DNA of 64,000 nt, from contig OZ038379.1 in assembly GCA_964036045.1 (NCBI GenBank), forward strand, positions 65,286,001 to 65,350,000. Direction: 5' to 3'. The translations under genes and the position numbers were made by a program. Origin of the DNA: Eutreptiella sp. 'Long Island Sound 2002'. Its lineage: Eukaryota > Protista > Euglenida. The stretch's first letter is position 1. Each line of letters opens with the position of its first letter. This document shows, piece after piece, positions 1 through 64,000 of this stretch. Under the pieces are notes generated by a model. It was given only the letters and a program-made list of their open reading frames with translations, was not told the DNA's origin and made no database searches.

Positions 1-2174
1 CGCATCTTGGCCCGGGGTCCACCCCTGGGCCTTGCTCTCTTGCGCGGTCTCGACGACTGGGAGACTGCGCGCGTGGTTAGCGGCGTTTGGGTGTCGTCGC
101 GCCACTTCCGGCCCAGGGAGTGGGCTCGGATGCAGGAGGTGGGGTATGCGGGGGGGGAGGATGAGGAGATGTGGGGGAGCATGGGAGGGGGTGGGGTGAG
201 CAAGGGGAAGGAGGGGGGGGGGCGTCCACCACCACCGCCCCAAACCCCCCCCCAAGTCAAGCCGCATCCCAACCTCCCCCAACCCGCCCCCAAGAAACGA
301 TAGTTTTCCTTCGAGTCGTCCGACGAGAGTGACGACGGGGCGATCCCCCGGCCCAAAAGGCCCAAATCCCCCCCCACCACCACCACCGCACGGCCTACGA
401 AGGCCGTCCCCGCCCCCAAACCAACCAACCCCCCCAAGACCGCCACCGCAAACCCCCCCCCACCCACCAAGACCGACACCCCCAAGGGTGCCGAGAAGAA
501 GGATGACCGTCCCGAGGATCCGATCGTCGGGACGGTCGTCCACGTACCCTACCCCATCGGGGTAGAGAAAGTCCGTGGTATCCACGGGCGGAAGTACGGT
601 GCCGTTTGGGTGGAATACCCGGGCGGCACGACCCTCTACGAGGTGGCCCAGCCCCGCCTCTTCCCCACCCTCGAGGAGGCCGAGCGACACCGGGAAGAGG
701 CCCGGGGGGCGGGCAAGAGGAAGGCCAAACCCCCCGCCCCCACAAACGAAGCGTCTAACCCCCCGAACGCAAACCCTACTACCGAACCCACTAACCCAAC
801 CAATCCCGGTAACCCCACTAACCCCCCATCCGGACCCGCGAAGATGTGGGACCCCACTACGGGGTCCCATGAGGTACGAGGGCCAGGATAGGGACCCAAT
901 GGGCCACAATGGCCATGGACAACATACATAAACACGCACATAATGCATTACATGTTGCGTTGTGCCATTGTTAGGAGGGTTAATATTTGGGGAATTGAGT
1001 TCATATTTGTGAGATTAATATTAATGCTGGCGACTCTTTAATTTTTAACTTTTCAAATATTAATTCAAAAATTAAAAACAAAAATTAAAGCCGAGAGCCA
1101 TTTTAACATTTTGAAACAACCACATGGGTAGGACCCCCCCACCAACCCCCGGGGGGAAATGACACCCAAGCCCGTAAGGCAACCCATGGGGGTCATAATT
1201 TTCACGGCAAACCCCCTAACCCCCCCTAAAAAAATTGAAACTTGAGATTAACGTGTTAATTTTTGGCCACATATTAAATATATTGGGTTTAATCTAGGTC
1301 ACTAGGGTAGGCTCTCAATTGGGGCGCCTGGGGAACAGTCACATGGGGCACACTACGCCGGAGGGTCTCCTGGATAGTGTGTCGTTCACCCATGGGACTA
1401 CAGAGTATGCGTGAGGCGGAGCGCAGAGGGTGAGTCGAAGGTCCGTCCTGTGACCAGCCTTCGGCGCAGTGGACGGCCAATTACCATACACCAGTCCTCC
1501 TCCTCCTCCTCCTCCTCCTCCTCCTCCCCTAAGCCCCAGTGTGGGCATTGCCTGCAACGTGTCCCTGTTGGTTCTCCCTTCCGCAGTCGGACACCCAGTT
1601 ACTCTGGTCACCAGGCCTGTTCTTTGGCCCCTGGTTTTCCAATCATCCTGTGCAGCAGGGCACGTGCTTGGCAAAGGTGAATCAATGAACTGTGGCCATG
1701 AGGGCAACTGGAGTTCTCTGCACCATGAATCGTTCTTACCACTGCCTTTTTCTGAGATGGCCCCCAAAATTAGTGCAAACGCCCCCCCCTTCCGCTTGCA
1801 AACTCACACCCGTGACACACACTCCCTCCCATTTCGCAGGAACCTTACCAAAGTGAAGTGCCAACTTCGCTCGCTCGGCTCTTCTGCTTCGAATTGCTCA
1901 AAACCCGGGGGGGGGGCGGCCGGGCCGGGTCCTTGTATGCGACCCCCCCCCCACCCCCCCCCCCCCCCCCCCCCGGGTTTTGAAAGATAGTGGTGCCGGG
2001 TCGGCCCCCAAAAAGTGTCCCTAGAGAAAATTGTCCGGCGCCAATGGTACAACATTTTTTTCCATACTATATGTTTATACTCAAAATACTCAACATTTTG
2101 TAGAGAATTCATATTTGTGTTAAAACAACAAGAAAAATTTTTGACCTGAAGGAGGGCTACAGGAGGGCCGCAGG

Positions 2175-4636
2175 CCCTAACAGCAAACCCTAGCCCTAAC
2201 CCTAGCCCTAATCAAGACTGAATATTGGGACCGAGCTGGTGGGGGAGGGAACATCAGCTATGACTGGTGAGGGACATCAAGAATGATTTACACATTGATG
2301 GGTCTTGACAAAGTGAAATCAGCTTGCACATGAACCCCATCACCACGAGGCCCACTTTCAAGGCTTTTTGGACTTATGAGGGGCCAAAATGCCCCAAAAT
2401 GGGCTCAAAATGGGCTCATTTCACCCCTTGGTGCACCCCAAATGGTCTAGGATGAGGTTTGGAAAAATGCGTTTGTGACCCATTTTTGACCCATTTTTGG
2501 TCCCAAAACAGCCCATTTTCAGGGCATTTTGGGATTTTCGGAGGACCAAAATGGGCCACCACAAGCTCAAAACGGTCCAAAGACACTTGTTTTAGCGTCG
2601 CGCATGGTCTAGGATCATTTTTGAGAAAAGTCATCTTTTTGCCCCTACTGGACCCTGTTGACCCATTTGGGCACCCACCTGTTTGGGCTTGAGCTTGCAG
2701 CTTGCCGCAGCCTAGTGGGCCTAGGTATTGGGGTCTAGGCGTCCGTTTGGGCAATTCTGAGGGGTGGAAACCACAAAAAGTGGGGGGTTGCGGGTGGAGT
2801 AGGTGCCCTCGGAATCGCATTTTGAGCCATGTAGCCAAAGATATGGCCTATTCTTGGTTTGTGGCTGTCGGCATTTGGAGCTTCTGGGGGCCTTTTTGGG
2901 CCGTTTCCGGGACATATCATGGAGTTAGAGGGCCGCAAAGAGCTCGTTGACACGGGGACGTCAAGGCGCACGTGTAGTGTACCCACCGCTTCCCTTCGTT
3001 TGGCCGTTTTGAATGTGTTCCAGGGCTTTTTTCGCGCAAAAATGGCTATTTTTGGCCCTAAACTACAGTTTTTGAAACTGAGGTCCGCCACTTGCGAATC
3101 CCATTCTTGGCCACCACCGTTGAGTTTTTTGCTCAAACTTTGTGTGATTGTACTTCACACCCATAGGTCTCATCCACCAAAATTTCAGCCGAATCTGAAG
3201 CACCACGACGGAAGCCTGATTTTCCCCCATTTTGCGCGTGTTGCTTGCTTGCTGCTTGCTGCTTGCTTGCTTCCTTGCTTGCTTGCTTGCTTGCTTGCTG
3301 CTAAACCTAGCAGGTCCACCCTAGACACTAAAAAGGGTTATAAAACCAAGACTGGTTCCACTAGCTCGGTGACCCTAACCCTAACCCCTAACCCCTAACC
3401 CCTAACCCCTAACCAGGACTGAATATTGCGACCGAGCTGGTGGGGAAAGGAACATCACCTTCAAGGCATTTTGTGACTTTAGATGGGCCAAAATCGCTTA
3501 CAATGGCTCAAAACGGGCTCATTTCACTTGTTTATGCACCCCAAACGGTCTAGTTATCATTCCAGAAAAAGGCGTTTTTGACCCATTTTTGACCCTTTTT
3601 GGTCCCCTTTTCAAGGCTTTTTGGAATTCTGGAGTGTCATAATGGGCCACCATGGGCTCAAAACGGGCCAAGAACACTTGTTTGAGCACCCCAAGTGGTC
3701 TAGGAAAAAATTTGGAAAAAAATGATTTTGGACCATTTTTGGACCCACAGATGACCCATGTAACCCTACCCTAGCACGCGCACTGTGCGCGCTCAACACC
3801 ACTCTGCGGTGCCAAAATGGGGCATCGAAGGGTGGTGACAATATGGAAAAAGGCTTCGAAGTGATCCCATTCATCGTTATTCAGCACCACAAGGGTGGCA
3901 AATGCAATTCATGGCTAAAAACATGTTACGAGAACGTGCAACTTGAAAAATTATGCAAAAAGGGTGCTTTTCATGCTGATTTTGCGGTATTTTGAACCCA
4001 TAAAGAGGTCGTTGGACGCACTACTTGGGTGTAAAACCCACTAGACAGTGACTAAAGGTGATTGTTCATCATGTGTATATAAGTTTCCCTGCCAATGCCC
4101 CTCTCCAAGGACCTGATAGGCACCCGTAAATGGTATTCTTAGTTTGTGGCTGTCGGCATTTGGAGCTTCTGGGGGCCTTTTTGGGCCGTTTCCAGGACAT
4201 ATCATGGAGTTAGAGGGCCGCAAAGAGCTCGTTGACACGGGGACGTCAAGGCGCACGTGTAGTGTACCCACCGTTTCCCTTCGTTTGGCCGTTTTGAATG
4301 TGTTCCAGGGCTTTTTTCGCGCAAAAATGGCTGTTTTTGACCCTAAACTGCAGTTTTTGAAACTGAGGTCCGCCACTTGCGAATATCGTTCCCGTCCGCC
4401 ACCGTTGAGTTTTTTGGTCAGACTTCGTGTGATTGTACTTCACACCCATAGATATCATCCACCAAAATTTCACCCGAATCTGAAGCCCCACGACGGAGTT
4501 CTTATTTTTCCCCATTTCGCGCGTGTTGCTGCTTGCTGCTTGCTGCTGCTGCTAAACCTGGTAGGTCCACCCTAGACACTAAAAAGGGTTATAAAACCAA
4601 GACTGGTTCCACCAACTTGGTGATCCTAACCCTAAC
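2175..4636. repeat. Two ~1.2-kb tandem units separated and bounded by interstitial (CCCTAA)n telomere-like tracts
   Basis: CCCTAA/CCCTAG/CCCCTAA tracts at 2175-2211, 3373-3414 and 4625-4636. The units 2212-3372 and 3415-4624 share ends, and 2855-3370 is near-identical to 4140-4620 (paralogous ORFs 2859 and 4144). Confidence 0.85.
3241..3301. repeat. (TGCT)n microsatellite
   Basis: Imperfect ttgc/tgct repeats; the paralogous unit at ~4525-4553 has (tgc)n instead. Confidence 0.9.
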
Positions 4637-5523
4637 ACTACCCCCCGACCCCCGGCCGGACCCCCCCCCCCCCCAACTGCCCCCCCCCCCCCGCCCCCCC
4701 CCCCCGAGATTTGACCGTTAGCTGGGGGGGGTGGTCGCATCAGGACCGTTGGTAGTCGCCCCCCCGGGGCTCAAAAATATTGCACAAGTCACCGACATCA
4801 AATTGATCAGAGCCCCCCTACCCCACCACGATGACTGTCTATATTTTGCACATTGGGGGATGGAGCACTTTGAGGTCCTTGCCCACGGACCATGCCCCCA
4901 TGTGTGCGCCCCGCATCTCTGTGCTCAGGTGTGGGTGGCAGACATCCGCCATGTGCAGCACCAGACCCGTGGTTAGAAGCGTGCGCACAGACCAGGGTTA
5001 AGCGTGCGCAAGCGTGCGTAGTGTTGGGTGGTAAGTGTGTGTAAGTGTGCACCATCTCCCCGTCCAAGCGTGCGCAAGCGTGCACATTTTTTTTTTTGAC
5101 CTGAAAGCCCCTTAAGTGCCTTTTCGGCACACAGTGCTCTTAAACAAAAATTCCACCAGCACCAATTTTTTTTCTGCAGAGAACCTGTGCATGACTATAC
5201 AAGAGGTCCACCTCTGTGTCCCCGAGCCCAAGTGTACACAAGCGTGCGGAGTGTTGGGGTGTAAGCGTGCGTAAGCGTGCATAGCCATGGAAAGTAAGCG
5301 TGCACAAGCGTACACGCACGCTTCTAACCACGGGTCTGTGCAGCACCCGTGTGTTCGGTGCCCGTCCCTCCCGCATGTTTGGGTTGCACCCCAGCAGGAG
5401 GGGAGGGGGGGGCGTTCACGCATTGATTCAGGATTTGGGTCGATGAGTCCCACAGTATCAACCTCCCGCTCCCTCCAAGGCCCACGATGGCTGTCGCTTG
5501 TATCTGTATGCGGGTGGTTACAG

Positions 5524-5599
5524 GCAAAGAATTTGATATTGCGATTCGGGAGCTAATGACATCATTCAGGATTGCTGGTGAAAGCCAAATCATCCAAAG
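5524..5599 (+). CDS. Exon of a Sec7-domain ARF guanine-nucleotide exchange factor (Sec7 motif 1 / glutamic finger)
   Basis: Flanked by ttacag| and |gtaacc. Translates (G)KEFDIAIRELMTSFRIAGESQIIQ(R), matching the Sec7 motif FRLPGE[AS]QKIDR including the catalytic Glu. Ends in phase 2 and joins the exon at 7664 in frame. Confidence 0.85.
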
Positions 5600-7663
5600 G
5601 TAACCCTCGCCTCAACCCAGGTGCTGACCCGAGTCTGTTTCTAAACCGTACACTCGTGGCTCCAAACCCAATCAAAATGGTCCGTTGGCGGACGGCCGCC
5701 CAAAAGGTAAAAAGAGCGGGGGTTCGAGGGACAGGGGAATAACGGAGCAGAGGGAGGGGGAGGGGGAGGGGGGCATTTGGTTTCAGCGTGCGTAGAGCAG
5801 AGCGCCGCCTCCAACAATGCCACTTATGTCGTAGTGGCAACATGTAAACCCTCAAGCCCTGGAAGCGGAGGTTTTGCGGTGCCATTGGAGGACCCCAGAC
5901 CTGTTCTGAAACAGCTCAGGCGGCTCACCAGAGCATAGCCAGCACTACAGGAAGCTGTAACCCCCCCACCCCCATTACTATGTCGTCTGGACAATTTTGC
6001 AGCGTAGCACCAGAAGGGCTGGTGTCACGCCGGGACCTACCCCGCCCGCCGCCTTATATAAGCTACGCCCTTGTCCAAGCTACAGCGGGCGTAGGGACCA
6101 TATTAATTTGGTACCTAATATGATTCGGTACCAAATGTAGTGCAGCCGCATAAGACATGGGTTTGATGACAAATTGGCCAGTCACATAGAGTCATGGACA
6201 CATTTGTTGTGAGTGTTTGCCCATTTGAACCCACAGAGCTCTGATTTTGGGGATATCTGTGCGCTCTATTCCCCCTTCTTGCACCAGCTCACCATGCAAT
6301 CTTCTCTTTTGGGGGCTGGGCGTCAAGTTATTTTCACACGTTCTACCGGTGAGCGTGTTTGATGGGAAGTTATATTTTACAAGAGACTACATGCAAGGCG
6401 ATTTCATTCCCAAGAACTTGGAGTTGCCTGAGCCCAAACCAGCCCCTAAACCAGGCAAAGCCATCTACAAGTGGTGAGCATGTGCCGTTGTTCCGCATGG
6501 TGTATCATCGCAAGAAGGGTTTCCAAGCCGAACATTTGTAGGCTTCTCATGCTTCATTGCTTGTGAAAATAGCATGATTGTGAATCTGAAATTTCATGTT
6601 ACCAACACTTTCTTGTATTTTCGTGCCGTTGGGAACATGGGTGGAGGTTGCGGTGCACTCATACCATACGCTCAATCACGTGTATGTCGGTAGTTGTATG
6701 TGTTGCACGCAAGCTACGCCTTTGTCCAAGCTACAGTAGGCGTAGGGGCCATATTAATTTGGTTTTTTTGTGTAGCTTATACAGGGGGGGGGGGGTAATT
6801 TGCTGTGTTCAGTGGGCTAGTTGCAAGTTTGCAGTTTTTGTTTGGCGTGCACTGCTGAAAGGAGGCCTGGCATGCCAGTGGAATATTGCTCTGCATGTTG
6901 TTTCAGGTACTTCGGCGCATGTTGGCATTGCTTGCTCCCCCTGGTTGTATCATATACACACTCCATACTATTGCCAACCCACGTAATGTTGTCACCCCCC
7001 GTATTCAGCGCGCCCTACTCCCTTTGGGGGCGTGAAATCAGATTATTTGTCCCTTTGCCAGCCAGCAACACCAAAGCAGTGAAGACAAATGCATAACTGT
7101 ACCAGAGGAATTAATTCTGTAGCATCCACCAGTGAGGAATTCTCATTTTTTCCCTTTGGAACCCAACAACATACCAAAATAGCTTGCATATGAGGCTTGG
7201 TCCACCAAGGAAGTAACGTCTGGCATTGATTCCATGATCGGGACGCGGAGAGGGCATGCCAGTAGTGAAGGGTAGAGCGGCACACGCAGAATCTTATGTC
7301 ACCATCAGTATGACCTATCCAAGGGGCACCGTCCAATCCCCCTGCAGCCCAAAATTTGCGTTGGCACTGGCGACCTTTCGGGAGAAATGGTGTGCATAGC
7401 AGGTGTCCAGCCCACACCATGCCTGACCCCCAGGCCACCCGCCGCACCATGGTTACCCATACATACTATCACAGTCAGGATGTCGCACAATCTGAGCCTT
7501 TTGTGCATTGACTGGGCATGTTCCCTTGCTCCCCTTCAATCAGGAGCGGGAGAGGGGCTTGCCCTTGATCCATGACCATGGGCTGCATTCTTGAGAGCCT
7601 GAGCAACTGTCATTCGTCCCTCTTGTTCTGGTTCTGTGTGCATTTTGAGTCTGGCTGTTTCAG

Positions 7664-7802
7664 GTTGATTGAGCTGTTTGCGAAGAAGTACAACAGAGAC
7701 AACGACAACCCGTTCACAGACGATGGGGCATTCTTTTTGGCAATGGCCACGCTGATGCTGAACACTCAGAAACACAATCCAAATGCTGAACGTTCGATGA
7801 CG
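7664..7802 (+). CDS. Exon of the Sec7-domain ARF-GEF (motif 2 region)
   Basis: Acceptor tgtttcag|g completes the Arg codon from the previous exon. Translates RLIELFAKKYNRDNDNPFTDDGAFFLAMATLMLNTQKHNPNAERSMT, matching the Sec7 consensus 'RLMEAFAxRY...D.AYVLAYSxIMLNTDLHNP'. Donor |gtgtct, phase 0. Confidence 0.88.
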
Positions 7803-8696
7803 GTGTCTGCTTCGTCGTACTCCCGCCCCCTCTTCTCCTCTTGTTGTAAGCCCCTCTGCATGTGCTCTTGTGTGACCCCTCCGCCCCCTCTATGCCTCTG
7901 TATGCCCCTCTGTATACCTTTCTGCGTGTTTCTTGAGGGAACGCTGGGGGCTTTTACATGAGCGGGCGCCCCAGTGCCCTCTTCGACCCCCTGGGCTCTG
8001 GTGAGTCACCCATAGTTGAGGTGCCTTTCGGGGCGTACCCTGCGGGATTAGCCTGGTGCACGTGGTGGGCAGCTAGGGTGCTCCCTGCCCCCTCCTTCCC
8101 CTCCCCTGTTCCGCGCTGGGTCTGTACGACTGAAATAATTTTTCGAAAAAAAATTAATCACTTTTGAAAGCAAGTGACAAAGTTTTAATTGTATTTTACA
8201 CCTCAATCTGGGGACCATGAGACGGCAGGGGTTATGTAGGCTCTTTGATTCCTCTGAGCCCCTTTGTATGCATGCTCCCTGTACACCCCTCTGTGCTGCA
8301 CTGTGTGCTTGTCTGTACGTGTCTCTATATGTCTTTCTGCATATGTCTTATGTGCCTCTCTGTGCGCATGGTTGTGTGCCCCGTTATGTGCGACTGTGTG
8401 TGCTCATCTGCGTGACCCTCTGTATGCCCTGTACACCCTTCTGAATGCTTTTCTGCTTTGCAGTTCGTGATCAAAAGGGGGAGGGAGGCCAGAAAACTGA
8501 TGCGCTAGCGTGAGGGCTGTTCTGGGCAGGCCTAGGCTCAGACCTAGAACACAGTACACCACCCTGGCAAGGTGCAGTGCTTTGTTCCCGACTGCAAAAG
8601 CATGTGTGTGTGTGCAGTGGGTGACATTTCATTCACCTGCCACGGTGGTCAGCCCCCCATGCTTTGACGGGTAATTTGGAGCTCACATCTCTGCAG

Positions 8697-8840
8697 ATGA
8701 CGAAGGAGAATTTCATTCATTACCAGAACGGACAAAATGGGGGGCAGGATTTCTCTCAGGACCTACTCAGCGATATCTACGACCGCATTTGTATGTGGGA
8801 GATTCGGATTGACGACGACACCGAGCCTGCTTTGGGACCG
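8697..8840 (+). CDS. Exon encoding the Sec7 domain C-terminal helices
   Basis: Flanked by ctctgcag| and |gtatgt, 144 nt, phase 0. Translates MTKENFIHYQNGQNGGQDFSQDLLSDIYDRICMWEIRIDDD, like the Sec7 end 'MTxExFIxNxRGINxGxDLPxELLxxIYxxIxxxEI'. The exact 5' boundary is ambiguous (see findings). Confidence 0.82.
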
Positions 8841-9599
8841 GTATGTGCTAGGGCTAGCAGCCGATACGCGCGACCAGGGCCTGGCTGTTTGCAATGCATT
8901 TCAAAATGCAAAGCCCAATGTGAGGGTTAGTATCACCGAGCGGGAACCACTAAGGTTTGCTTTTTCGGATGTAGGTTGGAGCTACCCCTTTTGGCAAGCA
9001 TGCAGCAAGCAAATCTGGCCAAATTAATGAGTCAACGGTAGTGACCCATTTTGGCCCAAATTTTGGTCGATGATACCTTGGTATATGAAGTACCATCCTG
9101 CACAGTTTGAGCCAATAACTCACCAGTAGCGGCCAGCATTGGACGCTGTCTGGTCCTAGCTGCATACATGCCGAGCTTTCCAGGATTCACAGACCTTTGC
9201 GCATTTTCAACACTATATATATATATATATATATGTATATTGCCTTGAGGACCCTTCTTGTGGTGAGGGAAAAAATCATGGACTTGAACACCAACGGCCT
9301 TCAATGCCCCATGGGGTGGCATGCTGTGCAACAGGGCCATTTGCGACCAAAAAGGGGGCCAGACCAGGGTCAAAAAATGTGTTTTCCACCAAAAGATCCC
9401 CACTTTTTTCGGATGCTCAAATGCTGTTTTGAGCTGTTGACTCTTTTTAGCCTCCGCAAACCTCGGAATAGAACCATTGTGAGACCGCAAAAGAGTCAAA
9501 ATGAGATCTCAGTCTTTTTACCAATTCTTCATTTGCTGTTCTGGGTCCATTTTGCCCCTTTGCGGTGCACAAAAAGTTGCAAAGGACCTTGGCAATGGC

Positions 9600-10030
9600 G
9601 CATTTGGACATCAAAAGTAGGGTGTAGAGTGCAGTGGGCAGAATGTGCAGGGTGAAGTGTGCAACATGTGCAGTGTATAGTGTGTAGTGTCTCGACTGCA
9701 CAATGTACGGTGTCCCAAATGCGCAATGCATAGTCAGCAGAGTGCATGGTGTACCGTGAATAGAAAATTCAACACATGTAATGTGCAGAGGTGCAGTGTG
9801 CGATGAGCAGTGTGTAGAACACACAATGTGCAATGTGCAGAGTGTGCTGTGTGCAAGGTGTGCGGTACATAGGGTATGCACCACACAAGGTGCCACGTGC
9901 GTCATCCACCACCGTGCACCGTGCGCAGCTTGTGCAATGTGCAATTTGCAGTGTGCAAAGTGTAGAGCGTGCAGTATGCACTAAGCATGTACAAGGTGTG
10001 TGGTGTGCAATGAGCAGAGTGTGTCGTGCA
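9600..10030. repeat. TGTGCA-rich low-complexity tract within a dispersed repeat
   Basis: Dense gtgcagtgtg/tgtgca motifs, flanked by related segments tatatgaag.ac.atcc..ca..gtttga at ~9075 and ~10055. Confidence 0.75.
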
Positions 10031-10942
10031 CCGCTAGCTTGGTCCCAATACTTGTTATATGAAGCACAATCCCACAAGGTTTGAACAAAAAGTTCAACAA
10101 TGGTGGCCAGCAATGGACACTGCCTGGTTCTAGATGGACCCAATGGCCCAAACTTGCATTTTCCCCCGTTTTGGGACGGAAGAGGCTTGTGGTGTGCACC
10201 AAGCACATTGAAACCAATCTGGAGAATGAAAAGGAGATTTTGTCTCATTTTTCACCAACCCCATTAGCACTTTCAGGTGTGTTTTCGTCTTGAAATGCCC
10301 CGAAAAGGACCAAATTTTCAGGATTTAACCGTTTTCGACTGCTTTGAAGGCCGTTTATTGCCTCTAGGGGCCTTATGGCGATGAACAATGATGAATCATT
10401 GTGTTTGCAAGCCTCTTTGCAAGCTGCACCAGAAAAGCACTTCAATGGGCTTCAATAGGCCGTTGGTATTTTGAAATGGCATACAGTACGCGTGCTTGGG
10501 CAGGGTTACCAGGGGTTACTCCAGGGGTGAAAAATGCGCTGTACTGATTGTTACTGAAGCACATTAGGGACCCCCTTAGGATGATAATTCTTGAACCTAT
10601 TTTTGGTCTACATAGGGGTAGGGTCAGCCACAGAGCTTGCCCTCCCTCAAGCCAGGTGATTGACAATCGATGGACCCTAATACATTGGGTGCAAAAGAGG
10701 CTTTGGTGCCTTCAGTAAATTACACCTCTTCACTGAGAATTAGAAATTTAGAGTGAGTTCTGTGTTAGCCAATGCAATTCGAATTCATAAATGTGGCTGG
10801 TGCCACAATTGCACCGGGTCTGAGGTGGTTAGCCTGCATTGGATGGAGCTGCTTCCTGTAAACTATGACAGAAATACACTGTGACAAAAATCGAGGTAGT
10901 GGCATACAAATGTGGAAGGGAATGTAATCAGGACATTCTCTG

Positions 10943-10943
<1 letters not shown>

Positions 10944-11015
<72 letters not shown>
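10944..11015. repeat. (GT)n microsatellite
   Basis: About 36 uninterrupted TG dinucleotides. Confidence 0.98.
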
Positions 11016-11017
<2 letters not shown>

Positions 11018-11536
11018 GGAGGGCGGGGGGCATGGGTCGATTTTCGGCCTCTAAAATGTGTGCACTTGATGCTGTATGAGGCCCAAACGATGTCTCCGCA
11101 GTGGATGGCCAACCTTTGCTGTCGCACTCTCACCTACCAAACCTGTTTCCCAGCCATCTGGGGACAAACAGTGTAAACAATTTCCTCTCCAGAAACAATA
11201 CGGTAATTGTGCACAACTGGAAGTACCAACCGGCATAATTACCTAGCCTTCATGGCAACCTGCGCTCTCACGCCCCTCTCCAGCACAGTCTCTGTCCCTC
11301 GCTGCCTCTATCCAGGCACTCTGTCCAAGCACACAGATGGCACTTTGTATGTGTGCAAAGCATGCCCCTGCATTTCTTAAAGCTCAAGCCGGTGCACGTT
11401 ACTTCGCATGAAGCATGACTCGCAGGCCTGCTCATCCAGATCAAGAGCAAAGGCAGCACGGTTGCAACACCGTTTGAGTCACTACGTATTTTCATGTTCC
11501 TTGTTTTATCTTATTTATTGCTCCAAATGTATCCAG

Positions 11537-11813
11537 TTGTGCACAGCGACCTTTGTGGACATGGTGCGGCCTTTCAACCAGGATAGGTTTGGTAGCAGTG
11601 TTCTTGTTTCTCAGATTCCTGAAGGCGAAGGCGAGGGGATTAGCCCCCGGCTGCATGTGAACCTTGAGGATGCCGAAAAGACGCACTGCAACGAGCCCCC
11701 ACCCCATGTTTTTCTGCCGTACACTAAGGTTAAGCAGCTTAAATTCATCCACGAAGCGAAAGGTATCGTTGTCACATTCAGCAGGGATTCTGTGCTGGAG
11801 GCATGGAGGCAAG
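11537..11813 (+). CDS. Candidate downstream exon of the host gene; domain not identified
   Basis: Flanked by atccag| (phase 0, compatible with the 8840 donor) and |gtagta. The open frame has globular-protein composition (LCTATFVDMVRPFNQDRFGSSVLVSQ...HVFLPYTKVKQLKFIHEAKGIVVTFSRDSVLEAWRQ) and is non-repetitive. Confidence 0.5.
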
Positions 11814-13985
11814 GTAGTATGATTTGCTGGATTGGATGTGGATATGGTTGGTGTATGGGTGGGTATGAATATTCGACCAGGCATGGGAATGGGGCTGGGG
11901 AAGGGGATATGTATTTGAATGTGGAAATCAATGGGAATGAGGCATCAAGGCTGTCCAAGGTCCAGTTGCGCAGTTCATGGAGGGGTGACACTCGGATGTC
12001 CTCGGAGTCCCCCATCCCAAACATGCCCCTCTCCTGGGGAAATCCACAGCCACTGTGTTGAGCCCAAAGGCATTCAGCCCCGCGGATGGGGACCCCCACC
12101 CACCAACCACTCCTTATGCACGGTATTGGGCCGGGGTGGCCGGATGTGAATGTGAGTGTGGATTTGGATCTGTGGATTCATGGATGCAGACGGATGGATG
12201 TGAACATGGGTGTGCATGTGGATATGGTTATGGGTGAGGTTGTGGATGGGGGTGTGCGGAAGGCGCTGGTACCAGACTGGCAATTGCTGGGATGGCGTAT
12301 CAATGGGAACTGATAGATGGAGCTTGGGCCCTGAAGTGAGCCTAACAACTAACCGTAAGCCATTTGGTTGTTGGCCAGGGAGTCCCTGCCTGCCCTTGGA
12401 AGTAAGCTGGCAGGGTCTGCTGCACCATTAGTCAAGGGCAGCGCGAGGCACCCCTGCCGCTTAGCCTGTTGGTGGATCTGCAGCTCACACAGTGCCTAGG
12501 CCATCGTCCTCTAGCCCCCACTTTGGCCTTTAGCAGGTTGGCCCTTGCCCTGGCATGCCCATGCTAGATGAGTGGGGACTGGCACATGACCTGGCGGATG
12601 TAGTGCTCCCCGGGCCCTCTGGTTGTGCCAGGTCTGTATTGGCCTGCTTTATGGCCGGAAGGCAGCCTGGCGGATCAAACGGACCCGGTCCACCAACAGC
12701 CCTTGGACGTGCGGCTTCTGGAGCAAGTGGTATGCCTAGGTGAAGCAGGCAATGGTTGGCCATCTCTAGCGCATTGCCACATAGCATGCATGTGGCATTG
12801 GGCATTGTGTGTTAGTTTGCAACCCGCTCTACTGCGCCCACCATGGTAGATTCTTCATGCTGTAGGTGGTGATATGCCGTTGTTGGTGTGTGTACAAGTA
12901 CCCCACAGGTCCCGAGTTGGTAGTTGACCCCAGCGGTTCTCATTGATCACATGTGAGGGGTAGCTGCATGTTCAACCAGCCACTTACAGAGTGCGTGTTG
13001 GCAGTGGTCGTGGTACAACTCCTCCAAGTCTACGGTGCATGAGCTCTTGAGTAGCTAGCTAAGGTCCACTTCCACGCCGTCCTTGGTTGTGTCAGCTTGC
13101 ACGTTAAAGTTTGTGATCCATAACGGGTTGGTTGCGATGATGATGGTTGGTTGTGCAGGGTTGGATGCTCTTTCCCCGCATGTTAGCATAAAGGAGGTGC
13201 ACACCATCGCCACAACGCCCTCCCTTTTGGTACGTTCACAAGGCCCTAGTGGCACCTCCAAGTGAGGAATGATCCCTCCTAGGTGGCAATTGACGCACAT
13301 GAGAGAGTAATATGAATACCTCCCCCTCCTAGAATATACCTACGTGCCACCTCTTAGGTAGGCTCCTACCCTTTTGTGACTTCACTACCATCATGCCGGC
13401 AATATGGGTGCAAATGTGCCCACAACATGTCTCCCCAAACAGTGTAGCCATGCTTATCCCCACCAAGCTTTTTGCACGAGTTAGGGAATGCTAACCCACA
13501 AATACATCCACAAGGCCTACAAATCACCAACGGTCAAATGCCACAAACACATCATATGCATGTCCCAGTGTGCACCTACCATTGGTGGGTTCCTTAAATC
13601 CACGGAGGCTGGGTCCTAGGCCAAGCTGTTGTCTCATCGTTGGTAAATGCCCTCTTAAAGTGGGTTTGCCAAGATTTGGAGGTCTAAGCTCTTTTTGGGG
13701 ATGCTTAGCAGCACTACAATGCGGCCTACTGGGGGGTTGCGAGGGGGAAGGGTCCCAATGACACTAGCCCTAGTAGAGCACCACTACATTTTCCAACCAT
13801 GATGCCCTGATTTCCTGTGCACCTACCAACTGGTCGTGGAGCATCTTGGTAGGCCCATATGGCTCCTAGGGGCCAAGGGTGCAAGCCCCCGTGATAGCTG
13901 TTAACCACACTCAATGCGCCCCGTACACTTTTTTACCTCTTGTTACATTGCCGCATACTCCTTTTCGGGCCTCTTTTTTCACAAG

Positions 13986-14208
13986 TGGTGCACTTCATTT
14001 CCGTACCCAATACGGTATGGGCCACCGAGACGGTAGTGGTCGAGTAGCCATTTCTCACTTCATCAGGGCGCTTGGCGAAGGAAACCCCGACGAGGGCAGG
14101 GGTCATGGAACCATCATGCTCACTTTTGGGCCATCGAAGGTGGTAGGGGTTAAGAACCTACTTGTGATTTTGTCTTTTCAATAGGGGATATGGATTCGTT
14201 CCACAAAT
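13986..14208 (+). CDS. Candidate exon pair (13986-14139 and 14185-14208) separated by a 45-nt GT-AG intron
   Basis: Pyrimidine-rich acceptor tttttcacaag|, donor aag|gtggta, acceptor ttttcaatag|. The in-frame join reads ...GHGTIMLTFGPSK-GIWIRSTN. No family recognised. Confidence 0.35.
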
Positions 14209-14839
14209 GTTTGTTGTCATGATACATTTTTGTGCTACATTGTTGCATGCTTTTTTTTGTAAGTGAAGCAAGGTGCGGTTCTCTTGGATTACAAATATTC
14301 TACACCCTACTTTGTACCCAAAGCCAAACCCGTGTGCGCCCAAAGCGAAACCTCTAGGGTCCCCGGAAGGATGTTCCAACCACCCCACTTGGCCACCAGC
14401 CTCCCCCTTTTGGACCCGATGCCACAACACGGTGCCATGAGGGAGGAGGAGAACAAGGCGCCTATGCAATCAAATGGACTACCAAACACGTCAGAGCCAG
14501 CGAACTGCAACCAAGCACAAAATGGGAGCAAACAAGCCAAGTAATCGTGACCCTAGACACGGAGGGCGGGAGGCAAGATGGCAAAATAGGGGTGGCAGAA
14601 AGGGTTGACTCAGGGACAAAAATAGGGAATGGAATGGACAAGGGTAGCCAGGACGAAGGGAGGCACAATGGTAGACAAGGGATGGAAGCAAGTGTGGACA
14701 GAGGGGCAACATCCGGCAATGGGATTGGGAAGGGGAGGCACTAGTGGAGGGGGAAGGCCCGCCGCAAATGACACGGGCACGGGGCAACAACGGGTGGAGA
14801 AAAGGGTGGGCACGGGGAGTAGAGGGAAGGGGGCAGGTG

Positions 14840-15180
14840 GATTGCCGGCAGTCTGGTACGTTGGGAACCCGGCGCTCTGTGAGTTGCCCCCAAGATCGGG
14901 GGCCTGTGATTGACCACGGCTAGCCATGGTGGCTAGGGCAGCCCCCACAGAATTTCACTAAACGTTTGTGGATGTGCCGGAGCACGGTAGGGGGGATGGG
15001 GGACAAGCGGCGTTTTTAGGTAGGTTTATGTGCCAAGGGGGGAGAGCCGGGGGGGGGGGGCTTAGGGGTTGAGAAAGTCCCTAATAGGTGGGAAGTTTGG
15101 AATATTGGGTTGGGGGGAGACAAGTGTTGTGGTTGACGAAAAATTTCACGTCCATGGAGGATTTTTTTCTCACCCCCCCC
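14840..15180 (+). repeat. Dispersed repeat homologous to 35590-36030
   Basis: Shared string acccggcg...gatcggggg..tgtgatt..ccacg..agccatggt.gc..gggcagcc..cacagaa...tttaggg..gagaaagtccc...gagacaagt. Confidence 0.75.
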
Positions 15181-18100
15181 CCCCCTAGCCATAGTCTCTT
15201 ACGTTTCGAGATAGCGATGGTGTCAAGAGATCAAGGTGCACAGAATTTTTTTCTTGTGTTGTAATTTTTCGGCATAGTGTACACTAACGCTAATTTCCTT
15301 TTTCCTGCGTCGTGCACGAAGCACTCTAATACTCGCCTTAGGTTACCACCAATTGGGGGGTTCCACCAAGGGGTGCAGGCGCTTGGTGTCCCTGCCGCAC
15401 ATAATTAGTTGCACCCCCACCAACATGCCTTGCTCCTGTTTGTCATACAACCCCCCAAAGTAGCTATGGGTCTCCCGAATGATATCCACACCTATGGCTC
15501 CCGTGTGGCTCATTAGCACCTAGACTATGAAGGAGAAGGTGGTCTACCCAGGTGGTAGGGCCCTCCAACTACCGACGGCTTTCAAGGCCACACTAGACAC
15601 CAACTAGTGGCATGCCTGCTTGCCATTATGTGAGCAACCAATCAAGGATGTCTTGGCGTTTTTAGCCCACCTGAGGACCTTTTTCCAAAAAGTCCTCCGG
15701 GTAGGTCCAGGGTAGTAACACCCAGCACGGGTCCATGGCAAATCCTCAATGGTTGAAGGCCCCAACCTTTGGATATTGATACCTAGGGGGAGCAACAAAG
15801 GGTGTTATACGGGGTTTCGGACATAGTTGGTACTAAGGTACATGACAATTTGGGCTTGGTATTGGAGCGGGCCATGCTCCATGACCATGCCATGGTCATG
15901 CCCTCCTACGAGGTGGATGCGCAGTAGCACAACGGTGGCTTGTATGAGGTGGGTCATGAAAGTTTAGCCGTCAGCTAATCTTTTTTGGGTTCACCAAAAT
16001 TGGTCGTGGTATCCCAATCACACACTAAAGGGCCCGCCACCTCCTCATAGTGTGTGTGCGCAGCGCACAGGCTTGTCGGTGTAGGGGTGCACACGGTTTG
16101 CTGCCCACAAACCAAACAACGGCGTGGTGCACAAACCACCGCAAGGTCCACAGTGCACGTCGTAACGTAGTACCGTTGCCGTTGTGCAATGACCACTTTC
16201 CCGATGCACCTTGTTCTTCCCCTCACGTCCTCCGGTTCTTATTAAGTATTTAGTTGTTACTCTTTTCTTTTTTGCTTGGTGCTTTGGTGCACCACTCCCC
16301 CCATCTTTCATACCCCTTTTAGGCTCTCATCCAAGGCATACATATCTACGACATGTGCTATCCCCTTCTGTTTATCCGACCATTCTGCATGGACCAACCC
16401 CCAAAAGCACTTCTGGAGATGACAGAAGGGTGATTTCCATCGTTCGGTTGATGCCGAACTGAACAGGTACATACTTCCAGATTCCCTAAGAAACCGCGAA
16501 CTATGCGGCATCGTCGAATGCAGCCACAAAGTTGTCTTCCAATTCATGAGGTGCCAAAACACAGCAAGTTGTTTGGCTGCATCGTGGGACACACCACTTC
16601 CATGTTGCTCAAGAATTCCTTGGCAACACCACCAGGCAGAGGCAGAGGAATAGCAAATTGTCCCAAATGTACCATTCGGGGTGAGACTCATGTTTTCCCA
16701 ACAAATCATGTTCCCGTCCATACAAAAACATTTACACCAAACCTCCTTCCCCGTGGTCAAAAGGAATTTTTACCCTGGCTGTTGTGGGGTTTCTCTACAC
16801 GGTTGATTAGTCGTGGGTGCCCATGATTTGTATTGGCAACTGATGTAGCCTTTCCCTACGCGGTTGACCCATCATGGGTGCCCGTAATTTGACATGTAGC
16901 TCGTGTGGCCTTTGCCTTCATGAAAAGAAGGTAAAAGAACGGAATGGTACAAGGAATTTGTTATGTACATCTATGTAGTATCTGCTTGCTATTGTGCCCC
17001 AACACCTCCAACCCCTCCTTACCAACGACAATTCTCCGACGTGAGGGAAATGAACTCTTCAAGTCTGACCGACATGCCCCTTTTTGTGAAATTGAATGTC
17101 GGCTCTACTCGCACAGGATCTTTTCACTATTTTGCTCGATGAAATTCTCACCTTTACACCATGCTCCCCCCTAGCCCGCTCTCAACTCTTCAATGGACAT
17201 GACAAAATCTTTCATTTCTTTTGTTTTTTGGTGGGTTCACTGGCGACCGACCCCTTCTTTGGAAAAGCGGTCTTTGCAGCCCCGGCCTTGTGCGTCTTTG
17301 GATGCCAAGAGGGAGGAAGATCGGCATGCGTACTAGTGTGGTCAGCCACGGGCGTGGACGATAGCCGCTTTTATGTGCAAAAATACCTATTTTTAATCTT
17401 TTTCGGGGTGTTTTCCAGTGCTTTGCTGTGTTTTGTGCTCATTGTGCAAGGCTTAGAAACACCCACTGTGCGGGCAGTCGCCAAATAGATTTTTTGCCCA
17501 ATACATCCCGACCGTCTCTCTTTCGCCGTTCCACAGTGCCACAAGTGTGAGTTGGCACATAGTAGCAACTAGTTCTTTCTCAAGCACACCATGCCTCATA
17601 CGGGACCCAATGGCTGCACACGACGCTAAGAGGTGCAATACGACTACAAGTGCCCCACAACACCGGACAGCAGATTGTGAGGGCACCGGGTCGGTGGTGC
17701 GCGAACCATGTTCCACTCGGAAGAGCCCCACCCACCCAAGTGTTCATCCGTGTCATTGCGCCGCCACATGCACGGTGCATCAACTAGTAGGTAAGCTATG
17801 CTCCATGCACACAGCTACTTCCCCTCTCCAAACCTTCTCCCTATCATCTTCTTGCTTCCCTGCCTCTTTCGGGGGGACAACGGTAGAGCAAATTTAGAAT
17901 GGGACAGAAATTTTGCCTTTTGTGCCTACTTCCCTAACCTAGCAAGTTTTGGGAGAGCCCCGTTAATTTTTGCAGCTCGTTGACGAAGGAGACGAATCGT
18001 TACGGGACGGTGACACTAAGAAGGATACCCACGCATTGGAGTAGCCCAAGCCATCCGTACCGTCTCCACACCCGCCCACAATGTCTCCATCCCTGCCAAG

Positions 18101-18859
18101 CATGGCCACCCCACCACACTGCGTACATATTTTGGGTTTGCCCCCCCCCCCCTCGCCCAAAGGTGTTTGAGACTCCCTCACTCCCCTCATTTATCACTAG
18201 CTTGCCCAACATACATTGTAAGAGTTCCTATTTGGGAGCAATTACGTCCGGGTTAGTCTATGGCACTACTCGCGGGACTATGAGATGTAGGGTCATGTGC
18301 AAGTGTGGAAACATGGCCGGCAGGGCCGGCGGGGTAGGGCAAGGACTCTCTGACCCCCCACAGGGCAACCCACCCATCATGAAACGGGGGTGGAAGAACC
18401 TCCTCGGGCTTGGCAGCGCATTACTTATTTGAGACATTAAGGTTCTTTTCGTCTGCTACATTGTCTGTTGTCACTGTAATGTCTGTTCTCTTTGAATGCG
18501 GTAGCCAGCCATCTCTCATAACTCCAGATCGCATTGCCGTGCAGACCGCGATGTCCTCCCAATTACCGAGGTCGGGATGAATGCCGAGACCATTAATAAG
18601 CAACAATGTGTGGGTTTGAGAGGGGGTTTGCTCCGCGCAATTGCAATTCTCTAGTTTGCATCCAAGCAACTCTGTTTCATACACACCGACGATAGCTCCC
18701 ATTTTTTTATGAACAGCACTGCGGAGCTAGTTTCTCACGACAAAGTATGATAGCATGATAGAAACGATGTTACCCAAAAGTTTGCAAATGGAGGAACTCG
18801 GTGTAACTGATACCCGTGGTCGGATTACCCCTTCGCAACAGCAAATCCGGACAAGATAG

Positions 18860-19633
18860 GTGCGGTGCCACATGCAATTCACCCACTCCCCAGCGGTGTC
18901 TCAACCAACCCCCACCAAGGTTGACATAGGGGAGGAAATAGATTTGAAAGTAATGTGGCAATTTATCAAGGGAGGGAGCGAGGGAGGGGGCTAAACACAA
19001 AAGAAGGCGTGTAGACGCACGAGCAGGTCAATCAATGCATGAAGGATGCGAACGGCACGAGCGCGCCCGGAGTGAAAAATGAGCACCTCATGGAATACAC
19101 CCCAGTGGTGAGCGTCGTGGATGCCAACCGAGGATGGTACCATTATAGGATCCCGCTTGCTGTTGAAGGGCGCATTCTGTGACGATATTAGCGCAAGGAT
19201 CTTGAACACCCACACAATCCCAATTGTGGGAGTGCACGCCCCTCCAGGTGGCTACATCGGTGCCGTGCGCCGCTATGATGATATCCCGAGAGGTTAGTGA
19301 AATTGAGTGGTGCATATTGCAGAAGAGATTGATCCTTCAGTATGCCTCATCTCGCAAGATTGCAAATGCTTGGGAGGGGTAGAAGCCCGGTCAGTAGTGT
19401 CTAGCATAAAGAACGCCCTCCTGCAAGCGGCACGTGCCCACACAAGTTTGACCAATTGGCTTGCCTACGGGAAGCCTGCCGAAGAGGTAGGTGAGTAAGG
19501 CCACGTCATTTCACTACACAGCTGATTGGAACATATTGGGCACTGTATCTGTGCTATCTTTGCTTGCCATACTGCCTGGCAGTATAACGTATTGCGAATC
19601 GTTCATCTGGATGTTCCAAACCCTCTTTCTCTA
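18860..19633 (+). CDS. Candidate cluster of short exons (18860-18949, 19015-19107, 19192-19292, 19323-19486, 19583-19633)
   Basis: Every reading-frame break coincides with a phase-compatible GT..AG pair. The best supported is 19323-19486 (EEIDPSVCLISQDCKCLGGVEARSVVSSIKNALLQAARAHTSLTNWLAYGKPAEE|gtaggt) joining 19583-19633 (YNVLRIVHLDVPNPLSL|gtatag). One implied intron is only 30 nt, so a decayed ORF is an alternative. Confidence 0.35.
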
Positions 19634-20671
19634 GTATAGTGTGTTTGTTTGCATATGAAATGTAATGTTCAACGTTCAGCCCTGCTGCCGAGCCTGCCGC
19701 AACCAAGGCTGCCAGCGTTGTGCCGCGGCATTATGCATTGGGCACACAAGCACACGAGTCCGGCCGGACTTGCGACACTGGGTCATGGAGGTGGTGAGCC
19801 TGTTCCAACTTCGTAGAGAGGGCTGTTGAAGTTCATTGGACATGCACTTTGGCGTCCAATTTTTAGGGGACGCTCACCATTGAAGGTAAACAAGAAGCGG
19901 CGCTTCAAAAGGTCCGAGATTCGGGGATTGTGAGTTGGCCGTTGCAAGTGAGACTTGGGGAGGGGTTGTTTGATTATGCGCTTGGGGGCTATAGCGCAAT
20001 GCGCAAGGCCGAGGGTGTCGTGACGATATAGTGGGGCTGTGAAAAGGAAAGATTGTGGAACAAGTTTGGCGCTCCCACCAAGGAAAGGCAAACGGTGGAA
20101 GGGCCGGCAAGGGACAAGGCCAAGCAGCACAAGGAATCGACTAAGGCACCATTTGCTGCCACAAAGCAGGTTGGTTTGGATGGCATATAGCCTAATGCGG
20201 TGAGTAGGCAGAAGTACACGAAATTTGATCAGCCAAGTAAGGCTGAGCATGCCGCGCAGGTAAGCTGAATTTGCTGCTGCCTCGTTTTTTTTTTGTCAGC
20301 GGTTGGGTGGGCCGCCGTCGGTTTATCGCTCGGTTACGCCCTGCGTCTAGTGCCAAAACCCCTGTTAAGCGGTAGGTCGCCAAGACAACGGGCAGCACTT
20401 GCGAGCCGCCTCCACATAAACTTGACATTTCTGTCATCAAAATTGGAGGCCAACCCTGTTCTTTAAAGGTTCCGCGCTGCCATTGATTTTAGAGGGTGGG
20501 ACATCCGTCAGATATCTCATCCCAAGGTTAATTCCCCTCCAAATTAGTTTTAAGCAATGAGCGCCGCGATGGCTTTTTTGCATGCCACACCTCCCGATCA
20601 GGAGCCTGTGAATATGAACACCCGGAAATTAAAGGCGGGTATCCAAAAATTAAATTTCTTTTTTTGATAAG

Positions 20672-21700
20672 ATGGTGCAAGTGGAGCAAAGGTTGGCTAC
20701 CACACCTCTAGCACCTGTAGCACCTCAAGCTTTAGTCCCACAAGGGCCAGCTCAAGTCTTTCAGCCTCCAAGTGCTCATACCGCCGCGTCGTCAAGCGAC
20801 GATTGGAGTGACAGCCAGGGGCACAAGGATGGAAAACATCAGAAGGACAAGAAAAGAAAAAAAAAGAGGGAGACGAGGGAGAGGGGGGGGGGGGGCACAC
20901 ATCAGCCTTCGGAGGGGGGCATACGGCAGCTGGGGGGGGGGGGGGGTCAAGCGGGAGGAGGGTCAGGAGGTGGTGGTTCAGTAGGAAGTGGAGGGGGGGA
21001 CGGATTATTGGGAGGGTGACGAGGTGGTTGAGGCCCACGCCCCAAAAAAACACCATGTCATCCCCCTCCCCCAATTCCACCTTAGGGCCTTGGCGCCCAC
21101 CTCCTCCACCGCCCGTAAGGCTAGGCTTAGCCCCTCGTCGGCCCACATGTTGTAGGAGCGTTGTGGGGTCCATCAATCCATTTTTTCCCTCTTGCCACAT
21201 GCACATGACCGTGTAATGGGATTTTTGGCACGCCGGATTCGCCGCCATGGCGAAAATCTAGGCACCTGGGGACGGGACGCCGACCAAGATGGGGCCTGCC
21301 CGTGGAGACGTGTGCCCCAAGTGCACCCCTCACCCATGCACCCGAGACGACTAGTTTTAGCAGCTTGGGGGCGCGGAAGTTTGGCGGGGACCCCAATACC
21401 TTTAGGTCCAACAACGGCCATTACTTTGTGTTGCTACAGCACTGGCTCCGGCTCGGTTGGTGCGTGCGTTGGCGCCATGGAAAATTGATGAAGTTTTGCC
21501 ACCACTGGGCAGTTATTCTGCACAACCCTTGGCTTGTGTACGCTCAAGGGTGCGAGGCCACATGTCACGTTATGACCCTTGGCACTTGGGCACCCAAAAC
21601 CCCATTGCCCTTCCCGAAGACCACCGAGCCACATCCGGCAGCCCGAGCCGCGCCCCCGGCGCCGCCCCTGGACAACCGTGTAGACCATCCGTCCACTGAA
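20672..21700 (+). pseudogene. Possible decayed gag-like ORF of a retroelement
   Basis: A Pro/Ala-rich, then SSSDD/KKRKK/Gly-run segment is followed by LGARKFGGDPNTFRS..YF, reminiscent of retrotransposon gag 'P.kFdG' starts. No pol domains or LTRs found nearby. Confidence 0.25.
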
Positions 21701-22989
21701 TGCGGCGTGTTACTCATGAGTCCTGCAATGCAGTGGCAAGCAATGCACTCAAACGGCCCATATGTAGAACATCCGGCCACTTATTGCAACGCATTTCGCA
21801 TGAGCTGTGAGATGCAATGACTAGGCAATAGATAGAGCAAGAATTGTGCATACCCTCTGTCTGCTTCCTGCAAAGTGTTTTTCATGTGCTCTGTAGTGCG
21901 ATGACAAGGCAATACACCAAGAAATCTATGTGCAGACCATCCGGCCACTCAATGCACCACATTTCTCATATGTTCTGCAATGCCATGACCGGGCAATGCA
22001 CCGAGGCCCGAATCTCTGTGCTACTGTGAGCAATCCTTCCAAAACAAGATCCTCTAGTTCACGTGTACTCGGGGCTTTGGAAGGGCCCGAGGTGGATACA
22101 CACCAAGCCAAATTGCATGTGACTCAAGGCGGATTGTCGAACGTACTGTAAAGGTCCGCATCTCTATGGTGCTATGAGCAATCCCACCAAGACAAGTGCT
22201 TGTGGGTAGCCTCTACCTAGGGTTTTGCACCTATGGATAACCTCTTCCTATAGCACAATTATTCATGCATTTGTCGAGTAGCACCAAAAGCCCTTGTTCA
22301 AATCCTAGTTGCCTCTTCGGAGTTATTTAGTATGGTCCACCACCAAAGGGTTGTACATAGCATAGAGCCGTTTTTGCACTGCTTCTTGAGTTCGGGCGGA
22401 TACTTGAGCACACTTTAGAGGCCCGGATCTGTATGCGAATATGTGCCTAGGTTGTGTATGCGAATGAGTGCCTAGATTAATAAAAACAAAGCCGAGTAAC
22501 CTATGAGTTAGGGCGGAAAGTTGCCCACGCTGTTAGGACCCAAAATACACTCTTTTCGTGTTTCACAGACACCACCATGGCTTCCCCATCCAAAATGCAT
22601 TCCCCGTGAAAGGGCTTGATGAATGTATTCCTGGTGGCATATGGTGGGGAAGGGTATGCCCAACTCTTGATGTCCGAGTTGAGCGACAAGGTTTTTGGGG
22701 ACCATCCGGCCGATTGTATCGACTATGATTTGGTCGAAACTGTGAAGGCGTCCGGATGGGGTCACCGCCATTGAAGTGCAAGTGAAGGAGGATGAGAACT
22801 TGTGAGAAAGAACCATTTGTGGTTCAAAATACCAATTGAATTGTGATTGCGTTGGCCTCTATTCCGCAATGGCGAATATCAGTAAAAACTATGTCAAGAA
22901 AACCCGTGTGCAGGTAAAATTTGACCGAACAGGAAATAGTATTTTCAACTATTCGAAAAAATATGTGTACCCGTTGAGGTACGTGTCAT

Positions 22990-25900
22990 CGAGTGACCTT
23001 GTGTGCAAAAATGACATTGTGATACTGCAGGGACCAATGTTGTTATGACTACATCATGGGTTGGTGGATGGGTTGGCGTTGAAAATTGTCCCATGACGTG
23101 TGCCACCCCTGGGGTTTTTCGAAACATTTTTGCTAGCCTAGCAGCTCACCTTGGGAACGACACAATGGTTCACCGCCCAATGGAAAGGAACGGAGCCCCT
23201 TTTTTGTGAAAAACTAGTGCAAACCCAGTAAAAATGACACTCTCAAGCCCCAGTTACCAATGTTGTGAGGACTACATCTCTGACTTGGGAACATTGTTGG
23301 TTTTTTTTGTCTTATGCATGTCGTGCGACACCTGTGAGCATTTGCGGAGCACTTTTGCTAGCCCGGCAGCTGGCCGGCGGGGAGACACAATGGGTGCCCA
23401 ACGGAAAGGATGCAGCCCCTTTTTCGGAACAAAACAAGTCAAAATGGGACAAAAATGACATTATGAAGCCTAAGGGACCAAAGTTGTGAGGATTAGGTCT
23501 CCAAACGGGTAACCCCGTTTCTATTGACACCTTTTCCATGTCCTTCGGCACCTCTTGTTGCTCGTGGAATAGTGTTTGCTTGCCTAGCAGCACAATGGGG
23601 GTACGACAGTATGGTTCTCGGCCCAACGGAAACAACCGAAGGGCATTTTTGCGAGGTATTCTTCTTGGTTTGTGCAGGGTATCATGTCCTCCTAAGGGTC
23701 CCAAGACAAAGACTTCATTGAATTTGCGTTGTGTCCATCTGCACCTGCGGCATCGTTTTGCCCAACACTGCCTGACTTGCCACCATCTCTAGTTTCACCA
23801 CCTGCGTTTTCAAATGGACGCCACAGCCCTAGCCATAGATGCGCTACATGAGGCTTTGTTCTTCACCGGCCAAACCCCTCGTCCCCAGCCGGACCATCAA
23901 AACTAGTTCCCAAGGAACCCCCTGCCCCACCAAGGGGCCACCCTCCAGACCCACTGACGCCCAAGTCCCTTGCATTGATCAAAGAAAACAAAGGCTGCCT
24001 CGTTGTAGCCTTCATCAACGGGATCTACGGTGAGCGTGTGTGTTACTCGTTTGTGTTGGCCAACCCCCAATGCAACCCTCTGCATATGTGGAGGTCCGGA
24101 TAACTCATTTCACGAAGACATTTTTTGTTGCACGGTAAGGAGCGGGTGGCACTTGTGCTAGACATGCTTTGGCCGGTGCGTACCATCGCCCCCGCGAGGA
24201 GACACCACCCCAAGCTAGTGCCGTCCCGGCCACGGCATGCTCATGGTGCAAACCAACACACGCGAGCCCATATTCAGAAGCACCCCCAGCACTCGCTTCT
24301 TCCATGCCGCCGCTGCTTCCGCCACAAGAAGGAGTCCCCAAAGCATCGGTGCCGGACCACCGGAGCACGCCCACAAAGGCCAACGGAATCCAACATGGCC
24401 ACGTGGATGTAAATGATGTCTCTTCTCCTTTGCCACCACCTACGATTCCCCCCATGGAACCACGATCACACTTCCATCCTCATGCTTGCACCCAGCATTC
24501 AATCGTCTCCCACAGTTGCAGCACCCCCCAAACCCTTCTCTCCTAAGCAACGGCACTTCTTCTTCCCCCAAATCCCCAACACCAAGCTCTCCCTCCTCCC
24601 CCTGACCGCCAACACCTGTCACTCCTTCCTCCCCACCTCCGATTGGCTGCCTCACAAGCACTGAAGGACCTAGTGAAGAGACACTTCCACAAATGGGGCT
24701 TTTTAGCACCACATGCCGCCGTCGGGGACAAGTGGTGATGGTTGGTAGTTGGTGGTTCATTAGCTCCTCCTTTTAGCCCCTCCCCTCAGCCTCTCTCTGT
24801 GTGTGTGTGTGTGTGTGTGTGTGTCTTTGTGTGTGTCAAATGAGATCGCCAACAAAATGCTAGGAAACGAAAAATGACGAAGATAAGGGGAGGAGAAGGA
24901 GAGGCACAAGAAGCTTGCCCCGTCGGAGGAGACAAATGAAGGCACTAAAGAAGAAGTAGAAGGAAAAGTCCCAGGGCACCACGTTGCCGCAATGGTGTTT
25001 TTCAACACCACTATTCCCATCAGTGCACCATTTTGGTTTTTTGGTATTTCCGTTGCAGTGTGGATCCTTATCTACGTGATCTTGCCCTCGCGCCTAGTCA
25101 GCCGAGGCAGCAAAAACGTCCCCCGGGGGGGGGGGGGGGTGGCCCCTCGTGGAGTTATGTAATCCTATTGTCAATGTCGCTCTTCAAGGACCCTTGTGTA
25201 TAATAATGCCCCGCACATTCCGCTAGCGGGGCTTCAGCCTGCGGTCTACGGTTTACACGGCAGGGCCACCATATATATATTTATAGGTATAGCCGCTGAC
25301 ATACACACACACACATATGTATATAGCCGCTGAGGCGGGTGTCACCGAGTGACCTTGTGTGCAAAAATGACAGTGCAGGGACCAATGTTGTTATGACTAC
25401 ATCGTGGGCTGGTGGCTGGGCTGGCGTTAAAAATTGACCCATGATGTGTGGCATCTCCGAGTTTTTTCGGAACATTTTTCGTGGCCTAGTAGCTCACCCT
25501 GGGGACGACACACTGGTTCACCGCCCAACAGAAAGCACCGGAGCCCTTTTTTTTGTGGCTAGCCTAGTGGCTCACCCGGGGGACGACACAATGGTTCACC
25601 GCCCAACGGAAAGGACCAGGGCCCCTTTTTTGTGAAAAACAAGTGCCATCCTAGTCAAAATGACATTCTGAAGCCCGAGTTACCAATTGTTTGAGGACTA
25701 CATCTCTGCTTTGGGAACATTGTTTATTTTTTTTCTTCTGCACCTTGTGCAACACCTCTGAGCATTTGCGGAGCACGTTTGCTGGCTTAGCAGCTTGCGG
25801 GGGGGAAGACACAATGGGTCACGGCCCAACGGAAAGGACAGAGCCCCCCTTTCGGAACAAAACAAGTCAAAATGGGACCAAAATGACATTATGGAGCCTA

Positions 25901-27003
25901 AGGGACCAAAGTTGTGAGGATTAGGTCTCCAAACTGCTGACACCGTTTCTATTCAAACCCCTTCCATGTCGTTCGGCACCTCGTGGAACAGCGTTTGCTT
26001 GCCTAGCAGCACACCGGGGGCCGACACAACGGTTCTCGGCCCAACCGAAAGAACCGAAGGGCATTTTTGCGAGCCATTCTTCTTGGTTTGTGCAGGGTAC
26101 CATGTCGTCTTTAGGGTTCCATTACAAAGAGTTTATTAAACTTGCCTCGTCAGTATCTCCATCTCAGGCATTGCCCTCCCCCAACATTGCCTGACTCGCC
26201 ACCATCGCCAATTTCACCACCTCGCTAATTGGTCACAAACGCGATACATGAGGAGGCTTTGTCGTTGAATGGCCAACCCTCCCCCCCCCCCGCTGGTCCC
26301 CAGGCCAACCAGCAAAACTAGTCTCCAAGAAACCCCCTACCCCTCCAAGGGGCCAGCCTCCGAGAGCCCCTGACGTCCAAGACCCTTGCATTGACCAAAG
26401 AAAACTAGGCCAACACACACTAACACAAGTTTCAAGGCCTTGCCACCACTTGCTACACCCCTTGCCGCCACTACCTCCGCCCGAACAAGGAATGCCCGTG
26501 AAGCATCACTGCCGGACCACCAGAGTACCCCACTACCGGCGGAATCCCACATGGCCACCCTGACACAGATGCTCCCCAAGTGTAGCACAGGCCCGCCACA
26601 TCTCGGTCCAAAGCACATGTTCCTTCTCCCGGAGACGCTTGTACCACCACCCTAGGCCTCTTCCAATCCACCACGATCACACTTCCTCCCTCATGCTTGC
26701 ACCCGGCACTCTTGCCCGAGGCTCTCAGCACTTCCACACCCTTCTCCCCCAGGCTCCCAAGAGCCAGCCCTCCCTGGTTCCCTAGGCTCCCAGCACCCAG
26801 CACTCCCTCCTCCTCAAGACGCGCTGCACACGCCACTCCCTCCCCCCCTTCCCGGATTCACTACCTCGCAAGCGCACAAGGACCTAGTGAAGAGATACTT
26901 CCACAAGCGGTGTTTCCAAACACCGCATGCCGCCCTAGAGGACAAATGCTTATCGTTGATAGCTGGTGCTTCGCTAGCACCTCCTCTCAGCCCCTCCCCT
27001 CAG

Positions 27004-27059
<56 letters not shown>

Positions 27060-29830
27060 CCTCAAATCTGATCGTCAACAGCGAGAAGAGAGAAGGATAA
27101 GCACAAAAAGATTGTGCCGCGGGAGCAGACAGATGAAGGAACGAGACATATGAAGGCACCAAAAAAGGTGTTGATGGAAAAGACCCACGGCGCGATGGTG
27201 CCACAGCGTTGTTTTGCTAAACCACTATTCCCCTCTCTACACCATTAGCGTTTTCAGGTATTTGTCTTGTAGTCTAGGTCTTTGTCTACGTGATCTTGCC
27301 TTGGCTCCTGGTTGGCCGAGGGTGCAAAAACCTCCCTTTTTGGGGGTGTTTGTGACGTATGGTGGCCCCTCGTGGACCTATGCAAGCCTACCATCAACGT
27401 GGCTCATGAACCACCCTTGTCCGCAATGATGCCCCGCATGTGCCGCCAGGGGGGCTTGAGGCCGCGGTCTATAGTTTCCACAGTTGGGCCACAAGCCGCT
27501 AGGTGTTAGCGAGTGACCGTGTGTGCAAAAATGACATCATGATTCCGAAGGGACCAATACGCTGAGGAGAACATCTGTGAACTCGTGACTTCGTTGTTGT
27601 TCAAAATTTTACCATCCAGTAAGGCGCCCCCTACCCTTTTTGGAACATTTTTGCTGGCCTTGAAGCTCACTTGGGGGATGACACAATGGTTCACGGCCGA
27701 ACGCAAAGGGCGGCAACCCTTTTTTTTGAAAAGAAATGAGTAAAAAGGGGGCAAAAATGACATTATGAAGCTCGAGGGACCAATGTTCCGTAGATTACAT
27801 CTCCAAACTGGTCACCCTGTTGGTTCCGTTGTTCTTTGCATGTCGTGCACCACCCCTCAGCCCTTTTGCAATAGATTTGCTTGCCCAGCAGCTTGCCGGC
27901 GGGACGACACAATGGGTCAAGGCCCAAAATAAATAGCCCCAGCCCCTTTTTGTGAAAAGAACAAGTGGAAACGCAGCAAACGTATCATTAGGTAGCCTGA
28001 GATACCAATGTTGTGAGGACTAAAGCCTTGCGGGCTAGAGATGGGGATTGGACGGTGAATAACAACTAGGCCTCATGTAGCACGTCTATGACGAGGGCTA
28101 TGGTGTCAATGATGGAAGGGACGTGGGGAAGCTGACGATGGTGTCGAGTTGGGGGGCGTTCGGGGTTACACTGTTGGAGATGGACGTGGAGACGAGGCAA
28201 CTCCAATAAGGTGCTTGTCTTGGGACCTTTAAGTCGACAAGGTACCTCGCACAGACCAAGAAGAATAGCTGGCAAAAATGCCTCACGGTCCTTCCGTTGG
28301 GCCGTGAGGCATTGTATTGTCCGCCCGGTGAGCTGGTGGGCAAGCAAACGTGTTCCGGAGAGGCTAGCGGGCGCCGCACGACATGGAAAAGGTGTCCATA
28401 TAAACAGGGTCACAAGTTTAGAGATGTAGTCCTCACAACATTGGTCTTTTAGGCTTCATAATGTCTTTTTTGGTGCGATCTCACTTAATCCCCCGGAAAA
28501 ATGGGCCGCCATACTTTGTGCTGCGCCGTGAACCATTGTGTGTTTTCCCCAGCGAGCTGCTCGGCAAGCAAAAGTGCTTTGCAAAGGCTAAGAGGCAGCG
28601 CACAACATGTAGAAGGCAACAAGACCAATAGGGTCCCCACATCGACGAGCAAAATTAGTCCCCAAGGAACCCCCTACCCTACCACATGCCACCCTCCGCG
28701 ACCCGCTGACACCGAAGAGCCTTGGACTTGTCAGAGAAAACTAGGGCTACCACATTGTTGCCTTCATCATTGAAATCTACGGGGACCGTGCGCGCTACCG
28801 GTTTGTGTTGGTCAACCCCCAACCCAACCCTCTGCAAATGCGGAGGTTCTAATTGCGCATTTCACGAAGTCATTGAAGACCCGTAGTGAGGAGCTAGACC
28901 CGTGCTTGACCCGTGCTACATAGCCTTTGGCCAGTGCCCACCATTGCCGCCACGAGGAGACCACACCCCAAGCTAGAGCCGCCACGCCCATTTCTTGCCG
29001 GTGGCGCACACCAACACATTCCACCCCAAATTCAGAGGCCCTGCTAGCACGCTCTTCTTCCCCTACCACCGCCTCCGCCACAGCAAGCAATGCCCTGAAG
29101 CATCACGGCCGGACCACCAGAGAACGTGCACAATCGCGAGCGAAATGCAACGTGGCCACTTAGACGCAAATGCTCCCCAATGGTAGCACAAGCCCGCCAC
29201 ATGTCGGTCCAATGTGGATGTCCCTTTCTCCGGAGGCGCTTGTGCCACCACCCTAGCCCTCTCCTACTGCATCACAACCAAACTCCGTCCCTCATGTTTG
29301 CACCCGGCACCCACTCTTCCCCCAGGCTCCCAGCACCCCCACACCGTTCTCCCGCGGGCTCCCAAGAGCCGGCACTCCCTCGTTCCCCAGGGACCCAGCA
29401 CCAAGCAGTCCCTCGTCCCACCCCAGCACCCGCCACTCCCTTCTCCCCACCCCCGATTCGCTACCTGATGAGCGCCGAAGAACCTAGTGAAGAGACACTT
29501 CCACATACGGTGTTTCCAGACACCACATGCTGCCCTCGGGGACAAATGGTGATGGTTGGTGGTTGGTGATTCGCCAGAACCTCCCTTGAGCTCCTCACCT
29601 CAGCATCTCTCTCTATGTGTCCAATCAAATCGCCAAAAGCATGCCAAGAAAAGAAAGGTGAAGAAGAAAAGCAGAGGAGAAGGAGAAGCAGATTGTGTTG
29701 TGGGAGGGACATATGAAGGAAGGAGACACTAAAGAAAGGAGGTGCAGGCACCAAAGAAGGTGTAGAATGAAAAGACCCATGGCACCACGTTGCCACAACG
29801 CTGTTGTTCAACACCACTATTCCCCTCCTT
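22990..29830. repeat. Degenerate tandem triplication (periods ~2.2-2.6 kb) with internal ~200-bp subrepeats and a decayed coding-like segment
   Basis: gagtgacc(t/g)tgtgtgcaaaaatgaca is at ~22990, ~25348 and ~27510. accactattccc is at ~25008, ~27222 and ~29814. Subrepeats ggggacgacacaatggttcaccgcccaacggaaagg and aaaatgacattatgaagcc...gggaccaa occur in every unit. Confidence 0.85.
27004..27053. repeat. (CT)n microsatellite
   Basis: About 24 CT dinucleotides. Confidence 0.98.
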
Positions 29831-31244
29831 AAACCATTCGGGTTTTCGGGGAAGGCCCGCCAGTGTGTGGTGCTGGGACCACGGTCGATGTGAGGGAAGG
29901 ACATGTGCCATGGGCCCCCAGTGCTGGGGCACCGGGACCAAGAGGGGGAGGGCACGGATGCGGAGTCTATGGGGGGGCAGCCCGGGGCAACCGAAGCATG
30001 GGAGAACCAAGAGGAAAAGAGGCAAAAGAATGGGACCGAGCTGGCAAGGACATGGGTGGGGGAAAAGGAAGAAACAAAGAAGAGAGGGAGAAGACCAAGC
30101 AGAGACCAAGATGGCAAGCAAGGATGGGTGTGCAAGGGGCGATGCAAGGGCGCTGGAACGGTGATGCACAGGCACCATACAGGCGATGCACGGAGGACCC
30201 CGTGGGACTAAGCCTAGCAGCCACATAGATGAGAAGGTGATTTGAGGTGGAAAGGAAGGAGGGAGGAGGAGAACAATGGGGCTTGTGTAGTCTGACCAAC
30301 TACTGCACAGCACAAGGGTGGCTAAATAGTAACAGGCAACAAGTGCATACAGGGTGGCAAATAGGCCAAGTGTTCGTAGCAGGGTGCATCTACTCCACGA
30401 ACGATCCCCTTGTGTTGGTGTCCTGTTTTCGTCACGATTTGCTGATTACGAGGTGTGTGCGCCATGTTTGAGTCCTCCGGGTCTTGGGTGTTGATTTTCC
30501 GTAAAAGCCCCCCAGCGGGTCGTGCTTCAGTCTGTCACTCGCCTTGCTTCTGTTCATCTCCTCGGGCTGCCATGACGGTGCGGGGCAGAGCCATCCCCGT
30601 TATCCCGCTTCCGTTGCTCAGCTTTGCTCGAGAGTTTGAAGCACCGATGTTTTGAGACCGACAGAAAATCCGAACTGCAAACGCAAAATCTTTTCCCCGG
30701 GCTTGGTGTTTATGGGGGGCTCCATTTGCGACTATCCCTCGCCGAGTCCCTGCATGTTAACCAACACTTGCACACGGCACGGACACTGCATGATCCATAT
30801 TTTGTTCTTGTATTTCACCGCTGTCCATAAGTGATTGGTCACCAACACCACGAAATGATGTACCATCCTTGCATGCCCTGCAGCATGGCCCCTGCGGCTC
30901 TGCACCTAAGCAAAAGGATGCAGACAGGGCTTCATATTTATATCTAACATACAACATGCTAGCATACGATATTATATGGTGACCTCGCTGACACTGTGAA
31001 TCTAGTACAACAAAAACACGAAGCTGCAAATCGTAGTAGCGTCTCTTCATTAGTGTTGACGACATCGGCGTGGCTTTGCTGTTGCGGCGACCTTCAGCAC
31101 GGTGACCGCGACGCTATCTATCCTGTGAAAATAATTCGTAGTTTTCAGGAAGGAGGCTGACTGCGCTCCTGCTTCACGCCCCTCCCAAAAGGATAGCATA
31201 GCGTGCTGATGTGGCTCGTCTCGGGGCTCCTCTGCTTGGACACG

Positions 31245-31805
31245 TCAACGATGGGGGGGAGCATCCATACATCCCTCGAAGCTTTGCTTCACTTTTCGCT
31301 GTTGTGTGCCGGGACACTGTGACCCCTTAGTCTGAACCATCATCGAAGTCACAATACTTGACTTGCTTTCGTCGGGCACGGTGTTGCATTCCAGCTCGAT
31401 GGAATATTGCTTGGCCCACTCGATGGACCGCCGTCTTGCCATAACTCGGTCCCCGTCTTCCACGGCCATAATTCCGAACTCTCGCGCCAAACTCGTTCCC
31501 CGTTCGTTGGGCTCGCTTGAATCCGCGCTGACACAACTGATCTCGTGAGTGGGCTCGTCCGTGGGTTCGTAGTAGTCCTCACGACGTCTTTCTGCGCTCC
31601 CCTCACTTCTCCAGTCATCGTTTTGATCGGCGCTGACCACCATGAATAGTTCGGCGGCCGTTGCTGAGTCCAGGCTCCACTGAGAACCGCCGTTCTCCTG
31701 GTTGCAGCCATCGTAGCCGCCACACTCGTAGTCTAAGTAGCCATTGCCGGCGCCGTACTCATCGCCACCATCGGCATTGTCCCTGTCCTCCTCGCTGTAA
31801 CTCAT
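31245..31805 (-). CDS. 186-aa acidic ORF in tandem unit 1; function unknown
   Basis: ATG-initiated and intact here and in unit 2 (32829-33389), frameshifted in unit 3. The N-terminal half is D/E/G/S-rich and the C-terminal half is globular-looking. No expression evidence. Confidence 0.4.
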   Translation of the reverse strand: MSYSEEDRDNADGGDEYGAGNGYLDYECGGYDGCNQENGGSQWSLDSATAAELFMVVSADQNDDWRSEGSAERRREDYYEPTDEPTHEISCVSADSSEPNERGTSLAREFGIMAVEDGDRVMARRRSIEWAKQYSIELECNTVPDESKSSIVTSMMVQTKGSQCPGTQQRKVKQSFEGCMDAPPHR

Positions 31806-32828
31806 CTTGAGGCTTGATCTGCAGCGTAGGGCGTATCGGTGCTGCCTGCAGGGGCAGATCGGCGGTCAGGTCAATGATGCATGGGCTCTTCCTGTTCGGG
31901 TGCATCCACTGGCACCGGTGTGCCTTGATCCTGCAATGCAAGTCGAAATACATCATTTTTGTAGCAGGGTTCATCTACTCCACGAACGATCCCCTTGTGC
32001 TGGTGTCCTGTTTTCGTCACGATTTGCTGATCACGAGGTGTGTGTGCCATGTTTGAGTCCTCCGGGTCTTGGGTGTTGATTTTCCGTAAAAGCTCCCCAG
32101 CGGGTCGTGCTTCAGTCTGTCACTCGCCTTGCTTCTGTTCATCTCCTCGGGTGCCATGACGGCGCGGGGCAGAGCCATCCCCGTTATCCGGCTTCCGCTG
32201 CTCAGCTTTGCTCGAGAGTTTGAAGCACCGATGTTTTGAGACCGACAGGAAATCCAAACTGCAAACGCAAAATCTTTTCCCCGGGCTTGGTGTTTATGGG
32301 GGGCTCCATTTGCGACTATCCCTCGCCGAGTCCCTGCATGTTAACCAACACTTGCACACGGCACGGACACTGCATGATCCATATTCTGTTCTTGTATTTC
32401 ACCGCTGTCCATAAGTGATTGGTCACCAACACCACGAAATGATGTACCATCCTTGCATGCCCTGCAGCATGGCCCCTGCGGCTCTGCACCTAAGCAAAAG
32501 GATGCAGACAGGGCTTCATATTTATATCTAACATACAACATGCTAGCATACGATATTATATGGTGACCTCGCTGACACTGTGAATCTAGTACAACAAAAA
32601 CACGAAGCTGCAAATCGTAGTAGCGTCTCTTCATTAGTGTTGACGACATCGGCGTGGCTTTGCTGTTGCGGCGACCTTCAGCACGGTGACCGCGACGCTA
32701 TCTATCCTGTGAAAATAATTCGTAGTTTTCAGGAAGGAGGCTGACTGCGCTCCTGCTTCACGCCCCTCCCAAAAGGATAGCATAGCGTGCTGATGTGGCT
32801 CGTCTCGGGGCTCCTCTGCTTGGACACG

Positions 32829-33389
32829 TCAACGATGGGGGGGAGCATCCATACATCCCTCGAAGCTTTGCTTCACTTTTCGCTGTTGTGTGCCGGGACA
32901 CTGTGACCCCTTAGTCTGAACCATCATCGAAGTCACAATACTTGACTTGCTTTCGTCGGGCACGGTGTTGCATTCCACCTCGATGGAATATTGCTTGGCC
33001 CACTCGATGGACCGCCGTCTTGCCATAACTCGGTCCCCGTCTTCGACGGCCATAATTCCGAACTCTCGCGCCAAACTCGTTCCCCGTTCGTTGGGCTCGC
33101 TTGAATCCGCGCTGACACAACGGATCTCGTGAGTGGGCTCGTCCGTGGGTTCGTAGTAGTCCTCACGACGTCTTTCTGCGCTCCCCTCACTTCTCCAGTC
33201 ATCGTTTTGATCGGCGCTGACCGCCCCGAATAGTTCGGCGGCCGTTGCTGAGTCCAGGCTCCACTGAGAACCGCCGTTCTCCTGGTTGCAGCCATCGTAG
33301 CTGCCACACTCGTAGTCTAAGTAGCCATTGCCGGCGCCGTACTCATCGCCACCATCGGCATTGTCTCTGTCCTCCTCGCTGTAACTCAT
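32829..33389 (-). CDS. 186-aa acidic ORF in tandem unit 2; function unknown
   Basis: Near-identical paralogue of 31245-31805, with a handful of substitutions. Confidence 0.4.
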   Translation of the reverse strand: MSYSEEDRDNADGGDEYGAGNGYLDYECGSYDGCNQENGGSQWSLDSATAAELFGAVSADQNDDWRSEGSAERRREDYYEPTDEPTHEIRCVSADSSEPNERGTSLAREFGIMAVEDGDRVMARRRSIEWAKQYSIEVECNTVPDESKSSIVTSMMVQTKGSQCPGTQQRKVKQSFEGCMDAPPHR

Positions 33390-35589
33390 CTTGAGGCTTG
33401 ATCTGCAGCGTAGGGCGTATCGGTGCTGCCTGCAGGGGCAGATCGGCGGTCAGGTCAATGATGCATGGGCTCTCCCTGTTCGGGTGCATCCACTGGCACC
33501 GGTGTGCCTTGATCCTGCAATGCAAGTCGAAATACATCATTTTTGTAGCAGGGTTCATCTACTCCACGAACGATCCCCTTGTGTTGGTGTCCTGTTTTCG
33601 TCACGATTTGCTGATCACGAGGTGTGTGTGCCATGTTTGAGTCCTCCGGGTCTTGGGTGTTGATTTTCCGTAAAAGCTCCCCAGCGGGTCGTGCTTCAGT
33701 CTGTCACTCGCCTTGCTTCTGTTCATCTCCTCGGGTGCCATGACGGCGCGGGGCAGAGCCATCCCCGTTATCCGGCTTCCGCTGCTCAGCTTTGCTCGAG
33801 AGTTTGAAGCACCGATGTTTTGAGACCGACAGAAAATCCAAACTGCAAACGCAAAATCTTTTCCCCGGGCTTGGTGTTTATGGGGGGCTCCATTTGCGAC
33901 TATCCCTCGCCGAGTCCCTGCATGTTAACCAACACTTGCACACGGCACGGACACTGCATGATCCATATTCTGTTCTTGTATTTCACCGCTGTCCATAAGT
34001 GATTGGTCACCAACACCACGAAATGATGTACCATCCTTGCATGCCCTGCAGCATGGCCCCTGCGGCTCTGCACCTAAGCAAAAGGATGCAGACAGGGCTT
34101 CATATTTATATCTAACATACAACATGCAAGCATACGATATTATATGGCGACCTCGCTGACACTGTGAATCTAGTACAACAAAAACACGAAGCTGCAAATC
34201 GTAGTAGCGTCTCTTCATTAGTGTTGACGACATCGGCGTGGCTTTGCTGTTGCGGCGACCTTCAGCACGGTGACCGCGACGCTATCTATCCTGTGAAAAT
34301 AATTCGTAGTTTTCAGGAAGCAGGCTGACTGCGCTCCTGGTTCACGCCCCTCCCAAAAGGATAGCATAGCGTGCTGATGTGGCTCGTCTCGGGGCTCCTC
34401 TGCTTGGACACGTCAACGATGGTGGGGAGCACCCATACATCCCTCGAAGCTTTGCTTCATTTTTCGCTGTTGTGTGCCGGGCCACCGTGACCCCTTAGTC
34501 TGAACCATCATCGAAGTCACAATACCTGAACGGCTTTCATCGGGCACGGTGTTTGCATTCCAGCTCGATGGAATATTGGTTGGCCCACTCGATGGACCGC
34601 CGTCTTGCCATGACTCGGTCCCCAGTCTTCCACGGCCAGAATTCCGAACTCTCGCGCCAAACTCGTTCCCCGTTCGTTGGGCTCGCTTGAATCCGCGCTG
34701 ACACAACTGATCTCGTGAGTGGGCTCGTCCGTGGGTTCGTAGTAGTCCTCACGACGTCTTTCTGCACTCCCCTCACTTCTCCAGTCATCGTTTTGATCGG
34801 CGCTGACCGCCCCGAATAGTTCGGCGGCCGTTGCTGAGTCCAGGCTCCACCGAGAACCGCCGTTCTCCTGGTTGCAGGCGTCGTAGCCGCCACACTCGTA
34901 GTCTGAGTAGCCATTGCCGGCGCCGTACTCATCGCCGCCATCGGCATTGTCTCTGTCCTCCTCGCTGTAGCTCGTCTTGAGGCTTGATCTGCAGTGTAGG
35001 GCGTATGGGTGCTGCCTGCAGGGGCAGATCGGCGGTCAGGTCGGTGATGCATGGTCTCTCCCTCTTCGGGTGCATCCACTGGCACCGGTGTGCCTTGATC
35101 CTGCAATGCAAGTCGAAATACATCATTTCTGTAGCAGGGTTCATCTACTCCACGAACGATCCCCTTGGTTGGTGTCTTATTTCTGTCACGATTTGCTGAT
35201 TACAAGGTGTGTGCGCCATGTTTGGGTGTTGATTTTCCGTAAAAGCTCCCCAGCGGGTCATGCTTCAGTATGTCACTCGCCTTGCTTCTGTTCATCTCCT
35301 CGGGTGCCATGGCAGTGCAGGGCAGAGCCATCCCTGCTATCCGGCTTCCGTTGCTGAGCTTTGCTCGAGAGTTTCAAGCACCGATGTTTTGAGACCGACA
35401 GAAAATCCAAACTGCAAACCCAAAATCTTTTCCCCGGGCTTGGTGTTTATGGGGGGCTCCATTTGCGGCTATCCCTCGCCGAGTCCCTGCATGTTAGACG
35501 GTGGATAGAGGGAACATAGCGAAGGGGGCAGTGGCAATCGCAGCGGGCTGGGGGGGAATTTGGCGCTCCGTAAGCTGACCCCACGATCA

Positions 35590-36030
35590 GGGGCATCTGA
35601 CTAGCCAGGTGCGGCCATGGTAGCCGGGGCAGCCTTCACAGAAGTGTACCGAATTTTTGTGGAGGTGGCGGAGCAGGGGTGGGGCGGGGGCAAGGGGGGG
35701 GGGGTACGTGGGCCCACGGGGTACGGTGGGGGCGGTGAGCTGGCGGGGGACCCGGCGTTCCGTGAGTCGTCGCCACGATCGGGGGCATGTGATTGGCCAC
35801 GACAAGCCATGGTAGCCGGGGCAGCCTCCACAGAAGCTCGGTGAATTTCTCTGGAGGTGGCGGAGCAAAGGGGGGGGGGGGGCAAGGGGGGGGTTTGTGC
35901 GCCCGCGGGGTAGGGAGGGGGGTTTAGGGTAGAGAAAGTCCCCCGCAGGTAGGAATTTTTGTACACATGGTTCGCGGGAGACAAGTCTCACAATTGAAAA
36001 AGAATTTATCACCTATGGGCATGATTTTTT
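35590..36030 (+). repeat. Dispersed repeat (with an internal ~190-bp duplication) homologous to 14840-15180
   Basis: gccatggtagccggggcagcc..cacagaag occurs at ~35615 and ~35807. A third, more diverged copy is at ~14925. Confidence 0.75.
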
Positions 36031-37994
36031 CCTGCCCCCCCCTTCCTTGTGGAGCACGTAAGCAACTATCATCAAGCTGCAGCACGGAGGCTGCTGCAAC
36101 AAGGAAGCTACGGCATGTTGGCTCCAAGACTTTGGCGGGCCACAAAGTTCCCACCATAGAATGTCCTGGGTCACGGCGTCGTGGCGAGGCAATTTATGTG
36201 ATGTGACACCTTGCCCTCTGTGTGGAGGAACAATTTTTGCAAAACGAACCCTGTCACCCAGAGGGGGCTGCAACTAGACTACAACGCAGGTGCTCCGGCA
36301 CAAAGGCAGATGCAACTATACTACATTGTGCAGACAAAAGCTAAGAGGCTGCAGGCATGGCTTTCGCCGTGGCCCCAATACAACCTCAATTGGTAACGAG
36401 ACCTGCGTCAATTACTTTGATCCACATGTTGTAGCATAATAGCAACGGCAGTGGAGTTGCAGCATAGAGCTTTGTGTTGCGGCGCAAACCCTAAAGTACA
36501 CATTGCCTAGGTTGGAGCATCATGGCTACTGGGCTCATGCGTTGTGACACCGGGCCGTTTTCATGGATGCACAAGCCCTTTTGAGTGGAAGCACCCAACC
36601 CTCGGTGACAATTTCCCCCACATAGACACGAGCACCATGATCAAGGAGCGAGGCAACCACGCGGTGCACAAGACGAGCACACAGATGACTATCACCACTT
36701 CGCAATGTGTCGGGAACTGCATAGTGAATAGCCCCAAGTGCTCAACGGCAGTCACAATCAACGGTTCCAACATGAGGTATCATGCGGGTTATGCCAATAT
36801 CACAAGCTAAACCTACACCTACACCTATGCACCATGAGCACCACCGCCTCAAAACAGCCTTTCTCGTTGGCACGCGTAGATGGACGCGTGCTGTATGGAT
36901 GTCTCATGCCGGATCAAGCCACGTGCACCCTAGCCGAGGTGTAGCCTGCACCACCACACAAGCCTACTCACTGTGGTGCTTCGGGGTGCTTTGTAACAGG
37001 TCTAGGTAGTCCAATCTCACTCCGACATCCTCTGATTATCTGGCATTACACAAATGCCTCAAGTAGAGGCCACAGCAACCCTATCCTGAGTTAATCACCA
37101 TGGCATTGGGTGCCTCAGTTATTGTTCCCCCCCCACTATGGCAAGCACCATATGGTTGGGCAACCACGTTAACGCTTCCAGTAAGGAGCCCACGGGGATG
37201 TTGTACGAGTAATCCTCGGTGAGCACTATGAGCAGCGGACCGCCATAGGAAGCAAACAAAGGGAAGGCATGGCATGGACGTCGACCTTATGTATCAACAA
37301 CAACACATGTACCACTGGTGCCGGGCATAGAAGATTGGAAGAGAGACGAATATTGTCCTGTTACCGGTGGCAATTTTAGGAAATCTGTGCCGACGTGCAT
37401 GCGATATGCTTCGGTCCGCCGCTTGGAAGTTTTCGACAACCCTTGGAAAGATGCTCGGAAGTTTTGGCCGCCAGATCGGCCCCCCAAAACGCAACCGATA
37501 TCGGTAGGAATGTTCCATTCACTTCCGAGCCGACCGTGGCAGGGGAGCTCGGAAGAAATTTTTTAGCCCGAACCCAGTGGAACTTTGGTTGGATGCTTGG
37601 TGCCTACCTTGCCTGCAAGATGCCATGGAGAACAGTACGTTGAAGGTAATGTTTGTCTACCCTTTGTCTGCTTTGCCTACAAAATTGCATGGAGAACATT
37701 GTGCTCAAGCTTATGATTGCTTCCCCTTTGAGCTCATTTGTGAATTTGCACTTTTGGTTTTGACAGGTTCAATGCCAGTTTGATCCTTGGTGCCTGCGTT
37801 GCCTACAAACTTGTATTGAGAACACGGTACTCAAGCTTATGATTGTTTGCCCTTTGTGCCTTGTGAAGCTTTGTGCCTGCTTTTGTGGTTTTCTTTTTGC
37901 ATGTGTGTCGCTTTTTCACCTTGGCCCCTTTGAGTAGACTCACTATTGTATTCCCTTCTTGTGCCCACAACACTTTTTGTCACCTGCAATAGAC

Positions 37995-38609
37995 ATGTCT
38001 GGTAGCCAAGGTAGTGCCGCTAGTGCCTTGTCTTTGTCCGCTTAGCCCCCCCAGCCCGTTCAGCAGCTCCCTGAACCAAATTTGGAGTTTGAGGGCGAGT
38101 TCATTAACGCGGACACAGCGGATACTGAAGTGCCCGAACCGGGTGATACACAATCGCGCCTCCAACACGCCTTGGCAGCACTGTGCCTGCGGCATAAGCC
38201 GTCAGAGTCCATTGAACCAAGGATGCTAAGGGTTTTTTTAGATAGGGTTGTCCCTGATGTATACCGCATCCACCCGAAGGAGACCTTGCTGGCTATGTTG
38301 ATGCATAAACATTTTTCAATCCCAGTTTGGACGACACGGGAGGCTCTGGGCAAGACAAGCCAGGGCAAACATGAAACTTCTTACCGTGTACAATATAGAA
38401 ACCTCTGCATTGTTGGTCCGGATCCGAAATACAACACGGATCGGACCTTTGCAGAGGAATCTGATGAGAGGCTACGTGCACATTACATGTACTTGAAATC
38501 AATACTGTTCACACACCCGGACGGTACCATTCGCGAATTAAAGTGGACGCCGAGCGATGTAGTTACTTGGTTCAAAGAGGCCAAGGTGAAAAACGGTTCA
38601 AAAAAGTAG
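37995..38609 (+). pseudogene. ~205-codon ORF with one premature stop, repeat-associated; function unknown
   Basis: The frame from ATG 37995 reads MSGSQGSAASALSLSA*PPQPVQQLPEPNLEFEGEF...HPDGTIRELKWTPSDVVTWFKEAK. A diverged inverted partial copy is at 40745-40895. Confidence 0.4.
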
Positions 38610-38896
38610 TTACCTGCAACCTGCAGTCCCCCCCCCTCTCATGTATTCACGTTCTGTTCGAGGTTTTCAGGGTTATCATAAACGATGCCTTCTGTATGTC
38701 ACCCAGGTCTTGCAGTTTCAAATAATACCAGGCGCAAAATCATGAAAGTTGGGCGCCTATGCGAAATTTCGCCCAGCTGGAAGAACAATAGCATAAAACA
38801 CAGTCAAATCAATCCCAACGCTGCGTACTCCGTCCCAACTCCTCTTCCTCATCAAGCATCTCGAGGGACGAGTCACTACTACTACTACTAATACGA

Positions 38897-40735
38897 GCTC
38901 TACTATCCGCCCCCTTTCCACGGGCCCATTGTTTCAGTTTCTAGCAAACAAGGCTTTTTTGGAAAGGCCCGACCCGTAGCTCTCACCAGAACCTTATTTT
39001 AGGTCATTTGCTCTCACACACACAGAGATTTGGAGGGTCAAAAAGTGCTCTACTATCCGCCCCTTTCCAGGGCCCACTGTTTCAGTCTCTAGCAAACAAG
39101 GCTTTTTTGGAAAGCCCCGACCAGTAGCTCTCACCAGAACTTTATTTTAGGTCACTTGCTCCCTCCCACATAGAGATTTGGAGGCTCAAAAAGTGCTCTA
39201 CCCTCCCCCTTCTAGGGGCCCACTGTTTCAGTTTCTAGCAAACAAGGTTTTTTTGGCAAGCCCCGACCAGTAGCTCTCACCGGAACTTTACTTTAGGTCA
39301 TTTGCTCGCACACACACAGAGATTTGGAGGGTTGAAAAGTGCTCTACTATCCGCCCCCTTCCAGGGGCCCACTGTTTCAGCTTCTAGCAAACAAGGCTTG
39401 TTTGGCAAGCCCTGACCAGTAGCTCTCACTTGTACTTTATTTTAGGTCATTTGCTCACACCGACACAAAGATTTCAAGGCTCAAAAAGTTCTCTACCCTC
39501 CCCTTTCTAGGGGCCCGGTATTTGAGTTTCTAGCAAACAAGGCTTTTTTGGAAAGCCCCGACCATTAGCTCTCACCGGAACTTTATTTTAGGTCATTTGC
39601 TCTCACCCACACCGAGATTTGGAGGGTCGAAAAGTGTTCTACTCTCCGCCCCCTTCAAGGGGCCCACTATTTCAGTTTCTAGCATACAAGGCTTTTTTGG
39701 CAAGCCGTGACCAGTAGCTCTCACCAGAACTTTGTTTTAGGTCATTTGCTCACACCTACATAGAGATCTGGAGGCTTCAAAAGTGCTCTACCCTCCCCCT
39801 TTTTGGGGCCCACTGTTACAGTTTCTAGCAAACAAGGTTTTTTTGGAAAGCCCCGACCAGTAGCTCTCACGAGAACTTTATTTTACGTCATTTGCTCACA
39901 CCCAGAAAGAGATTTGGAGGCTTGAAAAGTGCTCTACTATCCGCTTCTTGTAGGGGCCCACCGTTTCAGTTCTTAGCAAACCAGGCTTTTCTGGAAAGCC
40001 CCGACCAGTAGCTCTCACCAGAACTTTACTTTAGTTCATTTGCTCTCACACACAAAGAAATGTGGAGGCTTGAAAAGTGCTCTACTATCCGTCCCCTTCT
40101 AGGGTCCCACTATTTCAGTTTCTAGCAAACAAGGCTTTTTTGGAAAGACCCGAGCAGTAGCTCTCACCGGAACTTTATTTTAGTTCATTTGCTCACACCC
40201 ACATAGAGATCTGGAGGCTTGAAAACTGCTCTACTATCCGCCCCCTTCCAGGGGCCCACTATTTCAGTTTCTAGCAAACAAGGCTTTTTTGGAAAGCCCC
40301 GACCAGTAGCTCTCACCAAAACTTTATTTTAGGTCATTTGCTCACACCCACAAAGAGATCTAGAGGCTTGGAAAGTGCTCTACTATCCGCCTCTTCCTCA
40401 TCAAGCATCTCGAGGGACGAGTCACTACTACTACTACTAATACGAGCTCTACTATCCGCCCCCTTACAGGGGCCCACTGTTTCAGTTCTTAGCAAACAAG
40501 GCTCTTTTGGAAAGCCCCGACCAGTAGCTCTCACCAGAACTTCATTTCAGGTCATTTGCTCACACCTACATAGAGATCCGGAGGCTCGAAAAGTGCTCTA
40601 CTATTCGCCCCCTTCCAGGGGCCCACTGTTACAATTTCTAGCAAACAAGGCTTTTTTGGAAAGCCCCGACCAGTAGCTCTCACCAGAACTTTATTTTAGT
40701 TCATTTGCTCGCACCCACTCAAAGATCTAGAGGCT
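38897..40735. repeat. ~148-150-bp satellite, ~12 copies
   Basis: The unit ctctactatccgccccttccaggggcccactgtttcagtttctagcaaacaaggcttttttggaaagccccgaccagtagctctcaccagaactttattttaggtcatttgctcacac...gagatttggaggct.gaaaagtg restarts about every 148-150 bp (38897, 39047, 39197 ... 40597). Confidence 0.97.
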
Positions 40736-42109
40736 GTCCTCACAGACATCGAATGGCCTTTTCACCTTGGCCTCTTTCAACCAAGTCACTATGTCGCTCT
40801 AGGTCCACTTTGACTCGCGAATGGATACAAGTAGTGGACTTGTATTGTACACCGTAAGAAGTTTCATGTTTACAGGGCGTTGTCTTGCCCACTGAACATT
40901 CACATTTCAAGCTTAAGTGAATAGTCATGCTTGTCTTTTTGTGTGGTTCTTTGCTGAGGTGTGGGATTTGGGAACCAAGAACCGTGTAGTTCCTTATACA
41001 AAAAACCAATGGAAAAACGCCTAGAAGTTTTTTGAAATCCCCGGGAAAGATGCTAGGAAGGTTTGGCAGCCAGATGCGGTCCCAAAACGCAACCCCATCG
41101 GTAGGAATGTTCCATGGACTTCCCAGCCGACCGTGCCGGGGGAGCTCGGAAGAAATTTTGGCTGGGACTTCCAAAATCAACCTTGCAATATGAGTCCCAT
41201 TTGCTGAGCATAAATGCTGAGCATCCCCAAATATCCTGAGCAATATGCTCAACATTTTCCTGCCATTTTTTACCTTCTATGCTGTGCGTTCCAACACCAT
41301 GTGACATTGCCGTAAGCTCCACTCTCTTGTGGGATTTTGGGCATTGTTTTACCTTTCTCATGGACATCATATCCCCTTTGAGTCTCCACCACACAATGCC
41401 CATGCCTTGTAGTAGCAGAGGGACCATGAAGCCTCCTTGCCGCCATTGTTGGCATTCGGTCAGTGTGGCAAGCACATGTGGCCTTAGTAGAGGGTGGAGA
41501 GGGTCTTTCTAGGGTCGAGAAGGATTTTGTTGGCGAGGGGCTTGGGGTGTCTGTGGGCCCTCCGTTGCAACTAATCTTGGGGGGTTTGCCGGTTCTCAGT
41601 GTCCTTGGCTTGTTGTCCTGGCGGCGCTTATGGTCCATGTCGCAACGGTGGCCCGTACCTTCCATGAAGGCGTCCATGGTACGCTTTCACACTAGTAGTG
41701 GGAGGGTTTACACGCTTGTCATCAACGAACCCCCCCCCCCCCCCGCCCCCCCAACACACACATTTTGTTAGCACTCCATTTTTGTTGACACCCTAGTTTT
41801 GCTGACACTTTTGCCGCCGGAACAATCGACCCACAACTCCCAACATGGAACGTCACACAACGGTGAAACAGCACATTCCGCAGAATCTTGTCGCATCACA
41901 GGACTTTAGTTTGTGCTCATGTGCTCAAAGAATGTCTTCAAAGATACTTGCTTGGGTAAACAATGCTTTTTGAACAATGGTTCACCATCATTCTAATGTC
42001 GGTGGTTAGCATTCACATGTTGTGGGCGTAGCACAAAAAAGCACATGTCCAAACCATGCATTTTGTGAATGCCAATGGTTTGTTAACACTTCAACGCCTC
42101 GCATAGTTG

Positions 42110-45100
42110 GCTCATGTTTCGTTGACAGTAGCAAAGGGGGAGCACTTGCACGCGGCGCATAAATTTAGCCTTCTGGGTTGACCACGTAGATGCAGCTCTT
42201 GCCCCGGGGGCCACTTGTCTAGGGGGTTTGAGGTCTTGATACTCTTGAATTTAAGTACTTCACCAGGTTTGTCCATCAAACCGTCCATGCTTTCAGCGCC
42301 AAATCGTGCAAGACGAGGCGCTATACTAATGTCGTTTTTTGCTCTTTGAAGACCATGTCCTCGAAGCTTAGCCTCAGTGTGTGGTACCCAAGGGTTATTT
42401 CTCCTTAGAGGGCACTTTGGGAGGGGTGTCAAAGCCAGCCCCTTACACGTCAACATGTCGGAAAAGTAGCGCGCGGCACGCGCGGCGCAGATACTCCCCC
42501 AATACACTTTCGAGGGGGCCGGGGGGGTAGGGCACGCCGTCTTGTAGAAATGGGCGCCAGAAAGGGTGCATTGTGGATGTCAAGCGGTGCTTGGTGCTCC
42601 CAAGAGCGTGTGCGCACTCTATGTGTGCAAACTTAGAGCGTATTAATGTTGCTAGCCCTGCATGCCCTGTCATACGTGGATCATTCTGTGCCCTTCAACT
42701 AGTGAATAGGGTTGGTTCTCGGGTACACCCTCCCACCCCAGGACACTACGAGTTGGTAGGAGTCCACCCCGTGGGATGTGAGCTAGGTGGGATGCATGTG
42801 ATGTTTCTTTCGGGATTGGGTGTGGGGCTTGGCTTGCCCGGAGCCATGGCGGTTCAATGACAACGAAAAGCGGGGTGTGGTAGTTGAATTTGACAGATAC
42901 TACCCATTAGCAGTACAAGCAAAATACCAAGCTTGTGTCCGCATGGCATGCTATGATATCGAGCTTACTACTCGACCCTTGGTACCAAGGGTGGTTGTCC
43001 ATAGGGACTGGATGTAGGTCTACCATGGTGAAATTGTCGACCAACCGGGGGTATCTAGAGTTCATCGGGTGAGTTAGTTGCAATCCTCCGGCACTACCAA
43101 GTTCCTATGTGCTGGCATGCTAGAGATGGGGTCTACAACCTTGCAGACTGGTTGCCAAAGGTCTGCTCACTTCTCAACACATAGCCTTGGCCTTTGCCAA
43201 CGACAGTTTGAAGGAGGCTAACTTGCCATCTGCAACGGGCGCATGTAGCCCTTCCAAGCACGTTGTACCCCAACGGCACTAGGGGTGATGATGAGCACCC
43301 TCCATGTACCCCACACAGCCTCGGCGACCAAGATGGGGGTGAGCTAGATCGGGGGAGGGAGGTATTGCCGGGGAGAGGTTGAGGTGGCACCCTCCTGGGC
43401 AAGTGTTACTAGATTCAAGCTCAAAGCGCTACACCATGGTGTGGAGCATACCTAGGCCCCATAACCATGGCTAAAGGGAGGGGGTGGGTGGCATCCTACG
43501 CACACTAGCAACAGCGGCCCAATATGTGGGGGCATACAAAGCAACCCATAGCAGTGGCACCATTTCTAATGCGCGTCCAATGCGTCCAATTTATCTTGGA
43601 GGCTCAACAACATGGAGAGGTGTGCGTGTTCAAGCAAGGCAACATTCTATGGGGAAGGCGCGGGGATGCGTGGGCTTGCAAGATGCAAATCTGTGCATAG
43701 ACAGCTAGTGCCAATGGCGATTCCGGGAAGAGGACACAGATGCCCGTTGTCGGGTGGTTTGCAATCCAAAGATTTGCAACATGGCGGGGAAGCAAGGCAA
43801 GGTGGCCCTCCTCCGGTCCTCAAGCAACCGGACTAGCTCATCCCAGAGGCTAGCATCATGGTCTCCTCCTATATGTCCACGCTTGAACCCACATCTTTCT
43901 AGGACACTACTACGGCCACTTTGTACAAGCAAGCTCTTGAGGGGCAATACTGCCGGGGTCATGCGGGCATCTCCCTCCATGAGGCTGCCCACATCGTCCA
44001 CATGACCATTGGCACGGCCAAACTATGACGGCAAGGTGTTGGACATCCTTATGTTAGATGCCATCACCCAAGACATCCACACCATCGCGGGAGCCCATGT
44101 GGGTCTTGGGGACTTGGCCCACCCGCTCACATCCAGGACTCGGCCAACACCATCAATGTGGGAAGGTGGGGGGCATTACATTGAGCCTGTGCTAGGAGGC
44201 AGTTGTGGAGGTATCTACCCTGGATGTTGAACCCTAGGTACCCAAGGGGTGTTCCCTGGGGGGCTCCTCCAAGAGGACCTCAATTCTGGGCCTCCAGCCT
44301 CAACATGTAGTCTCTTTTCAAAGGGCATTGAAGACTAGGATGTGGGTCTTGGTTGGTTTTGTCCCCTCCAGCTTCAGTTGCGGCCGGTTTCCCCACGGCT
44401 AGTTCCGTATAGCCTTGGCCTTTGCCCCTCATGATTGAAGGGAGCTAACTTGCCAGCCTACGATTGGGACGCGTAAACCTTCCCGGCCATGCATCACCCA
44501 TGCTAGTCCTGATGACACAGGGAATGTGTCCCAGTGGCGCAATGGGTGATGGTGAGTGGGTTGGGCCGGGGTTTGCCCATCGAGGCTGGCCCGTGGCTGC
44601 TGAGGGTGTCAAGACATCTTTGGAGGGGGGACACCCAGGCCACACCAGGCTCCCTTTGGGGTGATGTTGCGAGTGAAGGGCAGTAACTATCACACCACAG
44701 GCCCCTTCTGCCACCCTTGCTGTCCCGTAGGTCAAGTAGTTGTTGGTACCTGATGGGGTGTGTTCCACGGCGACACCCACTGCACCCGCGATCCCTGGAT
44801 TTGGCGCGCTGCCGGGACTGCCAACGTGTTACCCTCTGCTCCATTGGCCCGATGACCTGCTGCAAACCTCGGCCCACCAGTGGGACATGGGTCTCCTCCT
44901 TCTCACCCTTGATCTGCTCTTGCTTGAGGACAAGGTATTCTTGCAGCCGCCGCTTCAGCGCCTTCAAAGTCCCCTCATCGTTTGGCGGCCCCTGGGGAGT
45001 ACAGTGCCGTGATATTCTTCAATCCGAAGCCCGTAGTGCCGGTGTAATGCGGGGCCGCCCACCTCTTCTCCACTGTGTCCCAGTACATCACGAGGGGGTA

Positions 45101-45850
45101 GCTGTGCTGGTCTGATGTCCCCAACGCCCCAGGCACTGCTGTTCTTGTACCGGCCTTGGACCATCAGCGACGGCCGGATGTAGATTGGCAGCTTGAACTC
45201 CTTCAGCTCAATGGTGGCTTGCTTCACCAAGGCCCTGCCCCTGCTTTCGCGAGGCGGCTCGCTTAGTTCCACGAAAGTGAAGACGGCCACCTTCCTATCC
45301 CTAGGGTTCATGCTGGCTTGCACCATTTCCTCCTTCCTCATTTGCCCAACCCTTGGGGGCAACCCCAGCACCCGCAGTGGGTTGGCGCAGTGGACCCACC
45401 CTGTCGCATCGATAGTGTCCGCGATGCGCTGGGGCAGGGCGACCTTCGGCTTCTTTGGGGGCTGGCCCTCTTCAGCACCCAACGCAGACTTGGGGACCTT
45501 GGGTTCCTCGGCCGCTTCTTCTGGGGATGCGGCCTGGGGTGGGGCCTTGGGTGGGGCCTTCGGGGCTGCCTTCGGTTGGGCCTCTTGCGGGGCTGCCTTC
45601 AGTTGGGCAGCAAGCTGCTGGGGGGGCTGTCGCAGGTGAGGTTGGCATTGCACAGGTTGGGCCGAGCTGGCAACTGGGGAGAGGGATGCTGGGGTTCCAG
45701 GCGTGTGGCTCCTGAGCCCTGGCGCGCTTGGAGGCCGGGCAAGGTTTGTGTGGAGGTGCCCTCTGGAGGCTTTTGGGGCCACCAGGCTTATTGTCTGGGC
45801 GACCCAGGGTGGAGATTCCTTGGGGGCATCCCTGTGCAACCCAGCCCCCA
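42110..45850 (-). mobile_element. Decayed non-LTR retrotransposon of a different lineage: ORF1 (RRM-like plus Cys/His) followed by APE and the start of RT
   Basis: On the minus strand, the ORF1-like frame reads LRVLGLPP...VAVFTFV and CSGCRRGTH (45600-44750). APE-like motifs are GYLGFNIQG...LMVLAESW (~44245-44140), GHIGGDHDA (~43878-43852) and HTMV*RFEL (~43440). Possible RT start at AESMDGL...KTSNPLDKWPP (~42300). Many stops and frameshifts. Confidence 0.6.
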
Positions 45851-46088
45851 ATTCGGCGGCCGAATTCGGCCCATTTCGCCGATTTGTTCTGCCGATTTGT
45901 TGGTTTTCTGAATTCCTCCGATTTGTTCTGCCAATGTGTGGGGTTTCCGTGATGTGGCCGATTCGTTCTGCCAACTTGTTGGGGCTTCTGGGATTCTAGG
46001 ACACCTGATTTGGAGGCCTCACTCTAAGATGTGCATCATTTTCTTTGGGACACTGGATAATACCTTTTCTTTCTATATTGGTGTTCAG

Positions 46089-47712
46089 ATTGGCACCATG
46101 AACTGTTTTTACTGCCCACACAAAGACGCGTCTGTGGTCCCCTGGGATTCATTGTCCCCTGATGATCAAAGTTTTCTGTGGGACAAGTACCTTGTGTGCC
46201 TGTTGGGTTTCGGGCTTTGGGCGCGGTCATGCCTGGTGCAGCTTCAATCACATGATCAGAGGTGCTCCGGAGCCCTCCAGGTATGCAGGGCAGCCTGAGA
46301 CTGCTTGAGAGGTAAGGGTAGGTGGGTGCAGTCTATATGTCAAGACTAGTGGTGGATGCAGTTGTGTCACATCCCATTCCACCCCACCCTACTCCTTATT
46401 GCGTACCCTTCATAGGATTGGTGAAGACTGCATCCCAGTATCTGCGGCACTACAACAATGTTTCTTACGACTACATGGACTGTGCTGGCCTTGAGGTATG
46501 TTGTTTTGTTGCATTTCATTTGCTTCTCCTTTCTGCCACGATGCACTAATGGGTGCTGCTAAAGTGCGTTTTCCTGCTAGGCAACTGTGTTGCTGATTTG
46601 CTGTTAATTGCCTGCTCAGCTTGCTGAATAGCTGCATGATGGGGGCGTTTGGATGCAGTGTGTGGGTTCTCTTGTTCCTCCAATTAGAAGTGTGGCTGTC
46701 CACAAAATATTTGGCCATCTCAATTTTCGTCAAATGGCAATCTTTGCGGCCATTGTGTGTGTGTGTGTGTGTGTGCAGCCGTGACTGAGCCATTCCCAAG
46801 ACAACATGCCACGCTCTTGCTTGTGCCATTAAAATGCATATGCTGTGTGGGCGGTAGCAGAGTAAATGGTGCTGGGGGAATGCCTGGGTGGGAACTTGGC
46901 TGTTGCCGTACCCCCCCCTCCCCTTGCAATCTCCCACCCCTTGCCATCCCCCCCCCCCCCCCGAGACCGTCACTTTCATGTTTTTCGAGTTAACATCTAT
47001 TGCGGTAGCTTGTGTTGCCCATCTGCCTTACACATTGCATTGCATTGCTTTCCTATTACTTCAAATCAATCACCTGTGTGTGTTCTGTGATACTGTCTCT
47101 CCAAAGGCGTTGTATGTGTGTGTTGTGTTGCTATTTCAGACCCAAGATGGGTGGTCTCCTGGTGACCGTGTATGGTACCACTCACGCATACTTGGTGCAC
47201 ATGTGTTGACCACTGTCGTGGGCCCTTCACCGAATGGGCCACAGTTTTGCCACATTCGGTACATACGCCCCGGTTGTGTGTTGGATGAATCACACTGGCA
47301 CTGCATCAATACAACAGTTGCTTCGCCTGTGTTCTCTTTGCTTGCATCGGCGGAGGGTACCCCAGTTTGCCTTGAAATACCCTTGCAACCCCCCCCCCCC
47401 CCCGGGAGACCGTCACTTTGTGACCGTCCCCTCCCCCGAACTGTCGCGCGCTAACAGGGGAGATTGCATTGCAAGGGGGGCGGGGTAGCCAAATCTGAGT
47501 GCCCTTCCCAATCTGATTCCCGTGGCTGTTCTGCCGAGCCCATAGGACAGCCCTGTTTGGTGCTTCAAGCTGAGCCTGTTGATGACAATCGATTCCTGCT
47601 ATACGACTATTCATACGAAAAGGCCCCTATTGGTGTTGAACATGCTGATTGTTGGACGATCCGATCCAGTTCATGGGGATTTACATTTAGCCGCCACCTA
47701 TGTTCGCCAGAA
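46089..47712 (+). CDS. Candidate exons (46089-46280, 46416-46495, 47551-~47712) of a host gene
   Basis: Canonical pyrimidine tracts with AG acceptors and gtatgc/gtatgt donors. The peptides are IGTMNCFYCPHKDASVVPWDSLSPDDQSFLWDK..., LVKTASQYLRHYNNVSYDYMDCAGLE and PCLVLQAEPVDDNRFLLYDYSYEKAPIGVEHADCWTIRSSSWGFTFSRHLC. The second and third join in phase; the first-to-second phase is unresolved. Confidence 0.4.
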
Positions 47713-48560
47713 TGTGTGTGGGGGGGGGGCGTTGTAAGCAGATGAAAGAGGGCAAAACGTCGTCACCTGAAAATGATAAAAATGCCCGGCAGGCACGTTA
47801 GGTCTGACGGATTGTGTATGTTGTAATTCGGGTAATTTTTTTTTGCGGTAAATGCGTGTAACAAAAAAATCATCTAGTTGTCTATTTTTTTTTTGCGGTA
47901 AGTTGTGTAAGCCGGCCGATGTGCCCACCTGTGGCCACGTATTGGCCGCTAGGCCTATGTAGCCCGTGCCATGTGCCCTCCGGGCGCCCCAAAATTGTTG
48001 TTGTGCAGGCTATTTAGTGGCACCTGCAAAAATTTTCACATTTCGACTTTTTCCGAAACCCTTCTGTTGCCCCTAGGTTGGGTTTGGGTGATCATTTGGT
48101 GACAATACGGGTACTTGAGCGCCCATGGGACACGTACTGGCCACTGGGCCCATCTAGCCCGAGCCATGGGCCCCCCAAAAGCTTCGAAATTGTTGTTTGT
48201 AGGTGGTTCAATGGCATTTGGTGTGTGCACAAACTGCTTAAGCAGTTTTCCACCCTCTACAGGTGAAAAATGGAAAATTTTGCAAAAAAATTTCGATATT
48301 GTGACCAGTCACAATGATGAAATATGCTGTGTAAAGCATGTTTTAGCCCCTCTTTATGTGTTTTTCACCCTATTTGGGTGTTGGGGGGGGGGGGGGGGGC
48401 TCCCAAGGGGTCTAGTGCACAACCTGCTTATGTAGTTTACCAGCCTCGGCAACTCAAAAATGGAAACTTCCAAAACTTGATTTTTTTTATTTTCTTACCA
48501 TCCAAAATGATCAAATATCCTATGTAAAGCATGTTTTAGCCCCTCTTCATGTGTTTTTCA

Positions 48561-49654
48561 GCCGGAGGCCCCCGCGGGCGCCACCCCGAAGCGTCCCGCT
48601 CGCGGTGCCACAGCTCAGCCGCCTGCCTGGCGCCGGCAGCGGCACACAGGGCGCGCTTTGCTTGGAACCTTGGGCGCTGTCTTGCGCCCGGTGCAGAAGC
48701 ATGGGCTCGGGCATCAGCCGTTGCTGCCGGGCGGGCCACAAAGGCCACACCGGCTCGTCGGCGGGCCCAAGGTGCCCGAGAGTCCTCCCGGATCGCGGCG
48801 GGACGCCAGGTGCCCGTCCCGGAGGCCCAACGCGCGGGAGCGGCCGCGTTGTTCTCCTGGCTCGGGCGGGCCCGCCCGGTTTCCCGGGCCCTCCCGAGCT
48901 CGAGCCCTCCGGCGACACGCCGGTGCACGGCGCCGCCCAGGACGCTGGGTACTCGCCCCTCCTCCACCTTGGGGCCCGACGACCCCAGGACCGCGAAACG
49001 CCAGGCGCCTAACCGGGCTAACCTGGAGGGCCCGGGGCGAGTGGGGCCACAGCTAACGGGCGGGCGGGGGTAGCAAATCCCTTCTCACCCCCGGCCAGCA
49101 CGGGGGGACGACAGCCCAGCGCCGGTCCCCGCGTCCGCCTCCGCCACCACGTGGGCCACGGGGGCACTGTCTGCACCGCGGGACCCCCCCCCCCCCCCAC
49201 GATCCCCCCCACCAGAGCGGCCCCCCTCATCGCTCCCTGATGTTTTCAGCCGCATTTCAGCGGCCCTAAGCAGCCGGGCGTTGCCGCGGCGGCGATCCGA
49301 CCCCGGGGTCGGCGGCGGCCTTGGCCGAAGGCCACCAGGTCAGTGGCGGACATGTTCCGCGCACGCCCTCCCCACACACACACAGCGGTTGACGCAGCCG
49401 GGGGGAGCTCCTCTGACCCAATGGCGGCCTCGAGCGCCTCCCCCCCCCCCCCCGGTCCACACTGCCGCAGCGGCGGCAGCACGGTAGGGCCGGCACGGCA
49501 GAGACCTAGTCCCCTCTGGCTCCTCCCTCTCACCCGCCGTGCGGACGCAGGCGGGGGGCTTGTAGGGGAGGCCACGGGCGCTTGAACTCGACTCGGCCCA
49601 CCTCTCCTCCCCTCTGCCTCTGTACATAGGCCAGCGGACGCTAATAGACGAATG
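48561..49654 (+). mobile_element. Heavily 5'-truncated copy (3' end only) of the same LINE family
   Basis: Encodes CLEPWALSCARCRSMGSGISRCCRAGHKGH, homologous to the C-terminal Cys/His cluster of both long copies, and shares the 3'-terminal cctctgtaca.aggc...aat sequence. Flanked by ccctcttcatgtgtttttca (48541-48560) and ccctctttatgtggttttca (49655-49674). Confidence 0.85.
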
Positions 49655-50054
49655 CCCTCTTTATGTGGTTTTCACCCTATTTGGGTGTTGGGGGGGGGGG
49701 GGCTCTCAAGGGGTTCAGGGCACAACCTGCTTATGTAGTTTACCAGCCTCGGCAGCTCGAAAATGGAAATTTCCGAAACTGATCCTTTTGATACTCTGAC
49801 AATCCAAAATGAGCAAATATCCTATGTAAAGCATGTTTTAGCCCCTCTTTATGTGTTTTTCACCCCATTTGGGTGTTCGGGGGGGGGGGGGGGGTCCCAA
49901 GGGGTCTAGGGCACAACCTGCTTATCCAGTTTACCACCCTCAGCAACTCAAAAAATGGAAATTTCCAAGACTGATTTTTTAATATTCTTACCATCCAAAA
50001 ATGATCAAATATCCTATGTGAAGCATGTTTTGGCCCCTCTTTATGTGTTTTTCA

Positions 50055-53000
50055 GCCCTCCCGTGCAGTTTTTGACAGTGGCAGGCCCAGTCTTGTCGGG
50101 CCGGCCCCCCTGTGGCGCTGCGAGAGGGTCCAGTCTTGCCAGGCCCACTCTTTCATTGCGCCGTCCCTCGCGCTCGGCGCACACTCCCTTTCCTGCCCCC
50201 CCCTGTGCGGGTGCCAGCCCCTCAACTGCAGCCGGGCCCAGTCTTGCCAGGCCCGGCATCTCTTGCCCCGTGCTCAGTGCACGCGCGCTGGCACGCGTGG
50301 CGGGCACGGCCTCCCTCCCCCCTGCCCAGGTCTGGCACCGGCGCCAGCACCACTAACCGGCCCGTTGTATGGGGGCCTAACCTCCTGTTTCCGGGGCGCG
50401 CCGGCCGGCCCGCCCGCGTGTTGGCTTCCGGCGACGGCACCGCCGACGCGAGCTGTCAGGGGCTGGCAGGGCACCCGCCCCCCCCCTCTTCTCTCCACAT
50501 CTGTTGCGGTCAGGGCGCGGTGCGCGCTCGCGCTGCAGCGTGCGCGGACGGGCGCGGCTGGTGCGGTGCGGCGACGTGCACCCCCATCCGGGGCCGCTGC
50601 GGGTGGCTGTTTCGAATGTCACTGCGCTGCGGCCCCACTGCCACACAGTCTTCGCATGGGAGGCTGATGTGGTGCTGCTTGGGGAAACCAGACTGACAGC
50701 CACAGGCCAGTCAGTCATGGCGCGTCTGGCCCGCAAAGCCGGCTGGCAGTCCTTCTGGGGCGCCCCATTGGAGTCGCGGGGCGGGGGCATTTGGGACTGC
50801 CCCCTCAGGCGGCACAGCGGTCCTCGTGCGACAGGGCCTGCCGGCGCGGCAGGTCATGCCGCCGGCGAAGGAGGGTGAGGACTCGCTGGCGACCGCCCTC
50901 TGGCACTCCACCAGGTGGTGGCACGTGCTGGTGGGCCTCGGCATGGGGGCGACGGTCCTCCATGCCCAAGCGGCGTACGGCGTGTCGGGCCAGCCGGCGC
51001 TGAATCGGGCCTTTTGGCAGCAGGCCCTGGACTATGCAGCGCGGCATGGGGCAGCGCCGCAACTGATCGGGGGGGACTTTAATTTCCCCCTCGATGACCT
51101 CCTGCAGGCGCCGCCCACGATGCAGGGGCTGCTGCTCACGCGGCGTCTGGTGGACGCCGACTCAGAGCTGGCCGCCACCGCGGGCCGCTCCCCCCTGTGT
51201 TCGTATGTTGGGGTGCGGGGAGGACGCCCCACCCGCATTGATGGGCTGTTGGTGGACACCCGCCTGGCAGCCCTGTTGCGCGGGTCAGAGGTGCTGCCGG
51301 CGTGCGGCATCCCGCACCGTCGCCCGGTGCGCTTCGACCTGCTCGCCCAGGGGGCGGTACAGAGTGTGGTCAAGCTCGTGCGCCTGCCCCGGGTGGTCAT
51401 TCCGCCCTTGCCAGAGGAGGAGCGAATTCCTCTGGTGCAGAGCCTGCTGGACCCCCTGGGGCCCCGGTGGCACGCGGAGCTGGCAGCCGGGGACGTGGAC
51501 CGCCTGTGGTCAACGTGGACCTGGGCGGCGGAGGAGACACTGCTGGCGCTCCCAGTCCCAGGGCTCCGGCCGGGCGCGGAGCTACCCGCGGCTCCCCCTA
51601 ATTACAAGAGGGGCAGGGGCACAGTGCGGCTGCTGAAGGGGGTGCGGCTGTGCCCCCGCCAGCGCCGCACAACGGGCGACCCGGTGGCCTGCCCAGAGGC
51701 ACGCTTGCAGGCAGTGCAGGGGTCACTGCGGACAGTTCTGGGCTGGCTGGAGCGCCCAGACCCGCGGCCGGGGGCGGCGCTGCGGCTGGTCATGGAGGCC
51801 TGGTACGCGCTGCAGCGGCGGCTGCAGCGCGTGCACGCGCTCGGGGACGAGTATGCGGCCCTGCAAGTGCCGGACCCGCCAGACCGGCTGCCTCCGGCGG
51901 CAGAGCTGCGTGGGCTGCGCACAGCCCTGCAGGGCCGCATCCGCACAGAGCGGCAGCGGGGGGACAAAGACCGCCTGCAGGCGTGGAGGGACTGGCTCGA
52001 TGAGGCCTGGTCCTCCAAGCAGGGCGCGGTCTATAAGTGGCTGAAGGGCGAAAGCTTCGCCCCGCCGGTAACCTTCCTGGTCCGGCCAGACGGCACGCCG
52101 ACGGCGAACCTGCGGGAGATGGACTCCCTGTTGCAGGATGCCTGGCGGCCCATCAACTGCAAGTATGCGGAAGCCGCGGAGCCGGACCCGGCAGAGTTTC
52201 TTCGCCGGTATGGGCGACACGTGAGGTGCATGCCCATGATCTCGGGGCCTCTGACCGGACGTCGGCTGCGGCGGGCCCTCATGCGGATGCATCCCTCCGC
52301 CCTGGGCCTGGATGGCTGGAGCCTCGAGGACCTGCGCGCGCTGCCGGACCAGCTCCTGGAGTGGCTGGCGGACCTCCTGCGGGAGGTGGAACGGCAAGGG
52401 CGGTGGCCGTTGCGCCTCGCCGAGGGCTACACGGCCCTCATCCCCAAGGAGGGCCCACCGGGGCCGCTGAACACGCGGCCCCTAACGGTCCTCCTCATGG
52501 TCTACCGCCTCTGGGCGGGGATCAGGTTGGAGGAGGCCATCCGCTGGCAAGAGGCCTGGGCGCACCCGTGTGCCTTTGGTTTCCGCCCGGCGCGGAGCGC
52601 CCTGGATGGCGCCACAGTGACCCAGGTTCTCCTGGAGCTGTGCCGCTTGAAGGGGTGGGCGGTGGCGGGGATGAGCATCGATTACGTCAAGTGTTTCGAT
52701 CTCATCCCCCAAGCCGTCGTCCTGGCCCTGGCGTTGGAGCTGGGCATGGACCCAGGGGTCGCAAGGGCCCTGGGGGCCATGGACAAGCAGCTCCGCCGGG
52801 CCTTCAAGGTGGCCGGGTGCTTGGGGGCGTGGTGGCGGGCCACCAACGGCATCCTGCAAGGCTGTCCCCTCTCCGTGATCCTGGTGAATGTCCTCACCAC
52901 GATCTGGAAGTGGGAGGTGGATGCCCTGCGGGAGCAGGTCTGCGTGGCCACAGCGACGCTGCCGCCGGCGCTAGTGGCGGCAGAGGCCGACAGTGAGTCG

Positions 53001-56000
53001 GACCAGGCGAGCCAACACAGCGACTCCGCGGAGGAGTCGAAGCTGCATCTGCGGCTGCAGGCGCAAGGCCCAGGGCTGGCGGCCTTGGGGGCGTCAGGCT
53101 ATGCCGACGACACACAGGCAGTGGCGCCAGGGACGGCAGCCCTCCAGCGGACCGCCCCCACGACGGAGGCGTGGCTCACCTTGACGGGGCAGGATGTCCG
53201 CGTGGACAAGTCCTGCTCCTGGTCGCAGGGGGAGGGGGGGGGCGCAGGCAGTGCTTTTACGCGGCCTCCCCATACCGGCAGCAGACTGCTTCCGCCAGCT
53301 GGGGGTGGACGTCGCAGTGGGCGGCGCCCGCAGCACGGGGCCGGTGCTCGCACGACGCTTGGAAGCCGGCCGCAGTGTGCTGCGGCGCCTCCCGCATCTC
53401 CCCACTTTTCAGCGGCGGGTGCACGCGGTCAGCACCCTGGTGACGCCGCTGTCGCTCCATGGGGTGGCCATCGCCCCTCGACGGACCGGGACCTGAAGGG
53501 CCTAGAGACCATGGTCCTGCAGGCGGTATGGGGGGCGACCAGGCTCTCCCGCGCCAAGGAAGTGGTCTTCGTGGTCCTGACGCAGGGCCACCGCATCTCC
53601 CCGGTGATGCACACCCGCTACGAGCGGGTGCTATGGATGACCCGGATTGCGCGCACCCCGGGGCCCGTGCAAGTCCTGGTGCAGGCCATCTGGGAGAGCG
53701 GCCTCCGACCCCCGACGAAAGGGCCCTTCGGGCGCGCCCTGCACGTGGTCCGCCTGCTGGGCTGGCAACCACTGGAGGGCTGGTGGTCATGGATTGTGCC
53801 GGGCCAGACGGAGCCGCTGCACTTGGTGCAGGAGCCCATGCGGCAGATCTAGCACAGGGTGCGGGACAGCCTGCGCTGTCATGCCATGCGCGGGCTGGAG
53901 GCCCGCCGCCCGGCGACTTATGGCGGACTGGGGGACGGGGTAGACGGGGAGGCCTGTCGCGCGGCACTCCGGGTAGCATCCACGGAGCTGTAGGCCTCGC
54001 TCCTTCGGGGCTTGTTGGCAGGGGCGCTGTGGACGGCGGCCCGCGTGCGCGGGCACAACATGCGGGCCACGTCGAGCTGCCCCGGCTGCGGCTCACAGCA
54101 CGAGGATGAGGCGCATGCACTCTGGGACTGCCCGTCGTGGGAGACCGCCAGAGCACGGTGGCGCGCATGGGTCTTGCAGGCGGCGGAGCGCCTGCAGCTG
54201 GGCCCACCGACGGGCTGGCCGGCATGCCTGCGGCGCGCGGGCCTGCTACCCTTGGCCCTGTCCGCGGGGGCGGACCACTGGCAGGTGGATGAATTCCTGT
54301 ACAGGCTGTACGGGATGTACCTCGCGGTGCTCGCGGCCAGATACGCCCACACCCGCTCGGGGGAGCAGGGGCAGGGCGAGGCCCTCTTCCCGCGGCGCCC
54401 GGCGCCGGGCGGCAAGGGGGGATACCCGTGGCAGGACCTGAGCGGTCCCCTGCCGCAGCTGCCGGCGGCACCGGCAATGCGACTCCGCCCAGGCGTCCCG
54501 CCGGGGCGGCCGTGGGAGCCGGCGTTCGCCCAGGACCTGGTCCGCTGGGCAGCGTCCCTCCGGTGGCAGGACGGCCCAGGGGACGTCATCTGGGCAGAGC
54601 TGGCCTTGGACTGCGAGACGTTCCTGGGCCGGGCCCTTCCGGCGTCCCCCCACCATCGGTTGCGGGGGATGCGCCTCCCGCTCGGCGAGCGCGCGCAAGT
54701 CCTGCGGCAGGCCGCGCGGCTGTTGCAGCGCCACATGGCGGCAGGGCGCTTCCTGCAGGGGGCTCCCAGTGACCACTCGTACCGCTCGGGGGCCGCCTGT
54801 GTGCGGGGCTGCGGGCGCGGCCGTTCTTCGCGGCTAGGGCGGACATGGCACTGCAGCTGCAAGGCTTGGCCCTGCATCTGCAGGAAGCGTGGCTGCAACG
54901 CCTGCGCACGCCAGCCCGCATCCGGCCGGGGGGGGCGACACGCTTCCTCATGACCTATTTCCCCCGCCCCCCGGGAGGGGGGCCAGCACTGCTCCCCTAC
55001 GCTCGCCGGCCGCGGCGGGAGCACGTCCCGGGGGTCGCCCGGGTGGAAGAGCAGCGCCCGCGGCGGCAGGGCGAGGGCAGAGGGTCGGTGGGGGCCCGGT
55101 GCGCGCAACATGGCTCGCCCTCGTGCCGCCGCTGCCTGCAGCTGGGCTGGGGAATCAGCCGGTGCTGCCGCGCGGGGCACGAGGGGCACACGGCGCCGGG
55201 GCAGGCGCCCCCCCAGCAGCGACGGGCACCAGGCCGGCAGGTGCTGGCACCGGCGGCCCGCCAGGCGGGGGCAAGCGCGCTCTCGGCATGGATGGGGCGG
55301 GCCAGACCGGCGTCCGCAGCGCTGCCGGCGCCAGAGAGGCCCTCGCAGCGCGCCCGGAGGTTGGAACCGCGGCGGCTGGCCCGGCAGGCGCCCTCGCCTG
55401 ACCGCGACGTGGTGCCCGCGTCCCGACGTGCGCGCAGAGCGAGCCCGCCGCGCCCGGCGTTGACAGATGACCCCCCCCCCTCCTTCCCCACAGGGGACAG
55501 CCGCACTGGGGCTGCAGGATGTTTTCTGCGGCATTTCAGCTGCCCTGCTGGCACAGGGGGGCAGGCGACCCCGCCCCCATTGCGGACCCGAACCCCCCCC
55601 CCTCCCCACAGGGCAGGCAGGGCAGGCAGGTCAGGCAGGGCCGGGTGCAGGGGCACAGGGAACGGCGAACGGTGCACAGCACCAGGGAGCATCACCAGCA
55701 CAGCGTGCAGCGCACAGCGCACAACACCACGACAGTGCACATGCCCTGCCAGCACAGAGCACGGCACACAGTACACCACAGGATGCAGCACACAGTGCAC
55801 CACAGGGTGCATCGCACAGTGCACCACAGGATGTAGCGCACAGAGCACCACAGGATGCAGCACGCAGCACAGCGCACAGTGCAGCACACAGTGCAGCACA
55901 CAGCACAGCACGCAGTGCAGCGCACAGCACAGCGAATACAGCACGCAGTGCACCACCGGATGTAGCACACAGCACAGCGCACAGTGCAAGCGCAACACAC

Positions 56001-56464
56001 AGTGCGGCACACAGTACAGCACACAGCGCAGCACACAGTGCAGCACACAGCGCAACACACAGTGCGGCACACAGTGCAGCGCACAGCACAGCACACAGTG
56101 CAGCACACAGTGCAGCACGCGCGGCACGCCATGCGCAGGGCCCAGGACGACCGGGGCCCCTGCGCCAGGCCACACTATTCTCCATGGGGCTGCCAGTGCG
56201 GCAGCCCCCGCCGACGCATCGCCCCCCTGGGGCGCTTGACGCCGTAGCGCCGGCGTCCCCTGGGGGAATGTCCATGCCTAACCTGGCGCACGGGAGGGCG
56301 AGCTCGGAAGAGACATAGTCTTGACCGACTCGTCCCTCTGTTCCGCCGTGCACCACAGGCGGGGGGCAATCAGCCCGGGGGAAGGCGCAGAACTCAGAGA
56401 TCGGCCCTTTCCCCCCAGCCCCTCGACCTCTGTACACAGGCTCATGGACAGTAAAAGCGCAATA
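50055..56464 (+). mobile_element. APE-type non-LTR retrotransposon (LINE), 5'-truncated and inactivated; ORF2 = APE endonuclease - RT - CCHC zinc finger - long C-terminal extension
   Basis: APE motifs (VSNVT, LLGETR, LIGGDFN, PTRIDG, PHRRPV) at ~50600-51350. RT motifs SALGLDGW, LIPKEG..NTRPLTV, FGFRP, SIDYVKCFD, GILQGCPLS and GYADD at ~52270-53110. Zinc finger CPGCGSQHEDEAHALWDC at ~54077. Frameshifts near 50800 and 53240, stops at 53850 and 53990. Bounded by the direct repeat ccctctttatgtgtttttca (50035-50054, 56465-56484). Confidence 0.93.
55670..56120. repeat. GCACA/CAGCACACAGTG low-complexity minisatellite inside the LINE 3' region
   Basis: Dozens of cagcacacagtg-like units, absent from the homologous region of the truncated copy (49250-49650). 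Confidence 0.9.
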
Positions 56465-56599
56465 CCCTCTTTATGTGTTTTTCACCCTGTTTGGGTGTGT
56501 TGGGGTGAGGGGGGGCTCCTAAGGGGGCCGGGGCACAACTTCCTTATGCAGCTTTCGAGGCTTGGCAGCTCAAAAATGGAAATCTTTATGTGTTTTTCA

Positions 56600-59500
56600 T
56601 GCCGACCTTCGTCGGCTCCACATTGGAGCCTTTGGGAAGGACCACGCGTGGCGGCACCTGAGGCCGCTCATGGGGGCAGTCCTGCCCCACCCCCCGCCCA
56701 TGTAGGCCGCGGTCCGGGGTTCGATGGTCGAGGTCTTCACCGACCTCCCCTCGTCCGTGGCCCCGCTGGTGATGCGCGCCAGCGGCAAGGCCCGGGGGGT
56801 GCACTTCCGGCCCTGGATCGTCACGGGCGCGGCCTTCCAACACCCCGCGTACGTGCTGTGGTTCAAGCAGCCACCGGAGCGGTGCGGGCCCTCCCCGGAG
56901 GCCTGGAAGACCCTCGCCGAGGACGGGGAGCTCCTCTCCATGTTCGCGGGGCTGGTGGACGGGGGCGCCCCCGGCAACGTGGGGGTCCGCGTCTGGGGAG
57001 CCAAGCCGGTGGACCCCAAGGTGGTGGCGCACATCGCCAACCTGCTGGGTGCCCCGGCCCCAGCGAAGACCACGTCCGTGCGTGTCCGGGGCTACCCCGC
57101 GCAACTGGGCCTGGCGGTGGACGAATATGCGCAGCTCCGGCGCTACGCCCAGGAGGCGTTCCGGCTAGAGGTGCCCATCCGCGTCCACCGCTGCACCCAG
57201 CTGGCCCACAGCACCCTCGACCGCCAGGTCTTGGACCTGGAGCTGGAGGGGGTGCCTGAGGACTGGCAGGGGGTGCGACTGGGTGCGCCCGACACCCGCC
57301 TCCCAGACCGGACCTGGGAGCGGACCACCCGCAGCTCCCGTCACGGACGCTACCAGCCTCTGGGGCCCAGGGCCCGGATGACACGCCCGCAAGGACCTGA
57401 CGTCGCGCAGCAGCAACTTGCGGACGCCCAAGACGCACCGGACCACACGGGGGACCTGGCCATGGCCAATGCGGAGCCGGCCGTTGTCGACGTCGATGAG
57501 GAGGACGAGGACATTCTTTGATGTTCTTGGTCCTCCTCTTCCTGACCCTCCTGCACGCGGTGGACTGCCCTGGATGGCAGCCCGGAACGGGGGCCATAAC
57601 CCACGGGGGGTGGACGGAGCGACCCCGAGCTCCGGCCTCCTGCCGGACGCACCCGGTGACAACGGCGGTGGCGACAGCGGCGGTACCAGCCCCGGCGCCC
57701 CCCCCCCCAGGGGAGGCACCAGGGACCGGATCCCCGAGCCGGCCGGAGTGTGTCTACACATCCACAGCCCACGAGGGTGCCCCGGCGCGAGGCGATGGCC
57801 CTGGGTCCTCTTTGGGGGAGGGGTGCAGCCCGGGCAGTGGCGAGGGTCCCCACACGGCAGTGGGGGGTTGGCAGTACAACAGGTACAACAGGGGGCACAG
57901 CCGCCGCGGCACTGCGGCTCCCCCTCTCACCGGGTGCGGCCGGCGTGGCGGCCGGCGGACTCCCCCTCCCCCCCGCCCCCCCCCCCGAGGGAAATGGAGC
58001 CTGGGGGGCAGCCCGGGAACGAGCACAGCCTGTCGGGGGGCCGACAGCTGCGGGGGGCCCGCTAGCTCCCGACACCGAGGGGTCCTTGCCCCAACTTGCG
58101 GACCCCGGAGCGCACAGCGGCCGTGCAGCGAACCGAGACCCCCTGCAAGCAAGGGGCGGCCTACCCGCCGCAACTGACCAGAGCCAGCGAACGCGCCATG
58201 GCGGGGGGGGCGGCAGCGGACTAGATCGCTTCGGTGCCCTGCTGGACACGCCCGGCGCGGGTGGTGGTGGGCACGGCGCTGGTACCAGCCCCAGCAACCC
58301 CCCCCCTGGTGTGGCCCCAGTGTCCGGACCCCCGACCGGGCTGGAGGGTGTCTATACGCCCACAGCCCACGAGGGCGCCCCAGGGCCAGGTGATGGCACT
58401 GGGTCCCCCCCGGGGGCGGAGGCCGGCCCGGGCTGTGGCACGGGGCCCCACGCTACAGTGGGTGGTAGGCGGTACAACACGGGGCGCAGCCGCCGCGGCA
58501 CTGCGGCTCCCCCTAGCGCCGGGCGTGGCCAGGACGGTGGCCGGGGCACCCCCCCTCCCCCCACCCGCCCCTCCCCCTCCCCCTCCTCCCAGCCCCCCCC
58601 CCCCCCCCGCAGGGGCGGCGGAAGCCAAGGGACCCGGCGGGCAACACGCGCTACCTACCCATGGAGCCAGGGGGGCGGCCTTGCGCGGGCGCCAGCGCCT
58701 GCCCTTCCGCGCGCCCGCGGCGGCACGCCGCTCCCCCCGGCGCCGCCCCCTCCGCCGCCCGGCGCGCCCGCCCTCGGATCGGGACCGGGGCCGACAGCCT
58801 GACCCTGGCGTAGCGGGACCTGAGCCGACGGCTACCCTACAGGCATGCCTCGCTGCGCCACTGACCTCCCGCCCTGCACCCTAAGACCGGCGATGGGCAG
58901 ACCTCTGCGGGGGGTGGGGGCTGACTCCCTTCCCCCCCACCGGCTCAGGCTCCCGCACAGGGACGCCCCCCCCCCCCTCCGGTGCTGGGCCTTCCCCCCC
59001 CCTCCTTTTCTTAAGGTGCCGGGACGTCGAGCCCCACCCACGCCCCATGCGCGTCGCGCTGGCGAACGTCACGTCCCTGCGCCTGCATTGGCACACGGTC
59101 GCTGACTGGCGGGCGGACGTGGTGCTGATCACGGAGACCCGCCTAACGGCGGTGGCGCAGCGGGTGATGCGCGCGCAAGCCGGGGCGTCGGGCTGGCAAG
59201 CGTTTTGGGGGGCGCCCTTGGAGTCCCGTGGGGGGGGCATCTGGGATGCGCCGGCAGGGGGGGTGGGGATCCTGGTGCGCCAAGGCATCCCAGCCAAGCA
59301 ACTACTCCCCCCCAAGGGGGCGCCCCGCACCGAGTCGGACGCCTTGGCCCAGACACTCTTGCACTGCACCCGCTGGTGCCACGTCGTGGTTGGATTGGGC
59401 CGGGGGGCGGATACCCTGCACGCCCAGGTGGCGTACGGCGTTTCGGCCCAGCCGGCCCTCAACCGCACCTTCTGGGACCCCGCCACCCGGTATGTGGCGC

Positions 59501-62500
59501 GGCACGGGATGGCCCCGCAGCTGGTGGGGGGGGACTTCAACTTCGACCTGAATTACCCACTTCGGGTGCCACCGTCTATCCTTGCGTCCCTCCTGACACG
59601 CCGGCTGGCGGATGCGGACCTCGGGCTGGCGACCGCCTTGGGGAGGGACCCCCTGTGCTCGTACCGTGGCCCGCAGGGAACGCGACCCTCGCGCATTGAC
59701 GGCCTGCTGGTGGACACGCGCCTGGCGCCGCTCCATGCGGCGGAACGGCTCCCACAGGGGGTGATCTCGGGGCACACCCCGGTGTGTTTTTACGTCCAGC
59801 TGAAGGGGGCGTCGCAGCGGGTGGTCAAGTTCTTCCGCCCCAAGCCGCTGGTGCCGGCCCAGCGAAAGGAGCAGGAACGGCTCCTTCTTGTGCAACGCCT
59901 GCTCGACCCGATGGAGGCGGGGTGGCAAGCGGCTTTGGCTACCGGGGACATGGACCACGACCGCGGAGGAGACTCTCCTCGCCCTGGCCTGCCCGGATAT
60001 CACTCCGGACACCCTCCTGGCCGGGGCCACCCTTCCGCTGGCCCCTCCACACCTCCCCCCCGGCAGGGGCACGGACCAACTGCTTCGGGAGGTGCCCCTC
60101 TGCCCCCAGCAGCGGCGCGACACGGGAGGGCCCCTGACCTGCCCGGTGGCACGCGTCGAGGCGGCCCAGGGACCCCTCCGGGAGGTCCTGCGCTGGTTGG
60201 GGCGCCCAGCGCAGGGGCCGGGCGTCCTGCCGCGAGCGGTGCAGCAGGCGTGGACGGCCCTGCGGCGCCGCCTGGGCAGACTCCGCGAGCTCGGCCCGGA
60301 GTATGCGGACTTTGAGCCGGGGGGCGCGCTCGACAGGCTGGCCCCGCTTGCCTCCCTCCGCCGCCTAAGCGCAGCGCTGCCGGGCAGGGTCCGGGCGACG
60401 CTCCGGGCAGAGGACAAGGACCGCGTCCGGGAGTGGCGCGAATGGCTCGAGGAGTCCTGGTCTTGGGATCAAGGGGCCGTGTATCGCTGGCTCAAGGACG
60501 AGTCCTACGCCCCCCCGGCCACCTTCCTCACCAGGCCGGATGGCACGGCCACGGCCAGCCTAGCGGAGATGGATGGCCTCCTGCACGACGGCTGGCGCCC
60601 CATCAACCGCAAGTATGCGATGGACCCAAAGCCGGACCCGTGGGCCTTCCTGCGCCGATACGGCCACCACGTACGGCAAGTCCCTATGCTTGCCTCGCAG
60701 CTCGATGGCCCCCGCCTGCGCAAGGGACTCTCCCGCATGAAGCCCTCGGCGTTGGGGCTGGACGGATGGAGTCTGGCGGACCTCCGCTCCCTCCCCGACA
60801 AGCTGTTGGGCTGGTTGGCTGACCTCCTGCGGTAGGTGGAGCGGAGGGGGAAATGGCCCGCCCGCCTGCCCGAGGGCTACACCGCCCTCATCCACAAGGA
60901 GGGGCCGCCGGGGCCCCTGAACACCCACCCGCTCACCGTCCTGTCCATGGTCTACCGGCTGTGGGCGGGGGTGCGCCTGGTGGACGCCATTGCGTGGCAA
61001 GAGGCATGGGCCCACCCGGCGGCCTTTGGATTCCACCCGGCCAGGAGCGCCCTGGACGGGGCGGCGGTAACGCGGGTCCTCTTGGAACTGTGTCGCCTCC
61101 GGGGCTGGGCCGTCGCAGGGATGAGCATCGATTACGTCAAGTGTTTCGATCTCATCCCCCAGGCGGTCGTGCTGGCCCTGGCGTTGGAGCTGGGCATGGA
61201 CCCGGGCACGTGCCGTGCCCTGGGGGCCATGTACAAGCAGCTCCGCCGGGCCTTCAAGGTCGCGGGGGCCCTCGGCCTCTGGTGGCAGGCCACCAACGGC
61301 ATCCTCCAGGGGTGCCCACTGTCGGTGATCCCGGTGAATGTACTCACCACGATCTGGAAGTGGGAGGTTGACTCCCTGCGCCGTCAGGTGTGAGCACAAA
61401 CGGCCGCCGTCCCTCCGACTCAGGACGGACGCAGCGGATGACCTGAAACCAGGGGCCCTGCCCCCCCTCAAGGACGCCGGCCCCGGCTACGCCGCACTAG
61501 GGTCGTCGGGCTACGCGGGCGACACCCAACCGCGCTCCAGGACACGGTCCCCGCGACGGAAGAGTGGTTGCGGGTCACGGGGCAGGACGTCCGCGTGGAC
61601 AAGTCCTGCTCCTGGGTCCAGGGAGAGCGAGGCGCCCCGGCACTGCTGCTCTGGGGGGTCCCCATCCCGCTGGCGACACCTTTCCGCCAGCTCCGCGTCA
61701 ACGCCGCCATTGGGGGCTCCAAGGCCACGGGGCAGGTGCTGTCCCGGCGCCTGGAGGCGAGACGGAGCGCCCTGCGCCGCCTGCCCCATCTCTCGACGTA
61801 TGACCGGCGGGAGCGGGCCATCAGCACCCTGGTCAACCCGCTGGCCTTCCATGGGGTGGCGGTGGCGTCGGTGACGGATCCCGACCTGCGGGGGTTCGAA
61901 ACCGCGGTGGTGCGGGTCCCGGGCCAAGGAGGTCATATTCACCGTGCTGTCCAAGGGGCAGCGCATGTCCCCGGTCATGCAAACACGGTATGAGCACATC
62001 CTCTGGCTGGCCCGCCTAGCCCGCCTGCCAGGGGTCACGCAGGTCTTCGCTCAGGCTATCTGGGAGTCGGGGGGCCGCCCACCCGGGACGGGCTCGGTGG
62101 GGCGCGCGCTCCGCACGGCAGCCTCCCTGGGCTGGACCCAGCACGAGCGCTGGTGGTGCTGGGACGTCCCGGGGAAGGACCACCCCCCTGCACTTCGTGC
62201 AGGAGCCGCTCCGCCAGCTCCAGCACCCGGTCCGGGACAGCCTACGTTGCCACTCCGCGCGCCAGCTGGAGGCGCGGCGCGCCGTCACCTTCAGGGGGCT
62301 GGGCGACGGGGCGGATGGCTCGACCTGCCGCGCGGCGCTGCGGGCGGCCTCCACGGAGTTGGAGAAGTCGCTGCTGCGCGGGCTCCTGGCCTGAGCCATT
62401 TGGACAGTGGCCCGGGTCTTGGGCCACGGCCTCCGCGCCAACGCCGCGTGCCCGCGCTGCGGCGCGGCGCACGAGGACGAGGCCCACGTCCTGTGGGACT

Positions 62501-64000
62501 GCCCGGAATGGAGCGACGCCAGGAGGATGTGGCTCCCGTGGCTGCACGACGCGGCGGGGGCTATCTTTGGCCTGGGCCCGTCAGACCGGTGGCCCTCCTG
62601 CCTTCGCAAGGCGGGACTTTTCCCCCTCCGGCCGGCGCAGGGGGTGGACCGGGACCTCCTCGACGATTTTTTGTACCGCCTGTACTGCATGTATTTGGCT
62701 GTCCTCGCGGCCCGGATGGCGGCCGGCGCGGGGGATCAGCCGGGCCACGGCGACTCCCTCCTCCCGGAGCAGCCGCGTCCGCGGCCCCGCAACCCTTACC
62801 CCTGGGATGCCTTCGTTGGCCCCATCCCGGGGGATGCCGTCCGCCACCAGCCGCGGCTGCAGCCGGGGGTGCCGCCGGACTGGAGCTTGCCACGGGACTT
62901 CATCCACGACCTCGTCCGGTGGGCCCCGGCGCTGGCCTGGGATCCGGGGCCGGCGGAGGTCTCCTGGGCCGAGCTGGCTCTGGACTATGAGGCCTTCGTG
63001 GGGCGGGCTCTCCCGGCCTCTCCGGACCACCGGCTGCGGGGCACTCGCCTGCCGCTCGAAGAGCGGGCGCAAGTCCTGCGCAAGGCGGTGGGGCTGGCGG
63101 AACGCCAACTGGCGGCGGGCGTGCTACTGACCGGGGCCCCGCTGGGGCGCTGTCGCTCGCTCTTCCCCCGGGGGGGGCGCGTGTGCGCGGGACTCTCAGC
63201 GCGACCGAACTTCGCGGCGCGCCACGTGGTCATGTTGCAGCTCATGCGCCTGGCGGCGCACTGCAGCAACTAGTGGGCCAGGCGCTTGCGGGCGCCGGCG
63301 CGCATGCGGCCGCAGCATAGTGACCGCTTTCTCATGGATTACTTCCCCCGCCCCCCTGAGGGGGGGCCTTCCCTGCTGCCTTACGCCCGGCGGCCCCCTC
63401 AGGCCCCGGCCCGCAGCGTCCCCCTCGCGGCGCCGCAACGCAGCCGCCCCCCAGGAGCGGGCAGCGGCACGCAGGGCGCGATCTGCTTGGAGCACGGGGC
63501 GCCGTCGTGTCCCCGCTGCAGGAGCTTGGGCTGGGGCATCAGCCGCTGCTGCCGGGCTGGCCACGTAGGCCACACGGGCCCCTCGGGGGGCTCGAGCTGC
63601 CCCGTGGCCCCTCCCCGGGTCGCGCCGGGCCGCCGGGTGCTCGTTCCCGAGGCCCGACGAGCGGGGGCGGCGGCCTTGTCCTCCTTGCTGGGGCGAGCCC
63701 GCCCAGCATCACAAGCCCTCCCCGACGCGGGCCCCACGGCGGCACGCCGGCGTGCGGCCCCGCCCAGGGTGCTAGGCACGCGCCCTCTCCCAGCTCTGGG
63801 GCTGGACGCCTCCAGGCCCGCAAACCGTGAGACGCCTTACCGGGCTAATCGGGGGGTCCCAGGGGGGATTTCGCACCGAGAATCGGGTGGGGGTGCCACA
63901 GACCCCCTCTCACCCCAGCCATCGGGGGGGGGAAACAGCCCGAGGCCGGCCCCGCCGGCTCTCTCCGCCTTCACGGAGGACGTGGGGGCGCCGCCGGGTG
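56600..64000 (+). mobile_element. Second, diverged copy of the same LINE group with an ORF1 remnant (~56600-57520) and disrupted ORF2 (59047-~63600); runs off the window end
   Basis: ORF2 aligns motif by motif with the 50055 copy (LANVT, LITETR, LVGGDFN, PSRIDG, SGHTPV, SALGLDGW, SIDYVKCFD, GILQGCPLS, GYAGD, CPRCGAAHEDEAHVLWDC). It has in-frame stops (e.g. 60833, 61391) and frameshifts. The upstream 265-aa ORF has an RRM-like 'SVRVRGYP' segment typical of LINE ORF1. Confidence 0.92.

Follow-up and report, generated by a model that had tools for sequence, protein, structure and literature searches.

A family of APE-type non-LTR retrotransposons, comprising at least three diverged lineages (A, B and C), very probably inserts by TPRT at one fixed site of a ~190-bp repeat unit in the genome of this euglenid; we put the probability of this reading at about 0.88. 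The lifestyle is of a known kind, that of a site-specific retrotransposon, and the family is a new euglenid example of it. A full-text literature search found no publication describing the family, which agrees with the suggestion of an earlier reading of the sequence alone (the sequence-only reading) that it might be undescribed.

The stretch of DNA analysed (the window, 64 kb) holds three + strand LINE copies, designated as c1, c2 and c3, each of which starts directly 3' of the satellite 20-mer CCCTCTTTATGTGTTTTTCA. Loci designated as L001 to L012 come from another public assembly. The features of the window are as follows.

47935–48226, no strand assigned: conserved leader of the composite repeat that carries the target units, 85–90% homologous to the sequence left of the array in L001, L003, L008 and L010
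48227–48560, + strand: satellite, a partial unit and one unit, with an empty site (48348–48367) and the left TSD of c1 (48541–48560)
48561–49654, + strand: LINE c1, lineage C, 1094 bp, the end of ORF2 and the 3' UTR, without poly(A)
49655–50054, + strand: two satellite units, with the right TSD of c1 (49655–49674), an empty site (49843–49862) and the left TSD of c2 (50035–50054)
50055–56464, + strand: LINE c2, lineage B, 6410 bp, 5'-truncated (Pfam RVT_1, Exo_endo_phos and zf-RVT; tblastn with P0182; frame map)
50573–50596, + strand: 2A-like motif of c2, GDVHPHPGP
about 50600–51320, + strand: APE of c2, with a frameshift near 50780
about 52040–53150, + strand: RT of c2
about 54009–54131, + strand: CCHC motif of c2
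55750–56118, + strand: 12-nt repeat array of c2
56265–56464, + strand: conserved 3' tail of c2
56465–56599, + strand: right TSD of c2 (56465–56484), ~100 nt of a unit, a 76-bp deletion and the last 16 nt of the target (56584–56599)
56600–64000, + strand: LINE c3, lineage A, 5'-truncated (87% identical to the L006 element; Pfam APE; frames; tblastn)

The left junction of c1 reads CCCTCTTCATGTGTTTTTCA (48541–48560) and is followed by the LINE at 48561–49654, with CCCTCTTTATGTGGTTTTCA at its right junction (49655–49674). LINE c2 (50055–56464) is preceded by CCCTCTTTATGTGTTTTTCA at 50035–50054 and followed at 56465–56484 by the same 20-mer without a mismatch. These two are the complete insertions in the window, and each has a second 20-mer copy (the TSD) on its 3' side. 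The left junction of c3 reads CTTTATGTGTTTTTCA (56584–56599), and the LINE runs from 56600 past the window end. The two empty sites (48348–48367 and 49843–49862) continue uninterrupted into CCCTATTTGGG. All of the junctions and empty sites that the sequence-only reading had described are present in the sequence.

The 5' ends of the three copies differ: c1 is 5'-truncated, c2 is truncated inside the inter-ORF repeat region, and the truncation point of c3 corresponds to position 1594 of a 9.85-kb full-length relative, the L006 element (lineage A, 9854 bp). Nucleotide identity is 67–69% between c2 and c3 and 75% between c1 and the 3' part of c3; c1 is also 76% identical to positions 9297–9854 of the L006 element, and its 3' tail aligns with other copies. 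All three copies are dead. LINE c2, which is 96–98% identical to other lineage B copies, contains in-frame stops, and c3, with its APE from about 59008 and its RT at about 60470–61580, contains several stops and frameshifts.

The satellite has a period of about 188–192 bp, with about 4.5 units in the window, and the unit left of c3 has lost 76 bp internally. The earlier designation of the satellite as the target stands as regards the ~190-bp unit and the single base, and requires qualification as regards its setting: most insertions lie in arrays of only 1–4 units within a dispersed composite repeat of ~1 kb rather than in classical long arrays, and a second satellite variant, CCGTATTTAYGTGTTTTTCA, also serves as a target. 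Homology among loci in the leader ends left of 47935–48226. Per-position conservation in 50 empty units is no higher in the target 20-mer than elsewhere in the unit. An Rfam search of the satellite and the whole window returned no match, and the idea that the repeat is an RNA gene array, comparable to the snoRNA arrays present in this genome, was dropped on that account.

Eleven further loci, retrieved from ENA assembly ERZ25074135, contributed about nine more independent insertions. They were found via ORF2 protein matches in this one assembly, a sample to which short or ORF-less copies do not belong. The same junctions as in the window recur in L001/L002, L003, L004, L005, L006, L008, L009 and L010; the order in L001/L002 is LINE, 20-mer, LINE, 20-mer and satellite. 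In 13 of 13 cases (window and loci), representing ~12 independent events, the LINE 3' end falls on one base in one orientation. In every recovered copy it is joined to the C that opens CCCTCTTTATGTGTTTTTCA, or CCGTATTTAYGTGTTTTTCA in the second variant. The 5' ends, whether truncated or full length, are joined after the final A of the 20-mer, with the sole exception of L005, where the 5' junction lies ~95 bp further into the satellite unit. Given that the 3' end is joined at the first C of the 20-mer and the 5' end after its final A, the 20-mer is duplicated upon insertion. Perfect TSDs of 20–21 bp flank seven of the nine complete insertions. In L009 (CCCTTGTT...) and L010 (CCCTCTTTTACG..., 21 nt) the insertion has private TSD variants on either side, and in L001/L002 all three 20-mer copies carry a private variant. 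Among the Logan contigs listed from four runs, only the expected junction forms were observed: to the left of 56464/56465 lies satellite or an A/C-type LINE tail, and to the right of 56484/56485 lies satellite or other sequence, in one case resembling the A 5' end.

The shared insertion point is beyond chance; by our own arithmetic, the chance under random insertion into a 190-bp unit on either strand is roughly (1/380)^11. One might still suppose that insertion is near-random and that copies survive only in a harmless repeat, so that retention bias would mimic targeting. The sample is small, and transposable elements classically find refuge in repeats, but retention cannot yield the same nucleotide, orientation and 20-bp TSD in ~12 events, and the young copies (98–99% alike, with open ORFs) are all at the site as well, which makes this explanation extremely improbable. 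All copies reachable via protein look-ups are at the target site, and the proposal that the family is specialised on the satellite is supported by lineages A, B and C and by every copy recovered.

Identical junctions might also have been inherited, if segmental duplication, unequal crossing-over or gene conversion in the arrays had propagated one ancestral insertion. The target arrays at different loci are indeed paralogous, as such spread would have it, and L003 and L011 contain the same truncated copy with left flanks that are 99.8% identical; this pair is a single event seen twice, as judged from the sequences, either as a haplotig or as a recent duplication. Against inheritance, the LINE copies of lineage B are 96–99% alike while their flanks are only 80–90% alike, and the reconstructed empty sites, comparable over only about 1 kb, are 84–89% alike. 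Five different 5' structures occur in lineage B alone: position 1 (three copies, one with an extra A), position 2924, the inter-ORF repeats, position 3500 and one inversion, the last of which, in L008, is typical of twin priming. Lineages A, B and C share the target base and are 25–33% apart, ORF2 of lineage B has 60–61% amino acid identity to that of lineage A, and the private TSD variants flank single insertions on both sides. Because the LINEs are more alike than their flanks and their 5' ends differ, comprising full-length starts, four points of truncation and one inversion, segmental duplication is excluded for all but the L003/L011 pair, and as a general explanation it has next to no probability. 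For the same reasons, together with the different subfamilies and the private TSD variants, the earlier judgement that the window records three independent events and not one duplication is supported.

The coding capacity and the ends of the elements conform to TPRT by an APE-type LINE. ORF2 encodes an N-terminal apurinic-endonuclease-like domain (APE, PF03372) followed by an RT (PF00078) and a CCHC motif, as identified with Pfam; in P0182 the endonuclease domain covers about residues 160–400. The 20–21-bp TSDs, the five kinds of 5' end in lineage B including the L008 inversion, and the constant 3' end are hallmarks of TPRT; a single insertion nucleotide and orientation in ~12 events and three lineages mark a site-specific LINE. 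No RNase H was detected at E ≤ 0.05 in P0002 or the c2 ORFs, and no poly(A) was found, the elements ending in ...AATA or ...AATG without an A run; the RNase H downstream of the RT and the poly(A) tail that define Ingi/L1Tc are accordingly not seen. An A-like internal fragment is present in L011 (8727–11836) within unrelated lower-GC sequence. The RNase H gene called near that fragment belongs to something other than the LINE. ORF1 (812–821 aa) and ORF2 (up to 2067 aa) are open in copies outside the window, and therefore lineage B is probably still active, as far as reading frames can tell; a search for RNA runs containing the element found none.

We propose that the endonuclease of the element, perhaps aided by another DNA-binding part of ORF2 or by ORF1, selects the target. 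One nick would fall in the bottom strand, opposite ...AGC^CCCT, and the other in the top strand at ...TTTCA^CCCT, 20 bp downstream; the motif GTTTTnnnCCCTnTTT is common to both predicted nick sites. The nicks predicted by the sequence-only reading, at the start of CCCTCTTT on the bottom strand and after TTTTCA on the top strand, fit the 20-bp TSDs, and CCCTCTTT or CCGTATTT is the sequence expected directly 3' of LINE ends. The 3' ~190 nt are conserved across lineages A, B and C, and RNAalifold found conserved blocks with four covarying pairs there, which is too weak for a claim of structure. Given this conserved 3' end and the lack of poly(A), the RT probably recognises the element's own 3' UTR. 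Read-through satellite RNA may additionally anneal to the nicked target and thereby fix the exact start of the cDNA.

A stronger role for such annealing is conceivable, in which targeting rests mainly on RNA–DNA homology and the satellite 3' ends of read-through RNA anneal and prime at nicks or breaks in any unit. The element lacks poly(A), and because satellite invariably follows it, a read-through transcript would include the target; precise initiation in R1-type elements is reportedly also helped when downstream target sequence anneals, as described by the Fujiwara laboratory. However, annealing at the 3' end cannot set the top-strand break, which is likewise fixed, as the 20-bp TSD and the unchanged 5' junction of truncated copies show; this counts against the model. 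Insertions are also found in the variant unit, which differs from the main target at 3–4 of 20 positions, and PMC1919474 places the specificity of R1, TRAS and Tx1L in the endonuclease itself, which in R1-clade elements (R1, TRAS1/SART1) determines the target and cuts both strands. We consider targeting by homology unlikely and favour selection of the site by the endonuclease.

Full-length copies open with a candidate 52-nt P4-less HDV-like ribozyme (nt 1–52), in which the nested double pseudoknot of the HDV-like fold can be formed in silico from P1, P1.1, P2 and P3.

P1: 1–6/29–34, with a G1.U34 wobble
P3: 16–18/26–28
P1.1: 20–36 and 21–35
P2: 9–14/47–52

In addition, J4/2 has CUGA before P2', with its C at position 42 in lineage B and 41 in lineage A. 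In this arrangement 32 of 34 cells are paired, compared with 10–21 when the 3' partner is slid, and 7 of the 17 pairs are changed on both sides between lineages A and B (compensatory changes). The Rfam HDV models gave no match on full-length elements or on the 5' 240–280 nt, even at E ≤ 10; the candidate has no P4, and the covariance models used do not model pseudoknots. A loose home-made HDV descriptor is not specific alone, giving 16 matches over all loci and 11–18 in shuffles. The candidate ribozyme probably cuts the full-length RNA out of a co-transcript, and such release would account for the fact that full-length copies open with one common G immediately 3' of the target.

An AF2 model of P0182:140–1240 (pLDDT 84) aligns over ~1050 residues with the ORF2 proteins of L1, Tx1, jockey and R1. 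The best Foldseek match among reviewed proteins was Tx1 ORF2 (P14381; E = 5.6e-35, 16% identity), in what is a ranking of folds and not a phylogeny; L1, jockey and R1 proteins scored nearly as well in this fold search, with R1 at 9th–10th place, below Tx1, L1 and jockey. Named relatives were sought by a profile search, whose matches were all unnamed apart from two tick proteins named automatically; the protein atlas gave only generic RT/APE clusters, and a PDB sequence search only L1 ORF2p. A related family represented by P0184 (50% amino acid identity, 126 cluster members) occurs at L012 outside this satellite as a single copy, and L007 contains only a fragment of another relative; further relatives occur in diplonemids.

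Tx1L of Xenopus laevis, from the Tx1 branch of the L1 group, has one insertion site inside the Tx1D transposon and is likewise a LINE with APE, RT and CCHC whose sequence-specific site lies inside another dispersed repeated element; its target specificity is described in PMC1919474. The present family differs in its protist host, in the lack of poly(A), and in carrying both a 2A-like motif and a candidate ribozyme at the 5' end. Members of the R1 clade (R1 in 28S rDNA; TRAS1/SART1 in Bombyx telomeric repeats) resemble it in occupying an exact position in a tandem host repeat with fixed TSDs and in forming head-to-tail tandem pile-ups at one site. The TSD of R1 is 14 bp, in contrast to 20 bp here, and the present target is a non-genic ~190-bp repeat. 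L1Tc has a host in Euglenozoa, as the present family does, and carries a 2A peptide before its APE. In both R2, an element of 28S rDNA (PMC3774820), and L1Tc (PMC3185411, PMC4035085), the element RNA is freed from a co-transcript by an HDV-like ribozyme located at its extreme 5' terminus, and the P4-less candidate would occupy the same position. R2 has a restriction-like endonuclease and a single ORF, unlike the APE-type ORF2 described here, and L1Tc/ingi elements, with RNase H and poly(A), are not strictly site-specific, whereas neither feature was detected in the present family.

We tentatively suggest, as a possible rather than a probable reading, that these are undescribed euglenozoan site-specific APE LINEs which join R1/Tx1-like 20-bp-staggered targeting to an R2/L1Tc-like P4-less ribozyme and a 2A-like peptide, that the target was kept across the lineage split, and that the repeat is a mobile composite possibly spread by the LINEs. 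If so, three tricks otherwise seen separately would be combined in one lineage.

Site-specific LINEs are the best natural models of retrotransposon target choice and are becoming tools for safe gene insertion, currently R2. To our knowledge, nearly all known APE-type site-specific cases are from animals, and a probably active euglenid family would broaden this mostly animal picture. With a well-defined site of 20 bp or more, numerous naturally occurring empty and filled sites, two diverged lineages on one target and a candidate minimal ribozyme, the family offers a compact system for asking which part of an APE endonuclease or ORF2 protein recognises DNA sequence. It is relevant, too, to the annotation of this very repeat-rich genome, because arrays and LINE pile-ups are easily mistaken for segmental duplications. 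The family illustrates how elements of this kind reach a landing pad where they do no harm, and, if the tentative reading is correct, a target kept through a split with 60–61% ORF2 identity would imply long co-evolution with the host repeat.

Between 47.9 and 64 kb, the window contains a short satellite array of ~4.5 units with a period of 188–192 bp, which is broken three times by GC-rich DNA (~70% GC vs ~50% across the remaining window). Each interruption is a LINE copy immediately preceded by the satellite 20-mer CCCTCTTTATGTGTTTTTCA:

48561–49654, + strand: copy c1, a 1.1-kb 3' fragment
50055–56464, + strand: copy c2, of lineage B, truncated within the variable inter-ORF repeat region
56600 to past 64000, + strand: copy c3, of lineage A, truncated at position 1594

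A second 20-mer follows c2 in identical form and c1 with differences at 2/20 positions, and the satellite reads straight through the uninterrupted sites at 48348 and 49843. The sequence-only reading had described these junctions as a LINE family inserting at one base of the satellite, and all of its coordinates proved correct when checked in the window sequence. A separate satellite at 38897–40735 (149 bp, ~12 units, 85% identity) is unrelated to the LINE target, and a telomere-like heptamer forms short interstitial runs, (CCCTAAC)6 and AACCCTAGCCCT x2, at 3373–3414 and 2186–2211.

Pfam detected Exo_endo_phos (the APE endonuclease domain), RVT_1 and a zf-RVT CCHC motif in c2, and the APE domain in c3. 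The nucleotide identity of c2 and c3 is 67–69%, and c1 matches the 3' end of c3 at 75%; c1, whose tail is A-like, belongs to a third lineage, C. The full-length references are 9158 bp for lineage B (L002:6066–15223) and 9854 bp for lineage A (L006:4336–14189), where L numbers denote fetched loci and positions within them. Stops or frameshifts interrupt each of the three copies in the window. Because B copies outside the window have an open ORF1 (812–821 aa) and an open ORF2 (1885–2067 aa), lineage B is probably still active. No poly(A) is present at the element ends, and ~190 nt at the 3' end are conserved between lineages that are otherwise 67% identical. Directly upstream of the APE domain lies a 2A/StopGo-like motif, GDVHPHPGP (c2, 50573–50596; residues 151–159 of P0182, an ORF2 protein of the family), in which HPGP replaces the canonical NPGP and which recalls L1Tc. 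The B 3' region also includes a degenerate 12-nt tandem array (GCACACAGTGCA; window 55750–56118), across which the ORF2 frame of intact copies stays open, giving AHSAAHS-like repeats almost to the element end.

When the c2 ORF was used as a protein query, all relatives recovered lay on contigs of the ENA assembly ERZ25074135. Twelve loci (L001–L012) were fetched from it, and each was mapped for the 20-mer and for the final 150 nt of every lineage. In the window and these loci, 13 of 13 LINE 3' ends, sampled as copies reached via ORF2-like proteins of one assembly, are followed by the 20-mer at the same base and in constant orientation. L003 and L011 represent one locus twice (flanks 99.8% identical), and L001 and L002 overlap. 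With each pair counted once and c3, whose 3' end lies past the window, added, these amount to ~12 independent events (seven of B, four of A and one of C). Two A copies, in L004 and L005, reside in a second variant of the satellite, with CCGTATTTAYGTGTTTTTCA as the site sequence. The 5' junction is fixed, truncated copies included, with a target site duplication (TSD) of 20 bp, the irregular junction of L005 lying ~95 bp further into the unit. TSDs are perfect in 7/9 complete insertions. Private site variants flank both sides of the insertion in L009 (CCCTTGTT...) and L010 (a 21-nt version, CCCTCTTTTACG...), and TTTGTGTG occurs on all three site copies of the L001/L002 tandem; each insertion thus created its own duplication. 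The tandem, which runs LINE, 20-mer, LINE, 20-mer, satellite, is a second insertion into one of the two site copies created by the first.

Logan contigs from four public runs were compared with window 56130–56640. In these contigs, which record presence rather than a census, the depth of the 20-mer core is far above that of the LINE tail. Among the contigs listed, the left edge of the 20-mer had only the expected alternatives, satellite or an A/C-type LINE tail, and the right edge only satellite or other sequence, one resembling the A 5' end. In several metagenome runs from estuaries and seawater, Logan contigs contain 14–42% of the 31-mers sampled from the LINE tail and satellite (window 56120–56600), and these samples seem to include the organism or close relatives.

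Identical junctions could also have arisen by segmental duplication of a single insertion, a possibility ruled out by the 5' ends and by the contrast in identity between LINEs and flanks. Five distinct 5' ends occur among lineage B copies. Three copies start at position 1, one of them with an additional A; others start at position 2924, at position 3500 or, in c2, within the inter-ORF repeats; and L008 has an inversion. In this last case (L008:7202–10052), a full-length B copy has its first 2854 nt in reverse orientation to the remainder, its junctions are canonical and its TSD is perfect; such an inversion is the hallmark of twin priming, which accounts for the 5' inversions of mammalian L1. 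Moreover, B copies are mutually 96–99% identical, whereas the empty sites reconstructed for the loci of these copies, alignable over ~0.4–0.8 kb left and ~0.3 kb right of the site, are only 84–89% identical, indicating that the LINEs are much younger than the host repeats.

Most insertions lie outside long classical arrays, in a dispersed composite repeat of ~1 kb that consists of a conserved leader (window 47935–48226), 1–4 units and a final unit cut at about position 110–160. Composite repeats with CCCTCTTT-variant units occur in the window, L001, L003, L008, L009 and L010, are 84–89% alike between loci, and may themselves be mobile, carrying satellite with them. Arrays of the second satellite variant can also be long, and these too are targeted. 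Rfam found no RNA gene in the repeat unit, and the site is no more conserved than the remaining unit. An imperfect direct repeat with 20-bp spacing, GTTTTnnnCCCTnTTT (window 48340–48378 and 49835–49873), holds both putative nick positions, GTTTTAGC^CCCTCTTT and GTTTTTCA^CCCTATTT. Its copies agree at 12–13/19 positions, an equally good match being found in just 0.17% of all position/offset pairs of the unit, and it may represent a tandem pair of protein-binding half-sites.

We propose that the bottom strand would be nicked sequence-specifically opposite AGC^CCCT, that reverse transcription would be primed precisely at the 3' terminus of an RNA selected through its 3' UTR, possibly assisted by annealing of read-through satellite RNA, and that the top strand would be nicked 20 bp downstream. 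Sequence specificity is a property of the APE-type endonuclease itself in R1, TRAS1 and Tx1L, and the R1Bm endonuclease cuts both strands (PMC1919474).

In silico, nt 1–52 of full-length A and B elements can be folded as the nested double pseudoknot of HDV-like ribozymes, at the following sites and with the following parts:

L010:6649–6700: candidate ribozyme
L006:4336–4387: candidate ribozyme
L002:6066 and L009:7109: candidate ribozyme
L008:10052, minus strand: candidate ribozyme
1–6 with 29–34: P1, with a G1.U34 wobble
9–14 with 47–52: P2
16–18 with 26–28: P3
20–36 and 21–35: P1.1
L3: 7 nt
CUGA: just 5' of P2'

The fold is without P4. A and B have 18/35 initial nt in common, and 7/17 pairs differ on both sides with pairing kept; 32/34 cells are paired, vs 10–21 after sliding of the 3' partners. 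The HDV models of Rfam did not match the elements' 5' ends and a loose HDV structural descriptor lacked specificity on its own, so the case depends on the +1 position and the covariation, which point to nt 1–52 as a candidate P4-less HDV-like ribozyme. Such a role fits known use: R2 (PMC3774820) and L1Tc/ingi (PMC3185411, PMC4035085) release their RNA from co-transcripts via HDV-like ribozymes.

At E<=1e-30, a phmmer search of 1.8 billion representatives recovered 303 proteins. Near relatives with a name were limited to transcripts of the diplonemid Rhynchopus, in agreement with a euglenozoan host. A and B group as sisters in an RT tree built from the available relatives, followed by an L007 fragment, the family of P0184 (a protein at L012) and an unnamed Logan protein. 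The P0184 family (50% aa identity, 126 sequences in the cluster) lies outside the 190-bp satellite; its LINE at L012:10001–16177 has a 1.2-kb (CGCA)n array and (CA)n upstream and (AC)n downstream. The AlphaFold model of P0182:140–1240 (pLDDT 84) had Xenopus Tx1 ORF2 as its best reviewed-protein match (E 5.6e-35) in a set without Ingi/L1Tc proteins, ahead of L1 ORF2 (1e-32 to 1e-30), jockey/X/BS (1e-29 to 1e-28), R1 (1e-27 to 1e-25) and R2; its PDB match was L1 ORF2p. These results, a fold ranking and not a phylogeny, hint at an L1/Tx1 affinity. Pfam detected no RNase H in the elements' ORF2 sequences, which, together with the absent poly(A), disfavours ingi membership. L011:7880–14500, of lower GC, contains an internal A-like LINE fragment (8727–11836; 88–94% to other A copies) with a separately called RNase H gene downstream (12736–12990), and is probably made up of other, nested elements.

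In the full-text literature searched, neither this family nor any site-specific LINE in Euglena was described; the paper on the chromosome-level genome of Euglena gracilis reports on LINEs just that they make up 1.5% of it. The type of system is well known from target-specific APE LINEs (R1, TRAS/SART, Tx1L) and ribozyme-processed elements (R2, L1Tc). What is noteworthy here is the protist host, a repeat-unit target within a dispersed composite, the 20-bp TSD, one site common to two diverged lineages, probable current activity and the candidate minimal ribozyme, which, if real, would explain why full-length copies start at the same G right after the target.
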